IMG/VR virus record: IMGVR_UViG_2671181100_000008
Span: 1 to 19,547 of that record
Origin: a virus
Lineage: Duplodnaviria > Heunggongvirae > Uroviricota > Caudoviricetes
Direction: 5' to 3' (one strand)
DNA: 19,547 nucleotides
In this document: one piece after another, positions 1 through 19,547 of the stretch
Position numbering within the stretch: position 1 is the first letter of the stretch
How the letters are laid out: each line of letters opens with the position of its first letter
The notes under the pieces: generated by a model
What the model saw: the letters and a program-made list of their open reading frames with translations, nothing else
Databases searched by the model: none
Told to the model about the DNA's origin: nothing
Program-made: the position numbers and the translations under genes

Positions 1-411
1 ATGCCTGCCCCCGTCGTCCTGATCCTTGCGGCCGGGCGTGGAGAGCGCTTTCTCGCCTCCGGGGGAAATACCCATAAGTGTATCGGCTGGCGTCAGTCCC
101 CGGAGGTTGCGCCTTATCGCTGGCCATTTGAAGAAAACGGGAGAACTTTCGACCTTGCGATTGAACCGCAGATTACGACTAATGATCTGCGTCTGATGTT
201 GAGGCTGGCTCTTGCCGGCGGAGGAATAACAATTGCCACTCAGGAAACTTTCAGGCCATATATTGAAAGCGGTAAGCTTGTATCGCTGCTTGATGACTTT
301 CTTCCACAATTTCCGGGCTTCTATCTGTATTTCCCACAGCGTCGCAATATTGCACCAAAGCTCCGCGCCCTGATTGACTACGTCAAAGAATGGCGGCAGC
401 AATTGGCTTAA
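1..411 (+). CDS. LysR-family transcriptional regulator, C-terminal fragment (5' end lies outside window)
   Basis: ORF open from base 1 in frame 1, stop TAA 409-411; translation resembles the C-terminal substrate-binding region of LysR-type regulators; GC-rich host-like composition contrasting with the AT-rich DNA that follows. Confidence 0.6.
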   Translation: MPAPVVLILAAGRGERFLASGGNTHKCIGWRQSPEVAPYRWPFEENGRTFDLAIEPQITTNDLRLMLRLALAGGGITIATQETFRPYIESGKLVSLLDDFLPQFPGFYLYFPQRRNIAPKLRALIDYVKEWRQQLA

Positions 412-535
412 ATGTCTGCACCTGCACTGCCTGATGTCAGAACAGTATTTTGATGAATTGCCAAGGTTACAATGGCACAAATACGGCACAGGAGGAAACG
501 TGGTGTATTTAAATATGGGGTAACTCTTTGATTTT

Positions 536-554
536 AATGGTGCGATAATAGGAG
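536..554. repeat. att core-like repeat: imperfect copy (one-base deletion) of the tRNA-Thr 3' end found at 12397-12416
   Basis: aatggtgcgataataggag at 536-554 versus aatggtgccgataataggag at 12397-12416, same orientation; proposed left boundary of the integrative element. Confidence 0.5.
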
Positions 555-613
555 CAAATCATAAAAACCAACCAATTGATTTATATGAATAAAAAAATTA
601 AAACATTATTAGG

Positions 614-633
614 TACCCCCAAAAGTACCCCCA
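614..633. repeat. Tandem TACCCCCA motif pair (possible arm-type recombinase binding sites), left end of element
   Basis: tacccccaaaagtaccccca at 614-633 matches tacccccataagtaccccca at 12265-12284 at 19 of 20 positions, same orientation, each just inside one end of the element. Confidence 0.4.
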
Positions 634-849
634 GATTTTCTTGTTGCCATCTAAATTGTTTAAAAAACATTCTATTGATGTTGATACCACAATTTAAGAA
701 CTGCCTTGAAGCATATCAAGTTAGCTAGACGTCAAAATGGCACTCTGGGAATTTGTGTTTTAGGCCCAACCTTAGTGATGTTTGCCGTACAGCTCCCTTT
801 ATGGTCATCCTATGGTAAAGTTAAGCTCCCTTCGAAAGGAGACCCCCAA

Positions 850-1977
850 ATGACGATAACAGCCTATTCTAGAAAATTTAAGCGTGAACTGGATGCTAAG
901 CAGTTGGAAAACCTTTTCGAACGTAGCAACTCAGATCCTTCTTTAAGTTTTAGAGATTTTGTTAAAGAGGATGTTGAATGCCCGGCATGCAATGTTTCTG
1001 GTGGTTATTACGTTTCGGAAGGAAGATCGCTCAGTAACGGCAAAGTTGTAAAGCAAGCACACTTTGCATTTCGAGACAATCTAGGTAAAGACTCTCACCT
1101 CCCATTTTGTGATTTTTATACTGGAGATGATAAGTTGAACGTTGTTTCAAATGAAGGCCGAATTGATTTTATGCGCTCGGGTTCTGAAGCGACACGCTTA
1201 ATAGGTCTTATGGTCTGCGCGGGAATTCAGGAGAAGATTTTTACGCAAGAAGATATACGTAACATGCGCCAATGGTTCTTAGATTTAAGAGAAAAAGGCA
1301 CTTTTACATTTAATTTAAGCCCTCACATAATTTACCTTGCAAAGGCCTCATTGATTAGATACAAGAGAAACTATGATAATTATGTTGTCGATCTCAGCGC
1401 CACAAACAAAAGTTGGTTCGACATCAATGAGGAAGTATATCAATCCCTTTATTTCAAGTACCCTCAATTCTATCTAAACCGTAATGAGAATCCTGAACTT
1501 TGGAATGTAAGGCTTAAATCAGTAGTCAAAAAAGCAAGAACTATAGTAATTAAAGACTCTGGAACATCAACATTTGACAGATCAATTCTCAACGAAAAAT
1601 ATGAGATAGCTACTCAAATGGCAAGACTGATTCGAGACTACCACCCTCGACTCCGTATGATTATTAGTTACACACCAACATCTATCAAAGCAAACAACCC
1701 ACTCATGGCTTTATCTGCATTATTATTACATGTTTCCGATTGGAATATTCAGGAAAGTTGTAAAAAAATCCAAGCAATTTTAGCAGTTGAGAAAGTTGAC
1801 GATAATTCTGCAGGAAACATTATTGGATTAAACCCATTCATTCACCATAGCGCTTGGATTCTTGTTAAAGCTTTAAACGACTTACATTCTAATTTAGACA
1901 AAGAAATTGATTTTGATAAAGCATTCAACGAAGAAAAAGAGAGGCTCATGAAAATTTACTATCCAAATGGTCAATAA
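850..1977 (+). CDS. Hypothetical protein (375 aa), putative partner of the downstream SIR2-like protein
   Basis: ATG at 850 preceded by AAGGAG (836-841) with 8-nt spacing; stop TAA 1975-1977; the ORF-track start at 706 is a TTG without an RBS. AT-rich. No domain recognisable by eye; one CPAC motif. Confidence 0.7.
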   Translation: MTITAYSRKFKRELDAKQLENLFERSNSDPSLSFRDFVKEDVECPACNVSGGYYVSEGRSLSNGKVVKQAHFAFRDNLGKDSHLPFCDFYTGDDKLNVVSNEGRIDFMRSGSEATRLIGLMVCAGIQEKIFTQEDIRNMRQWFLDLREKGTFTFNLSPHIIYLAKASLIRYKRNYDNYVVDLSATNKSWFDINEEVYQSLYFKYPQFYLNRNENPELWNVRLKSVVKKARTIVIKDSGTSTFDRSILNEKYEIATQMARLIRDYHPRLRMIISYTPTSIKANNPLMALSALLLHVSDWNIQESCKKIQAILAVEKVDDNSAGNIIGLNPFIHHSAWILVKALNDLHSNLDKEIDFDKAFNEEKERLMKIYYPNGQ

Positions 1978-2068
1978 CAAGTAAATTCTTATCTCTACAG
2001 ATAAATACATACTTGAGCTGTGTTCTAACAAATTTTAATGATTACCACTAATATATCTCGGGGGTCAA

Positions 2069-3568
2069 ATGAATATAACGGATTTTCTAAAAGGCTACAG
2101 AAACCATCCAATATTATTTGTTGGAGCAGGTTTCAGCATGAGATACTTATCAATTTCTTATAGCTGGCCGGCACTCTTAGAGAAAATTAGTATTGACCTG
2201 ACAAACTCTAATGAACTATATAAAGATCTTGTCAGAGAAAACAGTAATAAAGATGGTATTATAGACCTTCCAAAAGTGGCAACGCAATTAGAGCAAATAT
2301 TTGATGCAACACTTAAAGCAGATAGGAATGGAAAGTTCAAAAATATCAATGACTTATACTACAGCTCGGAAGATACCTCCTCAAATATTAGCAGATTTAA
2401 AATCTATCTTTCACAGTTAGTGAATATCACAGATTTAAAATTAGGAGTTCAAGATGAAATATCTGAATTAGTAAAAGCCTCCAAAAATATTGCCTCTGTG
2501 ATTACAACAAACTATGATAATTTTATCGAAAGTGCAATTGGTTATAACCCTGTAATTGGGAATGATATACTTTTAAGCAATCCTTATGGTTCTGTTTATA
2601 AAATTCACGGATGCGTTAGCAAACCAGAATCCATAATAATAACTGGTGATGACTATGTTCATTTTGATAAAAAATATGAGTTGATTCGTGCTCAACTCCT
2701 ATCCTTATTTATACATAACCCGATTATATTTATGGGGTATAGAATAGGTGACCCTAATATTAAAAAAGTATTAAAAACAATATTTTCATACATACCACCT
2801 CGTTCTAAAATTGCAGAAAAAATAAAAAACAACTTCCTTCTGATTGAAAGAGAAGAAGGCATTGATAATTTAAACGTTGTCTCTCACGATCTCGAAGTAG
2901 AAGATGCTGGGTTAATTAGCATTAATAAAATCGTTACAGATAACTTCTCAGACATATATAAAGAACTTGCTCAACTGCACTTACCAGTTTCGGTAATGGA
3001 TATACGCAGAGCAGAGAGTGTCTTTGGTAAAATAAAGGAAGGCGGAGACATAAAAGTAAAACTTGTTGGGGATTTGGACACGCTCAGAAATGATGAACTT
3101 GTTCTAGCCGTCGGTTCTGTTAACTCTATAAAAATACACATGCAAACACCTCAGGAGATGATGGAAAACTATTTTGATCTAATTTCAAATCAGGAGTCGC
3201 ATGTTGTCGAGTTGCTTGACAAGTTCACCATCAATAAAAGATCATATTTCCCAGCTTATGCTTTTCATAAATTCAGTCCAGGTGTTAAATGCTTAACATC
3301 ATTAATGAAAAATCAAAAAAGATTAATAGCGTCAAACTATGCTAGGTTACCCAAGAATCAAAGAATAGTAGAACACACCATTGAAGATATTTACGCTAAA
3401 CATTCAGATATTGATAGCAAATTACAAAATATTATTTTCTTCAATGCTCATGATGGACATATATCCTTGGAAGATTTAGAAAAACATGTCCGAGAATTTA
3501 AGGACAAGTCTCATACTGATTATCGCAAACTTTTAGCATTGTATGATTACCTCGCACACAATGTATAA
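2069..3568 (+). CDS. SIR2-like domain protein (499 aa): N-terminal SIR2_2-type putative NADase domain, C-terminal half unassigned
   Basis: Motifs seen in translation: ILFVGAGFS (res 15-23), ITTNYD (145-150, Asn148 codon 2510-2512), KIHGC (His180 codon 2606-2608), FMGYRIGD. Same strand as and 91 bp downstream of the 375-aa gene; AT-rich. Confidence 0.8.
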   Translation: MNITDFLKGYRNHPILFVGAGFSMRYLSISYSWPALLEKISIDLTNSNELYKDLVRENSNKDGIIDLPKVATQLEQIFDATLKADRNGKFKNINDLYYSSEDTSSNISRFKIYLSQLVNITDLKLGVQDEISELVKASKNIASVITTNYDNFIESAIGYNPVIGNDILLSNPYGSVYKIHGCVSKPESIIITGDDYVHFDKKYELIRAQLLSLFIHNPIIFMGYRIGDPNIKKVLKTIFSYIPPRSKIAEKIKNNFLLIEREEGIDNLNVVSHDLEVEDAGLISINKIVTDNFSDIYKELAQLHLPVSVMDIRRAESVFGKIKEGGDIKVKLVGDLDTLRNDELVLAVGSVNSIKIHMQTPQEMMENYFDLISNQESHVVELLDKFTINKRSYFPAYAFHKFSPGVKCLTSLMKNQKRLIASNYARLPKNQRIVEHTIEDIYAKHSDIDSKLQNIIFFNAHDGHISLEDLEKHVREFKDKSHTDYRKLLALYDYLAHNV

Positions 3569-3694
3569 TTATATACATTATCATTGTGATTATAGTTAGC
3601 AAAACTGCAACTGATGGTTTTATACGATTACTAGTTGCAGCCGCAGTTTACAGATCACATCAACTGTAACTTAGAGCGTTTAGAGCCAAAAATT

Positions 3695-3715
3695 CCCGCT
3701 GGTATAGCCAGCGGG
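3695..3715. terminator. GC-rich hairpin between convergent operons, candidate bidirectional terminator
   Basis: cccgctgg (3695-3702) pairs with ccagcggg (3708-3715) around a short loop; an A-run lies before it and gttttg after it on the plus strand, so a T-run follows on either strand. Confidence 0.4.
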
Positions 3716-4011
3716 TGACAGGTTTTGACTGATGCAACCAACGAGCTGTACCTGAAGTTTTCTAAAGGGGGAGAGGTTGTCACTTTCCCCCTGGTTTTCC
3801 CTAGTAAGGCATAACAAACCATAACAGGCTGACACCTGCGCTGCTTCGCATCAGGACTAACAAAAGCTAACCGCCGGGCTCAACAAAGCTCAACGCAAGC
3901 CCTTTACACTTCTGCTCTAGCTGCTGTTCGCAGGCGTCAGGATCCGTTAGGTTGGGTTGACACTTTTCCCAGTTTCTCGCGAAAAAGTGTCAAGTTTGAG
4001 GGCTGGGGGGT

Positions 4012-4509
4012 TTACAGTTTTTCGCCGTCCAGCAGGCAGAGTGACATTAAACCAGTTTTGTTCCAGTCATCCAGCGTATCGGGGTGCATTGTGGCAACGT
4101 AAGCCAGCTCAGAACGAAGAAACCGTAAAGCGCCTGCTGCACGGTCTTTGCCATAGAAGCTGTGGGTTTCTTCATCCGGCCGGAAGAGAATCAGCAATTG
4201 TTCATCGGACTCGTGCTGAACATCAAAACCCAGCTCAGCGGCTGCTGCCTCTATTCGCTGGCCAGCATTAATATCAGCCGGCAGCTCTTTCCCGCCGTCA
4301 TGCCCCCATACCCACGCGGCGGCCTGCGCCCACGTCATTGCATTGTGATGATCACCAGCACCAGCACCAGCAGAATTTTGCTTCGCCTGTGTTGCTTCAA
4401 CATCCACTTTATCGCCTGATAGCACAATCTCACCACGTGCTATCCAGCCGTAAACTGTTTGTCGGCTAACGCCCATATGCCTGGCGTAGGCTGATTTACT
4501 TAACAGCAT
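4012..4509 (-). CDS. HTH DNA-binding protein (165 aa), possibly terminase-small-subunit-like or packaging-redirecting
   Basis: ATG at 4509 with GGAGGG RBS upstream on the minus strand; N-terminus MLLSKSAYARHMGVSRQTVYGWIARGEI is a typical helix-turn-helix; last gene of the minus-strand operon. Function is inference. Confidence 0.55.
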   Translation of the reverse strand: MLLSKSAYARHMGVSRQTVYGWIARGEIVLSGDKVDVEATQAKQNSAGAGAGDHHNAMTWAQAAAWVWGHDGGKELPADINAGQRIEAAAAELGFDVQHESDEQLLILFRPDEETHSFYGKDRAAGALRFLRSELAYVATMHPDTLDDWNKTGLMSLCLLDGEKL

Positions 4510-4543
4510 CGTGTGTTTCCCTCCGGGCAGAAAAAAGCCGCCA

Positions 4544-5338
4544 TCAGGCGGCCTGTTTCCCATCTTCATCATCTGCTTTACCCTGTCGGGAATTAATTTT
4601 TTCCATACCATCAATGTACTCGGACAGATTCGCCAGCCCGGAGACTCGAGGAGCCACATCGCGAGGGTCGTCATTGCTTCCAAATACCAGATTTGCATAC
4701 CATGTGCGAACAGCGATGATTTGCTGCAGGTTGCGGTTAATGGCTTTTACCAGGTTAGAAACAGATTTGATAACGGCTCCGTTATCTGTGGCGATACGGG
4801 CAAAAGTCAGTCGCTCCAGCTGAGAATCTGTTACGCCTGAGCAAATGGCGTTACCTCGTAGCAGGGCGTCACATAAATCAGTCTGATTCCCGGCATACAT
4901 TGCTACCATCAGCTTTTCTTTCGCAGCTCCATCCAGCGAGCGAAATACATTCCGTAGCTCACTATCTCGCATAAATCCGACAACATCACCCTCGGCCAAC
5001 GGAGCAACTGGGGCCAGTTTGGTCTTAAGATAATTGAGAATATTTTCAGCTTGTTCGCTGATCATCGCCGTACTTCTAGTGAAAGCCGTGAGTGTGTCTC
5101 TATTTGCCGCATCTCTGGCCCGGCGGTTTTTTGCTGCTTCGTTTAAATCCGGATCATTGCGGATAACCTCTACGGCATCGGCTTCCGCCTCAGCTAACAT
5201 TGCCACGGCCCGCAGATCACCAAAAATATTCGTCATCCCTTTAAAAAGAATCGCCATCTGCTCATTAGGCGCAACCACTTCAGAAACGTTATCAGTGATA
5301 GCAATGCTTCTTTGCCCAATTTTAATTTCGTAACTCAC
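4544..5338 (-). CDS. Hypothetical satellite/phage protein (264 aa), GTG start
   Basis: GTG at 5338 preceded by GGAGGT; no in-frame ATG upstream before a stop; start overlaps the stop of the upstream small gene (GTGA overlap at 5335-5338). Confidence 0.6.
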   Translation of the reverse strand: MSYEIKIGQRSIAITDNVSEVVAPNEQMAILFKGMTNIFGDLRAVAMLAEAEADAVEVIRNDPDLNEAAKNRRARDAANRDTLTAFTRSTAMISEQAENILNYLKTKLAPVAPLAEGDVVGFMRDSELRNVFRSLDGAAKEKLMVAMYAGNQTDLCDALLRGNAICSGVTDSQLERLTFARIATDNGAVIKSVSNLVKAINRNLQQIIAVRTWYANLVFGSNDDPRDVAPRVSGLANLSEYIDGMEKINSRQGKADDEDGKQAA

Positions 5339-5508
5339 TGGCTTACCTCCATTCTGGATAGCCCAACATCAAATATTTTTCTCGCCACATCATGGATTGA
5401 TGGTGCGATACCAAACCCGGATTTCTGGCGTTCCTGCTCCTGGATGGCTTTTAATGCCGCAACCTGAGCAGCGCTCAGAAGAACGGGTTTCACGTGTTCC
5501 TTTTTCAT
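5335..5508 (-). CDS. Small hypothetical protein (57 aa)
   Basis: ATG at 5508 with G-rich RBS (AAGGGGG); the longer ORF-track start at 5547 is TTG; translationally coupled to the 264-aa gene. Confidence 0.5.
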   Translation of the reverse strand: MKKEHVKPVLLSAAQVAALKAIQEQERQKSGFGIAPSIHDVARKIFDVGLSRMEVSQ

Positions 5509-5639
5509 GCTTCCCCCTTGGTTATCACATGATAAAAAACGCAACAATCACAATAATCATTGCAAGTAATGAAATGATGGTAATGAAATCGAGGGGATGC
5601 ACAACGTGAAATGAATGGATGCGTTTTAAAGAATTTGCC

Positions 5640-5890
5640 CTCAAGGTATACATGGTGTTCATAAAGGCTATAAATTGCTTATAAAACATAATATTAACCT
5701 ATGAACACCAGCCTACATTTTGGGATTTCAGGTCTACACGGTATACATCATTCTGTTTAATAAACGATCAGATGGTTAATGAGAGAATGAACACCATGTA
5801 CACCCTGTGTATACCTGAAAACAAGGTATACATGGTTTATTGCACTGATTTATATATAAATTATTCTCTCGATGTATACCATGTATACCT
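5640..5890. repeat. Iteron-like cluster of a 12-bp motif GGTATACATGGT in both orientations (putative replication origin or operator)
   Basis: Exact copies at 5645-5656 and 5825-5836 (direct), exact inverted copy at 5878-5889, degenerate copies at 5740-5751 and 5793-5804 (inverted), half-site at 5808-5816; AT-rich spacer immediately downstream of the primase gene. Confidence 0.55.
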
Positions 5891-5911
5891 TTCTCCATAT
5901 TTATCTGAACT

Positions 5912-7675
5912 TCATTCTTTATGACCGGCTACAGGATGCGTCTGAGGTAACCAGTCTTCCGCACTCTCTGAAAGTTCAACGTTGGTCACCATGCCACGGG
6001 CTCTCCGTTCCTTACGGTACTCGTGATTAAACTCCCTCATCGCGCTTTCCATCCCCTCTGCGAATTTATTCAGCGTCAGCGGCTTGTCGAAACCGTTGGC
6101 CTCCAGGAATGCCAGGTAAGCGTGATAGAGATAAATTCGCGGATAGTGAGGCGGATTGCGGTTTCCTACCATCATTCCCGCACAATCAGCCAGCCGCTCA
6201 AGATGCGCGCAGAAGGCATAAAGCGGATCCGTTTTCTGCTTCACCTCCAGTGCTTCTTCGCTGTTCCGTTGCTCCAGCAGCAGCGCCCGCGCTTTTTCCG
6301 GGTTCGCAAAGTTCGCCAGCAGCCGACGAACCACCACCGGAATTTCAGCGGATATCTTTTCTGCCAGGTCGGGATCTTTATCCTCCTCGCTGACGCGCCG
6401 GTTAAACTGGAAAATTACGCGTCGCCGGGAAACGCCGCCGGCACGTTCGGTGAAAATCATCGGCGTGTTGTTCGTGGCCACAACCACCGCCCGCAAAACG
6501 GCGGTGTACTGGTGCTCGTGTTTCGGGTCGATCTCCACGGCATCCCCGCCGGTTATCGCTTTTATCCCGGTACCCTCTCCTGAATATTTGGGCTGATCAG
6601 GAAGCGTTATCATGCTTTTCCCGACGAACTGCGCCCGCCCGCGCGCGCTGTCGAGCGCCGCCATGTTCCCGCTGGCGGTGTTATGCGCACCGGCCAGCAT
6701 CGTAGCGATATGGGTAAAGACACTTTTCCCGCTACCGCCATCACCGGTTATCTCGAGGAACAGCTGCCAGTCGTACCGGTTCGCCAGCACCATAAAGAGC
6801 GCTGCAGCGATGCGCTGCATCTTAATTGCGTCTCTATCTGATGCGTAACTTAGCCATTTATGGAAGTTCGGCGCGTGGTCGCGGAGGTTTTCGCCCGGTA
6901 CCGCTGGCGTGTAGGTCACGCCGTTATGATTGGTTAGCCAGTTGTCCTGGCTGTGTTCGGAGAAAATGCCGGTTTCCATATCGTAGACACCGTTTGCAAA
7001 GGGGATCAGGCTCCGCCGCGGCTCCCCCATCACCGGGATAACGATTTTCAGGGCGTCGATAACGTTGTTGATCGCGCGCTTGCTGAAGTTGGTTTTGTTC
7101 TCGTTGTAGATAGCCACCATTTCGCGGCTCAGCTCGAGCATAGACGTTTTCTCCCAAATGCCGGCGCGGTAGACGTACACGCCCTCGCTGTTTTCGTTGA
7201 TTGCAATGCCGGTGTAACGCGCGGCCAGTATGAGCGCCTTTTCGTTATCAGCCAGGTCGCGGAGGTTTACATCCGTCAGCGGTTTGCCGATCACCATACT
7301 TTTGCCGGCTTCCGCATCGGCTTTGAGGCGCGGCAGCTGCGGCGTCCAGTCCTCCAGAAGCTGATAACCTTCAGAGTAGAATTGCGCGCGCTCCACGCCG
7401 GCCACCGCCAGCTTTGTCGCGAGAATGGTTATCTGCCGTTCGGTCAGATGCCCGCCGCGGCAAACCCGGGCATAGAGCCGGCCATCATCAACAATGCGGA
7501 TATTCTCCAGCTCCGCCAGCTGCTTTTTATCCAGCACAACCGGCGGCACCGTGTCGCCAATCGGGTTCATTTCCTGCCATGCTTTGGCGAACGTCCAGGC
7601 ATCGGCGCCGGCAAAGATGATTGACTCCTCCATGAGATCCGCCGGCTGCTTTTTAAGGTTTGGTGCATTCTTCAT
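5912..7675 (-). CDS. Primase/helicase-like replication protein (P4 alpha / D5-type C-terminal NTPase family), 587 aa
   Basis: Walker A-like GDGGSGKS in translation; size and context typical of satellite/PICI pri-rep genes; ATG at 7675 overlaps the stop of the upstream gene (ATGA). Confidence 0.8.
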   Translation of the reverse strand: MKNAPNLKKQPADLMEESIIFAGADAWTFAKAWQEMNPIGDTVPPVVLDKKQLAELENIRIVDDGRLYARVCRGGHLTERQITILATKLAVAGVERAQFYSEGYQLLEDWTPQLPRLKADAEAGKSMVIGKPLTDVNLRDLADNEKALILAARYTGIAINENSEGVYVYRAGIWEKTSMLELSREMVAIYNENKTNFSKRAINNVIDALKIVIPVMGEPRRSLIPFANGVYDMETGIFSEHSQDNWLTNHNGVTYTPAVPGENLRDHAPNFHKWLSYASDRDAIKMQRIAAALFMVLANRYDWQLFLEITGDGGSGKSVFTHIATMLAGAHNTASGNMAALDSARGRAQFVGKSMITLPDQPKYSGEGTGIKAITGGDAVEIDPKHEHQYTAVLRAVVVATNNTPMIFTERAGGVSRRRVIFQFNRRVSEEDKDPDLAEKISAEIPVVVRRLLANFANPEKARALLLEQRNSEEALEVKQKTDPLYAFCAHLERLADCAGMMVGNRNPPHYPRIYLYHAYLAFLEANGFDKPLTLNKFAEGMESAMREFNHEYRKERRARGMVTNVELSESAEDWLPQTHPVAGHKE

Positions 7676-7986
7676 TTTCTGTTCCCTCGCTCCCTGATGA
7701 TTTCCCGCATGACACGAATTCGCTCGATGCCCTGTACCCGCATAATCCGATCGATATCTTTTTCGCCGGCGACCGGCGCGGAAGAAACAAATTCAAATTC
7801 CCGCACCAGTCTTTCTGGCGTGCAAAAACACGGTGAGCTGTACCCCTCGCGGCAATATGTCACTCTGTCGAATCGGTAACTTTCGATAATTACGATGCTG
7901 CCCCGGCTGTCCTTCCATTTATCGCCCGGCCTGATTTCAGGGTGAGCGCGGCCACCAGCAGCTAAGCCGGAAATTTTAATCGTCAT
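7672..7986 (-). CDS. Hypothetical protein (104 aa), replication operon
   Basis: ATG at 7986 with GAGGT RBS; stop overlaps the primase start. Confidence 0.55.
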   Translation of the reverse strand: MTIKISGLAAGGRAHPEIRPGDKWKDSRGSIVIIESYRFDRVTYCREGYSSPCFCTPERLVREFEFVSSAPVAGEKDIDRIMRVQGIERIRVMREIIRERGNRK

Positions 7987-7996
7987 ATTTTTTACC

Positions 7997-8200
7997 TCAC
8001 GCCGCTGGCGGGATTACCTGATAACCAATCTTCTTCAGAAAGCGCGCGGCACTCTCCACCGTGAAAAGGATCTCGTCGTCCATAAGGGGGCGCATCGACT
8101 GCAACCCGTTCGACGTGTCCACCAGATAGCGGCCGCCGGCCGGAAAACTGAATACAGTTTTGCCATCGCTACAGCGCACCAGATTATAAATAGCGGTCAT
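7997..8200 (-). CDS. Hypothetical protein (67 aa)
   Basis: ATG at 8200 with GGGAGG RBS; ATGA overlap with the upstream gene stop. Confidence 0.5.
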   Translation of the reverse strand: MTAIYNLVRCSDGKTVFSFPAGGRYLVDTSNGLQSMRPLMDDEILFTVESAARFLKKIGYQVIPPAA

Positions 8201-8412
8201 GGTCTGACCTCCCTGACTTTCACCAGATATTCCGATGCCTGACTGACCAGGCTGTGAACCGCCGCGACACGAAAGCTTTCCATTTCATCATCCGGCGCCA
8301 GGGTGTTTATCCACATATCGAGAACGGCAAGCGCCTGACGGCTGTATTCAAGCGCCTGGCCTGCGCTGGTCGTCAGCATGGCAATGGATTCGTTTTGAGT
8401 TGGCTTTGTCAT
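8197..8412 (-). CDS. Hypothetical protein (71 aa)
   Basis: ATG at 8412; ATGA overlap with the stop of the recombinase-like gene. Confidence 0.5.
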   Translation of the reverse strand: MTKPTQNESIAMLTTSAGQALEYSRQALAVLDMWINTLAPDDEMESFRVAAVHSLVSQASEYLVKVREVRP

Positions 8413-9284
8413 GCATTCACCTCCATAGCGAGGCGTGTCTGGATAGCCGCGGCCTTGCTCCCCAGCTGGAGATAAGTCCGGGTGATTGCCGGGTTACTGT
8501 GTCCGAGCATTTCAGAGGCGACCAGCAAGCCCTGTTCGCCGCCGGCGGACATGAGATTAAAGGCGGCAATTTTGCGGCTGGAATAGGCGCTCAGGCGCAG
8601 ACGCGTGTTTACTACGCGGGTAAACCACACCATGACGTTGTGCAGTTTCTTCCAGATCGTCTGACGGCTAACGCTACCTTCCAGAGACTGGCAACGGTTA
8701 CTTTCAATCTGGCTGCGGGAAAATACCAGGTCGTCACCGATAAGATTGCGCTCCATGCGTTCCCGCAGTCGTTTGATGATGCCCGGCGGCAGCTGTTTGG
8801 TGTCGTGCTTCACTTCAGCCTTTGCCACCAGCTCAAACACAATCGCCTGTTCTTCTTCCGTCATGCCGGCGGCCAGCTCGTCGCAGCTCACGCTATCCCA
8901 GTGCATGTACCCAATGTGATCGCCAGCAAGCCGGGCAGCGTCCTTGCGCTGCTGGCGAACAATCTCGATCCCCTTCCGGGTCGCTCTGGCTTCCGCTGCT
9001 TTGGTCTGCTTCGCCACGATGATTGTTGCAATGCCGGTTTCCCAGTTGATGCAGGAGTAACGGAAGTTGCACACGTCGCTGGTACGCCAGCCGGTTACGG
9101 TCGCAATATCCCACCAGAGTAAAACCCACTCCGGCTGGGTCTGCTGGATGCGTTCGCGCAGTTTGCGCTGCTCTTCCCGTTCGTAAACGGGGGTCATGGT
9201 GCGGGTGCCTTTCGTGGTAGTGGCTTTTACCACGTTGCCGCGCAGCTCGCGGGCTTTAGCTGTCAGGGTCTGGAGGTTAAACAT
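8409..9284 (-). CDS. Tyrosine recombinase-like protein (291 aa) embedded in the replication operon
   Basis: Internal ATG at 9284 with GGGAGGT RBS (the 517-aa ORF-track extension has no support); C-terminal LGHSNPAITRTYLQ matches the tyrosine-recombinase box II pattern; candidate box I Arg in TGWRTSDV. Confidence 0.65.
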   Translation of the reverse strand: MFNLQTLTAKARELRGNVVKATTTKGTRTMTPVYEREEQRKLRERIQQTQPEWVLLWWDIATVTGWRTSDVCNFRYSCINWETGIATIIVAKQTKAAEARATRKGIEIVRQQRKDAARLAGDHIGYMHWDSVSCDELAAGMTEEEQAIVFELVAKAEVKHDTKQLPPGIIKRLRERMERNLIGDDLVFSRSQIESNRCQSLEGSVSRQTIWKKLHNVMVWFTRVVNTRLRLSAYSSRKIAAFNLMSAGGEQGLLVASEMLGHSNPAITRTYLQLGSKAAAIQTRLAMEVNA

Positions 9285-9522
9285 GGCTACCTCCCAGTTT
9301 CGCAACATCCAGTTCAAACGCGCCGCTACTGTATTGATAAAGCGAACATTCAGAGCGAATTTTGGCGGCAAAGATAAGATCCCAGCGGGAATAAAACTCG
9401 CGGGCTTCTTGCTCACTGTCGGCAACGATGCGGATAACAACGGGAGTACAGGTCCGGCCTTTCGGCGTACCGAGGAAAAGCCAGGTGAATTTGGGCAGTT
9501 TTTGGGTTGGGGTAGTAGCCAT
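9277..9522 (-). CDS. Hypothetical protein (81 aa), first gene of the replication operon
   Basis: ATG at 9522 with GGAGG RBS at 8-nt spacing; 3' end overlaps the recombinase-like start by 8 nt. Confidence 0.5.
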   Translation of the reverse strand: MATTPTQKLPKFTWLFLGTPKGRTCTPVVIRIVADSEQEAREFYSRWDLIFAAKIRSECSLYQYSSGAFELDVAKLGGSHV

Positions 9523-9724
9523 GTGGCAGCCTCCATACAGTGGTCTAGATAACCACCACCGGAAACGCCAATTTCACTGGTGGTGGACTGAGCAGGGTTG
9601 GCGTAACCGGACTGTATGGACTCCGGCGCGGATTTCTCCGCCCCCACCCAGCCCACCATAATTTTGCTAGCAGAGCGGTTTTGAACCACAACGCGTGAAA
9701 ATAGGTGAGACGGATCAACGGCAC

Positions 9725-9746
9725 AAAAAAAGACGCTTGGCGCGTC
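9725..9746 (-). terminator. Rho-independent terminator on the minus strand, downstream of alpA
   Basis: Minus strand reads GACGC-GCCAA-GCGTC followed by seven T (plus-strand A-run 9725-9731, stem 9732-9736 and 9742-9746). Confidence 0.5.
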
Positions 9747-9993
9747 ATGTGTCGCCATACAGTCATTCAGGACGCCAATCCTGACACCAGATTTTGCTGG
9801 TGCTTTTAAAGCATACCCTTCAGTTGAATAACAAGGCAAGGAGTTTTTAGGGTGAGCGAAGCCCTGCCCCAGACGGGCATAATTGTTCTTCATGGCATTA
9901 ACCTTTTTGAATTTTTTAGTGAGCTGTCGCGACGAACTTATTCTGCGAGATCTGAAGTGCAAACTCTCGCAAATTATCTCAGCTCACGGAATC

Positions 9994-10191
9994 TCAGTTC
10001 GTTTGGCTGCGTGACGATTCAATGCGCTCACTAATCCATTCATCAATTTCGCTTTCAATGAAAGCAATTGCTCGAGAACCAATTTTTATGGATGAGGGGA
10101 AACGTTGCTCAGCCATGAGTCGATAGATCCAAGCCTTGCTATAGCCGGTTCTACGCTGAACTTCAGGTAAGCGGATAAGGGATTGGGACAT
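9994..10191 (-). CDS. alpA: AlpA-family phage transcriptional regulator (65 aa)
   Basis: Translation LIRLPEVQRRTGYSKAWIYRLMAEQRFPSSIKIGSRAIAFIESEIDEWI is the characteristic AlpA HTH; ATG at 10191 with GAGAGGT RBS. Confidence 0.85.
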   Translation of the reverse strand: MSQSLIRLPEVQRRTGYSKAWIYRLMAEQRFPSSIKIGSRAIAFIESEIDEWISERIESSRSQTN

Positions 10192-10358
10192 ATATACCTC
10201 TCGAAGTCTAATGTGGTCTACGAGGTATATTTCAGCAAAAACAAGAGGGGAGTTGTGGAAGTCACAGTAAATCAGTTGGAAGCAGCTCTTCCACGGAAAC
10301 AGAAGTACGGCCAGAAGTTTTAGAACCTGTAGATCGTCTTTTTGGAAATCCTTACGGG

Positions 10359-10949
10359 CTATTTGGAAGCGTACGTGTTCAGAGCTTCATCAATTAGCAT
10401 AGTCAATGCCTTATCAGTCACATCGATGCCATCGCCATGCTCCAATATGATTCTTGAGGCACTTCTGGCAACTTCGGATTTGTTCAATTTCTTACCGCGA
10501 ACATATTTTCCACCCGCTTTTTCAAGCGCAATCGCCATACCAGCGATCAATTTCAAAGCAGTGTCTTTGCCAGCGAACTCGCCCCATACCCCAGGAACAT
10601 GTTCATTAGCATGAGCTGCATTTTCTTCCTCACAGCCATACCATACATCTTCAGCAGATAGCTCTTTGATTGCCCAGGACCAAATATCTTCAGCGTAAAA
10701 CTCAGCGTTGACAAAATTACCGCCGATATCAGTCCAAACAGTTTTCGGGCTTAGCTCTTTGTTAAGAGCCGCTTGAATGATACGAAAATAGCTACAAGCC
10801 ATGTTGTATCTTTCGGGGTCATAACTTTTATCAAATTCTCTTAAGCATGCAAAACGATACACACCGGCCATAGCCATTGCAGCCTGTTCAGCAGTGACCA
10901 CACGTTGTCGGCGAAGATGATGGGGCATGTTGAGGATGTTTTCTCGCAT
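10359..10949 (-). CDS. Hypothetical protein (196 aa) between int and alpA
   Basis: ATG at 10949 with AGGAAG RBS; no domain recognised by eye. Confidence 0.6.
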   Translation of the reverse strand: MRENILNMPHHLRRQRVVTAEQAAMAMAGVYRFACLREFDKSYDPERYNMACSYFRIIQAALNKELSPKTVWTDIGGNFVNAEFYAEDIWSWAIKELSAEDVWYGCEEENAAHANEHVPGVWGEFAGKDTALKLIAGMAIALEKAGGKYVRGKKLNKSEVARSASRIILEHGDGIDVTDKALTMLIDEALNTYASK

Positions 10950-11017
10950 AAAAGCTTCCTGCTAACGATAGTCTACAGAAGTCTACTACTGTCAATTAGC
11001 ACTGTCTATACATACAG

Positions 11018-12232
11018 TTAAGCGCTTTTCCCAAACGTTCCGTGCACTACATTTTCGCCGTTTTCCAACGCCTCCATATAGTCGGCATACCACTGGAGCA
11101 TTTCGCGGCGGCCATCCAGATACTGGGCGTGGTTGTACGTTCCTCGTATAGAGTTTTTGTCGACGTGTGCCAGTTGCGTTTCAATCCACGCGGTGTTGTA
11201 GCCCTGTTCGTGCAGGATGGTACTCATGGTGTGCCGGAAACCGTGCCCGGTGACTTTTCCGTTATAGCCAATCCGCTTGAAGACTTGGTTTATGCTGGCT
11301 TCACTCATTGTTTTCCGCGGATCGTTACGGCCTGGGAACACAAGCGGGTAATTGCCTGTTAGCTCTTGGATCTGACCAATAAGCGTAAGAGCTTGCCTGG
11401 ACAACGGCACCACATGAGGGCGACGCATTTTCATGCGTGAGGCGGGTATTTCCCAGACCGCCTTACTGATATTGATTTCATCCCAAAATGCCCCACGGAG
11501 TTCGCCGGGACGCAATCCGGTGATAATCAGCAGACGAGCAGCCAAAACTACTAACTCGCTTCCTGAATATCCTGACAACGCATTGAAGAAATCAGGCAAT
11601 TCTTTAGGTGTGAGGAAAGGAAAATGATTGGACTCGTGCCCTTGCATCGCGCTGGTGAGATCCGGGGCGGGGTTATACTCAGCTCGACCGGTAACTATTG
11701 CGTAACGGAAAACTTCCCCACAGCGCTGCCTAACTTTTCTTGCCTTTTCGGTAGCGCCGCGCCCCTCAATGCGCCGCAGCACATTCAACAGTTCAAGCGG
11801 TTTGATTTCGGCTATTGGTTTTTTGCCAATGTATGGGAACACATCTTTATTGAAGGCTTCGAGGATGTCTGAAGCATAACCAGCAGACCATTTTTTTAGT
11901 TTGCTGCTGTGCCATTCAAGGGCAATATCTTTGAAGGTGTTGTTTAGCTGAATTTCACGGGCAATCTTCTCCTCCCGTTTCGCTTCCATAGGATCGATAC
12001 CCCCAGCGATACCCCTTTTCGCTTCTTCACGTTTTGCCCGAGCATCGGCCAATGTGACTTCAGGATAGACACCCAGAGCTAACAGCTTCTCTTTGCCGGC
12101 TACACGATATTTGAGCCGCCAGTATTTGCCGCCATTAGGTTTGATAAGGAGATACAGACCGCCACCATCAGCCAGCTTGTAAGGCTTATCTTTAGGTTTA
12201 GCGGCCTCCACCTGCCGGGCGTTAAGTTTCAC
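11018..12232 (-). CDS. int: Site-specific tyrosine integrase, P4 type (404 aa), GTG start
   Basis: N-terminal arm-binding-like region (KLNARQVEAAKPKDKPYKLADGGGLYLLIKPNGGKYWRLKYR) and C-terminal catalytic region (HGFRHT, NHAQYLD); GTG at 12232 preceded by AAGGAGG and an in-frame stop; adjacent to the tRNA-derived att sequence. Confidence 0.9.
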   Translation of the reverse strand: MKLNARQVEAAKPKDKPYKLADGGGLYLLIKPNGGKYWRLKYRVAGKEKLLALGVYPEVTLADARAKREEAKRGIAGGIDPMEAKREEKIAREIQLNNTFKDIALEWHSSKLKKWSAGYASDILEAFNKDVFPYIGKKPIAEIKPLELLNVLRRIEGRGATEKARKVRQRCGEVFRYAIVTGRAEYNPAPDLTSAMQGHESNHFPFLTPKELPDFFNALSGYSGSELVVLAARLLIITGLRPGELRGAFWDEINISKAVWEIPASRMKMRRPHVVPLSRQALTLIGQIQELTGNYPLVFPGRNDPRKTMSEASINQVFKRIGYNGKVTGHGFRHTMSTILHEQGYNTAWIETQLAHVDKNSIRGTYNHAQYLDGRREMLQWYADYMEALENGENVVHGTFGKSA

Positions 12233-12296
12233 TTGGGGGTACCTCCTTTAGACCGAACAGCATATACCCCCATAAGTACCCCCAAACGACCGTAGA

Positions 12297-12381
12297 TTTC
12301 AGGGAACTGTAGTAGACGTAGAAATACCAAAAGGGGCTGTAAAGCGCAGATTATAAGGGGTTTCAGTGAACTTTAGTAGAC
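12297..12381. repeat. Two 21-bp direct repeats (12297-12317 and 12361-12381) between int and the att core
   Basis: tttcagggaactgtagtagac versus tttcagtgaactttagtagac, 19 of 21 identical; the embedded 9-mer gtagtagac recurs inverted at 10981-10989. Confidence 0.45.
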
Positions 12382-12398
12382 TTGGGGAGACGTTAGAA

Positions 12399-12444
12399 TG
12401 GTGCCGATAATAGGAGTCGAACCTACGACCTTCGCATTACGAAT
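12399..12444 (-). tRNA. Partial tRNA-Thr (anticodon CGU, thrW-like): 3' 46 nt only, from anticodon loop to CCA; serves as att site
   Basis: Minus strand reads ATTCGTAATGCGAAGGTCGTAGGTTCGACTCCTATTATCGGCACCA with a T-arm (GGTTCGACTCC), acceptor 3' strand, discriminator and CCA; the expected 5' half is absent from 12445 onward. Identity with thrW is from memory. Confidence 0.7.
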
Positions 12445-13191
12445 TATAAGAATCCGCTTCTAATTCAAAGTATTACCCCATCAACACTGTGCTCACACGT
12501 CCCACCACATCAAAACATGTAAAGCCTTGCAAGCCATTGTGAGGCCTTATGTGTCTCAGTTTTGTCCCACCTTGTATTATGACTTGCATAGCCAATGAAG
12601 ATAAACGTGACGACAAACAGCGCAGCAGTCTTCTTTTCTTTCACACTTTCCCCAATCAGCATACATACTTTCTACCATAACTGTAGTGAATGTCTGTTAT
12701 GAGCGAGCAAAAGAGATTCAATTACCGGGGAATTACTCCGACATAAGCTCTCCCAGAAACACCGGAACAGCGATTCGCATATTCTCTTCTATACTTTCAG
12801 TCTGACCGGCTGGAGATTTCATAGCAAGAAAATGGATGCGCCAAGACCTATGCGGGAAAGAGGCTGAGGAAATAATTGCCGATAGCACTGTGCCCGACGA
12901 AAAGTTAATCTGGCACGCAATGACGCGCGTCCTTGGGGCATCAGGAATCAGAGAGCCAACTTAACAACCCATTACATATTATTTAACCGGACTGTTACAT
13001 GTACAAAGTTCAATGATTAGTGATTCTGTGACGCCACATACAACCTAAGCCCCTGATATAAAACCAGTCTATGCAACACCTAAAAATCATATATGATAGG
13101 GTGATAAGTCAACGCGCAGTATAAAAATTAAGCTAAAAAATGCTTTCAGCATAGTGAATCTATTTCACACTACATAATTAAGGATGAAAAA

Positions 13192-14037
13192 ATGACTGCA
13201 CCAGTAATTAGTTTTATCAATATGAAAGGTGGGGTTGGTAAAACAACTTTATGCGTTGGGATTGCTGAGTTTTTAGCCAACCATATGGGGCGCAAGGTTC
13301 TAGTTATCGATATTGATCCTCAATTTAATGCCACTCAGTCCTTAATGGGGCATTATGATCGAGTAGAAGAATATATGACTGCCCTTCGCCCTAATAATCA
13401 AACCATTCGAAAGATTTTTGAGCTTCCAAATTCATTAATGGAAGATGAAAAGAAAGTGACACCAGAACAGGTCATTACTAAAGTTTCAGACAATCTTGAT
13501 ATTATCTTAGGTGATATAAACATTATCTTTGATACTAACCAAGAGGGTATTAGAATAAAAATGTTGCGTAAATTCATCACCGAAAATGACTTAAAAGAAA
13601 GTTACGACTATATCTTTATCGATAGCCCCCCAACAATCTCATTATTTACAGATACCGCACTCCTTGCTTCTGATTATTATCTTACTCCGGTTAAAATTGA
13701 TCACTACTCGGTGCTTGGAGCAAGCAGTTTAAATAGCGTTATAAGAAATATGCGCACACATCATGAGAAAGAAATCAAGCAAGTCGGTTACATTTATACA
13801 AACACTGATGCTGAAATGACCAATAAAACAAGGGAAATTAAAGAACAATTCGAAAACCATACTCAATTTACAAATTTTTATTTCTTTGAAAATCAATTAA
13901 CCTACGTGCGTGATTTAATGGTAGGTTATCAAGGAAATATTCCTTCTTGTTATTCAAAGTCACGCCAAGATATAGAAAAGATCTGTAACGAATTTATTAA
14001 CAGAGTGGCTCACTTGGAAGGTAACACAAATGAATAA
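13192..14037 (+). CDS. ParA/MinD-like P-loop ATPase (281 aa)
   Basis: Deviant Walker A KGGVGKTT near the N-terminus (FINMKGGVGKTTL); AAGGA RBS 7 nt before the ATG; very AT-rich. Confidence 0.8.
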   Translation: MTAPVISFINMKGGVGKTTLCVGIAEFLANHMGRKVLVIDIDPQFNATQSLMGHYDRVEEYMTALRPNNQTIRKIFELPNSLMEDEKKVTPEQVITKVSDNLDIILGDINIIFDTNQEGIRIKMLRKFITENDLKESYDYIFIDSPPTISLFTDTALLASDYYLTPVKIDHYSVLGASSLNSVIRNMRTHHEKEIKQVGYIYTNTDAEMTNKTREIKEQFENHTQFTNFYFFENQLTYVRDLMVGYQGNIPSCYSKSRQDIEKICNEFINRVAHLEGNTNE

Positions 14038-14428
14038 ACAATTAATTAAAGCGCTCAATAAAGCTAATAATATGCCCATGACCAAAGAAAACTTCTTAGG
14101 CTTGGTAATTATGTTGATTCTTTCAAAAGAGGTTTTTAGATCAAATTTTGATGTTAGTAAATTTATTAACAAAACCTTCAAAATATCTTTTTTGAATTAT
14201 GCTGTACGGTCAAGAACTTTGATGTGCGCTAAAATTTGCAGACATATTAATGAATTAAGTGAGAATGACATAAAGATGGCTTATACGCATTTCTTAAACA
14301 ACATTAACACATTAGACATTATTTTTAATGATGCAAATAAAACAAGCCAAAAATCCACATCTAAAAGCAAGCATGCTATAAGGAATTTAAATATTTGGAT
14401 TAATGCAAATAAAAAGGAAGAAGAATAA
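14030..14428 (+). CDS. Hypothetical protein (132 aa), coupled to the ParA-like gene
   Basis: ATG at 14030 overlaps the ParA-like 3' end by 8 nt; GGAAGG RBS; AT-rich, Asn/Lys-rich. Confidence 0.6.
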   Translation: MNKQLIKALNKANNMPMTKENFLGLVIMLILSKEVFRSNFDVSKFINKTFKISFLNYAVRSRTLMCAKICRHINELSENDIKMAYTHFLNNINTLDIIFNDANKTSQKSTSKSKHAIRNLNIWINANKKEEE

Positions 14429-15093
14429 TGCTCACGCAGGATCCCTTCAACATTGGAAGAGATGTAAATTATTTTAGAGCGGAGGTGCAAAAGCACCTCA
14501 GAACCACTGATGAAATAAACAAATCAGTATCAATATTTAGGCAAATAAGTCTTTGTAATACAATTTTAAGTCACAATCCTAATCTAAATCACTCTTCTTA
14601 TATAAAAGGTTTTATATATGATACCTTAAACTCCTTAATTGCCATTATAAAAAAAAGAGAACGGTATCTCCAACTGAACTTCCGCTCAATGGTGGAGCAT
14701 GTGGCCAGAATAAGCCTCAATAAGAACTACAATGGTGGGGATTTTGACCAAACTGTACGTCGTAGAGACTTTGACTTCTTAAAAGCCCAACAAGTCGATG
14801 AAGGCTGGTCTTATTTACATAATGTCTATATCAACGCCTGTTATTATGTTCACTCCTCCCCCCAAGCGAACCTAAATGTTACATCAACATTTATATCACT
14901 TATGGAGGGAGATTGTAATTCAACACAGCATAAAATGGTGAAAAAACTTCATGAGGTAGTATCGGCGCTGATGAGAATCATTATAAAGTATTATCATCAG
15001 CATATCTCAAACATTTTCTTTAGAAACAAAAAGGATTTAGAGAAAATAATGGGAAAAAGCCTTTATTCATATTATACCAGCTTAGACAATTAA
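14428..15093 (+). CDS. Hypothetical protein (221 aa), third gene of the ParA-like operon
   Basis: ATG at 14428 overlaps the upstream stop (TAATG); AAGGAAG RBS; no assignable domain. Confidence 0.6.
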   Translation: MLTQDPFNIGRDVNYFRAEVQKHLRTTDEINKSVSIFRQISLCNTILSHNPNLNHSSYIKGFIYDTLNSLIAIIKKRERYLQLNFRSMVEHVARISLNKNYNGGDFDQTVRRRDFDFLKAQQVDEGWSYLHNVYINACYYVHSSPQANLNVTSTFISLMEGDCNSTQHKMVKKLHEVVSALMRIIIKYYHQHISNIFFRNKKDLEKIMGKSLYSYYTSLDN

Positions 15094-15130
15094 TTCTCTC
15101 ATATTCATTGCGTAGAGCATAAATATCTAT

Positions 15131-15627
15131 CTAACCACCTAAAATGCCAGAAAATCTAGTTGTATACCGGTGCGAAAATATCTCGCGTTTCATCTGCCAC
15201 TGCTGCTGAATGCCCTGCCCAGCGAAACAGAGTGTTTCCTTCCCGTCTTTTGCATTGAGGTGCTCCAGCACGCTCATTAACTTTTCGCTCCCAGGACCCA
15301 GCGCGTTATCGTCGAATAGGTTAGGGCATGCTCTGACTGAAGAAGTCCCCCAGCATTACCCCGGCTTTCTGATATCGGTGTCCGTCTTTCCATATTGCAT
15401 CCAGACTCCCCGTTGCTACTGCAATGATATCCCGACTGTCCTGTGTCGGGATGAGCAGCTTCACCGACGCGCTGTTACAGTAGTACGACTCGTTCAACGC
15501 AAAGGGTATCGTGTAAAACCGATGATGACACTGCCGGCAATCAGCACTGACGTCAGCAAACGTGAGAAAGAACAGATAAGCCGAACGATTTAGGAAATGT
15601 TTGAAGAGACTGATATGTGGATGGTTT
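15131..15627 (-). pseudogene. umuC: umuC-like (Y-family translesion polymerase) C-terminal remnant, 5'-truncated and frameshifted
   Basis: Minus-strand translation gives ...HRYQKAGVMLGDFFSQ, then after a frame change ...NLFDDNA...LNAKDGKETLCFAGQGIQQQWQMKR...RYTTR, resembling the UmuC/MucB C-terminus as I recall it; no start codon, and the N-terminal three quarters are missing. Confidence 0.55.
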
Positions 15628-16023
15628 CAGTTTAAACGCCTTGAACCGTCATATTACCTAAGTACAATCCGCTGTGACTGGCAATCATTCAATACTTGCA
15701 CTATCAAAAGTGCATCAGCCAACCGCAGCACGTCTTGCATACGACCTGTCTGCGGTTTCAATCACCTCTCACCACCAGTCCCATCAATAATAATTAAACA
15801 GCGCCTAAACAAAATAAATAACAACAAGTCAACAACCTCGACAGGATGCCGATGGGATGATGAAGAGATAAGAAAGAATAACTAGTAAAGCCCTAAAACG
15901 TCAGCGTTCAGACGCGTTTTTTACTTAACCGGTAACAAATACGTTGTATCATAGCAACATAAAATGATTGTTCTAAATCAGATTAACTCCTCACTTTTGT
16001 ACAATGTCGCTTACAGGTATACC

Positions 16024-17913
16024 ATGAAATCCGAGACGCTAACTGTCCAACAACTTTTTCAAGACCGCCGACAATACTGTGTTCCATTCTATCAACGTGC
16101 CTATGTATGGACTCAGCGAAACCAATGGTCAGCTCTACTGGAGGATATCCTAGAGAAAGCACAATCCCGGCTCTCGGGTACAAAACCAACTCCCCATTTC
16201 CTTGGTGCAGTGGTACTGGAACCTCAACCAAAAAAAGGATTATTCGGTGTAGATTCCATACATATTATTGATGGTCAGCAACGATTGACCACTCTTCAAT
16301 ATGTTCTGGCATCCATCCGATTAGCATTACGTGCGACAGATCTTTCCAACTTAGAGCCTCTCATTTCGTCTTGCCTGAAAAACTCAAACGAAGACACAAT
16401 GCGAAATAAAGAAGTAGAGCGCTTCAAACTGTGGCCAACTTTTCGGGATCAAACTCATTTTATTCAAAGTTTTAATGTTGAAAATATTGACGATATCCGG
16501 AATGTATTCTCTGATAGTTTCACGCAGCATGGTACGTTGCGTAAGCATTTTAATCACCCGCCATCACTAGAAGCATTATGTTTTTTTACTGAAGCCTTTA
16601 TAAAGTGGATTAAAATAGAAAATCACTCACCACGAGAAAATGCTGTAGCATTAATTGAGGCTGTCTTGACGGATCTGAAACTAGTAAGCATATTTCTCGA
16701 GGCTGAAGATGACGCTCAAATAATTTTTGAAACATTAAATGGCAGAGGTGCGGAACTTCATGCCACAGATCTTATTCGCAATTATATTTTTATGTGCGCT
16801 GAACATGAAAATATTAATGCTGTTGAATTATATGAGAATGAGTGGAAGATCTTTGAAGATACGTACTGGTCAGAAAGACAACGTCGTGGTCGTATTAATA
16901 AACCACGCATGGAGTGGCTAGTGCATGCAACATTGCAATCAGAAAGGCAACGTGAAATCGATCTGTCTCGTCTTTACAATGAGTATCGTGATTATGTAAG
17001 TAAGGACTTGCCTTCACAACGAGCAGATCTGCAAGTAAAGCGCCTCAAACAATATGCATCACAATATAAAGAATTGGTTGGTGGTTTTGGCACAACCCCC
17101 ATCTCACACTTTGGACATCGCATCGCAGCCTATGATGTGACGACACTTTATCCGCTTGCTTTGTTCATTTCGATAGCTAACATCGCCGATGATGAGAAAG
17201 CAGCCATGTATAATGATCTTGTCTCCTACGTAGTACGAAGAGCCGTATGTGGCCTGACGCCAAAGAATTACAACAATGTATTTATGAATGTATTGCGGCA
17301 CTTGTCTAAAACAGAAATTTCCAGTGTTGAGTTACGTAATATCCTCAATAGCTTAAATGGCGAAGCCTCACGTTGGCCTGGGGACTCAGAATTTCTCAAC
17401 GCTTGCATCAATGCTCCACTTTATCCTGGCAGGCTCGACGCACCGAAAATGCGCTCAATGTTAACGGAACTTGAAAGAGAACTTTGTCGCCAAGTGAAGA
17501 CAGAGAAGCCTGATGTTCCAAATCTTTCTAACCTCGATATCGATCATCTTATGCCTCAAAGTTGGTATTCCTGTTGGCCTCTCGAAAATGGTCATATGGT
17601 GACAAATTCAGATGCTACGGTATTGAACCAAATTGTTCTGTCTGGAACCGATCTTACCCCAGAACAGCTACTGGTAAGGAAACGGCAACAAGCGATAGCT
17701 ACGTTGGGAAATCTAACTTTGCTTAACCTTAGCGTAAACCGTTCTGTTCAGAATGCTGTATTTCTGAAAAAACGTGATGCTCTCATCGTCCACACCAATC
17801 TACGACTGAACATTCCACTTATAGTTAAGGATAAATGGGATGAGGATGAAATCCTGGAGCGGGGTAAAAAGTTGGGGGAAATTGCATTGAAAGTATGGCC
17901 AAAACACGATTAA
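16024..17913 (+). CDS. GmrSD-like DUF262/DUF1524 protein (type IV restriction-like, ParB-like NTPase domain plus His-Me finger nuclease), 629 aa
   Basis: N-terminal DUF262 hallmarks (VPFYQRAYVW, IIDGQQRLTTLQ) and C-terminal DUF1524-like DIDHLMPQSW ... NLTLLNLSVNRSVQN; start chosen at ATG 16024 so the motif sits at the N-terminus (alternative ATG 15964 lacks an RBS). Confidence 0.8.
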   Translation: MKSETLTVQQLFQDRRQYCVPFYQRAYVWTQRNQWSALLEDILEKAQSRLSGTKPTPHFLGAVVLEPQPKKGLFGVDSIHIIDGQQRLTTLQYVLASIRLALRATDLSNLEPLISSCLKNSNEDTMRNKEVERFKLWPTFRDQTHFIQSFNVENIDDIRNVFSDSFTQHGTLRKHFNHPPSLEALCFFTEAFIKWIKIENHSPRENAVALIEAVLTDLKLVSIFLEAEDDAQIIFETLNGRGAELHATDLIRNYIFMCAEHENINAVELYENEWKIFEDTYWSERQRRGRINKPRMEWLVHATLQSERQREIDLSRLYNEYRDYVSKDLPSQRADLQVKRLKQYASQYKELVGGFGTTPISHFGHRIAAYDVTTLYPLALFISIANIADDEKAAMYNDLVSYVVRRAVCGLTPKNYNNVFMNVLRHLSKTEISSVELRNILNSLNGEASRWPGDSEFLNACINAPLYPGRLDAPKMRSMLTELERELCRQVKTEKPDVPNLSNLDIDHLMPQSWYSCWPLENGHMVTNSDATVLNQIVLSGTDLTPEQLLVRKRQQAIATLGNLTLLNLSVNRSVQNAVFLKKRDALIVHTNLRLNIPLIVKDKWDEDEILERGKKLGEIALKVWPKHD

Positions 17914-17935
17914 TGCAATTAATAAAATGATTATA

Positions 17936-17959
17936 GCGGCCTTACATTAGTAAGGCCGC
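17936..17959. terminator. Perfect 9-bp hairpin 23 nt after the GmrSD-like stop (putative terminator)
   Basis: gcggcctta (17936-17944), loop cattag, taaggccgc (17951-17959); no clear T-run on the plus strand, so efficiency is uncertain. Confidence 0.4.
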
Positions 17960-18277
17960 TACTCACTATTAAATCCTTTAATTTGCAACAAGAACAGCAG
18001 TGTCAGCCCTAGGTTTCGGACTTTGTACCGCTTATCTTGTCTTCAAAAATCAGCTCGCATCCTGCACAGTTCAGCGCATTACGAATCTGTAGCACCAATC
18101 TTAACTATCTGTTTTAGCAAGCATTAACCGCATTCACTAAGCTATAGTTGATGGCACAAACAGAAAGTTGATGCATGATGTTGTCATGTGTATGTCACAA
18201 ATGCGGCACAACGATCTTCAAACATGTAGCCACACATCCACAGAAGAGCACAAAGCCTTGCAATCCAGTGCAACGCT

Positions 18278-18511
18278 TTGTGTACCATAGTTTTTCCTTA
18301 TCAACTACCGCAAGTATCGATCGATGGAGGCTTGGATGTTAAATTTCATGACTTTGATCACTTGGTGCATCACGAAACTATCGAAGTGCAACTCGCTCAT
18401 GCCAACGGCGGATCTGTGCGTGGGATTTACAACCATGCTCAGTATCTAGATAAGCGCAGAGAAATGATGCAGTGGTGGGCTGATTACATCGATGGTCGTG
18501 CAGGAGTGTAA
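18278..18511 (+). pseudogene. Integrase C-terminal remnant (P4-type), 5'-truncated
   Basis: Translation ...IEVQLAHANGGSVRGIYNHAQYLDKRREMMQWWADYIDG parallels the C-terminus of the intact integrase at 11018-12232 (...IETQLAHVDKNSIRGTYNHAQYLDGRREMLQWYADYMEA); only about 45-55 residues are recognisable. Confidence 0.6.
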
Positions 18512-18515
18512 GCCA

Positions 18516-19547
18516 TTACGCGAATTCTTCCACGATCGCCATGCCAGTAGCACCATCACCACCGGTAAATGCCGTACCGGTAAACCCAAGGTCATACGCG
18601 CCACCACCACCGGATCCGGGAGCTGCGCCAGCAATACCGGCCTGAGAACCCGCCCGGCCACCGCCGCCAAAATACGACGCCCCGCCGTTGCCCGTTAGAA
18701 GGCTTGAGCCTGTCTGTCCATCTGAGCCGGTACCACCGTTGATCCTGATATCTCCGGTCGCCGCCGTACCTCCGGCGCCGCCGGCGGTATTGGACACGCC
18801 TGACTTCACGCCGCCTTTCCCGCCAGGAGCTGAGAACAGGCTGGCAAACGAGGTAGCACCACCATCCGCACCACTTACTGCGCCAACTCCGCCCTTACCA
18901 CCCTTGCCGACAGTAATCGCGTAAGAACTGGCAGCAGACAGGTCAACCCATACGATAATGGTCGCACCCGCACCGCCGCCGGCACCGGAGAAGGTTTCTG
19001 TATTGTTGGAGGCCTGGCAGCCGCCACCGCCACCACCGGCGCCGGTCAACGTTACTTTTGCATAACGGGCCAGAGGAGATCGCGTATAGGTTCCGTTTGC
19101 ATAGAAAGCTTTTGGAGCGCCAAGAGAACGCCCGACAAAACCAGAGGAATCAGATATTCCGAGGTTATAACGGGCTTCATTTACCGCATCTTCACCGGCA
19201 TCTTTAATTTCTGACAGGTTATTACTGATCTGCAGGAAAGATAATAATGACCCGGCGGTCATTAAATTCGCGACAATGTCATTCGTTGACCATACGCGCG
19301 CCGTAGTTCCTTCCTGACCACGAATTACTGTCATCACGTCACCAGATACAGATGTGACGTGCATAATTTCAGAAATTGTTTTCGTGGCCGCGTCGGTTAT
19401 CGTTAATTTGAAATAACTCTGTCCCGAAACTGGCGATGGGAATAAAGACCCCGCTCCAGTACCCACGGTAATAACGGTAGCGGACGCGCTAATACCCGCA
19501 GCGAGCACACTCTTTGCGTTATTATTGGCTAATAGTTTCAACGCCAT
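18516..19547 (-). CDS. Glycine-rich tail-fibre-like protein (343 aa if the ATG at the window edge is the true start)
   Basis: ATG coincides with the last three bases of the window, so the N-terminus may extend beyond it; the C-terminal two thirds are GGxGG/GxG repeats; GC-rich. Confidence 0.5.
   Translation of the reverse strand: MALKLLANNNAKSVLAAGISASATVITVGTGAGSLFPSPVSGQSYFKLTITDAATKTISEIMHVTSVSGDVMTVIRGQEGTTARVWSTNDIVANLMTAGSLLSFLQISNNLSEIKDAGEDAVNEARYNLGISDSSGFVGRSLGAPKAFYANGTYTRSPLARYAKVTLTGAGGGGGGCQASNNTETFSGAGGGAGATIIVWVDLSAASSYAITVGKGGKGGVGAVSGADGGATSFASLFSAPGGKGGVKSGVSNTAGGAGGTAATGDIRINGGTGSDGQTGSSLLTGNGGASYFGGGGRAGSQAGIAGAAPGSGGGGAYDLGFTGTAFTGGDGATGMAIVEEFA

Follow-up and report, generated by a model that had tools for sequence, protein, structure and literature searches.

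The Gram-negative phage-inducible chromosomal islands (PICIs), of which EcCICFT073 is the prototype, have a unidirectional gene order in which int and alpA are followed by a Bro zone with immunity RNA, pri-rep, the origin, late genes and accessory genes, all within about 12 kb of DNA free of structural and lysis genes (PMC6092414; PMC10111431). Their plan has been divided into four zones, namely Integration, Bro with the C4/isrK immunity RNAs, Replication and Late (PMC10111431), and an iteron origin situated 3' of pri-rep has been described for this group (PMC6092414). The core set used by SatelliteFinder to define a PICI consists of int, a regulator and pri-rep together with a terS homologue and/or a capsid-morphogenesis gene (PMC10085698). 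EcCIMP1, the PICI of E. coli MP1, is integrated at thrW between proA and yagU and is mobilized by phage Kapi1. Its int and alpA genes have been found experimentally to be required for helper-induced excision and transduction (PMC11773190).

The window, by which we mean the whole stretch of 19,547 nucleotides analysed here, contains an element that is probably a PICI of the enterobacterial clade integrating at thrW. The element itself is new; the family is already known, with EcCIMP1 as its experimentally studied relative. Taken as one unit with a single att copy, it extends from about 555 to 12416, or 11.86 kb. The original prediction of a discrete integrative unit of ~11.9 kb with satellite-type contents, bounded by repeats of a tRNA-Thr 3' end, is upheld, and the contents that it listed are all present (Table 1).

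Table 1. Features of the thrW-type element, in order of position in the window
Feature	Position	Strand	Basis or remark
Distal att copy (attR), AATGGTGC-GATAATAGGAG	536-554	.	Reverse complement of CTCCTATTATC-GCACCATT
Distal arm, two TACCCCCA arm-type motifs at 614-633	555-700	.	Motif matches
Cargo gene 1, 375-aa protein without assigned function, low-GC	850-1977	+	phrog_12525
Cargo gene 2, 499-aa SIR2_2 protein	2069-3568	+	SIR2_2, E 3e-22; PDC-S25; phrog_2695
Conserved non-coding tail of the backbone operon	3640-4011	-	Comparison with relatives
165-aa predicted DNA-binding protein, N-terminal excisionase/MerR-type winged helix	4012-4509	-	terS position of PICIs
264-aa all-helical protein without assigned function	4544-5338	-	Comparison with relatives
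57-aa protein downstream of the origin	5335-5508	-	Conserved in related elements; EcCIMP1 copy 52% identity
Origin-like iteron field	5645-5889	.	Eight copies of ATGTATACC, ≤1 mismatch
Pri-Rep, 587 aa	5912-7675	-	D5_N, DUF5906 and Pox_D5 domains
DUF4222 protein, 104 aa	7672-7986	-	Domain match
Two small genes, 67 and 71 aa	7997-8412	-	phrog_340 and phrog_2196
Second tyrosine-recombinase-like protein, 291 aa	8409-9284	-	Catalytic residues, context
Icd-like protein, 81 aa	9277-9522	-	NF033153, E 3.5e-18
C4-type antisense (immunity) RNA	9576-9663	-	RF01695, 75 bits (gathering score 45)
isrK-type RNA	9726-9803	-	RF01394, 70.8 bits (gathering score 50)
c4-a1b1 target family, sub-threshold match overlapping isrK	9764-9816	-	RF03163, 38.9 bits against 46.7
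AlpA, 65 aa	9994-10191	-	PF05930, E 2.5e-19
196-aa protein without assigned function, int-alpA accessory slot	10359-10949	-	Comparison with relatives
Integrase, 404 aa, P4-type, with arm-binding domain	11018-12232	-	Arm-DNA-bind_3, Phage_int_M and Phage_integrase domains
Int-proximal arm, three TACCCCCA motifs (12234-12284) and two 21-nt direct repeats	12234-12396	.	Motif and repeat matches
Proximal att copy (12397-12416) within pseudo-tRNA fragment	12397-12446	-	attR of neighbouring lambdoid prophage

The two att copies, AATGGTGC-GATAATAGGAG on the distal side and AATGGTGCCGATAATAGGAG beside int, are the only ones in the window, and both are on the plus strand. A search pattern that tolerates the one-base gap, AATGGTGC(N0-1)GATAATAGGAG, found no match in any of 200 shuffled sequences. 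A natural empty site is present in E. coli KMi006 (NZ_CP091691), where both flanks match at 100% and run together through a continuous gattttAATGGTGCCGATAATAGGAGtcgaacc. The DNA absent from that genome amounts to 19,547 minus 7,686, or 11,861 bp, exactly the distance between 536 and 12,397, so the proposed comparison with related genomes for an uninterrupted thrW-type site came out as foreseen, to the base. It had also been stated that such a unit would be called into question if the 850-3568 module were contiguous with core genes in a genome lacking the element; module and backbone are both missing from the empty site, and where relics of the module survive without the backbone, in MP1 and CFT073, they adjoin an integrase stump and an att copy.

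The source of the repeat was predicted less accurately. Its sequence is indeed that of the 3' end of thrW, as comparison with the intact thrW genes of BCE049, a Pseudocitrobacter relative and EcCIMP1 (GenBank OR778291) makes clear, but the copy beside int is not part of a gene. The minus-strand stretch at 12400-12446, 46-47 nt that include the right repeat, is identical to the 3' part of tRNA-Thr(CGU), and since ARAGORN detects no tRNA gene anywhere in the window it is a fragment, a pseudo-tRNA that forms the attR of a prophage. The distal copy has a single G in place of the GG of the tRNA. This difference had been read as a sign of age or decay, a view contradicted by the intact state of all backbone ORFs, by a copy of the element in E. 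coli MIN12 that is 100% identical, and by the same single-G variant, TCCTATTATC-GCACCATT, serving as distal att in EcCIMP1, whose mobility is established by experiment, and in the relative in Pseudocitrobacter faecalis, which sits at an intact thrW. Because these two carry it as well, the variant most likely belongs to attP.

A complete lambda-like prophage lies between the pseudo-tRNA and the true thrW, which is 42 kb away. Three states of the locus are found: intact thrW, element and yagP' in MIN12; thrW, prophage, pseudo-tRNA and yagP' in KMi006; and prophage plus element in the strain of the window. All three can be explained without movement of the PICI, by insertion of the prophage upstream of a resident island. 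The element is rare, occurring in 12 of 5,426 complete E. coli genomes, and the 12 could be one clone. Sharing att with a prophage sets the element apart from the Gram-negative PICIs as described, whose att sites are held never to be prophage-occupied, yet thrW harbours a lambdoid prophage both in this strain and in BCE049. The rule is evidently not absolute, because EcCIMP1, an accepted PICI, is integrated there too.

The ends of the element are those of the EcCIMP1 clade. Its integrase is 90.3% identical to that of EcCIMP1 over 404 of 404 aa, 96% to the Pseudocitrobacter protein and 93.5% to that of BCE049, and it is associated with the same att core and arms. The arm-type motif TACCCCCA occurs six times in the window against an expectation of 0.33, five of the six being at the two ends of the element, and the motif pair is kept at both ends of EcCIMP1. 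The int-proximal arm, with its 21-nt direct repeats TTTCAGnGAACTnTAGTAGAC at 12297-12317 and 12361-12381, is conserved in BCE049 and EcCIMP1. AlpA is 80% identical to EcCIMP1 AlpA over 41 aa. The 196-aa gene between int and alpA is variable among relatives (44-73% identity) and is missing from EcCIMP1.

Between the integration and replication zones lie the C4 and isrK RNAs, as in the Bro zone of PICIs; the isrK RNA and the c4-a1b1 match (9726-9816) both fall within a pseudogene annotated as 'ash family'. The C4 RNA is also found in EcCIMP1, BCE049, the Pseudocitrobacter element and two further relatives; for C4 and isrK together the count is EcCIMP1 and five relatives. The start of the second recombinase gene overlaps the end of icd, and its product keeps Arg, Arg, His and the Tyr nucleophile, with Tyr replacing the first His. 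This recombinase accompanies the primase under unrelated integrases in three relatives. The origin has the layout of PICI origins, with iterons of either orientation surrounding an AT-rich stretch directly 3' of pri-rep. At up to one mismatch ATGTATACC has 12 matches in the window, eight of them in the iteron field, which also holds all five exact copies. The primase of the cfPICI-like vB_KppS-Ant is 47% identical to that of the element. A cfPICI was considered and rejected, as no capsid, portal, protease, head-tail connector or terL genes of its own were detected.

The backbone genes are all co-oriented on the minus strand, in the order int-alpA, isrK/C4-icd, pri-rep with its iteron origin, and late genes, with the cargo beyond them. 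Scans of all ORFs with Pfam, PHROGs and NCBIfam revealed no capsid, tail, portal or lysis genes, and the 11.86 kb was counted with the size class of PICIs (around 12-15 kb, no structural or lysis genes). The element fits the four-zone plan of the Gram-negative PICIs, its likeness to EcCICFT073 being a likeness to the published description rather than a sequence alignment. Unlike them it lacks a lambda-type cos, a recognizable Rpp or capsid-morphogenesis gene and a clear TerS gene. Neither lambda cosN nor a P2/P4 cos with ≤5 mismatches was found inside it, nor was any recognizable capsid-size gene. The 165-aa protein occupies the position of TerS, and its matches to TerS are weak: to phrog_57 through the N-terminus only (E 1e-6), and to TerS of phages BZS1 and phiNP at 31% over 103 aa (E 1e-5). 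The fold search supports a Xis/MerR-type HTH domain only. The 264-aa protein is the most divergent of the backbone, its identity being 53-56% where the primase of the same backbones reaches 98%, and gave no family, phage or PDB fold match. Downstream of these genes the DNA at 3840-4011 is nearly invariant among relatives and contains an 11-bp inverted repeat, TTGACACTTTT...AAAAGTGTCAA; a terminator-like hairpin lies at 3715-3695. This conserved tail, for which a search of a phage collection returned no match, is a candidate cis site for packaging or regulation.

The closest comparison remains EcCIMP1, which shares with the element the thrW site between proA and yagU, the att core with its single-G distal variant, the TACCCCCA arms, an integrase of equal length and the order int, alpA, ash/isrK/C4, icd, small genes, primase and conserved small protein. 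EcCIMP1 differs in its size of 20 kb, a TOPRIM/DUF927 primase, an AntA/B antirepressor, PerC regulators, a second alpA, P22-type ejection-protein genes and a helper, Kapi1, that is P22-like, whereas the present element, at 11.9 kb, has a D5/DUF5906 Pri-Rep, a second tyrosine recombinase, a late region of its own and the SIR2 plus 375-aa cargo. The same backbone is found at an intact thrW in Pseudocitrobacter and Mangrovibacter; in Escherichia sp. ESNIH1 it occupies tRNA-Gly(CCC) and is accompanied by a 62%-identical Int.

The low-GC cargo at 850-3568 occupies a slot whose contents vary, with AbiP2 in one relative, genes without assigned function in the Pseudocitrobacter element and one other, and PDC-S25 here. 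The same SIR2 and 375-aa pair, at 95-97% amino-acid identity and in the same distal slot, is carried by the PICI at thrW in BCE049. That PICI has the same int-alpA-ash/C4-icd-DUF4222-primase layout but a different, EcCIMP1-like backbone (DUF927 primase, AntA/B, ProQ and PerC). Its site is thrW proper, the lambdoid prophage lying on its distal side, and its distal att has a 5-nt gap. The SIR2 protein matches the PADLOC candidate defence family PDC-S25 over its full length (E 6.9e-140, residues 2-497 of 499), a family whose anti-phage activity is without documentation in the literature searched. Thoeris, which combines ThsA (SIR2 plus SLOG) with a TIR-domain ThsB, was rejected as an assignment: the SIR2 core alone matches ThsA profiles (E 4.6e-21, residues 140-304), there is no TIR protein and the neighbouring gene was assigned to no family. 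Homologues of the 375-aa protein had no SIR2 neighbour in five of five distant contexts examined; the protein is no obligate partner of the SIR2 protein. Both cargo genes are candidate anti-phage genes.

The prediction had left open whether the satellite was P4-like or PICI-like, and only the latter half survives. A P4-like satellite would depend on a P2-family helper, P2-type cos, redirection of capsid size by Sid and Psu, and control of the helper by Delta and Epsilon. SatelliteFinder defines this class by int, alpA, alpha, epsilon, sid, delta and psu. The likeness to P4 (NC_001609) is real, comprising a homologous integrase (42% identity), an AlpA related to Vis (30%), a Pri-Rep that over residues 133-579 shares 44% identity with the helicase and C-terminal part of alpha, an immunity RNA (CI/C4 family) lying upstream of the genes for replication, and integration into the 3' end of a tRNA, with arm-type repeats. 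However, tblastn of Sid, Delta, Psu and Epsilon against the window produced nothing (best E 0.69), Pfam gave no Psu or Ogr/Delta match in the element, the sid-delta-psu operon, epsilon and P2/P4 cos are absent, the domain scan of Pri-Rep found no TOPRIM primase domain such as alpha possesses, and the genes follow the unidirectional PICI plan int-alpA-Bro-replication-late and not the P4 layout. The P4-like reading is largely refuted, and we consider it very improbable. The reading that the repeats match by chance and enclose no unit at all would have only their shortness (19-20 nt) to recommend it; the shuffles, the base-precise empty site and the identity of the repeat with the known att core of the family refute it, and virtually no probability remains to it.

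Less easily dismissed, though still unlikely, is the view of the element as a site-specific island that is not, or no longer, dependent on phage. It would then be either a self-replicating defence island that is mobile in some other way or an immobilized relic, found in some strains and not in others as a result of prophage insertion and homologous exchange at the thrW hotspot. Packaging and capsid functions could not be identified in it, it is rare in E. coli, and IMG/VR, scanned for the predicted attP junction, returned tandem or decayed remnants only and no circular copies. Relatives often decay, as independent backbone deletions that keep att, an integrase stump and the cargo end in MP1 and at two other loci demonstrate. 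Yet here the backbone ORFs are full length compared with relatives at 77-98% identity, the att copies at both ends are intact, as are the arm motifs, and profile scans found no relaxase or oriT-type genes. The counterparts of its Int and AlpA in EcCIMP1 (90% and 80% identical) are needed experimentally for helper-induced excision and transduction. Furthermore, several genera carry the backbone, and it is combined with two different integrases, a distribution that implies horizontal movement in recent times.

For a PICI, the preferred assignment, we infer phage dependence, a packaging mechanism and a defence function, and the life cycle proposed here is modelled on EcCIMP1 and EcCICFT073. At rest, the C4/isrK antisense-RNA module would silence the operon of icd, recombinase and replication genes. 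A helper phage in lytic growth would turn on alpA, whose product, presumably the master activator, would activate the rightward operon and, with Int, excise the island, the crossover most likely falling within the GCACCATT part of the att core. Pri-Rep would then start replication at the iteron origin, which directly follows its gene. The 57-aa, 264-aa and 165-aa late proteins, with the invariant non-coding site, would redirect packaging by the helper to the island, which would reintegrate into the tRNA-Thr(CGU) 3' end or a duplicate of it. The SIR2 protein, of PDC-S25 type, is presumed to deplete NAD+ upon infection, and together with the separate 375-aa protein it would shield the host, and the island, from other phages.

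A bolder proposal, which we hold to be doubtful, is that the backbone carries an undescribed helper-exploitation module and, jointly, that the 375-aa protein is an unrecognized single-gene anti-phage system. The 165-aa winged-helix protein may then act on the nearly invariant site of ~170 nt to redirect packaging in a manner unrelated to Rpp or cos hijacking, the fast-diverging 264-aa helical protein may contact a virion or assembly protein of the helper, and the second tyrosine recombinase may process satellite or helper DNA. This recombinase would be translationally coupled to icd and therefore under control of the C4-RNA immunity.

The element leaves current concepts unchanged. It enlarges the small group of thrW-integrating PICIs by a compact member that appears intact. 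The clade swaps modules: one relative has changed its integrase and moved to tRNA-Gly, the replication module differs from that of EcCIMP1, and the distal slot is exchanged, with SIR2, AbiP2 or other genes depending on the relative. The vat island beside yagU, which is common in ExPEC genomes, appears to be a decayed remnant of a PICI with the same cargo. In the bloodstream isolate NDM2 the element and a complete lambdoid prophage share one tRNA site in head-to-tail order, an arrangement that bears on the stacking of defence genes and prophages at hotspots.

The window matches E. coli NDM2 (NZ_CP083886, a blood isolate) and one other genome at 100% identity over its full length. In the annotation of NZ_CP083886 the left flank comprises paoD and the LysR pseudogene yagP', and the right flank is a lambdoid prophage. 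The element between them ends in two att copies, distal on the left and int-proximal on the right, exactly where the original prediction had set its direct repeats; the gapped att pattern matches nowhere else in the window, nor did it match in any of 200 shuffled sequences. The predicted likeness to the 3' end of a tRNA-Thr is real, but the int-side copy is not part of a tRNA gene. Alignment with the intact thrW in loci of E. coli BCE049, Pseudocitrobacter faecalis and E. coli MP1 (L003, L006 and L023) places it in a stretch that equals the last 46 nt, at the 3' end, of tRNA-Thr(CGU). With no tRNA called by ARAGORN anywhere in the window, and no tRNA resemblance in the DNA upstream of position 12446, this is a pseudo-tRNA fragment. 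The empty-site comparison proposed with the prediction is provided by nature in strain KMi006, in which both flanks are matched at 100% and run together without interruption ('gattttAATGGTGCCGATAATAGGAGtcgaacctacgacc...'). KMi006 lacks exactly 11,861 bp, the distance from repeat to repeat. The low-GC module at the distal end is missing there along with the backbone, and hence is part of the element.

In the tRNA sense the distal att reads CTCCTATTATC-GCACCATT, whereas the tRNA itself has ...ATCGGCACCATT. The missing base had been taken as a sign of age or decay. This reading was rejected in view of the identical single-G distal att of EcCIMP1, whose boundaries have been confirmed by circular-junction sequencing (PMC11773190), and of the Pseudocitrobacter faecalis relative, which sits at an intact thrW. 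Gaps of 4 and 5 nt occur at the same spot in the Mangrovibacter and BCE049 relatives. As the relatives share it in their distal att, the imperfection is most likely a property of the attP of this family. As attR, the distal copy would join a left portion derived from attP to a right portion derived from attB and, since it has a single G where the proximal copy has GG, the crossover would lie to the right of this G, within GCACCATT. Motifs of the TACCCCCA type are present at both ends of the element: of the six in the window (0.33 expected), five lie in the two arms. The int-proximal arm has two 21-nt direct repeats as well. These are plausible arm-type binding sites for Int; the attP of P4 similarly has annotated arm repeats. 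Scanning IMG/VR for the predicted attP-type junction (...ATGATTTGCTCCTATTATCGCACCATTCTAACGTCTCC...) returned five contigs, all of them tandem or deleted remnants, and no circular copy of the element. In the Mangrovibacter locus (L014 15902-15940) a distal att is followed by 'tcaacttcccc', like the int-proximal arm of the family, which suggests a tandem or the leftover of an earlier island.

Features of the window, and junctions of related backbone-deleted remnants in window coordinates
Feature	Window coordinates	Strand	Remarks
yagP', LysR pseudogene	73-411		Left flank
Distal att	536-554		AATGGTGCGATAATAGGAG
Low-GC module	850-3568		Absent from KMi006
SIR2_2 protein and 375-aa protein		Opposite to backbone	DNA 31-36% GC
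Match to 101-nt relic of 375-aa gene	1044-1144		L023 1593-1693; L004 (CFT073) 6001-6101
Near-invariant stretch	3840-4011		First ~170 nt following 165-aa gene; perfect 11-bp inverted repeat TTGACACTTTT/AAAAGTGTCAA
Non-coding DNA			Length ~370 nt, following 165-aa gene; terminator-like hairpin at end
165-aa winged-helix DNA-binding protein		Minus	Follows 264-aa gene
264-aa helical protein	4544-5338	Minus	Follows 57-aa gene
57-aa gene		Minus	After iteron spacer
AT-rich spacer			400 bp, after Pri-Rep; eight ATGTATACC-type iterons, both orientations
Pri-Rep, 587 aa		Minus	D5_N/DUF5906/Pox_D5
Two small genes and DUF4222 protein		Minus	Between 291-aa recombinase and Pri-Rep
Tyrosine-recombinase-like protein, 291 aa	8409-9284	Minus	Start overlaps icd end
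Icd-like protein		Minus	After isrK/C4 region
isrK/C4 region	9554-9800		'ash family' pseudogene annotation containing isrK-type RNA (70.8 bits) and C4 antisense RNA (75 bits)
AlpA		Minus	PF05930, E 2.5e-19
Uncharacterised protein, 196 aa		Minus	Next after Int in reading order
Int, 404 aa		Minus	Arm-DNA-bind_3, Phage_int_M, Phage_integrase domains
Proximal att	12397-12416		AATGGTGCCGATAATAGGAG
Pseudo-tRNA fragment	12400-12446	Minus	ATTCGTAATGCGAAGGTCGTAGGTTCGACTCCTATTATCGGCACCA
Prophage end by pseudo-tRNA	12447-18511		Variable defence/moron slot
ParA and two genes	13192-15093
DUF262 type IV methyl-directed restriction enzyme	16024-17913		PADLOC mREase_IV, 1439 bits
Remnant junction, L036 1-808	4311/12101
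Remnant junction, L040 11544-12351	4050/11967
Remnant junction, L023 8073-8718	3597/11893		Covers 3453-3597 and 11894-12415

Profile searches and the iteron spacer bear out the predicted P4-type integrase, alpA, primase/helicase with iterons, and cargo. The original prediction had left the choice between a P4-like and a PICI-like satellite, and of these the PICI (phage-inducible chromosomal island) stands. Gram-negative PICIs follow a plan of four zones, namely Integration, Bro with C4/isrK RNAs, Replication (Primase/DUF5906 and origin) and Late (PMC10111431). The element fits this layout, and also the iteron origin and unidirectional transcription described for PICIs (PMC6092414). The accessory genes of the element occupy the two places usual in PICIs, the int-regulator interval and the region beyond the terS position (PMC10085698). 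On sequence comparison, EcCIMP1 is the nearest characterized relative. This PICI of E. coli MP1 is integrated in tRNA-Thr, with proA on one side and yagU on the other, and has reported core repeats TCCTATTATC; its excision, circularization and transduction need the helper phage Kapi1 and its own int and alpA (PMC11773190). Its Int (locus L023) is 90.3% identical to ours across all 404 residues and its AlpA 80% identical, and the two elements have in common the ash/isrK/C4-icd module, the arm motifs and a small protein downstream of the origin. P4, in contrast, matches solely in Int (42%), the helicase and C-terminal part of alpha (44%) and Vis (30%); a direct search for the proteins and the cos of P4 found nothing resembling Sid, Delta, Psu or Epsilon and no P2/P4 cos in the element. 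There are no capsid genes either, which rules out a cfPICI. The element is therefore a PICI, neither P4-like nor a cfPICI. One feature proposed for PICIs, an att site never used by a prophage, is not seen here, as a lambdoid prophage is present at thrW; the accepted PICI EcCIMP1 uses the same thrW att site.

The second tyrosine-recombinase-like protein, of 291 aa, keeps four of the catalytic residues (Arg, Arg, His and Tyr), with the first His replaced by Tyr. Its gene, which lies downstream of the C4 RNA and whose start overlaps the icd end, occupies the position of ant in P1. In Buttiauxella and Pantoea it travels with the primase in combination with unrelated integrases. The isrK/C4 region has 82% DNA identity to a stretch found in many Stx-converting and other lambdoid phages, in which it is unannotated or called hypothetical. 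An int-alpA RNA (Rfam RF02996) lies between int and alpA in the BCE049 and Mangrovibacter loci (L003 26677-26744; L014 5863-5930); none was detected in the window, where the interval is taken by the 196-aa gene.

The true thrW of NDM2 is located 42 kb to the right, adjoining proA. Between it and the pseudo-tRNA lies a complete lambda-like prophage, whose int abuts thrW and which has genes for head, tail and lysis. The pseudo-tRNA is accordingly the attR of this prophage. Its moron/defence region carries the DUF262 enzyme, ParA with two further genes, and umuC/dinI fragments. In the matching sequence of EC25, Avs2 is annotated directly beyond the element, and Drt3a/b are among the features listed for the MLI105 match. 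Three states of the locus are found: thrW-element-yagP' with no prophage in MIN12 (element 100% identical), thrW-prophage-pseudo-tRNA-yagP' with no element in KMi006, and prophage and element both present in the strain of the window and in strain 10, EC25 and MB07152. The tandem may result from entry of the element into the pseudo-tRNA or, with the element already resident, from phage insertion upstream of it in thrW. In BCE049 the order is reversed, thrW-PICI-prophage.

We infer dependence on a phage, a helper and a packaging route for the element. Hijacking of the lambda cos of the neighbouring prophage was considered and rejected: the prophage carries a perfect lambda cosN, and the element has no real-looking site within two mismatches. 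The 165-aa protein does not resemble the Nu1-like TerS of the prophage. It has a weak PHROG match to TerS and 31% identity over ~105 residues to TerS of phages BZS1 and phiNP; fold searches of its predicted structure (pLDDT 82) against PDB and BFVD match excisionase/MerR-type HTH domains only and lend no support to a TerS oligomerization domain. The 264-aa protein has no match in Pfam, PHROG, PADLOC, NCBIfam, PDB sequences or phage tblastn, and its AlphaFold model (pLDDT 74) gives generic helical-bundle matches only, the P4 Sid scaffold being unmatched. It has 17 homologues among 5.8 billion proteins, and occurs as two alleles, 53-56% identical, on backbones with 98%-identical primase; it may be a fast-evolving contact with the helper phage. 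The non-coding stretch beyond the 165-aa gene is near-invariant in four elements otherwise 78-88% identical, and this conservation and the inverted repeat within it point to a cis-acting site. No match to it was found in 50,697 phage records.

A scan with the Pri-Rep protein, taking one genome per species, gave 17 loci. The same backbone is found at an intact thrW in Pseudocitrobacter faecalis (88.6% DNA identity from att to the non-coding tail; Pri-Rep 98%) and at thrW in Mangrovibacter too. In Escherichia sp. ESNIH1 (L007 5236-13953) it lies at tRNA-Gly(CCC), with 83% DNA identity, primase at 98% and Int at 62%, and represents a swap of the integration module. The backbone is present in 12 of 5,426 complete E. 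coli genomes and the cargo in 20.

The match of the SIR2 protein to PDC-S25, a PADLOC candidate, extends from end to end (E 6.9e-140); as PDC-S25 is scarcely mentioned in the literature searched, an anti-phage role is treated as a prediction. The 375-aa protein has ~100 homologues across the Gammaproteobacteria. In all five distant contexts, in Pseudomonas, Acinetobacter, Shewanella, a Pectobacterium IncFII plasmid and Rahnella, the homologue has no SIR2 neighbour, and the pair is therefore not an obligate two-gene system. In BCE049 the same pair fills the corresponding slot on a different PICI backbone; elsewhere the slot holds AbiP2 (Mangrovibacter) or uncharacterized genes (other relatives). 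The distal position is an exchangeable cargo slot. Fillol-Salom et al. and Rousset et al. reportedly described, in 2022, defence systems carried by PICIs and P4-like satellites. We infer a defence function for the cargo here. Carriage of defence systems by both kinds of satellite is established (PMC10085698).

The vat/MarR island by yagU in MP1 and CFT073-type strains resembles a decayed PICI with the same cargo, and looks like a former member of this family. The SIR2 3' end there lies directly against a 5' stump of the integrase gene and a copy of att, and beyond vat and an IS1 lies a 101-nt relic of the 375-aa gene, which is present in ~550 complete E. coli genomes at 94-95% identity. The backbone deletions of L023 (MP1), L036 and L040 are independent of one another, and in all three the att copy, a 5' stump of int and the late/cargo end have survived. 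This pattern suggests that these islands have been immobilized recurrently, with the cargo side retained.

Follow-up and report, generated by a model that had tools for sequence, protein, structure and literature searches.

The window (the whole stretch of DNA analysed, 19,547 nucleotides) is a segment of the E. coli chromosome, found in strain NDM2 and others, that begins in paoD and a fragment of yagP. It carries an element that is present in 12 genomes. When positions 250-554 and 12417-12720 were joined, the joined sequence was found to be contiguous, with 100% identity, in E. coli genomes, and this uninterrupted empty site was present in 342 of them. As the empty-site junction is contiguous in these genomes, the element can be defined as positions 555-12416, an 11.9-kb P4-like satellite. 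Its att regions and the genes that bear on them contain the following features.

536 to 554: left att identity block (attR core), AATGGTGC-GATAATAGGAG; the empty-site junction lies exactly here
569 to 581, minus strand: IHF consensus AATCAATTGGTTG, between the core and the distal pair; a consensus match only
614 to 633, plus strand: distal (int-far, P'-arm) tandem pair, two units of TACCCCCA with a 12-bp period; arm-type by comparison
9994 to 10191, minus strand: alpA, 65 aa, a small DNA-binding protein of the P4 Vis/CP4-57 AlpA type (PF05930, 2.5e-19)
11018 to 12232, minus strand: int, P4-family tyrosine integrase, 404 aa (PF13356, 6.8e-29; PF22022; PF00589)
11998 to 12005, plus strand: intragenic TACCCCCA in int, at codons for Gly-Gly-Ile
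12234 to 12241, minus strand: fifth copy, inverted, so that TACCCCCA is read on the int strand; an inverted repeat, at -9 from the int start
12265 to 12284, plus strand: proximal (int-side, P-arm) tandem pair, at -51 and -39 from the int start, on the strand opposite int
12297 to 12381, minus (int) strand: second repeat class, GTCTACTAcAGTTCcCTGAAA (12297-12317) and GTCTACTAaAGTTCaCTGAAA (12361-12381), 64 nt apart
12397 to 12416: right att identity block (attL core), AATGGTGCCGATAATAGGAG

The integrase contains Arm-DNA-bind_3 (PF13356, residues 3-88), Phage_int_M and Phage_integrase domains and is 42% identical to P4 Int, which has the same three domains. Its N-terminus (residues 2-99) matched the PDB chains 3ju0 and 3jtz (E 3e-27 and 2e-21), which belong to the HPI and HAI7 integrases and represent their arm-binding domains. 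A second, short tyrosine recombinase of 291 aa is encoded inside the element (8409-9284, minus strand); it gave a partial PF00589 match only (residues 43-112) and has no arm-binding domain. The other genes between the two pairs encode a hypothetical protein, a SIR2-family protein, a DNA-binding protein, a D5-type primase and Icd-like and Ash-like proteins. The cargo beside the distal arm, at 850-1977 and 2069-3568 (plus strand), consists of a gene for a 375-aa protein followed by that for the SIR2-family protein. The latter matched the PADLOC candidate PDC-S25 (6.9e-140), with weaker matches to ThsA, and the 375-aa protein gave no Pfam or PADLOC match. No sid/psu/delta-type genes were identified among the nine ORFs scanned.

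The left core (536-554) is the reverse complement of the 3' end of tRNA-Thr with a 1-nt deletion, and positions 12399-12444 on the minus strand are the 3' 46 nt of tRNA-Thr (thrW type). Each end of the element thus has a copy of the core, which corresponds to a tRNA gene's 3' end. No full tRNA gene was found in the window, the int-side att site containing only the 46-nt fragment; relatives in viral contigs have a full tRNA-Thr at -242 to -167. The same 46-nt fragment is present in K-12 between intF and yagP, inside the annotated CP4-6 region. The satellite is inserted, therefore, in a leftover tRNA-Thr fragment, and no tRNA promoter lies upstream of int.

The tRNA fragment far from int has a small deletion in the acceptor stem (TGGTGC-GATA in the window), and the distal cores of L226, L252 and L276, three related loci in viral contigs, have lost 1-3 nt. 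The same 1-nt deletion is found in some empty sites (those with 100% matches); the sites in K-12 and other empty sites are intact. The attR tRNA fragments of PICIs have been described as showing 'damage' (PMC10111431). The deletion here fits that description and may mark sites that were once occupied.

The first-pass annotation had pointed to two near-identical 20-mers in the same orientation just inside both ends of the element. They are TACCCCCAAAAGTACCCCCA at 614-633 and TACCCCCATAAGTACCCCCA at 12265-12284, both on the plus strand, and their sole mismatch is at position 9 (A/T). Each consists of two copies of TACCCCCA with a 12-bp period. The pairs sit 59 and 112 nt inside the two cores, and the empty site in 342 genomes confirms that these are the ends of an integrated element. 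The inverted copy at 12234-12241 is additional to what had been noted. It occupies the spacer between the Shine-Dalgarno sequence GGAGG (12242-12246) and the GTG start codon (12230-12232), giving the int leader the order GGAGG-TACCCCC-AA-GTG.

The exact heptamer TACCCCC occurs six times in the 19.5-kb window (1.16 expected), a number reached in one of 200 shuffles. The copies are at 614, 626, 12265 and 12277 (plus strand), at 12235-12241 (minus strand) and at 11998 (plus strand, within int), and five of the six are about 170 bp or less from an att core. The pair of 20-mers is the long direct repeat of highest similarity in the window (95%). A scan of 29 kb of the source genome gave no doubled motif other than those at 614-633 and 12265-12284; by our own arithmetic, a doubled 14-base motif is expected by chance about 0.03 times per E. 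coli genome. A scan for intrinsic terminators flagged a weak terminator-like hit at 611-630 on the minus strand, overlapping the left pair. This hit depends on G-T pairs within the direct repeat, the regional count of such hits (2) is near the shuffled mean (0.6, s.d. 0.8), and none was found at the right pair, so that there is no G+C-rich hairpin with a T run at both sites. Chance is excluded by the shuffles and the uniqueness in the source genome, together with the scan of viral contigs and the survey of 46 upstream regions described below. The probability that the pairs are a chance repeat or a terminator is, in our estimate, close to negligible.

The sixth copy, at 11998 within int, was considered as a functional site and rejected, being absent from relatives that share the peptide AGGIDP. 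In other lineages the intragenic copies are elsewhere (+70, +159 and +285) and coincide with conserved Gly-rich peptides. As the copy is lost in relatives with the same peptide and those of other lineages are not in the same place, it is probably a by-product of the coding sequence and has been treated as such.

The record of phage P4 (NC_001609) has six annotated 12-bp 'attP arm sequence repeats' with the motif TGCCCCCA. One is inside int, one is inverted at the int start (3915-3926), and the other four form tandem pairs at 3942-3965 and 4151-4174, between which the core (4078-4097) is found. The positions in the window, in P4 and in L136, a relative in a viral contig, compare as follows.

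Sites relative to the int start: window -51, -39 and -9; P4 -49, -37 and -9
First proximal unit to core ATGGTGCC: window 133 nt; P4 132 nt; L136 132 nt
Core start to first distal unit: window 78 nt; P4 77 nt; L136 80 nt

When the ends of the element are rejoined they give an attP that is superimposable on that of P4, the distances agreeing within 1 nt. In both there are co-oriented pairs of 12-bp period on either side of the core and an inverted copy at the int start, next to the gene for a P4-family integrase with an N-terminal arm DNA-binding domain. The motifs TACCCCCA and TGCCCCCA differ at one base, and close relatives of the same geometry include examples of either variant. As positions and offsets agree, the five sites in the window are the positional and sequence counterparts of the P4 arm repeats. 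The source named for the latter is reportedly work by Pierson and Kahn in 1987. The two systems share, therefore, a homologous integrase, the number and orientation of the sites, the 12-bp register and a core that is the 3' end of a tRNA gene. They differ in the target, which is leuX for P4 and the leftover tRNA-Thr fragment next to yagP here, and in the cargo, which here includes the SIR2-family gene; in addition, the annotated intragenic repeat of P4 has no positional counterpart in the window. This comparison, together with the surveys that follow, makes it highly probable that the P4-family integrase encoded in the element binds the TACCCCCA units as its arm-type sites, one of the two options put forward from the sequence.

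The breadth of the layout was assessed in three samples. In the first, loci were picked by similarity of Int alone (60-100% identical), which gave 46 distinct upstream regions; these represent about a dozen independent lineages rather than 46, because many come from near-identical thrW elements. A pair at -51/-39 and an inverted copy at -9 were present in 37 of the 46, with the consensus aTACCCCCawawrTACCCCCa. Most of these viral loci end before the far end of the element and distal arms could be read only in L226, L252, L276 and L293. In the search for distal pairs of the TACCCCC or TGCCCCC type, the first three of these were found to have one 59-62 nt from the repeated tRNA piece. When six distal arms (among them those of the window, L136, L226, L252, L276 and P4) were aligned, only the core piece and the pair were conserved and the spacer diverged.

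In the second sample, viral contigs were scanned for two pairs separated by 178-206 nt, for which about 1e-4 hits are expected by chance (own arithmetic). There were 17 hits, all 17 with the attP layout and 15 with a P4-family int starting 20-76 nt from one of the pairs. The first-pass annotation had proposed that the pairs would flank the att core once the element is circularised. L136, whose Int is 91% identical to that of the window, is seen as just such an intact attP, with the same order: a pair, the core ATGGTGCCGATAATAGGA 111 nt further on, a diverged spacer and ATACCCCCAAAAGTACCCCCA.

The third sample comprised species-representative genomes (596 Gb), which were scanned for TACCCCC-N5-TACCCCC. 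This returned at least 120 loci and measures association rather than being a census; as a 14-base pattern was sought in 596 Gb, most hits must be chance. In 22 of the loci listed, a P4-family int (30-65% identical) is preceded by the pair at a distance of 30-150 nt, the pair being on the opposite strand. There is usually also an inverted copy, at -7 to -10, and a tRNA gene whose end is at about -165 to -200. These 22 span alpha-, beta- and gamma-proteobacteria. Frequent occurrence of the motif away from att sites, which would have spoken against the proposed reading, was not observed; in other genomes the doubled motif is strongly associated with P4-family int genes beside tRNA genes. Among other P4-like att regions the layout recurs in the phage P4 arm repeats, with a motif that differs at one base, in 37 of the 46 upstream regions and in the 17 viral attPs.

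P4 also has short repeats at its origin and in a cis-required region near attP, and the element encodes a D5-type primase, so the pairs could be iterons for the primase/replication protein or, alternatively, sites for a host protein. The origin repeats of P4, however, are annotated separately from the arm repeats and at other coordinates. The variation of the motif among P4-like prophage and satellite contigs with close relatives of Int and AlpA (contigs that were compared irrespective of host) argues against a fixed host factor, and very different kinds of element have the motif at a constant distance from the int start and the att core. Binding of either kind is extremely unlikely.

The first-pass annotation had left it between integrase and excisionase as the protein that binds the pairs, and AlpA, the P4 Vis-like excisionase/regulator encoded in the element, might promote excision by bending the arms. 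Direct repeats spaced by about one helical turn are the typical binding sites of recombination directionality factors (PMC7498355), and for PICIs AlpA has been kept as a possible binder of their own doubled motif (PMC10111431). The evidence that separates the two proteins comes from lineages with a changed motif, in which all the sites switch together and the geometry is unchanged. TGCCCCC is found at all three int-side sites of L187 and L188, CTATACAC/CTATACGC at the three int-side sites of a clade at tRNA-Gly, and TACCAAC/TACCATC at intB of K-12 (PR-Y; L221, 300-380) and in L217. In L293, a member of the tRNA-Gly clade, the switched motif is also present at the distal pair, 58 nt from the tRNA-Gly repeat.

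Two members with switched arms, L282 and L289, encode AlpA proteins that are 98-100% identical to that of the window, at the same distance from int, yet have CTATACAC at the three int-side positions. Their Int proteins are 51% identical to that of the window in the N-domain and 67% in the C-terminal part. The AlpA of L293, in which the distal arm has changed as well, is 89% identical. Conversely, TACCCCC is kept in loci where AlpA is just 45-77% identical and the Int N-domain 73-81% identical. Co-variation of the motif with the cognate excisionase is not, therefore, observed. Viral contigs of 36-46 kb also have the motif in their attPs, and so do islands of alpha- and beta-proteobacteria; these contigs and islands are known by the motif and not by their AlpA content. 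As the motif tracks the Int N-domain while AlpA stays constant, the integrase half of the earlier proposal stands and the excisionase half does not; that the arm pairs are AlpA sites is very unlikely.

A better candidate for the AlpA site is the second repeat class, between the proximal pair and the core. It reads GTCTACTA.AGTTC on the int strand (GTCTACTA.AGT.C as a pattern) and is kept in relatives, including those with swapped arms. In the same interval P4 has GGAC-type boxes about 64 nt apart (our own reading of the P4 sequence). These conserved boxes sit where the directionality factor RdfS binds in ICEMlSymR7A, beside an arm site, a further argument against assigning the arm pairs to AlpA. 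The boxes at 12297-12317 and 12361-12381 are thus the more plausible putative sites for an excisionase/regulator.

A correspondence between single residues and the motif was also sought. One residue of the Int N-domain was a candidate for tracking A or G at position 2 of the motif (YLEV or YLLV), and it was rejected as it is contradicted by L006 and L126.

Both intA and intB of K-12 show a tandem pair plus an inverted copy upstream of the start, with other motifs. For intA (CP4-57; L220, 700-760) the layout is formed by TAGGCCCA, apparently in the opposite orientation. The intB motif is the reverse complement of TGKTGGTATC, the consensus for IntS of ICEMlSymR7A, which is presumably a P4-type integrase. 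The 283-bp attP of this element contains five IntS arm-type motifs (TGKTGGTATC), all required for integration, RdfS binds beside the P3 arm site, and IntS bound to attP blocks further transcription of intS (PMC11963761, citing Verdonk et al. 2019 for the five motifs). ICEMlSymR7A resembles the satellite in having five arm sites, an attP of similar size, a directionality factor beside an arm site and autorepression by Int, and it provides the experimental precedent for all five sites mattering. It differs in its motif, which is of the TACCAAC class (the reverse complement of TGKTGGTATC) as in K-12 intB, and in being a 502-kb conjugative element of an alpha-proteobacterium in which the directionality factor gene is far from int.

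In lambda, Int binds the arm sites P1, P2 and P'1-P'3. The likeness to the satellite lies in a two-domain integrase that bridges arm and core, in five arm sites over two arms and in IHF and excisionase between them; the arm-binding domain family, the motif and the arrangement differ, and lambda int is not read outward from attP.

A related layout has been reported for helper-embedded PICIs, whose attPs contain a doubled TGTATTGC with 12 bp from unit to unit as written (PMC10111431). The doubled motifs lie 81 ± 2 and 132 ± 2 bp from the centre of attP, and binding of the arms by a tetramer was proposed (PMC10111431). In the window the two co-oriented doubled motifs are about 79 and 132 bp from the centre of attP. 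The PICIs differ in motif, in integrase clade and in targeting prophage late genes instead of tRNA genes. Their authors left the choice between Int and AlpA as the binder undecided (PMC10111431), and the natural arm swap in P4-like elements would favour Int over AlpA for a question of this type. Text searches of the literature that combined the motif with integrase or with arm-type sites gave nothing relevant.

The sites, with their geometry and conservation, their joint switching and their link to the Int N-domain, are observed directly; from homology and comparison we infer binding by Int, a part for the sites in the recombination complex and a part in autoregulation. In the excised circle, attP would span about 270 bp. 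The ribosome-binding region of int would hold the inverted site, followed by the P-arm pair, two boxes of the other repeat, the core of 19-20 bp (a copy of the tRNA-Thr 3' end), the IHF-like site and the P'-arm pair. The N-terminal arm DNA-binding domains of four Int protomers would hold the four tandem units and the C-terminal domains the core sites. IHF may bend the DNA at 569-581, a possible bend site judged by its consensus; there are four such matches in the window, with 1.5 expected. The DNA would thus be folded into a complex able to recombine attP with attB, or attL with attR.

The proximal pair and the inverted copy span the leader and start of int, and bound Int probably represses its own gene. 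This is proposed because of two precedents, ICEMlSymR7A and P4, in which Int represses its own promoter and Vis is also involved (PMC7286903). By analogy, the inverted copy at 12234-12241 is likely to be an autoregulatory site. A simple promoter scan of 12150-12450 found no sigma-70-like promoter for int, and this step has, therefore, no mapped promoter. At 691-719 on the minus strand there is a weak promoter-like sequence, TTGATA-17-TAAATT, reading toward the left end. The match is unremarkable, and the count of promoter-like matches in this region is not above that in shuffled sequence. Once the element is excised and circular, transcription from such a site would cross attP in the direction of int, as from the '3'-end promoter' of ICEKp1.

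The int-side copies might instead act mainly as RNA, with GGGGGUA pairing with the UACCCCC near the start codon to form a leader hairpin by which int transcription is attenuated or the ribosome-binding site masked. A perfect inverted repeat of 10 nt (12233-12242 with 12276-12285) is present, and in the predicted fold of minimum energy the copy beside the start codon is paired with the second unit. In ICEKp1, stem-loops in the 5' UTR of int reduce read-through from the tRNA promoter. Such read-through is inapplicable as such here because the tRNA is truncated in this copy. Moreover, the leader fold is not more stable than that of shuffled sequence (z -0.83), and a hairpin leaves unexplained the distal pair at 614-633, which is nevertheless conserved in motif, register and distance. 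Taken by itself, conservation of the three int-side copies is compatible with a role as DNA and with one as RNA. Concerted switching gives no independent support to an RNA role, as complementarity is kept automatically. An RNA role as the main one is highly improbable; the hairpin may be an added function of the Int arm sites rather than an alternative to them.

Locus L276 (about 17114-17400) contains two tandem islands, both at a single tRNA-Arg site. The first ends in a distal TACCCCC pair and a damaged core, and immediately after these come the TGCCCCC pair, the inverted copy and the int start of the second. As islands of these two types adjoin, neighbouring elements can carry different arm classes.

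It is conceivable, though we consider it rather doubtful, that the five arm sites and the Int N-domain are swapped as one module among near-identical satellites, that the arm codes provide insulation or incompatibility between co-resident elements and that the int-side copies act additionally as a leader-RNA hairpin. Examples would be the satellites that combine near-identical AlpA with either TACCCCC or CTATACAC arms, and the tandem islands of L276. If this were so, P4-like elements that are co-resident or in tandem would be kept by their distinct arm codes from assembling the recombination complexes of one another.

With the TACCCCCA units assigned as Int arm sites, the attP anatomy and the precise ends are defined for an 11.9-kb P4-like satellite whose cargo includes a SIR2-family candidate defence gene. 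A simple sequence signature is obtained as well: a doubled motif of 12-bp period that precedes the start of a P4-family int by about 35-50 nt and recurs about 210 nt further on across the core, some 78 nt past the core start. This could help to delimit islands and to sort them into arm-specificity classes. The known mode of action of P4-family integrases is unchanged and the layout was already annotated in phage P4. The new points are modest: the breadth of the TACCCCC class, the concerted switching of five sites and the linkage to the Int N-domain at constant AlpA.

The region to the right of the element contains genes for ParA and DUF262 proteins, a DinI fragment and integrase fragments. It also contains a 43-nt direct repeat (12521-12563 and 18252-18294, 74% identical), which could delimit the remnant of a further island at this locus.

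Follow-up and report, generated by a model that had tools for sequence, protein, structure and literature searches.

The question raised by this locus is whether two neighboring genes at one end of an integrated element form a single anti-phage system. The window (the whole stretch of DNA that was analyzed, 19,547 nucleotides) carries gene 1 (positions 850-1977, + strand), encoding a 375-aa orphan protein, and gene 2 (2069-3568, +), encoding a 499-aa SIR2 protein of the PADLOC candidate family PDC-S25, separated by a 91-bp intergenic spacer (1978-2068, +). A previous reading of the letters alone (the sequence-only reading) had described the two as co-oriented cargo genes, more AT-rich than the core of the element, that together are a candidate for an undescribed defense system. 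The layout was as described, and the GC content was 0.31-0.38 over positions 501-3500 versus 0.50-0.59 over positions 4001-9500. The ATG start codon of gene 1 has AGGAG on its 5' side and corresponds to the M1 conserved in its family; a longer ORF from TTG at position 706 was not supported. As for the single system, the data described below led us to favor, with moderate confidence, a cassette of two functionally independent single-gene modules, a stand-alone PDC-S25 sirtuin and an orphan gene (most likely with a self-contained conflict function), that were probably stacked by cargo shuffling.

The carrier is a P4-type satellite in an E. coli chromosome, with the integrase, AlpA, C4-type immunity RNA, Icd-like protein, and alpha-like (D5-type) primase of such elements. 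Its core (4012-12232, - strand), delineated by Pfam and Rfam matches and the RefSeq annotation, contains an HTH protein, the D5-type primase, a DUF4222 protein, a second recombinase, the Icd-like protein, C4 and isrK RNAs, AlpA, and the integrase (11018-12232, -). The Pfam matches were to Phage_integrase with Arm-DNA-bind_3 for the integrase, to Phage_AlpA, and to D5_N with Pox_D5; C4 and isrK were found with Rfam, and the Icd-like and Ash proteins are named in the RefSeq annotation. The genes sid, psu, and delta were absent from the RefSeq annotation, and the Pfam scan detected none of them among the ORFs it covered. An att-like repeat, TGGTGCGATAATAGGAG (538-556, no strand assigned), marks the left end of both the satellite and its cargo cassette; it recurs imperfectly, with one indel, in direct orientation at positions 12399-12417. 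The right att (12399-12443, -) is a 3' fragment of a tRNA gene, presumably thrW, that reads …GGTTCGACTCCTATTATCGGCACCA on the - strand; ARAGORN detected no complete tRNA and Rfam called none at this end, because the 3' part alone is present.

The cargo cassette (528-3854, +), 3.3 kb in length, behaves as a unit of inheritance, since the same cassette was found in E. coli 258E at 94% nucleotide identity within a different satellite backbone. Its homology starts at 528-533, as seen with IMG/VR viral contigs and the variant cassette, and stops at 3854. A 20-nt repeat, TACCCCCAAAAGTACCCCCA (614-633, +), lies just within the satellite's left end, with a second copy (12265-12284, 95% identity) just within the right end; it is retained in the 94% variant cassette and may be a recombinase arm site. 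The gene pair thus occupies the att-proximal, integrase-distal position just within the left end, where the sequence-only reading had placed it.

The SIR2 protein could be assigned by profile. It matched the PADLOC model PDLC04968 (PDC-S25) with an E value of 6.9e-140 and 465.5 bits over residues 2-497, aligned to positions 9-514 of the 517-position profile, and a second PDC-S25 model, PDLC04967, with an E value of 1.1e-51. Judged from these alignments, it is a full-length member of PDC-S25, a single-gene computational candidate family from which it shows no sequence difference; the earlier suggestion that it was undescribed does not hold, as the family is already catalogued. It also matched phrog_2695 and, in Pfam, SIR2_2 alone (79.6 bits; cut-off, 24.5), with no match to the classical Sir2 family. 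All four motifs noticed earlier were present in the translation: VGAGFS (residues 18-23), TTNYD (146-150), KIHGC (178-182), and GYRIGD (223-228). Residues N148 and H180 were invariant among 36 aligned homologues from Proteobacteria and Firmicutes, as were about 90 further columns. SIR2_2-type "SIRim" proteins constitute the immune clade of SIR2 (bioRxiv 10.1101/2024.09.18.613514). In the AF2 model, residues 1-300 were predicted to form a SIRim-type SIR2 domain, followed by a disordered segment (307-358), which is conserved yet unmodelled, and by a helical domain (360-499). Foldseek searches with this model retrieved ThsA, DSR2, KomC, SIR2-HerA, and Avs5 with E values from 1e-9 to 1e-7, and in the profile search the similarity to DSR2 and ThsA was restricted to the SIR2 core. 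The protein is therefore of the defense type (SIR2_2, ThsA/DSR2-like) and not a housekeeping sirtuin, in agreement with the sequence-only reading.

The closeness to ThsA raises the alternative that the protein is Thoeris ThsA itself, or a deacetylase sirtuin with a housekeeping role, mis-assigned as a stand-alone defense gene. Thoeris ThsA is a SIR2-SLOG effector activated by a ThsB signal. The PADLOC ThsA1 model matched the protein with an E value of 4.6e-21, the top Foldseek matches were ThsA structures (8btp, 6lhx, and 7uxt), the best being to B. cereus ThsA, and the two share a length of about 480-500 aa. However, the PADLOC ThsA match spans residues 140-304 only, and ThsA models in general 137-306, which is the SIR2 core, and the C-terminus, predicted to be all-helical, contains no SLOG domain, which has an alpha/beta fold. 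No TIR domain was detected in gene 1 (Pfam, PADLOC, and NCBIfam) or in the other window proteins scanned, and the neighbors are satellite and prophage genes rather than housekeeping genes. We consider this alternative very improbable.

The architecture is also reminiscent of DSR1 and DSR2, in which one polypeptide of about 1000 aa joins a SIR2 NADase at the N-terminus to a helical sensor at the C-terminus. The PDC-S25 protein is likewise a single polypeptide, in which an N-terminal SIR2_2-type domain with the catalytic Asn and His precedes a helical C-terminal region, and its SIR2 core aligned with that of DSR2 at a profile E value of 2.9e-11 and a Foldseek E value of ~5e-9. By analogy, sensing of a phage protein, NAD+ depletion, and abortive infection would be expected. 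In contrast, it is about half as long (499 aa), shows no detectable C-terminal similarity to DSR1 or DSR2, and reached 18.5 bits, over residues 144-205 only, with the NCBIfam model NF041819 (Dsr2), whose equivalog cut-off is 1400. A defense-type SIR2 fold is also shared with SIR2-HerA (Nezha), SPARSA, and Avs5; unlike in those systems, no HerA/DUF87 ATPase is adjacent, and neither protein contains a short pAgo partner, a fused APAZ, or a fused STAND NTPase.

PDC-S25-type sirtuins of about 500 aa are very widespread; they make up over 1600 clusters from Proteobacteria and Firmicutes, with Staphylococcus, Listeria, Enterococcus, and Bacillus among the genera. The relatives with 58-86% identity were solitary, as in the candidate family at large, and were located in lambdoid prophages and islands: those with 86% and 74% identity lie between Q and the lysis genes of lambdoid prophages, and one with 58% identity is in a Pectobacterium island. 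Among viral contigs with the SIR2 gene, 51 of 55 had no gene 1, as exemplified by a SIR2 gene flanked by an SSB-like gene and DNA polymerase A, and the remaining four all carried the same cassette, with SIR2 proteins at least 96% identical. The only conserved neighbors of the SIR2 gene were phage replication and backbone genes common to one group of related phages. A literature search found no published experimental test of PDC-S25 and, in the literature searched, no mention of the RefSeq accessions of the two proteins. Rousset et al. tested a single SIR2 from a P4 hotspot (pFR88), which is not the protein described here, and papers on S. thermophilus deal solely with SIR2-HerA.

The protein encoded by gene 1 matched a single family, the uncharacterised phage family phrog_12525 (E value of 4e-88 over residues 1-371). 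Because phrog_12525 has no known function, the match supplies a family name and no explanation. No partner domain was found in Pfam, PADLOC, or NCBIfam, including any HerA/DUF87, Argonaute, APAZ, or STAND/P-loop signal, in line with the earlier statement that the protein was not recognizable as TIR, HerA, pAgo, or STAND; matches to DUF7516 (18.7 bits; cut-off, 27) and to an M14 N-terminal domain were below threshold. The structural model of the gene 1 protein was confident (pLDDT 92.6), and no fold match was obtained among the structures compared. Its N-terminal part is beta-rich and includes an invariant C44/C47/H83/C87 (CCHC) motif, a probable structural zinc site, and its helical C-terminal part has the invariant residues Q133/R137/R140/W142 and the motif G322-N-x2-G-x-N-P-F330.

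An exhaustive profile search of 1.84 billion proteins gave 212 clusters of gene 1 homologues, all of ~350-440 aa. Solitary homologues were found in Shewanella, Pseudomonas, Acinetobacter, and Vibrio loci and on Salmonella IncFII plasmids. The family, which occurs in 266 plasmid records, is also present on the Salmonella Dublin (virulence) plasmid, on phage-plasmid SSU5 (SSU5_107, 34% identity), and on conjugative elements and islands, among them defense islands. Across the 72 species-level loci surveyed, gene 1 had no conserved neighbor. The sole recurring one was Gabija (11-14 of 71 loci), and at least 11 alphaproteobacterial loci had bona fide Gabija directly beside gene 1, arranged in three different ways; other neighbors were integrases, transposases, and conjugation genes.

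These distributions bear directly on whether the two genes form one system, i.e., whether gene 1 is a recently recruited sensor, regulator, or antitoxin-like partner in a genuine lineage-specific pair in which both genes are needed. Several features of the locus are compatible with such a pair. The genes are on the same strand, and within the spacer neither a terminator-like hairpin nor a promoter-like site (≥9/12 in a consensus scan, which is weak evidence either way) was detected; they are probably co-transcribed, and two G+C-rich hairpins with T-runs 3' of the SIR2 gene (3695-3715, -, and 3766-3792, +), terminator-like in the scan, are where transcription of the cassette and of the core genes that converge on it likely ends. 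In the E. coli 258E variant, the spacer is 96% conserved, and the intact pair was present in 20 of 5426 complete E. coli genomes. Between the two cassette variants, both genes are under purifying selection (dN/dS of 0.11 and 0.12), with similar dS values (0.14 and 0.18) for cassettes located in two satellite backbones. The same joint inheritance and similar dS would be expected of a recently formed functional pair.

On the other hand, the SIR2 gene was not found within 5 kb of gene 1 in any of the 72 species-level gene 1 loci, and the hand-picked gene 1 and SIR2 loci were mutually exclusive. Co-occurrence of the two families was confined to one cassette lineage and was not seen across divergent lineages. 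DNA homology to other elements ends at the ORF edges, at 834-1964 for gene 1 and 2067-3560 for the SIR2 gene, and in strain A65EC gene 1 has been lost to an IS1 deletion that spared the SIR2 CDS, an observation on the CDS of a single strain. The two genes do not resemble one system, as either can stand by itself in numerous other elements, and the single system suggested from the sequence alone is not supported by these data or by the solitary occurrence of the SIR2 relatives. No known SIR2 partner family with the same architecture matched gene 1, a match that would have refuted the sequence-only reading; the evidence for an incidental pairing is a different, stronger objection. Gene 1 and the SIR2 protein are unlikely to be partners, and the lineage-specific two-gene system appears improbable; here, a PDC-S25 gene simply lies downstream of an unrelated orphan gene.

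If the two genes act separately, gene 1 requires an explanation of its own. It most likely provides a self-contained conflict function, in defense or counter-defense, and, more specifically, we tentatively propose a new single-gene conflict family (anti-phage or anti-plasmid defense, or counter-defense) with an unseen fold and the CCHC zinc site, in which case the adjacency to PDC-S25 would be an instance of defense-gene stacking. A smaller possibility is that gene 1 modulates an adjacent effector, SIR2 here and Gabija elsewhere. It could also be neutral cargo, an anti-defense factor, or a regulator. A related alternative holds that gene 1 has no role in defense and serves the mobile element as an anti-defense, establishment/regulatory, or DNA-binding protein, incidental to the SIR2 gene. 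Its carriage by plasmids, SSU5, and conjugative elements is consistent with this, as are the small size and uniform length of the family, the lack of extra or effector domains in any of the 212 clusters, the lack of a PADLOC match, and the absence of an evident enzyme-like invariant acidic triad, the invariant residues being Cys, His, Arg, Gln, Trp, Gly, and Asn. We regard this alternative as rather unlikely and retain two independent modules as the preferred reading.

For the SIR2 module, analogy with DSR1, DSR2, and ThsA suggests that the protein is probably a phage-triggered NADase. Until a phage cue is perceived, the helical C-terminal domain would keep the SIR2 domain at the N-terminus in an inactive state, and the conserved 307-358 segment may also take part in this restraint. 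Once released, the SIR2 domain would hydrolyze NAD+ by means of N148 and H180, and the loss of NAD+ would abort the infection, as with those three proteins. Activity of the SIR2 protein on its own would be, as far as we are aware, the first functional evidence for the widespread PDC-S25 family. The putative sensor domain is unlike those of DSR1, DSR2, and ThsA, and therefore the trigger would be new. Gene 1 is the less predictable part of the cassette, representing a compact, well-folded family that has neither homology nor a fold match and is carried on clinically relevant plasmids. The locus also calls for caution in annotation, as genes that neighbor each other in the same orientation within a satellite hotspot do not thereby make up a system. 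In RefSeq, E. coli NDM2 carries an identical (100%) pair, whose products are labeled "hypothetical protein" and "SIR2 family protein".

The chromosome of E. coli strain NDM2 matched the window at 100% identity. The window carries two same-strand genes 91 bp apart, as the sequence-only reading had described: gene 1 (850-1977, + strand, 375 codons) and the SIR2 gene (2069-3568, + strand, 499 codons). An AGGAG motif precedes the gene 1 start, and the ATG at 850 corresponds to the first methionine (M1) conserved throughout the family, whose N-termini read MxITAYS; a longer ORF starting at TTG-706 was therefore rejected as gene 1. The GC content was 0.31-0.38 across 501-3500 versus 0.50-0.59 in the adjoining core, in agreement with the AT-richness claimed for the pair. 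Its proposed position at the integrase-distal end of a satellite-like element was likewise supported by repeats, core genes and the start of homology. An outer repeat, TGGTGC(C)GATAATAGGAG (538-556 and 12399-12417), and an inner 20-mer, TACCCCCAWAAGTACCCCCA (614-633 and 12265-12284), bracket the element; the right copy of the outer repeat extends into a 3' tRNA-gene end, putatively that of thrW, and homology with IMG/VR viral contigs starts at 528-533. From the repeats and this homology start, the two genes are cargo of a P4-type satellite, carried close to att at the end distal to the integrase.

The satellite core follows the pair on its right-hand side and is encoded on the - strand. Its genes specify an HTH protein, a D5_N/Pox_D5 primase, a DUF4222 protein, AlpA and an integrase, which is full-length and includes an arm-binding domain; an Icd-like gene and an Ash pseudogene are also present. 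The core contains a second and shorter tyrosine-recombinase-like gene (8409-9284, - strand, 291 aa), with only a partial match to Phage_integrase; it is flanked by the Icd-like gene and by the small genes that lie upstream of the primase. The C4 antisense RNA (9576-9663, 75 bits) and the isrK sRNA (9726-9803, 70.8 bits), both detected on the - strand with Rfam, were placed between the Icd-like and Ash genes; this RNA pair (9576-9803) is the P4-type immunity region and supports the satellite identity. No sid, psu or delta was seen in the RefSeq annotation and scanned ORFs of the satellite.

The SIR2_2-type assignment of the second protein held: every motif quoted for it (GAGFS, TTNYD, IHGC and GYRIGD) was found, SIR2_2 was the only Pfam family matched, and N148 and H180 were invariant in an alignment of 36 sequences from Proteobacteria and Firmicutes. 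The protein is not undescribed: PADLOC already catalogues the family as the single-gene candidate PDC-S25 (full-length match, E 6.9e-140), of which the protein, judged by sequence similarity, is an instance. The family is very large (more than 1600 clusters), and its E. coli members are still ~48% identical to those of Staphylococcus, Listeria or Bacillus. An AF2 model (pLDDT 80) showed three parts: a SIR2 fold (residues 1-300), an unmodelled, predicted disordered segment (307-358, pLDDT below 50) and an all-helical domain (360-499). With this model, Foldseek found ThsA, DSR2, KomC, SIR2-HerA and Avs5 via the SIR2 domain. Taken together, the SIR2_2, PDC-S25 and Foldseek matches identify the protein as a defence-type sirtuin, and its clade is termed "SIRim" in bioRxiv 10.1101/2024.09.18.613514.

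Several known identities were considered and rejected. The protein shares the SIR2 core with the Thoeris protein ThsA, whose PADLOC models align only at residues 140-304, but its modelled C-terminus is all-helical; it is not ThsA, since it lacks SLOG and no accompanying ThsB was found among the scanned proteins of the window. The likeness to DSR2 is also confined to the SIR2 core, and the NCBIfam Dsr2 model, whose cut-off is 1400, scored 18.5 bits. A search of the PDB with the family profile matched DSR2, ThsA, KomC and FAM118B over the SIR2 core only, and SIR2-HerA, SPARSA and Avs5 were rejected as well. The one P4-hotspot SIR2 cloned by Rousset et al., pFR88, is a different protein, and a literature search found no published experimental test of PDC-S25.

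Sensing, release or assembly of SIR2, NAD+ hydrolysis and abortive infection are established for DSR1/2 and ThsA. By analogy, the C-terminal helical domain would sense a phage component, the SIR2 domain, acting via N148 and H180, would then be released or assembled, and its hydrolysis of NAD+ would abort the infection. Helical structures of ThsA, KomC and Avs5 were among the Foldseek matches, and activation by filament or oligomer formation is common in this class. The predicted disordered segment contains the family-invariant residues D311, I322, G325, G326, V330, N341, A347 and G349, suggesting that it may fold only upon oligomerisation or binding of a ligand or trigger.

Gene 1 encodes an orphan protein whose fold went unmatched. 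This product had no match in Pfam, PADLOC or NCBIfam and matched phrog_12525, an uncharacterised phage family. When 1.84 billion representatives were searched exhaustively with a profile, a compact family of 212 clusters emerged, all with members of ~350-440 aa and none fused to another domain. Invariant C44, C47, H83 and C87 form a CCHC pattern, from which we infer zinc binding; Q133/R137/R140/W142 and G322-N323-x2-G326-x-N328-P329-F330 were also invariant.

Whether the two genes form a functional pair, possibly a young one, was weighed against their occurrence elsewhere. No terminator or consensus promoter was found in a scan of the 91-bp spacer, both genes are under purifying selection (dN/dS 0.11 and 0.12, with similar dS), and the 3.3-kb cassette (~530-3854) recurs at 94% identity in E. 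coli 258E (locus L146, 8873-12345). These data fit co-transcribed, co-inherited cargo and would also be compatible with a young functional pair. The 258E satellite backbone is different (DUF927 primase, PerC, ProQ/FinO and AntA/B), indicating that cargo and backbone recombined independently. In contrast, relatives of each gene occur alone. Gene 1 is solitary in Shewanella, P. juntendi, A. baumannii and Vibrio loci, on Salmonella IncFII plasmids, on a Salmonella Dublin plasmid and on the phage-plasmid SSU5, and a SIR2 of the window's family was within 5 kb of it at none of 72 species-dereplicated loci from Alpha-, Beta- and Gammaproteobacteria and Cyanobacteria. The SIR2 gene is solitary in Pectobacterium (58% identity) and in lambdoid prophages (86% and 74%), where it lies between Q and the lysis genes; only 4 of 55 viral-contig loci carried gene 1 as well, and these four, with SIR2s at least 96% identical, are the window's own cassette. 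Nucleotide homology with other elements is limited to the ORFs, spanning 834-1964 at gene 1 and 2067-3560 at SIR2. In E. coli A65EC (locus L145, 4248-6650), an IS1-mediated deletion ending ~200 bp upstream of the SIR2 CDS removed gene 1, paoABCD and a LysR pseudogene and left that CDS intact; this strain is a natural "SIR2-only" derivative. A functional pair is accordingly unlikely. Gene 1 and SIR2 are probably not one system, the pairing claimed as new appears incidental, and the cassette is modestly interesting defence-hotspot cargo rather than a new SIR2 system.

The only functional hints for gene 1 come from context, namely carriage on mobile elements, adjacency to Gabija and other neighbours. 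The family occurs in 266 plasmid records, and its immediate neighbours in the 72-locus survey were heterogeneous; integrases, transposases, conjugation genes and antitoxins were found nearby. Bona fide Gabija (GajA, E 7e-200; GajB, E 1e-250) adjoins gene 1 in at least 11 alphaproteobacterial loci (L033, L035, L037, L038, L039, L040, L050, L054, L056, L059 and L068; ~5000-10500 in each), in three arrangements: co-oriented and downstream, convergent at a distance of 36 bp, or ~1.7-1.9 kb apart. Tentatively, gene 1 might encode a self-contained conflict function, in defence or counter-defence. An OLD-like ATPase by itself follows gene 1 in three further loci (L062, L072 and L084).

A second island lies beyond 12443. 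It contains a full-length type IV methyl-directed restriction enzyme (16024-17913, + strand; DUF262, GmrSD-like), which matched PADLOC mREase_IV with 1439 bits over residues 1-629 of 629, and looks like the next in a tandem array of elements integrated at one putative tRNA-type att site. An AT-rich operon of three genes (13192-15093, + strand, 31-36% GC) with overlapping start and stop codons encodes a ParA-like ATPase of 281 aa as well as two unknown proteins of 132 and 221 aa; its sole PADLOC match was a weak P-loop match to PDC-M28B. Pseudogene remnants at 15131-15593 and 18377-18511 (fragments of umuC-like DUF4113, DinI and integrase) mark decayed ends of further elements. Past 18516, a lambdoid prophage starts, with a glycine-rich tail-fibre-like protein.

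Follow-up and report, generated by a model that had tools for sequence, protein, structure and literature searches.

The 499-aa SIR2-family protein encoded at 2069..3568 (+ strand) is, at a probability that we put at roughly 45%, a self-contained abortive-infection NADase whose SIR2 domain is under the control of a C-terminal module, with the helical domain of the latter likely to bind the trigger. The gene was taken from the ORF list of the window, which is the whole stretch of DNA that was analysed (19,547 nucleotides). SIR2 NADases recur as effectors in bacterial immunity, and relatives of them exist in humans (FAM118).

Classification and features

The protein is assigned by profile comparison to PDC-S25, a widespread, computationally defined candidate defence family that PADLOC files under single-gene candidates. 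The PADLOC model PDLC04968 (PDC-S25) matches residues 2-497 (E=6.9e-140), and PHROG 2695 is matched as well (E=6e-119). The copy in E. coli NDM2 is WP_040088523.1, labelled 'SIR2 family protein'. Among 5.8 billion proteins searched there were 1,644 relatives; of the matches listed, nearly all are ~495-520 aa long and cover 99-100% of the query. The family occurs in many bacterial phyla, with at least 338 loci among species-representative genomes. The C-terminal half is not a chance sequence, as it is kept along its full length in more than 1,600 homologues, and when 60 homologues are aligned, 24 of the positions after residue 245 do not vary. The interval 2880-3568 holds no second overlapping ORF of at least 60 aa on either strand.

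PDC-S25 was found once in the literature searched, where PADLOC had called it for an O157:H7 strain. The literature searched on SIR2 defence yielded no function, structure, trigger or experiment for the family, and a search for the two protein accessions returned nothing. Rousset et al. 2022 describe uncharacterised SIR2-domain cargo in satellite hotspots in general terms only. A terminator-like hairpin with a T-run lies 3' of the gene (3766..3792, + strand; pattern scan, consensus match only). The promoter-pattern scan gave 15 sites against 13 expected.

Catalytic domain

An immune-type SIR2 catalytic domain (PF13289) was assigned to residues 1-306 (2069..2986, + strand) on the basis of Pfam, alignments to ThsA and DSR2, Foldseek and AlphaFold2. 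The Pfam match (SIR2_2, PF13289; E=3e-22, 79.6 bits against a cut-off of 24.5) covers only residues 143-244, and the region past it therefore looks unassigned by motifs. The glycine-rich motif FVGAGFS (residues 17-23; 2117..2137, + strand) aligns with FVGAGVS of DSR2 and has F17, G19, G21 and S23 invariant in the 60 homologues. As is general for SIR2 Rossmann folds, it is presumably the dinucleotide-binding loop. Asn148 in TTNYD (2510..2512) and His180 in KIHG (2606..2608), both on the + strand, are invariant in the same homologues. Asn148 aligns within VITTNYDN of DSR2, where its counterpart is Asn133, which we take to be catalytic. His180 aligns within KVHG of DSR2, and its counterpart His171 is the residue mutated in PDB entries titled 'DSR2 (H171A)'. 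The motif FMGYRIGD, of which F221, G223, Y224 and D228 are invariant, is found at residues 221-228, as the preliminary description of this DNA had it.

That description let the SIR2 domain end at about residue 225, which is ~80 residues too early. In a single-sequence comparison the ThsA SIR2 domain (6lhx, chain residues 103-276) aligns with residues 139-303, and with the family profile the alignment reaches ~306, both for 6lhx (137-306 against 102-280) and for a second ThsA entry, 8bto (137-306 against 105-283). Ka and colleagues are said to have placed the end of the ThsA SIR2 domain in 2020 near residue ~283, where SLOG begins. In the AlphaFold2 model the alpha/beta fold goes on through strands at 256-261, 271-277 and 281-290 and a helix at 293-301 (pLDDT 83-92). 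The top PDB matches of the model in Foldseek are ThsA, KomC, DSR2 and SIR2/HerA, and isolated SIR2 chains of 264-285 residues (KomC and DSR2 SIR2 fragments) align over 279-340 model columns. By alignment and model, the SIR2 domain is predicted to run to about residue 303-306. Since the ThsA alignments and the AlphaFold2 fold both reach that point, residues 271-306 (nucleotides 2880-2986) belong to SIR2, and the domain boundary in the annotation is to be corrected from ~225 to about 303-306.

The part of the protein that is not SIR2 comprises residues ~307-499 (nucleotides 2987-3565), or ~190 residues. The unassigned C-terminal part of the preliminary description thus exists, although at ~190 residues in place of the 230-270 given there. 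A single extended SIR2 fold, named there as the finding that would speak against a separate domain, is seen for residues 271-306 only and does not hold for 307-499.

Architecture of the C-terminal module

The module consists of two parts that differ in conservation. The first is a conserved, putative coupling segment at residues 307-358 (2987..3142, + strand; defined by conservation) with the pattern LPVSxMDIR...GGxIKV...N...AxGS, which in the query reads LPVSVMDIRR...GGDIKVKLVGDLDTLRNDELVLAVGS.... Its mean all-vs-all identity is 61%, compared with 60% for the SIR2 domain, and D311, I322, G325, G326, V330, N341 and G349 are invariant in the 60 homologues. AlphaFold2 gave this segment a pLDDT below 50 in both models, for which the input alignment was shallow (60 sequences). 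The low value may be a technical failure of the shallow alignment; it would also be expected of a segment that becomes ordered only in an oligomer. The full-length model has a mean pLDDT of 81.6 and a pTM of 0.59, and because of this pTM and of the unplaced segment it fixes no geometry between the module and the active site.

The second part is a family-specific all-alpha domain at residues 359-499 (3143..3565, + strand; AlphaFold2). Modelled without the SIR2 domain, it folds with a pLDDT of 91-98 per 10-residue block and a pTM of 0.70. The models thus support the separate, non-SIR2 domain that had been proposed for the C-terminal part, and residues 359-499 are predicted to be an independent all-alpha domain. 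Its mean identity of 40% makes it the part of the protein that evolves fastest. Variation is greatest at residues 401-480 (3269..3508, + strand), the middle helices of the domain, where the mean column entropy is 2.35 bits as against 0.8-1.5 elsewhere. The ends of the domain are conserved, namely the first helices (E363, Y368, F369, F399) and the last helix (Y485, D493). The net charge of the helical domain is about zero across the family, and neither its charge nor any motif indicates a ligand class.

That the helical domain is the most variable part (40% against 60% identity, with the entropy peak at 401-480) is the pattern expected of a recognition surface. In the closest pair of homologues (86% identity), however, divergence at residues 401-480 does not exceed that of the SIR2 domain (pN 0.07 and 0.09, respectively), which counts against the sensor reading. 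Comparison by pN with the 86% and 74% homologues indicates purifying selection in every region; region-wise dN/dS against the same two homologues could not be used to look for positive selection, the synonymous sites being saturated.

The closest-pair value also favours the main rival reading, which we regard as possible but rather unlikely. According to it, the C-terminal module serves as an oligomer or filament scaffold or for autoinhibition, without itself recognising the trigger, the cue being sensed elsewhere, for example by the SIR2 domain, through a metabolite or through host shut-off. It accords with a segment 307-358 that is conserved like the catalytic core yet unmodelled in the monomer, as would be an interface formed only on assembly. 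ThsA, KomC, FAM118B and Avs5 act as filaments according to PDB entry titles and abstracts. A pure scaffold, on the other hand, is not expected to be the fastest-evolving part of its protein, and as the gene has no partner (see below), some part of the polypeptide must detect infection.

Relatives of the module

Residues 307-499 have no relative outside the family that is detectable by sequence. Pfam searches with C-terminal pieces gave scattered chance matches only, and Pfam searches with 19 family members taken singly gave no consistent C-terminal match. The family profile found no match in the PDB outside the SIR2 domain, and the C-terminal part showed no fold match to DSR2 chains.

A profile of residues 304-499 gave 181 matches among 1.84 billion representative proteins. 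Among the matches listed, all of those of ~500-540 aa bear the module at about residues 300-500, and an N-terminal SIR2_2 domain was present in all eight matches of that size that were scanned, as well as in five shorter, N-terminally truncated ones. Many of the short matches start exactly at a conserved Met (310 or 364/365), which suggests, from one checked example (L015), truncated gene calls at contig ends. Over the 181 matches the module is not shared by other effector types. Promiscuous sensor domains often are, and this counts against the sensor reading. A module that is private to one SIR2 family is as compatible with a structural or oligomerisation element as with a sensor, and in this respect the scaffold gains some support.

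Two matches depart from the usual architecture, each a single metagenomic case on a short contig. L015 carries an extra GreA/GreB C-terminal domain behind the helical domain (Pfam E=6e-10). In P0208, a singleton from a contig of 1.5 kb, the helical domain is preceded by an AlbA_2 (Schlafen-type) N-terminus. Residues 1-272 of this protein share 63% identity with a Bacteroides family of 390 aa whose C-terminus is unrelated; for this reason P0208 looks like a recombinant or chimera and was rejected as proof of a shared module. Both proteins would be in line with a helical domain that tethers the enzyme to a host machine or nucleic acid, such as the transcription apparatus, with SIR2 acting locally, for instance by ADP-ribosylating a target, and not by bulk depletion of NAD+. 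We consider this improbable, as the two are isolated observations, one of them of doubtful integrity, while the helical domain has a net charge near zero throughout the family and fold and Pfam searches detected no nucleic-acid-binding fold in the C-terminal module.

A distant prophage subfamily (25-30% identity) has the same architecture and includes BK5-T ORF30, phBC6A51 BC1912, Javan227 and a protein of mycobacteriophage J1. In BK5-T, IPP23 and SVep1 similarity at BLAST level spans residues 307-358 and ends at residue 342-369. Beyond this point the helical domain aligns by profile only, in BK5-T at residues 316-530 (E=8e-5) and in phBC6A51 at residues 409-531 (E=9e-4). Being as conserved as the SIR2 domain and alignable in these distant homologues, segment 307-358 travels with the SIR2 domain; the helical domain, which can be aligned there only by profile, is the diverging end of the protein.

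Genome context

The window is E. coli chromosome adjoining paoD and is 100% identical to strain NDM2. An integrase/primase island (integrase at 11018-12232, primase at 5912-7675), which also has Icd-like and Ash-like genes, carries the SIR2 gene as cargo at one of its ends. A type IV restriction enzyme is encoded 12 kb from the SIR2 gene in the window. The island backbone occurs at an identity of at least 99% in only 16 E. coli genomes, and wherever it is fully covered it carries the same cargo.

For the neighbour analysis, all ORFs within 3 kb of the SIR2 gene were clustered for 80 loci from 80 species-representative genomes. The most frequent families, phage integrase and HsdR, were each present at 7 of the 80 loci and none was commoner; they were followed by HsdS (6/80), resolvase (5/80), HsdM (4/80) and Dcm methylase, Vsr and relaxase (3/80 each). 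At four loci (L052, L072, L075, L083) the SIR2 gene is flanked by the full set of three type I restriction-modification genes: hsdR lies downstream of it, while hsdM and hsdS are mostly found upstream. Prophage homologues occupy classic moron positions: one lies after antiterminator Q, that of BK5-T between lysin and integrase with its own annotated putative promoter and terminator sites, and that of SVep1 between cI and integrase. A homologue in S. aureus adjoins rlmH. The organisation is that of a single gene with no obligatory neighbour, and the mobile-element and defence context is as expected of a defence gene. The protein stands alone and therefore must sense and act by itself, which counts for the sensor reading.

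The gene upstream (850-1977, + strand) encodes a 375-aa protein to which no PADLOC, Pfam or NCBIfam assignment could be made. It had been put forward as a partner of the SIR2 protein, and in a two-gene system it would be the sensor or antitoxin bound by the SIR2 C-terminus. Both genes are on the same strand, separated by a gap of 91 bp in which the pattern scan found no terminator-like site, and both are cargo at the island end. This arrangement is largely refuted as a system, however, as tblastn matched the 375-aa protein at 0 of the 80 SIR2 loci, the gene is absent beside SIR2 homologues of 86%, 74%, 59%, 58% and 48% identity, and the phage SSU5 homologue of the 375-aa protein is not accompanied by a SIR2 gene. 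In annotation the 375-aa gene should not count as part of the SIR2 system.

A sirtuin with a housekeeping or regulatory task and no immune function, for instance a deacylase whose C-terminal domain binds the substrate, would also have the catalytic Asn/His that is common to deacylating sirtuins. This is very improbable given that the protein matches PF13289 and SIR2 domains of the ThsA/DSR2 type and not classical sirtuins, that the family occurs patchily and in association with prophages, islands and type I restriction-modification operons, and that among 5,426 complete E. coli genomes only 15 have a site that covers 80% or more of a 6-kb query containing the SIR2 locus.

Proposed mode of action

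Under the reading as a self-contained abortive-infection NADase, the SIR2 enzyme of residues 1-306, once switched on, would hydrolyse NAD+ and starve the infected cell. All solved SIR2 effectors are gated by a fused or bound non-catalytic module (PDB entries; PMC10973363). Because the protein works alone and residues 307-499 are its only non-catalytic part, these residues must gate the enzyme if it is to be controlled in this way, and the C-terminal module probably regulates it. Residues 307-358 would most likely couple the C-terminus to the catalytic domain or build an oligomer interface. The first and last helices of residues 359-499 would probably dock the domain, and the middle helices (401-480) would most likely serve as the binding site for the cue of infection. 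Binding of the cue would lift autoinhibition or promote assembly, as happens in DSR2 and ThsA. The analogy with DSR2 (PMC10973363) makes a phage protein the most probable cue, and a role of the C-terminal module as phage sensor is plausible.

A more specific form of this proposal is offered tentatively. Residues 307-499 could be an undescribed infection-sensing module, the smallest known on a stand-alone SIR2 effector, in which the variable helices of a new helical fold bind directly to a conserved phage protein. The invariant segment 307-358 would assume its structure only in the oligomer formed on triggering and would open the active site of the SIR2 domain. In a bolder version the module may dock the enzyme on the transcription machinery, at which the one homologue with a GreA/GreB domain hints.

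In the solved SIR2 cases the interesting biology has been how a non-catalytic module holds the enzyme off and senses infection. The present family is compact (~500 aa) and partner-free, and is carried on prophages, satellites and restriction-modification operons.

Comparison with known SIR2 systems

By profile, the closest SIR2 domain is that of ThsA of type I Thoeris (SIR2-SLOG; E=2e-11), with the alignment reaching the end of the domain. ThsA is of similar total length (~480 aa), and its C-terminal domain gates SIR2 by the same logic. It differs in having a C-terminal SLOG (or Macro) ligand-binding domain, which the 499-aa protein lacks. No adjacent TIR-domain ThsB was found in the window, and no recurrent ThsB candidate was found at the 80 loci when neighbours were clustered by similarity.

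By structure, KomC (Kongming) and the SIR2 protein of SIR2-HerA superpose best on the N-terminal domain (target-normalised TM-score 0.45-0.66). These are bare SIR2 proteins with separate partner regulators, whereas here the module is fused and there is no partner. The window has no adjacent HerA ATPase, and clustering of neighbours by similarity gave no recurrent HerA candidate at the 80 loci. AbiH, a lactococcal Abi protein, is sirtuin-like (PMC13064643); the AbiH family model was not matched in a Pfam scan at E up to 1, which returned only SIR2_2 and a chance ABC2 match.

DSR2 shares with the 499-aa protein the organisation as one polypeptide, the N-terminal SIR2 NADase domain (predicted here) and the aligned Asn/His pair. 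It is ~1,000 aa long, with a middle domain and an alpha-solenoid C-terminal domain, against 499 aa and no C-terminal fold match in the present protein, and NCBIfam NF041819 gives 18.5 bits against a cut-off of 1,400, in the SIR2 part only. DSR2 of Bacillus subtilis works alone, its C-terminal part binding a phage protein and switching the enzyme on (PMC10973363). DSR2 is accordingly the closest in logic, with one chain that senses and acts, although the C-terminal part of the 499-aa protein is much smaller and unrelated. A fused regulatory module on a SIR2 effector is a known design, and what is new here is a module without detectable relative; understanding how it works would provide a new, minimal design of sensor and effector and reveal a further feature of phages that is under bacterial surveillance.

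Genome context of the SIR2 gene

The window segments 73-411 and 4012-12232 constitute an integrative island, which encodes an integrase (11018-12232), a second tyrosine recombinase (8409-9284) and a primase (5912-7675), all on the minus strand, together with Icd-like and Ash-like genes. The island adjoins a truncated LysR gene, itself located beside paoD, and tRNA genes were absent from the window. At a sequence identity of at least 99%, the island backbone was present in just 16 complete E. coli genomes.

Preceding the SIR2 gene (2069-3568, plus strand) is an orphan gene for a 375-aa protein (850-1977, plus strand), for which an alternative, longer ORF with a TTG start extends from position 706. 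Apart from a weak DUF7516 hit, its only match is PHROG 12525 (E=4e-88); SSU5-like Salmonella and Klebsiella phages carry homologues of 31-34% identity. The gene is probably independent cargo.

A ParA-family gene and, behind it, two small genes that overlap each other (14030-14428 and 14428-15093) occupy positions 13192-15093 on the plus strand. The match of the ParA protein to the PADLOC candidate PDC-M28B is weak (E=2e-6) and spans 40 residues only. The 649-aa DUF262 protein encoded at 15964-17913 (plus strand) is covered over its full length by the PADLOC model for a type IV methyl-directed restriction enzyme, with a score of 1,439 bits, and its gene is therefore a second defence gene in the window, approximately 12 kb from the SIR2 gene.

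Occurrence of the C-terminal helical domain

The profile search with residues 304-499 of the SIR2 protein, which include the all-alpha helical domain (residues 359-499), retrieved dozens of catalogued proteins, 100-145 aa long, that begin exactly at Met310 or Met364/365, both conserved in the family. The one case checked, on metagenome contig L015, proved to be a gene call cut short at the contig end. Short proteins with these starts could mislead a census of 'stand-alone' copies of the C-terminal domain.

On L015 (JGI metagenome 3300037046), positions 3-716 encode a member of the SIR2 family in which a GreA/GreB C-terminal domain (Pfam, E=6e-10) is appended behind the helical domain; the ORF runs open to the contig edge and lacks its N-terminus. 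This addition, a single observation, may point to a connection with RNA polymerase. In protein P0208 (136-1434 of L016, an ENA metagenome contig of 1,522 bp), the N-terminal portion is of the AlbA_2 (Schlafen-type) kind and shares 63% identity with a 390-aa family from Bacteroides; fused to it is a diverged version of the helical domain. The sequence changes from one to the other at 'LVGDL', a motif that the SIR2 family likewise contains (residues 332-336), and either recombination or chimeric assembly may account for the protein. In P0234 (237 aa), a repeat-rich N-terminus precedes the final ~90 residues of the helical domain; the protein may be what a deletion left behind in a prophage whose SIR2 gene sits beside late genes. 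By eye, this N-terminus, which has no Pfam match, resembles a tail fibre.

Type I restriction-modification genes beside the SIR2 gene in four genomes

In four unrelated genomes, of Pseudomonas, Sulfuricurvum, Muribaculaceae and Bacteroidales (loci L052, L072, L075 and L083; about 1,200-9,700 in each), all three type I restriction-modification genes adjoin the SIR2 gene; the arrangement appears to be hsdM - hsdS - SIR2 - hsdR.

What the first reader, a model, noticed from the sequence alone, without database searches (positions are those of the whole stretch)
5640..5890. Iteron-like cluster of GGTATACATGGT repeats downstream of the primase gene
At least five copies of a 12-bp motif, in both orientations and including exact direct and inverted pairs, lie in an AT-rich spacer between the primase 3' end and the next operon. 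The arrangement resembles replication-origin iterons or operator sites of satellite replicons (compare the P4 ori/crr organisation).
Basis: partly seen in the sequence, partly recalled or inferred. Interest (0 to 1): 0.45.

Follow-up and report, generated by a model that had tools for sequence, protein, structure and literature searches.

The report
Replication origin of a phage satellite island
The repeat cluster is almost certainly the replication origin of a phage-inducible chromosomal island: binding sites for the helicase-initiator encoded just upstream. This kind of origin is already described and tested in a related E. coli island, so this is a new sequence variant, not a new mechanism.

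Summary
The true unit is a 9-mer, GGTRTWCAY. Eleven copies lie in 5645-5889 (ten fit the strict pattern and none lies elsewhere in the window; P about 3e-25). They form three convergent modules, each with an exactly 38-bp AT-rich spacer, starting 22 nt after the stop codon of the 587-aa SF3 helicase gene (5912-7675, minus strand).

The helicase's C-terminal domain matches the phage P4 alpha domain in PDB 1KA8 (E 1e-17). The whole protein is 53% identical to Pri-Rep of EcCICFT073, whose adjacent ori was tested experimentally (Fillol-Salom 2018). That ori and about 40 further distinct loci share the same geometry (tandem dimer, 35-40 bp AT-rich spacer, inverted single, triplet) but use other 9-mers: GGTGTTCAT, GGTAGATAA, GGTAGACAG, and GGTGAACA, the P4 type I iteron.

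Iteron family tracks the C-terminal domain, not the helicase core, the downstream genes, AlpA or the integrase. In pairs with 80-90% identical cores, C-terminal identity is at least 56% when the family is shared and at most 33% when it differs.

Verdict: a PICI-type origin of replication and a new iteron allele of a known kind. The closest relative is the Gram-negative PICI ori rather than the bipartite P4 ori/crr. Origin function itself is inferred, not tested.

The parts
5881..5889 (-). Iteron 1 (GGTATACAT), outer unit of the helicase-proximal tandem dimer. It begins 22 nt after the helicase stop codon.
5872..5880 (-). Iteron 2 (GGTATACAT), inner unit of the proximal dimer
5834..5871 (.). 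38-bp AT-rich spacer of module C (74% AT), the proposed primary melting site. It contains TGATTTA (5846-5852), the reverse complement of TAAATCA, which sits at the same place in this spacer in all iteron classes.
5825..5833 (+). Iteron 3 (GGTATACAT), a single unit convergent with the proximal dimer
5807..5815 (-). Iteron 4 (GGTATACAC), first unit of the conserved triplet
5796..5804 (-). Iteron 5 (GGTGTACAT)
5787..5795 (-). Iteron 6 (GGTGTTCAT)
5749..5786 (.). 38-bp spacer of module B (68% AT)
5740..5748 (+). Iteron 7 (GGTATACAT)
5731..5739 (+). Iteron 8 (GGTCTACAC, a degenerate unit)
5701..5709 (-). Iteron 9 (GGTGTTCAT), a single unit convergent with the distal dimer
5663..5700 (.). 38-bp AT-rich spacer of module A (79% AT)
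5654..5662 (+). Iteron 10 (GGTGTTCAT), inner unit of the distal dimer
5645..5653 (+). Iteron 11 (GGTATACAT), outer unit of the distal dimer
5617..5644 (-). Conserved block flanking the last dimer (sense strand CCTTGAGGGCAAATTCTTTAAAACGCATCCA). It is retained in class-A loci whose downstream genes differ, and next to the displaced partial ori of L126. Its role is unknown.
5912..7675 (-). Gene for the 587-aa initiator-helicase (D5_N, SF3 helicase, Pox_D5 C-terminal domain). It is 53% identical over its full length to EcCICFT073 Pri-Rep.
5942..6232 (-). Codons 482-578, the C-terminal domain homologous to the P4 alpha domain in PDB 1KA8. This is the part of the protein that co-varies with the iterons. 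Residues 558, 559 and 562 differ between close relatives that use different 9-mers.
5335..5508 (-). First gene of the downstream operon (57 aa, unknown function). It marks the far edge of the intergenic origin region.

Best explanation
The cluster is the vegetative replication origin of an 11.9-kb phage-inducible chromosomal island (PICI-type satellite) integrated at the tRNA-Thr site.

The proposed mechanism is as follows. The 587-aa SF3 helicase encoded immediately upstream is both initiator and replicative helicase. Its C-terminal domain, homologous to the origin-binding domain of phage P4 alpha, recognises the 9-mers GGTRTWCAY. These are arranged as three convergent modules (tandem dimer, 38-bp AT-rich spacer, inverted unit). 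Helicase oligomers assemble on the iterons on both sides of an AT-rich spacer, most likely the helicase-proximal one at 5834-5871. They melt it and load themselves. Replication follows once a helper phage has switched on the island operon through AlpA.

What is shown here by computation:
- the repeats and their geometry;
- the domain homologies;
- the same geometry in the tested EcCICFT073 ori;
- the co-variation of iteron and C-terminal domain.

What is inferred:
- physical binding;
- melting at the spacer;
- self-loading;
- helper-phage dependence.
For: 1. Statistics: 10 of 10 GGTRTWCAY copies in the window fall within 245 bp, with P about 3e-25.

2. Protein homology: residues 482-578 match the P4 alpha C-terminal domain in PDB 1KA8 (E 1e-17), and residues 165-547 match the SaPI Pri-Rep structure 7OLA (E 1e-12). 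The full-length protein is 52.8% identical to EcCICFT073 Pri-Rep.

3. Published precedent: in Gram-negative PICIs the ori lies immediately 3' of pri-rep, as two iteron sets flanking an AT-rich region. The EcCICFT073 pri-ori segment drove plasmid maintenance, and deletion of rep or ori impaired it (PMC6092414). SaPI Rep C-terminal winged-helix domains bind iterons placed directly after rep, on both sides of an AT-rich centre (PMC9371898).

4. Conserved geometry: dimer, 35-40 bp spacer, inverted single, 9-11 bp gap, then triplet. This holds in the window, EcCICFT073, IHE3034, a cfPICI-like element and 13 further genomes, although the 9-mers differ.

5. Co-variation: among 861 pairs of 42 distinct proteins, pairs with 80-90% identical cores have C-terminal identity of at least 56% when the iteron family is shared and at most 33% when it differs. 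L011 has a core closest to the GGTAGATAA group, but its C-terminus is closest to P4 and it uses P4-type iterons.

6. No other island protein tracks the iteron class. One iteron class precedes three different downstream gene sets, and an SSB gene is preceded by three iteron classes.

7. Reverse test: of 57 IMG/VR contigs chosen only for containing the 18-bp dimer, 46 carry the same helicase, with a 98-100% identical C-terminus ending 25-44 bp away.
Against: - No experiment on this element exists. Binding, melting and origin activity are all inferred.
- The C-terminal domain and the iterons are physically adjacent, so part of the co-variation could be plain linkage. The sharp break in identity inside the gene argues for a functional cassette but does not prove binding.
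- Four related helicases with a class-A C-terminus (L123-L126) have no iterons directly 3'. In two of them a partial ori lies about 1.9 kb further on, beyond inserted ORFs.
- L039 carries a 91% identical copy of this ori without the cognate helicase, next to the same downstream gene module. The region can therefore travel apart from the helicase.
- No recognisable primase domain was found, so how priming occurs is unknown.
- The ash gene of the island is annotated as a pseudogene in a near-identical copy, so the island could be partly defective.
Confidence: 0.87

Rival explanations
1. The cluster is a crr-like cis-acting replication enhancer, as in P4. It would bind the helicase, but initiation would occur at a separate ori elsewhere in the island.
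For: In P4 the crr lies directly 3' of the alpha gene and holds 9-bp-spaced type I iteron pairs, much as here.
Against: There is no second cluster. All GGTRTWCAY copies are in 5645-5889, and the looser pattern GGTNTNCAY finds only two isolated hits, both inside the helicase gene. The EcCICFT073 region of the same architecture acted as the ori in a pri-ori plasmid test (PMC6092414).
Confidence: 0.05
2. The repeats are operator or promoter sites for the downstream operon (57-aa, 264-aa and 165-aa DNA-binding proteins), bound by an island regulator such as AlpA or the 165-aa protein.
For: The repeats sit upstream of that operon. L039 has this region together with the same downstream module but without the cognate helicase. 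One weak sigma-70-like match overlaps the proximal dimer.
Against: Class-A iterons precede three unrelated downstream gene sets (L004, L005 and the window type), and L004 and L005 have no homologue of the 57-, 264- or 165-aa proteins. AlpA similarity does not follow iteron class. Promoter-like matches are at chance level, 2 found against 2.1 expected. Eleven sites spread over 245 bp with conserved 38-bp AT-rich spacers is origin anatomy, not operator anatomy.
Confidence: 0.04
3. The repeats are a packaging (pac) recognition site for the TerS-like 165-aa DNA-binding protein encoded downstream.
For: The 165-aa protein has an N-terminal HTH that matches a small-terminase PHROG family (phrog_57, E 1e-6). 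The ori-like region and this module occur together in L039.
Against: The same architecture follows the helicase in elements that lack this protein: EcCICFT073, IHE3034, L004, L005 and L020. The repeat sequence follows the helicase C-terminus, not the 165-aa protein.
Confidence: 0.03
4. The cluster is a chance or low-complexity feature of AT-rich intergenic DNA with no function.
For: The core GTATAC is a palindrome in AT-rich DNA, which inflates the apparent count of inverted copies.
Against: The Poisson P is about 3e-25, and 0 of 200 shuffles reach the observed count. Spacings are conserved exactly across genera while the unit sequence changes.
Confidence: 0.01

Closest known systems
Replication origin of Gram-negative PICIs, with EcCICFT073 as type example (Fillol-Salom et al. 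2018, ISME J, PMC6092414)
   Same: - Position immediately 3' of the pri-rep gene.
- Iteron sets in both orientations flanking an AT-rich region.
- Initiator 53% identical over its full length.
- Same upstream gene order: int, alpA, icd-like, DUF4222, helicase.
- Same fine geometry: dimer, 38-40 bp spacer, single, 9-10 bp gap, triplet.
   Different: - The iteron sequence is GGTRTWCAY here and GGTAGACAG/GGTAGATAG there.
- The initiator C-terminal domains are only 35% identical.
- The genes downstream of the ori differ: no SSB, PerC, capsid or decoration genes here, but 57-aa, 264-aa and TerS-like proteins plus a SIR2 defence cargo.
- The attachment site differs: tRNA-Thr here against the roxA/phoQ region there.
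Phage P4 crr and ori with type I iterons (TGTTCACC) bound by the C-terminal domain of alpha. The binding data of Ziegelin et al. 1993/1995 and Yeo et al. 2002 are cited from my own knowledge, not checked here.
   Same: - Homologous C-terminal domain (E 1e-17).
- Cluster directly 3' of the helicase gene, like crr.
- Units of 8-9 bp, often as 9-bp-spaced tandem pairs and in both orientations.
- Related unit sequence: GTGTTCAT here against GTGTTCAC in P4 when read on the same strand.
   Different: - P4 needs two separated clusters, ori and crr, about 4.7 kb apart. Here there is only one.
- No exact TGTTCACC occurs in the window.
- The protein lacks the roughly 320-aa N-terminal part of alpha.
- Only int, alpha residues 322-771 and vis have homologues; sid, delta, psu, epsilon and cII do not.
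SaPI origins and Rep / Pri-Rep self-loading helicases (Ubeda et al.; Qiao et al. 2022, PMC9371898; PDB 7OLA)
   Same: - Iterons immediately after rep.
- An AT-rich centre with oppositely oriented iterons on each side.
- A C-terminal winged-helix domain that recognises the iterons.
- An SF3 helicase that also acts as initiator.
   Different: - Homology is distant (E 1e-12 over the helicase part).
- SaPI iterons are 5-6 nt, against 9 nt here.
- The host is Gram-positive, and the regulatory layout is divergent (Stl repressor).

Membership tests
Gram-negative PICI replication origin | Lies immediately 3' of the replication initiator (pri-rep) gene | tested here: met
   The first iteron starts 22 nt after the stop codon of the helicase gene.
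Gram-negative PICI replication origin | [quoted passage not shown] | tested here: met
   Eleven 9-mers form three convergent modules with 38-bp spacers of 68-79% AT.
Gram-negative PICI replication origin | The adjacent initiator is homologous to a characterised PICI Pri-Rep | tested here: met
   52.8% identity over 587 aa to EcCICFT073 Pri-Rep. About 69% nucleotide identity of the core region to the IHE3034 PICI gene.
Gram-negative PICI replication origin | Island context: int, alpA, unidirectional transcription, about 10-15 kb, a specific att site, and no full set of phage structural and lysis genes | tested here: met
   All replication and regulation genes are on the minus strand: int at 11018-12232, an alpA-like gene at 9994-10191, then icd-like, DUF4222 and the helicase. 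The island spans about 11.9 kb between a degenerate att copy at 536-553 and the 3' part of tRNA-Thr at about 12394-12440.
Gram-negative PICI replication origin | The Rep-ori segment drives autonomous replication, which is lost when ori or rep is deleted | not testable with these tools
   Shown only for EcCICFT073 in the literature.
Gram-negative PICI replication origin | Helper-phage induction, excision and packaging of the island | not testable with these tools
   No circular contig was found among 35 complete IMG/VR contigs. The one 77-bp terminal repeat is probably an att duplication.
P4-type bipartite origin (ori + crr) | Type I iteron TGTTCACC | tested here: not met
   There are no copies of TGTTCACC or GGTGAACA in the window. 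The related unit GGTGTTCAT is present instead.
P4-type bipartite origin (ori + crr) | Two separated iteron clusters, both required in cis | tested here: not met
   There is a single cluster, and no copy of the motif occurs elsewhere in the island.
P4-type bipartite origin (ori + crr) | The initiator carries an alpha-type C-terminal origin-binding domain | tested here: met
   PDB 1KA8 matches residues 482-578 with E 1e-17.
P4-type bipartite origin (ori + crr) | P4 gene set (sid, delta, psu, epsilon, cII) and a full-length alpha with its N-terminal primase domain | tested here: not met
   tblastn finds homologues only of int, alpha residues 322-771 and vis. No primase domain is found by Pfam or NCBIfam.

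The most novel reading that the evidence does not exclude
The window's origin may be an intermediate in an origin-specificity switch. Near-identical initiators (98-99% identical cores) differ mainly at residues 558, 559 and 562, which I infer to lie in the wing of the C-terminal domain.

- The KN..M type is paired with almost pure GGTATACAC origins.
- The KT..V type is paired with almost pure GGTGTTCAT origins.
- The window type (RA or KA..M) is paired with a mixed origin, on average 5 GGTATACAT and 2.6 GGTGTTCAT units.

If these residues set base preference, this natural series would give a readable recognition code for P4-alpha-type origin-binding domains. It would also show how co-resident satellites escape replication cross-talk step by step. 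A further point: the strict 38-bp spacer repeated three times could mean that more than two helicase assemblies load per origin.
Probability: 0.25. Interest if true: 0.5.

Novelty: new member of a known kind. Interest (0 to 1): 0.3.

Why it matters
The result pins down the origin and the cognate initiator of a widespread 12-kb satellite island. The island occurs in E. coli, Pseudocitrobacter and Mangrovibacter and on at least 46 IMG/VR contigs, and it carries a SIR2 defence gene. Knowing the origin is useful for annotation and for building minimal replicons. It also helps predict which co-resident satellites can cross-activate each other.

The comparative series gives a ready-made data set for working out how this class of origin-binding domain reads DNA. 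It has the same geometry throughout, at least four iteron families, and a cassette-like exchange of the C-terminal domain together with the ori. Mechanistically, though, it confirms what is already known for PICIs, SaPIs and P4.

Tried and rejected
- Operator hypothesis. I compared downstream genes across 20 loci and built a similarity profile of every island protein against iteron class. Only the helicase C-terminus tracks the iterons.
- P4 membership. tblastn with all 13 P4 proteins and a search for TGTTCACC showed that this is not a P4-like satellite.
- Second cluster (ori plus crr). None was found.
- Promoter and terminator scan of 5300-6000. Matches were at chance level and there was no terminator on the gene strand.
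- DnaA boxes and the IHF consensus in 5500-5911. There was no exact IHF site and only two weak DnaA-like hits that overlap iterons.
- Rfam on the whole window. Nothing was found in the origin region.
- Evidence for an episomal form. I looked for terminal repeats on complete IMG/VR contigs. None was convincing.
- Locating EcCICFT073. Two fetches of the CFT073 genome landed on a lambdoid prophage and on core genes before the island was found.
- Not done: structure prediction of the N-terminal 150 aa and of the C-terminal domain. The large homology searches it would need were not justified for this question.

Full report
**The observation**

The 12-mer GGTATACATGGT is present exactly at 5645(+), 5825(+) and 5878(-). 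There are four further copies with 1-2 mismatches between 5731 and 5880, and only one loose match elsewhere in the window. Shuffles give 1.1 matches on average, and 0 of 200 reach the observed 8.

Reading the sequence shows that the 12-mer is a 9-mer plus the first three bases of the next tandem unit. The degenerate unit GGTRTWCAY occurs ten times in the 19.5-kb window, always within 5645-5889. With GGTCTACAC at 5731 there are eleven units. In 153 kb of unrelated E. coli DNA the same pattern occurs 0.065 times per kb. That predicts 0.016 copies in 245 bp, a Poisson probability of about 3e-25 for ten or more.

The region has 27-38% GC against 50-55% in the flanking genes.

**Anatomy**

Read in the direction of the upstream gene (minus strand), the layout is:
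- a tandem dimer at 5889-5872;
- a 38-bp spacer;
- an inverted single unit at 5825-5833;
- 9 bp;
- a triplet at 5815-5787;
- a 38-bp spacer;
- an inverted dimer at 5740-5748 and 5731-5739;
- 21 bp;
- a single unit at 5709-5701;
- a 38-bp spacer;
- an inverted dimer at 5654-5662 and 5645-5653.

The origin is thus made of three convergent modules, each with a spacer of exactly 38 bp. The spacers are 74%, 68% and 79% AT. The first unit begins 22 nt after the stop codon of the upstream gene.

**Context**

The window holds an island of about 11.9 kb, found at the tRNA-Thr site next to proA in near-identical E. coli copies. On the minus strand it encodes, in order:
- a P4-type integrase;
- a 196-aa protein;
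- an AlpA/Vis-like HTH protein;
- an ash remnant;
- an icd-like gene;
- a short tyrosine recombinase;
- two small proteins;
- a DUF4222 protein;
- a 587-aa 'DNA primase family protein'.

The repeats follow. After them come genes for 57-aa and 264-aa proteins and a 165-aa DNA-binding protein, and then, on the plus strand, a 375-aa protein and a SIR2 protein.

The 587-aa protein has D5_N, SF3 helicase (DUF5906) and Pox_D5 C-terminal domains but no recognisable primase domain. Against solved structures, residues 482-578 match chain 1KA8_A, the C-terminal domain of P4 alpha, with E 1e-17. Residues 165-547 match the SaPI Pri-Rep structure 7OLA with E 1e-12.

**Related loci**

Seventeen loci from other genomes were collected with the protein as query. 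To these I added a cfPICI-like element deposited as a phage (LR881103), phage P4, the IHE3034 PICI and EcCICFT073.

Every intact locus has a repeat cluster directly 3' of the helicase gene, but the repeated 9-mer differs:
- GGTATACAC in L002;
- GGTGTTCAT in L003, L004, L005 and L010;
- GGTAGATAA in the Xenorhabdus, Pantoea and Rosenbergiella loci;
- GGTAGACAG in IHE3034 and CFT073;
- GGTGAACA in L011 and L020, which is the P4 type I iteron.

The geometry of the first module is kept in all of them: a dimer, 35-40 bp of AT-rich DNA, an inverted single unit, 9-11 bp, then a triplet with internal gaps of 2 and 0. Inside the proximal spacer a short element, TAAATCA or TTAATCA, sits at the same position whatever the iteron class.

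**Link to experiment**

Fillol-Salom et al. 2018 (PMC6092414) state that in Gram-negative PICIs the origin lies immediately 3' of the initiator gene. [quoted passage not shown] They also report that the EcCICFT073 rep-ori segment allowed a temperature-sensitive plasmid to give colonies at 44 C, and that deletion of rep or ori impaired this.

I located EcCICFT073 in the CFT073 genome. Its Pri-Rep is 52.8% identical to the window protein over all 587 residues, and its ori has the architecture described above. The IHE3034 island marked in the same paper (ECOK1_RS04635) behaves likewise.

For SaPIs, Qiao et al. 2022 (PMC9371898) summarise the same logic: the Rep C-terminal winged-helix domain binds iterons placed just after rep on both sides of an AT-rich centre, and Rep is a self-loading helicase.

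**Co-variation**

The helicase core (window residues 301-470) is 76-88% identical between the window protein and the other genome-derived loci (L002-L017). The C-terminal domain falls to 28-33% in the GGTAGATAA loci, while it stays at 72-98% in the GGTATACA and GGTGTTCA loci. L011 has a core closest to the GGTAGATAA group (80-82%). Its C-terminus, however, is closest to P4 (54%), and it uses P4-type iterons.

A wider sample of 80 IMG/VR loci gave 42 distinct proteins with at least five iterons. Among their 861 pairs:
- with cores 80-90% identical, same-family pairs have C-terminal identity of median 74% (minimum 56%);
- different-family pairs have median 29% (maximum 33%);
- core identity itself does not separate the families, since different-family pairs reach 88%.

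No other island protein follows the iteron class. AlpA, the short recombinase and the integrase are well conserved in some loci of another class. The 57-, 264- and 165-aa proteins are missing from class-A loci L004 and L005. One iteron class precedes three unrelated downstream gene sets, and an SSB gene is preceded by three classes.

In the reverse direction, I chose 57 IMG/VR contigs only because they contain the 18-bp dimer. Of these, 46 carry the same helicase with a 98-100% identical C-terminus ending 25-44 bp away.

**Mechanism proposed**

The helicase binds the 9-mers through its C-terminal domain. It assembles on both sides of an AT-rich spacer, melts it and loads itself, as proposed for SaPI Rep and P4 alpha. 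The repeats, the homologies, the conserved geometry and the co-variation are shown here. Binding, melting, loading and helper dependence are inferred. How primers are made is open, because no primase domain is recognisable.

**Caveats and exceptions**

- The iterons and the C-terminal domain are neighbours, so linkage contributes to their co-variation.
- Four helicases with a class-A C-terminus (L123-L126) lack iterons directly 3'. In L124 and L126 a partial ori lies about 1.9 kb further on, beyond inserted ORFs. In L126 it consists of the distal module plus the conserved flank.
- L039 is a composite. It has a P4-like alpha gene with its own P4-type crr, then an integrase gene, then a 91% identical copy of the window's ori with the same downstream module but no cognate helicase.

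**Rivals**

- A crr-like enhancer with a separate ori is unlikely because no second cluster exists.
- Operators for the downstream operon, or a pac site for the TerS-like 165-aa protein, are contradicted by the lack of association with those genes. Promoter matches are also at chance level.
- Chance is excluded.

**Comparison and novelty**

The feature meets every sequence-testable criterion of a Gram-negative PICI origin. It fails three of four criteria for a P4-type bipartite origin:
- no TGTTCACC;
- a single cluster;
- no P4 gene set beyond int, alpha residues 322-771 and vis.

It works like P4 crr/ori and SaPI ori, and it belongs to the PICI ori family. The new elements are:
- the iteron allele (GGTRTWCAY);
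- the mixed composition of this particular origin;
- the observation that close relatives differing at residues 558, 559 and 562 use GGTATACAT, GGTATACAC or GGTGTTCAT.

I rate this a new member of a known kind, of modest interest.

Noticed in passing
window 9576-9663 (-) and 9726-9803 (-): Rfam finds a C4 antisense RNA (75 bits) and an isrK Hfq-binding RNA (71 bits) inside the ash/icd-like region. This suggests a P1/P4-style RNA-based immunity or regulation module in the island.
   Followed up: no
window 850-1977 (+) and 2069-3568 (+): The island's distal cargo is a SIR2-domain protein that matches the PADLOC candidate defence family PDC-S25 (E 7e-140). It is preceded by a 375-aa protein with no family match. 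This is probably an anti-phage system carried by the satellite.
   Followed up: partly
window 12394-12440 and 12500-19547: ARAGORN finds no intact tRNA in the window. Only the 3' part of tRNA-Thr(CGT), about 47 nt, follows the integrase gene. To its right lie a ParA-like ATPase, several unknown genes, a GmrSD type IV restriction enzyme (PADLOC mREase_IV) and a glycine-rich-domain protein. This looks like a second island in tandem at the same att site, unlike strain MIN12, where the island abuts the intact tRNA.
   Followed up: partly
window 536-553: TGGTGCGATAATAGGAGC is a degenerate copy, with a 1-nt deletion, of the 3' end of tRNA-Thr. It is probably the distal att boundary of the island, which would then be about 11.9 kb long.
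   Followed up: partly
window 4012-4509 (-): The 165-aa 'DNA-binding protein' at the end of the operon downstream of the ori has an N-terminal HTH that matches a small-terminase PHROG family (phrog_57, E 1e-6). It could be a PICI TerS-like packaging protein.
   Followed up: no
window 7226-7675 (-), helicase residues 1-150: The N-terminal 150 aa have no Pfam or NCBIfam match and hit only PHROG 2850, of unknown function. This N-terminus is shared with EcCICFT073, IHE3034 and the cfPICI-like element. In other relatives it is replaced by a roughly 350-aa P4-alpha-like N-terminus. The 'primase' label is therefore unproven for this protein.
   Followed up: partly
L039 10559-12700 (IMGVR_UViG_2671180115_000007): This is a composite element. 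A P4-alpha-like 794-aa gene with its own GGTGAACA crr is followed by an oppositely oriented integrase gene. Next comes an orphan copy (91% identical) of the window's origin together with the same 57-aa/261-aa/DNA-binding module, but no cognate helicase.
   Followed up: partly
L023 1576-4140 and L032 (IMG/VR contigs of about 47 kb): A distantly related phage-like contig encodes a 791-aa NrS-1-type prim-pol + D5_N + SF3 + Pox_D5 protein. It is followed at once by five GGTATACAT units around AT-rich DNA. This is the same 9-mer as in the window, although tblastn with the window protein's core and C-terminal segments found no hit there at E 1e-3.
   Followed up: partly
window 5846-5852 and the equivalent position in L002-L021, L081: A short element (TAAATCA or TTAATCA on the helicase-sense strand) sits about 20 nt into the proximal AT-rich spacer in all iteron classes. 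It could be a host-factor site or the site where unwinding or priming starts. No exact IHF consensus was found.
   Followed up: partly
window 8409-9284 (-): A second, short tyrosine recombinase (291 aa) lies in the middle of the replication and regulation operon. It is 74-98% conserved in L002-L004 and L010 and 85-86% in two Pantoea loci of another iteron class. Its role is unknown. The mechanical ORF 8409-9962 merges it with the icd-like gene and the ash remnant.
   Followed up: no
L015 and L016 (Pantoea stewartii), L126: These are naturally truncated origins. L015 and L016 keep only the proximal dimer, spacer, single unit and triplet. L126 keeps only the distal module plus the conserved flank, about 1.9 kb from the helicase gene after two inserted ORFs.
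   Followed up: partly

Follow-up and report, generated by a model that had tools for sequence, protein, structure and literature searches.

A compact tyrosine recombinase in the replication operon of a P4/PICI-like satellite island, with a proposed role on the episomal element

A 291-aa protein encoded in a P4/PICI-like island belongs to the tyrosine recombinase superfamily, as its fold and five of six catalytic positions show, and the comparative evidence indicates that it is not the integrase of the island. We identified it in the window (the whole 19,547-nt stretch of DNA analyzed here, positions 1 to 19,547 of IMG/VR record IMGVR_UViG_2671181100_000008). Phage satellites are usually described with one integrase that carries out all site-specific recombination. 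For this second recombinase, the best explanation is that its gene is part of the satellite's replication and maintenance module, not of its integration module. With moderate confidence, we propose that the protein is a Cre/ResD/Xer-like recombinase that would act on the episomal form of the element (multimer resolution and/or cyclization) and would leave integration to the P4-type integrase; both the reaction and its target site are predicted.

The recombinase gene is located in an island of ~12 kb (Table 1). Positions 1-12444 of the window are 99.6% identical to Escherichia coli 4/2-1, in which the island is found at tRNA-Thr, next to proA. Among 5,426 complete E. coli genomes, only 17 have the recombinase gene. 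The island combines P4-like immunity with a replication operon and lacks psu, delta, and sid; by gene content, it is PICI-like. The C4 and isrK-type RNAs correspond to P4 CI-type RNA immunity, and the operon with the recombinase gene would be under its control. An earlier, sequence-only reading of this DNA had reported a second recombinase gene besides the P4-type integrase, located inside the replication operon and coupled to its neighbors, and both points hold: the integrase is encoded in the same island, and the recombinase gene is separated from the attachment core by 3 kb and belongs to the operon, where its start overlaps the stop of the Icd-like ORF by 8 nt and its stop overlaps the ATG of the 71-aa ORF in an ATGA arrangement.

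Table 1. Features of the window, listed from the attachment-site core through the island and then beyond the tRNA-Thr remnant.
Feature	Coordinates	Strand	Remarks
tRNA-Thr 3' 46 nt	12399..12444	-	Attachment-site core at integrase end
P4-type integrase, 404 aa	11018..12232	-	Arm-binding, central, and catalytic domains
196-aa ORF			Between P4-type integrase and AlpA in the minus-strand order of the island
AlpA-family regulator	9994..10191	-	PF05930, E=2.5e-19
isrK-type RNA	9726..9803	-	Upstream of C4; Rfam RF01394, 70.8 bits
C4 antisense RNA (P4 CI-type immunity RNA)	9576..9663	-	Operon head; Rfam RF01695, 75 bits, E=2.5e-13
Icd-like small protein, 81 aa	9277..9522	-	RefSeq at identical E. coli locus; PHROG 1743
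Compact tyrosine recombinase, 291 aa	8409..9284	-	Catalytic domain only; catalytic set R67, K92, Y234, R237, H262, Y271
71-aa ORF	8197..8412	-	PHROG 2196 (annotated as unknown function)
67-aa ORF	7997..8200	-	Same operon; PHROG 340
DUF4222 protein, 104 aa	7672..7986	-	Overlaps primase start
P4 alpha-like primase-helicase	5912..7675	-	D5_N, DUF5906, and Pox_D5 C-terminal DNA-binding domain
GGT[AG]T[AT]CA iterons	5640..5895		Both orientations; downstream of primase gene
ORFs of 70, 264, and 228 aa			After iteron cluster; 228-aa ORF has TerS-like HTH
SIR2 (PDC-S25) cargo gene and adjoining 423-aa protein gene	706-3568	+	Island end distant from integrase; SIR2_2 protein matches PADLOC candidate defense system PDC-S25 (E=7e-140)
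ParA-like ATPase	13192-14037		Beyond tRNA-Thr remnant, where small ORFs also occur
GmrSD type IV restriction enzyme	15964-17913		PADLOC mREase_IV
Glycine-rich-domain protein	18516-19547		Cut by window end

Several features of the window outside the recombinase gene were also recorded. The gene adjoining the SIR2_2 cargo gene encodes a 423-aa protein with no family match. The iteron cluster contains at least nine copies, which resemble the P4 ori/crr type I repeats, and it is the probable replication origin; in sister islands with the same primase, the iteron variant GGTGTTCA replaces GGTATACA. Beyond the tRNA-Thr remnant, the window sequence (12399-19547) diverges from E. coli 4/2-1, and the most probable interpretation of this part of the window is a tandem arrangement, with a second island occupying the same tRNA site.

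The recombinase gene begins with an ATG at 9284, and GGAGG occurs 5 nt upstream of this codon. Its reading frame is open over 517 codons (8409-9962, minus strand), 226 of which lie upstream of the ATG; we favor the shorter, 291-aa product because homologues are annotated at 291 aa and because of the ribosome-binding site (RBS). Since the frame is open upstream of the ATG, many database entries (P0001, P0002, P0006-P0014, and others) appear as fusions of Ash (PF10554) and integrase with lengths of 450-499 aa, and these look like gene-calling artifacts. The extended frame crosses the Icd-like gene, which is in a different frame, and the region of the C4 and isrK RNAs, over which RefSeq annotates a partial "ash family" pseudogene.

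Pfam identified a Phage_integrase match in the 291-aa protein at 42.3 bits (cut-off, 27.1 bits), and the protein also matched PHROG 216, which is labeled "integrase," at E=1e-18. Together with residues that can be aligned to XerD, these matches confirm the tyrosine-recombinase C terminus that had been recognized in this ORF, and the protein has the catalytic-domain fold of the superfamily (PF00589). A fold search of BFVD returned generic integrases only, with TM of about 0.5. Based on pairwise comparisons with nine homologues (dS>=1), dN/dS ranges from 0.05 to 0.13; the recombinase gene is under strong purifying selection.

The mRNA around the start of the Icd-like gene (9510-9524) is complementary to the region of the recombinase RBS and ATG (9281-9295), which is located 214 nt downstream. 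The free energy of this duplex is -28 kcal/mol, compared to -19.8 +/- 2.5 in shuffles (z about -3.3). The pairing is kept in the closest relatives only, and it could link translation of the recombinase to translation of the Icd-like protein.

For the catalytic positions, we aligned a profile of 49 family members to XerD, an alignment that the sequence-only reading had proposed as a check; the catalytic tyrosine (Y271) and the arginines (R67 and R237) are present. In the profile alignment, TGWRTsD corresponds to XerD TGLRvSE (R67 to R148), LSAYStRK to XerD LSPHVLRH (Y234 to His-I, H244, and R237 to R247), lGhS to XerD LGHS (H262 to H270), and kYL to XerD IYT (Y271 to Y279), whereas K92 in IVAKQTK was assigned to K172 in XerD VIGKGNK from sequence context. 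Within the recombinase itself, AYSSRK spans residues 233-238, and LGHSNPAITRTYLQ spans residues 260-273. The nucleophilic Tyr and the Arg-I, Lys-beta, Arg-II, and His/Trp-II residues of tyrosine recombinases are all present. The His-I residue of the canonical H-x-x-R box is absent, and the box instead reads Y-x-x-R (Y234 and R237), as had been noticed before, with Y234 invariant in the close subfamily.

In alignments of 20 and 49 sequences (36-97% identity), all six catalytic positions are invariant, with the exception of one Trp at H262. An exhaustive HMM search identified about 95 clusters at E<=1e-10. Across 41 of these clusters, down to 15% identity, R67, K92, R237, and Y271 are invariant, and the His-II column (H262) contains H or W throughout; at His-I, the close subfamily has Y (SAYSxRK) and distant members have H (CHSLRK and CHGLRK). 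The active site of the clade can thus be written R-K-(Y/H)-R-(H/W)-Y. Because the other positions are intact and distant relatives keep His, we interpret the altered box as a lineage-specific exchange of His to Tyr, not as decay. Judging from these alignments, the recombinase appears functional rather than degenerate, with a variant residue in the general acid/base position. A second active-site Tyr at the position equivalent to His-I has been described in ResT (Y293) and TelA (Y363); this Tyr was reported to be missing from other recombinases, and a general acid/base role was proposed for it (PMC11317167). The earlier suggestion that the protein may be catalytically divergent is correct insofar as His-I is Tyr, but it does not extend to the active site as a whole, as all catalytic positions are conserved and active ResT and TelA have the same Tyr.

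The active-site Tyr in common with ResT and TelA could also be taken to suggest replication-linked strand cleavage, in which the protein would act as a topoisomerase-IB-like swivel, an origin-nicking protein, or an enzyme with telomere-resolvase-like activity. We consider this quite improbable, as the ranking of fold matches is Xer-like, there are relatives that bear His, and the replicons that carry relatives are circular. The combination expected of hairpin telomere resolvases in particular (a linear replicon that has a palindromic tel site, flanking domains specific to resolvases, and TelK, TelA, or ResT as the closest fold match) was not found here. A different kind of precedent is provided by MrpR and SroF, the master repressors of the SPbeta-like phages SPbeta and phi3T, which combine a recombinase fold with a function other than integration in the control region of a mobile element. 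By analogy, the protein could be a noncatalytic DNA-binding regulator built on the recombinase fold; however, the clade described here keeps R67, K92, R237, and Y271 invariant and has H or W at His-II family-wide, all of which is expected for catalysis and needless for a repressor, and we give this reading very little credence.

The domain architecture of the recombinase is compact at its N terminus. Pfam identified no N-terminal match, and there is no core-binding (SAM-like) domain; the catalytic domain is preceded by only ~27 residues, which form one helix and a disordered stretch. Between beta2 (residues 85-89) and beta3 (residues 160-164), the protein has a four-helix insertion of ~65 aa (residues ~91-155). 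The first helix of this insertion is very basic and bears the family-invariant motif KQTKAAEARA. We infer a DNA-binding role for the insertion, which may stand in for the absent clamp (core-binding) domain.

The nearest relatives in both sequence and structure are simple Xer-type recombinases, and the similarity includes the XerD-like TRQ(T/S)xW motif. Unlike XerD, XerH, and archaeal XerA, the recombinase lacks the N-terminal core-binding domain, carries the insertion in the beta2-beta3 hairpin, has Tyr for His-I, and is encoded by a mobile element; no dif-like site was found in the island. P4-type (Int_SXT/P4) integrases belong to the same superfamily, but the recombinase is without their arm-binding and central domains (Arm-DNA-bind_3 and Phage_int_M, both of which are present in the neighboring P4-type integrase), is not adjacent to the tRNA, and does not co-vary with the integration module. 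Cre and ResD are simple tyrosine recombinases, each encoded by an extrachromosomal replicon that has a partition system and no other recombinase, and they resolve dimers; Cre also circularizes incoming DNA, and XerCD serves plasmid multimer resolution. The likeness of the recombinase to Cre/loxP of P1 and ResD/rfsF of F is a functional analogy, with relatives likewise found on small ParA-bearing plasmids. The recombinase resembles Cre only weakly in sequence (E about 1e-3), and it differs from both systems in that it is found in an island with a separate integrase, no lox-like site was found, and its activity is predicted. The protein is neither a P4-type integrase nor a telomere resolvase, and none of its matches in sequence or fold puts it close to Cre. 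In a literature search, we found nothing on this protein, its family, or its gene arrangement, and no account of its three features in combination, i.e., the missing core-binding domain, the helical insertion in the hairpin, and the Tyr/His alternation at His-I together with a fixed position in the replication module of satellites and of plasmids that resemble them.

Close homologues of the recombinase were identified at 91 chromosomal loci, 11 of them from a genome scan that covered one genome per species (185,579 species) and 80 from IMG/VR. A full-size integrase gene is present 2-7 kb upstream on the same strand at all 11 genome loci and at 70 of the 80 IMG/VR loci; at the remaining 10 IMG/VR loci, the upstream sequence is too short to judge its presence. 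These integrases fall into classes with 23-36%, 61-64%, 74%, 84-85%, and 95-100% identity to the integrase of the window, whereas the recombinase is 74-100% identical across the same loci. The recombinase is also kept with a primase of another type at four loci (L014, L015, L018, and L019). A sibling E. coli island encodes the Icd-like protein, two small ORFs, the DUF4222 protein, and the primase, and it lacks the recombinase gene; the recombinase is therefore an optional insert in the module, and its function, being dispensable in the sibling island, is accessory. A non-integrative role had been raised in the sequence-only reading; the decoupling from integrase type, the absence from the sibling island, and the status of relatives as sole recombinases on circular plasmids without an integrase all support it.

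Using tblastn against plasmids, we identified complete, non-mobilizable circular plasmids with a relative as their only recombinase (L109, NZ_CP056897; L110, NZ_CP093253; L111, CP067839; L115, NZ_CP055032). These include a Citrobacter plasmid of 8,580 bp (relative 74.5% identical), a Moellerella plasmid of 8,725 bp (51%), a Klebsiella pneumoniae plasmid of 8,712 bp from two isolates (43%), and a Shigella plasmid of 13,291 bp (38%) on which ParA, a toprim protein, and a VirE protein are also encoded. Such plasmids have phage structural genes, either for a major capsid protein (PF20036, or PHROG 247 at E=6e-90) or of other kinds, and scaffold-like, TerS-like, or tail-assembly genes are spread among them. 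We also identified circular contigs of 8.7, 7.9, 7.5, and 11.9 kb, with circularity judged by terminal overlap. On the circular contigs L002-5, L010, L023-26, and L027, the relative is the only recombinase; the 7.9-kb contig (L010) has ParA, 7.5-kb contigs (L023-26) have the His variant of the recombinase, and an 11.9-kb contig (L027) has RelBE and tail genes. The 8,712-bp element is found as circular contigs in many metagenomes, with varied rotations and k-mer-length terminal overlaps. Overall, the relatives on plasmids and circular contigs have 24-75% identity to the target, on elements of 7.5-13 kb.

The longest contigs bearing the relatives P0076 or P0110 are at most 10 kb (about 30 and 27 collection blocks, respectively), which favors autonomous circles over integrated elements. 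Unlike the recombinase of this island, the relatives on the plasmids and circular contigs named above have no second recombinase beside them on a circle that replicates autonomously. In nearly every informative context, the recombinase gene is co-directional with and just upstream of a replication gene, and the types of replication gene include D5_N/DUF5906, Prim-Pol+AAA_25, toprim+VirE, and a wHTH protein. Because it adjoins a replication gene of whatever type, the recombinase is tied to episomal replication in general and not to any single replication enzyme.

Based on these findings, the proposed mechanism begins with co-transcription of the recombinase and the primase-helicase from the immunity-controlled early operon, which would occur when the element is free and replicating. 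The recombinase would then perform simple Xer/Cre-type site-specific recombination on the element's own free circular DNA. Multimers produced by replication or packaging would be converted to monomers, and/or the DNA would be circularized after injection; chromosomal integration at tRNA-Thr would be handled by the P4-type integrase.

A sole recombinase on circular contigs could just as well be an integrase from an element that was sampled after excision. On that account, the clade would be native to small satellite replicons, and the recombinase would be a second integrase, which in this island either serves an alternative attachment site or persists as a redundant remnant after gain of the P4-type integrase. 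The complete catalytic set and the "integrase" label given by databases agree with such a role, as does one relative (P0086) from phage contigs of 34-42 kb; it has no other recombinase beside it there, occupies a position compatible with a lysogeny module, and could be the phage integrase. However, in the scan of 185,579 species, every close relative came from an island with a canonical integrase of its own, apart from one on a circular contig, and across about 57 collection blocks no contig of the elements without an integrase is longer than 10 kb. ParA on two of these elements points to a plasmid lifestyle, the gene of the island is inside the replication operon and not beside the attachment site, and the strong purifying selection argues against a remnant. 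We therefore regard a second integrase as unlikely and retain the reading in which the recombinase acts on the episomal form.

The principal weakness of this reading is that our searches found no target site. We searched around the gene at 14 diverged loci for exact 11-mers, and none outside the recombinase gene is common to all of them; matches occur only in coding regions of a shared alternative primase. A scan of the island for lox/dif-like palindromes (11-nt arms, <=1 mismatch, 5-9 nt spacer) returned none, and the same settings yielded no consistent candidate in the plasmids; both scans would miss weak or asymmetric sites. The iterons at 5640-5895, which include inverted GGTATACA / GGTGTTCA repeats and a lox-like TGTATACCT-7 nt-AGGTATACA arrangement, were considered as a recombinase site and rejected: because both the variant and the presence of the repeats follow primase type across loci, we interpret them as origin iterons. 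They are missing from loci that keep the recombinase with another primase, and no other dense inverted repeats occur.

The lack of a cis site conserved with the gene across diverged backbones would also be expected if the recombinase acted in trans, either by cleaving or recombining a site in a helper phage or competing element (interference or hijacking) or by cooperating with a dif-like site of the host. In addition, the gene travels by itself between backbones that are unrelated, as the window and plasmid L109 are similar in DNA only within the recombinase gene, and satellites often have helper-directed functions in their early operons. On the other hand, the recombinase matches no PADLOC defense model, no homologue in phage records points to a shared phage site, and action in trans leaves the consistent position beside a replication gene in plasmid-like elements unexplained. 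We consider trans action improbable and continue to prefer action on the satellite's own episomal DNA. Two further ideas were dropped: a defense role, in view of the PADLOC result, and a phage origin of the recombinase, as tblastn identified no homologue in 50,697 phage records.

If the preferred reading is true, a conserved, separately evolving recombinase in the replication module would give the episomal phase its own management of DNA topology, with multimers resolved after theta or rolling-circle replication or once concatemers have been packaged in helper-sized heads. Tentatively, the comparison can be extended to the clade as a whole: it is possible that this clade, itself undescribed, has replaced the core-binding domain by a helical DNA-binding domain inserted in the catalytic hairpin, with interchange of Tyr and His at His-I, and that it represents a Cre equivalent, for maintenance or circularization, of an unrecognized group of extrachromosomal Enterobacterales satellite plasmids (7.5-13 kb, with capsid or tail genes) from which it was recruited into chromosomal P4/PICI-like islands. 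The His-I/Tyr switch within one clade would provide a test case for the proposal that ResT Y293 acts as a general acid/base, and a recombinase without a core-binding domain would provide one for alternative construction of a DNA clamp. A compact simple recombinase of 290 aa could also become a tool if its site were found.

The circular elements from Enterobacterales (L109, L110, L111, L115, L002-5, L010, and L022-27) have no canonical integrase and have a primase or other replication gene. They also have either a major capsid gene or a small number of tail or baseplate genes, and sometimes ParA or RelBE. These 7.5-13 kb elements look like plasmid-state phage satellites, and we found no description of them. 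Since a survey of P4-like satellites reported that these are never plasmids (bioRxiv 10.1101/2021.03.30.437493), the plasmids with capsid genes and no integrase may represent an overlooked plasmid-state branch of satellite diversity.

Three smaller observations concern individual elements. Two elements that are otherwise unrelated, L109 (6653-7271) and L024 (6217-6833), have a non-coding block of ~620 bp in common with 81% identity, and the block holds an identical 31-bp palindrome (GGTAAACGAGT-9 nt-ACACGTTTACC). The recombinases of the two elements differ strongly (75% and 24% identity to the target), which makes a shared cos or ori region more likely than a recombinase site; the block could represent a cos/pac site present in both elements or an origin acquired from a common helper. 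In Enterobacter kobei, a 34,300-bp record (L114, NZ_CP110875.1) consists of four tandem, error-riddled copies of the 8.58-kb plasmid with a capsid gene, and it is either an assembly artifact or a real tetramer. In a 42-kb phage contig with P0086 (L007, 12542-17294), a pair of small genes, encoding 76 aa and then 119-144 aa, occurs in five tandem repeats downstream of the recombinase gene, whereas the sister contig (L006) has one copy of this pair.

Follow-up and report, generated by a model that had tools for sequence, protein, structure and literature searches.

The serotype-converting Sf phages of Shigella flexneri integrate in the tRNA gene thrW, beside proA, and carry int and their accessory genes at opposite ends of the prophage, between attL and attR (PMC3306764). 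The att sequence found at both ends of the SfIV prophage is 46 bp long and is identical in SfI and SfV (PMC3851460). Tandem occupancy of thrW has also been documented for SfI and SfX, the later phage being located at the tRNA-proximal site (PMC3306764). In Escherichia coli K-12, a sequence match reveals an exact copy of these 46 nt at the right-hand boundary of CP4-6, by yagP. Phage records name this copy ptwF and cite thrW and ptwF as flanking CP4-6; the papers found by searching the literature for "ptwF" by name were all unrelated. Since the 46-bp thrW att site, pseudo-tRNA copies at attR and tandem occupancy of thrW are all documented, the locus described here is an already known arrangement that adds no new biology, and its main value is for annotation.

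The window, that is, the whole stretch of 19,547 nucleotides analysed, contains at positions 12399-12444 a 46-nt piece whose plus strand, read directly, is TGGTGCCGATAATAGGAGTCGAACCTACGACCTTCGCATTACGAAT. The tRNA is on the minus strand, and the piece corresponds, in reverse complement, to the final 46 nt of the tRNA-Thr(CGU) gene thrW, extending from the base just before the anticodon loop to the CCA. It is identical at 46/46 positions to the intact thrW called by ARAGORN in E. coli NDM2 (segment L002, 19755-19830) and, likewise at 46/46, to the attP cores of the free phages SfV and HK446. The initial annotation had described a 3' fragment of tRNA-Thr next to int, in which tRNA identity stops abruptly at 12444. 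The coordinates are exact, and the alignment with intact thrW breaks off at the same base: after 12444 the window continues with TATAAGAATC and the tRNA with GCGCTGCTCT. ARAGORN calls no tRNA gene in the window, with no complete cloverleaf at the fragment, and an Rfam scan of the window at E<=1 gave no tRNA match. The fragment is not a functional tRNA gene. When up to 3 mismatches are allowed, it has a single match in the window (0 in 200 shuffles); a second full 46-nt copy was sought within the window at this threshold and none was found, the partner copy being located outside it. The gene for a P4-type tyrosine integrase (11018-12232, minus strand; Pfam Arm-DNA-bind_3, Phage_int_M and Phage_integrase) lies 166 nt downstream of the fragment, in the same orientation.

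The partner copy was found through the genome of E. coli NDM2 (NZ_CP083886), from which the window differs at 1 base in 19,547, and in whose annotation the left end of the window corresponds to paoD and the yagP pseudogene. In this genome an intact tRNA-Thr(CGU) gene lies to the right of the fragment, with 49,076 bp between the two 46-nt copies, which are identical. Therefore, the 5' half of the tRNA, which had been thought missing and replaced, has not been lost from the site, since thrW is complete at the far end of the element, at a distance of 49 kb. The window ends within the 3' part of a tail-fibre gene of a lambdoid prophage (18516..19547, minus strand; Pfam Gly_rich_2 and PHROGs tail-fibre families), which runs past the window end. 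To the right of the window, NDM2 continues from the tail-fibre gene into a complete set of lambda-like genes (tail, head, terminase and lysis genes, Q, cI/cro, xis), then int and thrW. The prophage also carries an IS2. The stop codon of its int is 15 bp from the 3' end of the intact tRNA-Thr(CGU), and proA is located beyond the tRNA. This thrW-adjacent integrase (387 aa, full length) shares 98% identity with the Int protein of Shigella phage SfV; the orf30-xis-int segment (2.8 kb) is 99.4% identical to SfV, the match stopping exactly at the end of the 46-nt core.

An attP was reconstructed by joining the 3' end of int from NDM2, the 46-nt core, and the window from 12445 onward. This sequence gives one uninterrupted match, at 98-99%, in the free SfI, SfII, SfIV and SfV genomes. 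It covers the 3' end of int, the core and the first 125 nt to the right of 12444, through window position 12569, and several of the matched Sf phage records annotate attP at that place. Because core and arm are contiguous with int in the free phages, the arm can be assigned to phage DNA and the fragment plus arm to an attR junction. The DNA to the right of 12444, which had been taken for unrelated AT-rich sequence, is in fact the attP arm of SfV/SfI/SfII/SfIV-type phages, and its GC content (41.6% for 12445-12711 vs 45% for the whole window) makes it only mildly AT-rich. From this contiguity, the phage-derived arm of attR (P' arm of a SfV-type attP) is placed at 12445..12711; its sequence is common to other E. 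coli genomes as far as 12711 and diverges after this position.

The allele without the prophage is represented by strain MIN12, which differs from window positions 1-12444 by 1 mismatch over 12.4 kb. The homology breaks off precisely at 12444, where MIN12 goes on with the 5' part of thrW and then proA; therefore its P4-type integrase, which has the same protein accession as that of the window, directly adjoins an intact tRNA-Thr. From the 46/46 identity and this homology end, 12399..12444 (minus strand) can be annotated as a thrW (tRNA-Thr CGU) 3' fragment and attR core of a SfV-type prophage. Judged from sequence comparisons, the 46-nt piece is very probably the attR of a lambdoid prophage of about 49 kb, with a SfV/P22-type integrase and thrW as its attB, and this prophage may still be able to excise. 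The fragment would then mark exactly where two mobile elements meet, namely the 11.9-kb island with its P4-type integrase and the ~49-kb lambdoid prophage with a SfV-type int, and about 61 kb from yagP to thrW would be accessory DNA in the source strain.

Truncation of thrW by a deletion or an illegitimate rearrangement, in which the 5' half was destroyed and a ParA/GmrSD island was brought to the remnant, would agree with the fact that no tRNA is predicted anywhere at the site and with the illegitimate joints present at the nearby prophage end. However, thrW is preserved in full, including these 46 nt, at a distance of 49 kb, and the breakpoint coincides, to the base, with both the core/arm boundary of the free-phage attP and the end of homology with the prophage-free allele, which is unlike the outcome of a random deletion. 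This explanation is extremely improbable.

The phage attP contains the terminal 46 nt of thrW without any change, and under the attR reading an Int crossover inside this identity, presumably at the anticodon loop, would rebuild the complete tRNA at the int-proximal end (attL). At the opposite end of the prophage, the same crossover would leave a junction between the phage arm and the 46-nt copy. If thrW already held the 11.9-kb P4-type island, inserted via an 18-nt core at the very 3' terminus of the tRNA, the new attR would have landed directly upstream of the island integrase. The two elements would use two cores in one tRNA gene, namely the last 18 nt for the P4-type island and the last 46 nt for the SfV-type phage, and no DNA would have been deleted in the process. 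In the plus direction, the resulting map is yagP, the 17/18-nt repeat, the P4-type island, its int, the 46-nt attR, the phage arm, the ParA/GmrSD cargo and the tail fibres, followed by the head and immunity regions, xis, the SfV-type int, intact thrW and proA.

The attR of the window and those of SfV, SfI, SfII and SfIV share the 46-nt core and an arm that is 98-99% identical over 125 nt, with an Int that is 98% identical in SfV. The prophage also resembles these phages in its location in thrW beside proA and in having int and the accessory genes at opposite ends. Unlike the S. flexneri serotype-converting phages, its virion module is lambda-like and its host is E. coli. The similarity to ptwF/CP4-6 lies in the 46-nt thrW duplicate at the distal end of a thrW-integrated element. 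However, the integrase adjoining ptwF (intF) is that of the element ended by the fragment, whereas the integrase adjoining the fragment in the window is that of the neighbouring island. As in the SfI and SfX lysogens, two integrase-bearing elements are arranged in series at thrW, with an att copy between them and an intact tRNA at the proximal side only. In contrast to those lysogens, the elements of the window have integrases of different families and cores of different extent, one of 46 nt from the anticodon loop to the 3' end and the other formed by the 18 3'-terminal nt.

The P4-type-integrase island (11.9 kb, about 556-12398) is bounded by repeats of the end of thrW. The tRNA-proximal repeat is constituted by the 3'-terminal 18 nt of the fragment (12399-12416, minus strand). 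The distal direct repeat (539..555, minus strand; TGGTGC-GATAATAGGAG) retains 17/18 of the 3'-terminal thrW bases, with a 1-nt deletion, and to its left the native sequence downstream of thrW (TTAAAATCAAAGAG...) is found, followed by the yagP pseudogene. The island contains SIR2 cargo, a D5-type primase, an Icd-like gene, C4/isrK RNAs, a second tyrosine recombinase and the integrase. As a unit, it is absent from strain WCHEC025985 and from genomes with an empty site. Like P4-type islands and satellites, it has a P4-type Int that adjoins the tRNA and is oriented like it, and a short direct repeat derived from the tRNA 3' end; a D5-type primase and an antisense RNA of C4 type are further shared features. 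Unlike P4-type satellites, however, none of the capsid-redirection genes psu, delta and sid was identified in it, and it is therefore not assigned as a P4-like satellite. The possibility that the 46-nt fragment is the island's own long repeat was ruled out, since the distal repeat comprises 17/18 nt only and the MIN12 island adjoins an intact tRNA.

Other features of this island were also recorded. At its distal end, a SIR2-family protein of 499 aa (2069-3568, plus strand) matches the PADLOC candidate system PDC-S25 (E=7e-140), with weaker ThsA-like matches. The gene is preceded by an ORF of 423 aa (706-1977, plus strand; annotated as a 375-aa hypothetical protein) without any family match, and both constitute the cargo of this end. 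Rfam detected a C4 antisense RNA (75 bits) and isrK (70.8 bits) above the gathering score, together with a sub-threshold match to the c4-a1b1 target. The Rfam matches in the island lie at 9576-9663, 9726-9803 and 9764-9816 on the minus strand, beside the Icd-like gene and an ash-family pseudogene, and the region looks like a P1/P7/P4-style antisense immunity module. The second tyrosine recombinase is shorter (291 aa; 8409-9284, minus strand) and is encoded directly downstream of the Icd-like gene. Just inside both island ends there is a 20-nt direct repeat, TACCCCCA(A/T)AAGTACCCCCA (614-633 and 12265-12284, 19/20 identical), at distances of 59 nt and 115 nt from the thrW-end repeats. From their sequence and position, these repeats are candidate arm-type binding sites for the island integrase.

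The natural alleles known at this locus have neither element, either one of them, or both. The allele with neither, yagP-thrW-proA, was found in 948 genomes. Of 5,426 complete E. coli genomes, 715 contain the predicted int-thrW-proA junction without interruption (with 100% identity in two). In WCHEC025985, the left-hand island is missing and the yagP flank directly adjoins the 46-nt fragment, which is followed by the arm and ParA-GmrSD; the yagP-side and fragment-side alignments overlap on the thrW-end repeat. Both elements together, arranged as in the window, were seen in 19 genomes, and the exact island of the window occurs together with the prophage in two genomes only. At least three different P4-type integrase alleles are found next to the fragment in these double arrangements (100%, about 92% and about 87% identical to that of the window), while the fragment and ParA block beside them are 99.8-100% identical. 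Strain 1283 carries a further, unrelated island at the position to the left of the fragment.

An order of arrival in which the P4-type island came first and the phage later is the simpler reading, because a later Sf phage enters at the tRNA-proximal site and because the near-isogenic MIN12 allele exists, although this allele could represent either absence of integration or precise excision of the prophage. The opposite order, in which the prophage with its ParA/GmrSD end was established first and the P4-type island integrated later into the 46-nt pseudo-tRNA of attR, would produce an identical final structure. It would be compatible with the T-arm, the acceptor end and the 18-nt island core that the attR fragment still holds, with the prophage-only allele of WCHEC025985, and with the three or more integrase alleles and the unrelated island of strain 1283 that accompany a nearly identical fragment and ParA block. 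Nevertheless, the later phage was tRNA-proximal in sequential Sf infections (PMC3306764), the island-only MIN12 allele is nearly isogenic with the window (1 mismatch, as mentioned above), and late islands would be expected at the intact thrW at least as often as at the fragment. This opposite order is quite unlikely. The initial annotation had proposed a later insertion at the same site. There is indeed a second insertion at the same tRNA; that it was the later of the two is likely but not strictly implied, because the 46-nt fragment keeps the whole 18-nt target of the P4-type island. The attR pseudo-tRNA might possibly act as a landing pad for P4-type islands.

The cargo region is located at the attR-proximal end of the prophage (12712..18015, plus strand), as delimited from Pfam, PADLOC, PHROGs and RefSeq annotation. 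It encodes a ParA-family ATPase (13192-14037, plus strand), two ORFs belonging to phage protein families (14030-15093, plus strand) and a GmrSD type IV restriction enzyme (15964-17913, plus strand), the latter matching the PADLOC model for type IV restriction over its full length. Fragments of a UmuC-like gene (DUF4113, frameshifted) and of a DinI-family gene are found at 15131-15593, between the ParA operon and GmrSD, and indicate that the cargo block was put together from pieces. Its low GC content (39%) and these internal gene fragments make the block itself a mosaic. Its place between the att arm and the tail-fibre genes is the slot of gtrA-gtrB-gtrV in SfV. The att-proximal cargo consists of ParA and GmrSD in the prophage of the window and of gtrA-gtrB-gtr(type) in Sf phages. 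The same block occupies the same position, from the thrW fragment to the lambdoid tail-fibre genes, in many genomes, with or without the left-hand island. On account of the gtr-slot position, of this constancy whatever lies to the left, and of the two phage-family ORFs, the block is read as prophage cargo and not as a free-standing island. The suggestion that the ParA/GmrSD region was a separately accreted island was correct in that it belongs to a different element from the left-hand integrase; it would, however, be the terminal cargo of the ~49-kb lambdoid prophage. The ParA/GmrSD defence genes can accordingly be assigned to the cargo slot of the prophage and not to the integrase that adjoins them.

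A different origin for the block can be envisaged, in which ParA-GmrSD belonged to a separate, older thrW element whose attR end was kept and became fused by deletion to a newer prophage. The low GC content of the block and the UmuC/DinI gene fragments inside it point in this direction, as does an HK446-type att arm with 12 nt of core (18075-18294) to the right of GmrSD. Against this origin, the arm on the 46-nt fragment is SfV-type and cognate to the SfV-type Int at the far end, and the 12-nt "core" is a joint within a Pin-type invertase gene. In WCHEC025985, the pin gene continues intact into an invertible tail-fibre module, so that ParA-GmrSD-pin-tail fibres form one phage block. In addition, two ORFs of the block belong to phage protein families, and the total of 49.1 kb fits lambda-type packaging, whose size limit is compatible with this length. 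An origin from a separate older element therefore seems unlikely, and prophage cargo is the preferred reading of the block.

Between GmrSD and the tail-fibre gene, a Pin-type invertase fragment, an HK446-type att arm and a relic of the C-terminus of a P4-type int are found, and the presence of these three relics at the prophage end implies a history with more than one event. One speculative scenario, which we consider doubtful, is that the slot occupied by gtrABC in SfV received new cargo and was closed again by recombination at sequences resembling the att core; the joint at 18075-18083/86 falls in a match to the thrW anticodon stem-loop, the presumed Int crossover region, and a second thrW phage may have integrated at a secondary site inside the prophage, with subsequent genome fusion. 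If true, this would provide a route for thrW phages to swap defence cargo such as ParA/GmrSD.

The Pin/Hin-type DNA invertase fragment (…RNALNCAGCELIFEDKISGTKSET; 18016-18086, minus strand) is fused to an HK446-type attP arm. The joint (18075-18083/86) lies inside a 9-12-nt stretch (CGCATTACG/AAT) shared with the thrW anticodon stem-loop within the att core, and at the 18075 joint the site in the pin gene reads ...CAGCGCATTACG... The 18075-18086 joint could be the scar of a secondary-site Int recombination or of microhomology joining. In WCHEC025985, the same invertase gene keeps its N-terminus (MLIGYVRVSTNDQNTDLQRNAL…) and adjoins the invertible tail-fibre module. An origin of the short core remnant near 18075 from an Int-mediated inversion, suggested by three extra bases (CAG) that match the 5' half of the tRNA, was ruled out, since comparison with the WCHEC025985 gene, N-terminus included, identifies the CAG bases at ~18075 as codons of the Pin-type invertase (QRNALNCAGCELIFEDKISGTKSE).

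The second att arm (18087-18294) is 94-96% identical to the attP arm of HK446, mEpX2, HK542, mEp213 and mEp043, all of them annotated with a thrW/ptwF-type attP, while its similarity to the arm of SfV type at 12445-12563 is about 74%. A 43-nt repeat between 12521-12563 and 18252-18294 was considered as a functional repeat and discarded, since it is explained by the homology of the SfV-type and HK446-type att arms, which are ~74% similar. Finally, the integrase relic (18377-18511, plus strand) corresponds to the last 44 residues of a P4-type integrase (…AHANGGSVRGIYNHAQYLDKRREMMQWWADYIDGRAGV) and is annotated in RefSeq as an incomplete integrase. Its orientation is opposite to the thrW context, and it is wedged between the att-arm relic and the stop codon of the tail-fibre gene.

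Follow-up and report, generated by a model that had tools for sequence, protein, structure and literature searches.

The window analysed here is a whole stretch of 19,547 nucleotides from a virus (IMGVR_UViG_2671181100_000008:1-19547), and it carries a compact three-gene operon, whose genes are called A, B and C below. The features of the operon and two of its neighbours are as follows.

11018–12232, minus strand: tyrosine integrase, intact
13100–13191, plus strand: upstream leader, with a Shine-Dalgarno AAGGA, a weak sigma-70-like site and a short palindrome
13140–13152, plus strand: short palindrome ATGCTTTCAGCAT in the leader upstream of A
13164–13193, plus strand: weak, candidate sigma-70-like site in the leader upstream of A
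13192–14037, plus strand: gene A, ParA/Soj-type deviant Walker A ATPase, 281 aa
14030–14037, plus strand: A/B overlap ATGAATAA, 8 nt, with the B start codon within the last codons of A
14030–14428, plus strand: gene B, 132-aa helical protein, candidate adaptor or antitoxin
14426–14430, plus strand: B/C junction TAATG, stop and start codons sharing one base
14428–15093, plus strand: gene C, 221-aa all-helical protein, probably HEPN-like, candidate effector or toxin
15964–17913: GmrSD, a full-length type IV restriction enzyme (PADLOC mREase_IV), 870 bp downstream of the operon

The three overlapping reading frames of the initial annotation, with their 8-nt overlap and their TAATG junction, were re-called at identical coordinates. 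The A/B overlap indicates that A and B are probably coupled in translation, and one of equal length (8 nt) is found in loci L002, L011, L013, L025 and L027. Eleven loci have B and C spaced by −4 to +10 nt, and in 12 loci the genes of the operon stay close together (−17 to +10 nt). A Shine-Dalgarno-like purine run (AAGGA or GGAAGG) lies 5′ of each of the three start codons. The operon had been described as very AT-rich, and it is: GC content is 0.31–0.36 over 13001–15000 versus about 0.45–0.62 in the flanks. Conservation of the leader is limited to close relatives in E. coli, Klebsiella and Enterobacter. Promoter and terminator scans of the operon gave a number of sites not above that in shuffled sequence, and scans for tRNA genes and Rfam families found none within or adjoining it.

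Comparison with copies that are 85–92% identical at the DNA level gave dN/dS values of 0.03–0.07 for A, 0.16–0.17 for B and 0.09–0.10 for C. Since these values are low and the junctions are conserved in 12 loci, A, B and C are, by the measure of their sequences, real genes under purifying selection and not chance open reading frames. Identity to the window copy ranges over 42–78% for A, 21–67% for C and 25–45% for B, and A is the slowest-evolving gene of the three.

Gene A had been assigned to the deviant Walker A ATPases of the ParA/MinD type, and the assignment is upheld by a match to the Pfam family AAA_31 (E 7.9e-38) and by the Walker A sequence KGGVGKT. Further matches were obtained to CbiA in Pfam (E 7e-17) and to phrog_164 in PHROG (E 2.2e-57). 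The key residues are the signature lysine K12, the P-loop lysine K17, D40 and D42 in Walker A′, and D144 in Walker B. Because 11 copies of the module from very different hosts all retain the Walker A, A′ and B motifs unchanged, the ATPase is predicted to be active. Among solved structures, Soj, ParF and delta match A, and the nearest are chromosomal Soj proteins, namely Helicobacter pylori Soj (6iub, E 1.5e-18) and 1wcv; the delta protein 2oze matches at E 9.3e-12. A scores under every NCBIfam cut-off for partition ParA proteins (for example, 77 bits against a cut-off of 180 for ParA_partition). In PADLOC it matches PDC-M28B over the P-loop only (residues 3–42, E 1.9e-6).

The two smaller proteins had been said to have no recognisable features. 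This stands in so far as neither is matched by a Pfam, NCBIfam or PADLOC family, and it is to be amended in that both belong to PHROG families of unknown function, B to phrog_6264 (E 3.8e-25) and C to phrog_7540 (E 5.9e-77). The conserved core of B comprises G24, N39, Y57, S61-R62-T63 and R71, and is followed by a disordered linker rich in K, S and N and then by a C-terminal helix with W123. A marginal PADLOC match of B to PD-T4-2_B (E 0.0024) covers 40 residues. Likeness of B to ParB, ParG or omega was sought by sequence and by fold and none was found, in agreement with the earlier view that B lacks ParB-like features.

When 1.84 billion representatives were searched exhaustively with a profile, relatives of C made up 102 clusters, nearly all of them single-domain proteins of about 220 aa; 64 family members contained no Pfam domain. 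The profile of C found nothing among PDB sequences even at E ≤ 10, and Foldseek gave no significant match of C to the PDB. The family signature consists of R86-S-x-[IV]-E90-[H/N]-x-x-R94 and Y134-x3-C138-x-[YF]-[VI]-H142. Across the wide family R86, E90, Y134 and H142 are invariant and lie on two different helices, and S87, R94, C138, D65 and K38 are nearly so. These residues are retained in a Lactococcus phage homologue that scores below profile significance. An R-x4-H motif (R86-SMVE-H91) is invariant in 30 sequences of the enterobacterial clade; in the wide family position 91 is Asn in 46 of 64 sequences and His in only 10. The sequence RIIIKYYH, which had been put forward as a possible HEPN-like motif, has to be given up, as R183-x7-H191 is not conserved. 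C matched no described HEPN family in Pfam or the PDB; we consider it somewhat more likely than not, all the same, that C is a member of the HEPN superfamily.

The order A-B-C is unbroken in every locus with enough flanking sequence, more than 40 loci in all, among them 10 genome or metagenome loci, 26 of 26 IMG/VR viral loci, Javan1, Fusobacterium vincentii and the Lactococcus phage PLg-TB25. Carriers include Enterobacterales, Fusobacterium, a Streptococcus prophage, a Lactococcus phage and low-GC metagenomes. Among the enterobacteria, A-B-C is found in islands of Dickeya, Yersinia and Erwinia, and an identical, chromosomal operon is present in 52 of 5,426 complete E. coli genomes. A-B-C also occurs in a genome of 1.84 Mb (L011), and it is complete in Streptococcus phage Javan1, where B had been left unannotated. 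In the low-GC metagenome contigs L004–L008, C shares only 20–27% identity with the window copy. When the window is compared with divergent loci, DNA homology sets in at 13186–13192, no more than about 6 nt from the start codon of A, and in those cases where it covers the whole operon it stops just before the stop codon of C; the same comparison revealed no promoter or flanking cis element that travels with the genes. A-B-C is a self-contained, horizontally mobile cassette in prophages and genomic islands.

The cassette recurs in three kinds of prophage cargo slot. In a Salmonella Gifsy-like prophage (L033), a co-directional CI-type HTH repressor of 131 aa ends 58 nt before A. The neighbours are a GtgA-like Peptidase_M85, Ea22, P, O and CII to one side and RecE/RecT to the other. 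The module thus lies between cro/cII-O-P and recE/recT, which is the rexAB slot. In Javan1 the order is repressor (HTH plus Peptidase_S24), A, B, C and int, all on the lysogeny strand. The position downstream of the repressor is a hotspot for RexAB and BstA, and genes in this slot are believed to be driven by the same highly active promoter as the repressor (PMC8585504). The co-oriented, repressor-downstream position in L033 and Javan1 implies that the module is co-expressed with the repressor in lysogens. An E. coli lambdoid phage with ssrA as its integration site carries the module between int and attP, and 15 of 16 copies of this type (L002-type) are chromosomally integrated. Close relatives of its integrase occur without the module in hundreds of genomes, so the module is optional cargo. 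For one carrier phage the assembly is a free circle of 44.6 kb, which is listed as a plasmid and is really a circular lambdoid phage.

The window copy is not beside a repressor and lies in a cargo region on the tail-fibre side of a prophage end. The better-preserved relative of the window type, L027, has the order SRAP, A-B-C, umuC/umuD, tail-fibre invertase and tail fibres, and in E. coli 1283 a window-type block stands at the end of a lambdoid prophage. Only remnants of SRAP, umuC and dinI, and fragments of int genes, are left in the window, where A-B-C is whole, and SRAP and umuDC are intact in L027. The initial annotation had placed the operon on an island with a GmrSD-like gene and recombinase remnants. 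The GmrSD gene is genuine and the remnants are present, but an intact tyrosine integrase is there as well. Assignment of the operon to the adjacent island of that integrase (11018–12232) was considered and rejected on comparison with L001 and L027, which show it to be cargo carried at one end of a tailed prophage instead. A gene of the PADLOC type PDC-S25, SIR2, lies upstream of the operon in the window. Silencing of the AT-rich window operon by H-NS is possible.

Several copies have been interrupted. In different E. coli strains IS903B has inserted in A, and IS3 and IS1A in C; A is broken by IS1 in Dickeya and is split in Erwinia. In the E. coli (IS903B), Dickeya and Erwinia copies with a disrupted A, both B and C are intact, so A is not required to keep C harmless. 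That this loss is tolerated argues against A as an antitoxin. No copies that keep C without B were seen. The independent insertions in C fit a costly effector, but may instead reflect a preference of insertion sequences for AT-rich DNA. Intact, identical copies are found in about 48 of the 52 E. coli carriers.

On balance we lean towards a reading in which A-B-C would be a lysogeny-expressed module for abortive infection or superinfection exclusion with toxin-antitoxin-like logic. Support comes from the obligate A-B-C unit, the lysogeny-expressed slots, the defence neighbours in the window and the evidence of selection. In addition, a small B followed by a larger C with overlapping stop and start codons resembles type II antitoxin-toxin pairs in order and size. 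The functional steps are all drawn from anatomy, position and analogy. Temperate phages and integrative islands would carry the module as cargo, and during lysogeny the prophage would express it. C would be the effector, a HEPN-like nuclease and probably an RNase, using R86, E90, Y134 and H142. B, through coupled translation just before C, would bind and restrain C and link it to A, and A would be a switch that depends on ATP and works on DNA or the nucleoid. A might sense phage-induced changes, or target the complex to them, upon which C would be released or activated; such a change might be the replication of foreign DNA, damage to the nucleoid, or a phage protein able to bind ParA or to imitate DNA. 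The earlier suggestion of a defence, exclusion or toxin-type function stands well as the likelier one, given that no ParB-like partner, centromere repeats or plasmid carriage were found and that the module occupies prophage lysogeny and cargo slots. The proteins have no homology to any validated defence protein. The reading had also been expected to fall if the operon matched a catalogued system; searches of PADLOC-DB v2.0.0 returned only P-loop-level or marginal matches for A and B, and nothing for C and three divergent C homologues. A full-text literature search found no counterpart combining ParA with HEPN or with abortive infection, and no mention of the RefSeq accessions of the module. 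A more specific version is possible rather than probable, namely that a catalytically active ParA/Soj-type nucleoid-binding ATPase has been co-opted as the infection sensor or switch and, via the new adaptor B, controls an atypical HEPN-like RNase, and that the module would represent an unrecognised class of prophage abortive-infection system. The same tentative version includes an active site of R86, E90, Y134 and H142 that departs from the canonical R-x4-6-H, and a system common to temperate phages of Gram-negative and Gram-positive hosts.

A ParA-like first gene raises the question of partition. One defining feature of ParABS, a deviant Walker A ATPase with intact catalytic motifs, is present in A, and the other three of the four failed, namely a cognate centromere-binding protein, centromere repeats and a low-copy replicon. 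No iterated repeats (at least three per family) were found in the window at 12200–15400 or upstream of A in seven loci, and in Javan1 and L002 int or attP follows directly after C, which leaves no space for a downstream centromere site. The C family is absent from 72,556 plasmid records save for one circular lambdoid phage. A-like proteins at E<1e-20 occur in only five of the plasmid records, which are three Mb-sized replicons, the phage circle and a 51.8-kb Clostridium tetani plasmid (30% identity). The 132-aa protein as a centromere binder with parS-like repeats, named at the outset as the finding that would overturn a non-partition role, was sought and not found. Because no ParB-like partner and no centromere repeats were found, and because the operon is not plasmid-borne and occupies prophage lysogeny and cargo slots, A-B-C is not a partition locus; the initial annotation had judged such a role unlikely, and classical partition was rejected on the lack of parS-like repeats, of a ParB- or ParG-like B and of plasmid carriage. 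A related proposal, genuine segregation or maintenance of an excised episomal phage or island with A as motor, B as centromere-binding adaptor and C as accessory, is unlikely. In integrative elements such as PAPI-1 and ICEclc, terminal ParA/Soj genes contribute to maintenance of the excised form, and this precedent speaks for it, as do the motifs of A, which are those of a catalytically intact Soj-like ParA, and the small size of B and its co-translation with A, as in type Ib par loci. The free 44.6-kb circle also leaves it some room. The missing upstream repeats and downstream space count against it, however, and divergent loci share no flanking DNA. B is unlike ParB, ParG and omega, A is far under the partition-ParA cut-offs of NCBIfam, C is in no true plasmid, and nearly all L002-type copies are integrated. 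Moreover, a par locus has no place for a conserved 220-aa protein with enzyme-like invariant residues.

The same arrangement of B and C could serve addiction, in which a B-C toxin-antitoxin pair would punish loss of the prophage or island, with A as an accessory regulator or chaperone-like ATPase and with the element itself as the beneficiary. We regard this as unlikely as the sole account. The order and overlap of B and C are antitoxin-toxin-like, the module stands at element edges beside int and att, where loss by excision happens, and the copies with a disrupted A and intact B and C are viable. There is also a precedent in the delta-omega-epsilon-zeta locus of pSM19035, in which a ParA gene lies beside a toxin-antitoxin pair and whose delta protein (2oze) is among the structures that match A. 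A is nevertheless the most conserved gene and is missing from none of the more than 40 loci, as would hardly be expected of an accessory that can be dispensed with, and the repressor-downstream slot is typical of exclusion genes. Addiction overlaps with the best explanation, and addiction and abortive infection are not mutually exclusive. It is rather improbable that A-B-C modulates lysogeny or host physiology, tuning induction, the nucleoid, division or SOS for the benefit of the lysogen and without conflict between phages. The module does lie beside repressors, the window lineage does have SOS-related cargo (SRAP, umuDC, dinI), and ParA/MinD proteins often organise the nucleoid and the division machinery. 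Its presence in three unrelated slots, in unrelated phages, islands and phyla and with no other linked gene, points instead to an autonomous cassette, and C, with its probably HEPN-like fold and its invariant residues of catalytic type, looks like an enzyme or effector. Hardly credible is the view that the operon is decaying, non-functional cargo that hitch-hikes in a degraded prophage region. The neighbours in the window are remnants (SRAP, umuC, dinI and int fragments) and several copies bear insertion sequences; against this stand the dN/dS of 0.03–0.17 across all three genes, the invariant ATPase motifs, the many intact, identical E. coli copies and the conservation of the family across phyla.

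The abortive-infection or exclusion reading can be set beside known systems. Type Ib ParA-ParB(ParG/omega)-parS loci and the pSM19035 locus share with the module a small deviant Walker A ParA without an N-terminal HTH, encoded by the first gene and followed by a small, translationally coupled partner. The module differs in having no repeat array, an unrelated B, a non-plasmid location and a third, enzyme-like gene. Lambda RexAB and BstA of Salmonella phage BTP1 are alike in the slot and orientation seen in L033 and Javan1 and in being patchy prophage cargo. No RexA, RexB or BstA family match was found, however, and the module has three proteins including a ParA ATPase; as the window copy is in a different cargo slot, the likeness is that of a positional class and not of a homology family. 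Unlike the HEPN-domain toxins and defence RNases (HepT/MntA, RnlA/LsoA, AbiD/F-type, Csm6/Csx1), C has no profile match and shows R-x4-6-H only in the enterobacterial clade, and unlike in HepT/MntA its partner is not an MNT nucleotidyltransferase. PARIS (AriA/AriB), Septu and Gabija each keep a toxic nuclease bound to an NTPase, which serves as sensor or scaffold, and set the nuclease free upon infection. The logic suggested for A-B-C, an NTPase with a toxic nuclease, would be analogous; the ATPases of those systems are ABC/SMC- or OLD-type and not ParA/SIMIBI, their effectors are TOPRIM or HNH, and there is no homology. McdA/McdB and PomZ/PomXY are chromosomal core genes in which ParA proteins position housekeeping structures. 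They resemble the module in pairing ParA with a small, partly disordered, fast-evolving adaptor to protein cargo, whereas A-B-C is a mobile piece of prophage cargo whose third protein is enzyme-like. By analogy, A-B-C may be classed as a prophage-borne conflict system of an NTPase and a putative nuclease, unusual in its ParA-type ATPase and its two uncharacterised families.

To our knowledge, ParA has so far been tied almost only to the positioning of DNA and protein cargo. If the abortive-infection or exclusion reading is true, a ParA/SIMIBI-type ATPase would join the NTPases that serve as sensors in bacterial immunity, and the module would offer a tractable case of a DNA-bound ATPase switch that reads the state of infection. 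It would also add two new protein families, now the unnamed phrog_6264 and phrog_7540, possibly with a divergent HEPN active site. The module is a candidate determinant of resistance to phage therapy in Enterobacterales and streptococci that PADLOC v2 misses. It is native to E. coli, measures only 1.9 kb, and occurs in clinical lineages as well as in Gifsy-like prophages of Salmonella.

Remnants of genes of the SOS response lie on both sides of the A-B-C operon in the window (12824-12964 and 15132-15594), comprising a SOS-response-associated peptidase (SRAP), umuC (DUF4113) and dinI. SRAP and umuDC are intact in the related viral contig L027 and are present only as remnants in the window, which indicates that, in E. 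coli, the operon survived intact as its flanks decayed. A restriction-type gene follows downstream.

15964-17913, plus strand: GmrSD-like gene, 870 bp 3' of gene C

This gene matches the PADLOC model for a type IV methyl-directed restriction enzyme, mREase_IV, over its full length (profile positions 1-629 of 629). Its linkage with the operon is confined to the E. coli lineage and is not present in the Klebsiella/Enterobacter-type loci L025-L027. An AT-rich unit is also found upstream in the window, and is probably a further defence cassette.

706-3568, plus strand: AT-rich two-gene unit
706-1977, plus strand: 423-aa protein, preceding the SIR2_2 gene

The SIR2_2 protein of this unit (499 aa, 2069-3568) gave a full-length match to the PADLOC candidate system PDC-S25 (E 6.9e-140), and the 423-aa protein had no match in Pfam or PADLOC.

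The module also occurs in other genomic settings. Locus L002 (NZ_CP148393.1, 1-37920), which is labelled plasmid pZ1323HEC0010-3 and typed in PLSDB as a non-mobilizable plasmid, is a complete circular lambdoid phage genome of 44.6 kb that carries lysis, replication and tail genes together with Q, a repressor and int. A 3' fragment of ssrA, at about 18023-18209, forms the attP of this phage. At the Yersinia enterocolitica loci L013-L015 (10942-19263), the module adjoins a 2,773-aa polyvalent protein with LPD5, LPD1, MuF_C and LPD38 domains as well as a deaminase-type toxin/immunity pair (Deam_C and DUF6911); this site is another variable island rich in conflict genes. A complete module is also present at 8758-10684 of L011 (ENA ERZ25042269, ctg13206l), a genome of 1.84 Mb with a GC content of about 38%. 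Its flanks there hold a Fic gene and transposase fragments, and STIV_B116-like, DUF2284 and GGGtGRT proteins are among the neighbours. If this genome is archaeal, the host range of the module would be very wide.

Six members of the C family (P0083, P0111, P0112, P0121, P0133, and P0150) are longer, at 288-305 aa, and carry a C-terminal extension of about 75 residues in which no domain was recognised. In these long proteins H91, the histidine of the R86-SMVE-H91 motif, is replaced by G, S, Q or A.

Two sequence elements were noted upstream of the operon. A perfect short palindrome, ATGCT-TTC-AGCAT, at 13140-13152, about 40 nt 5' of the ParA start codon, could be an operator, although divergent loci do not conserve it. 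The other element is a 21-nt direct repeat, TTTCAG[G/T]GAACT[G/T]TAGTAGAC, at 12297-12317 and 12361-12381 (90% identity, spacing 64 nt). It is located a short distance 5' of the integrase gene (11018-12232, minus strand), and may represent an att-proximal element or arm-type sites for the integrase. Elsewhere in the window, a remnant of a P4-like satellite occupies 5912-9962 on the minus strand.

5912-7675, minus strand: D5_N/Pox_D5 primase, part of the satellite remnant
8409-9962, minus strand: odd 517-aa ORF of the remnant, with an Ash domain and a partial Phage_integrase domain
9576-9663: C4 antisense RNA (Rfam match), within or beside the 517-aa ORF
9726-9803: isrK (Rfam match), likewise within or beside this ORF
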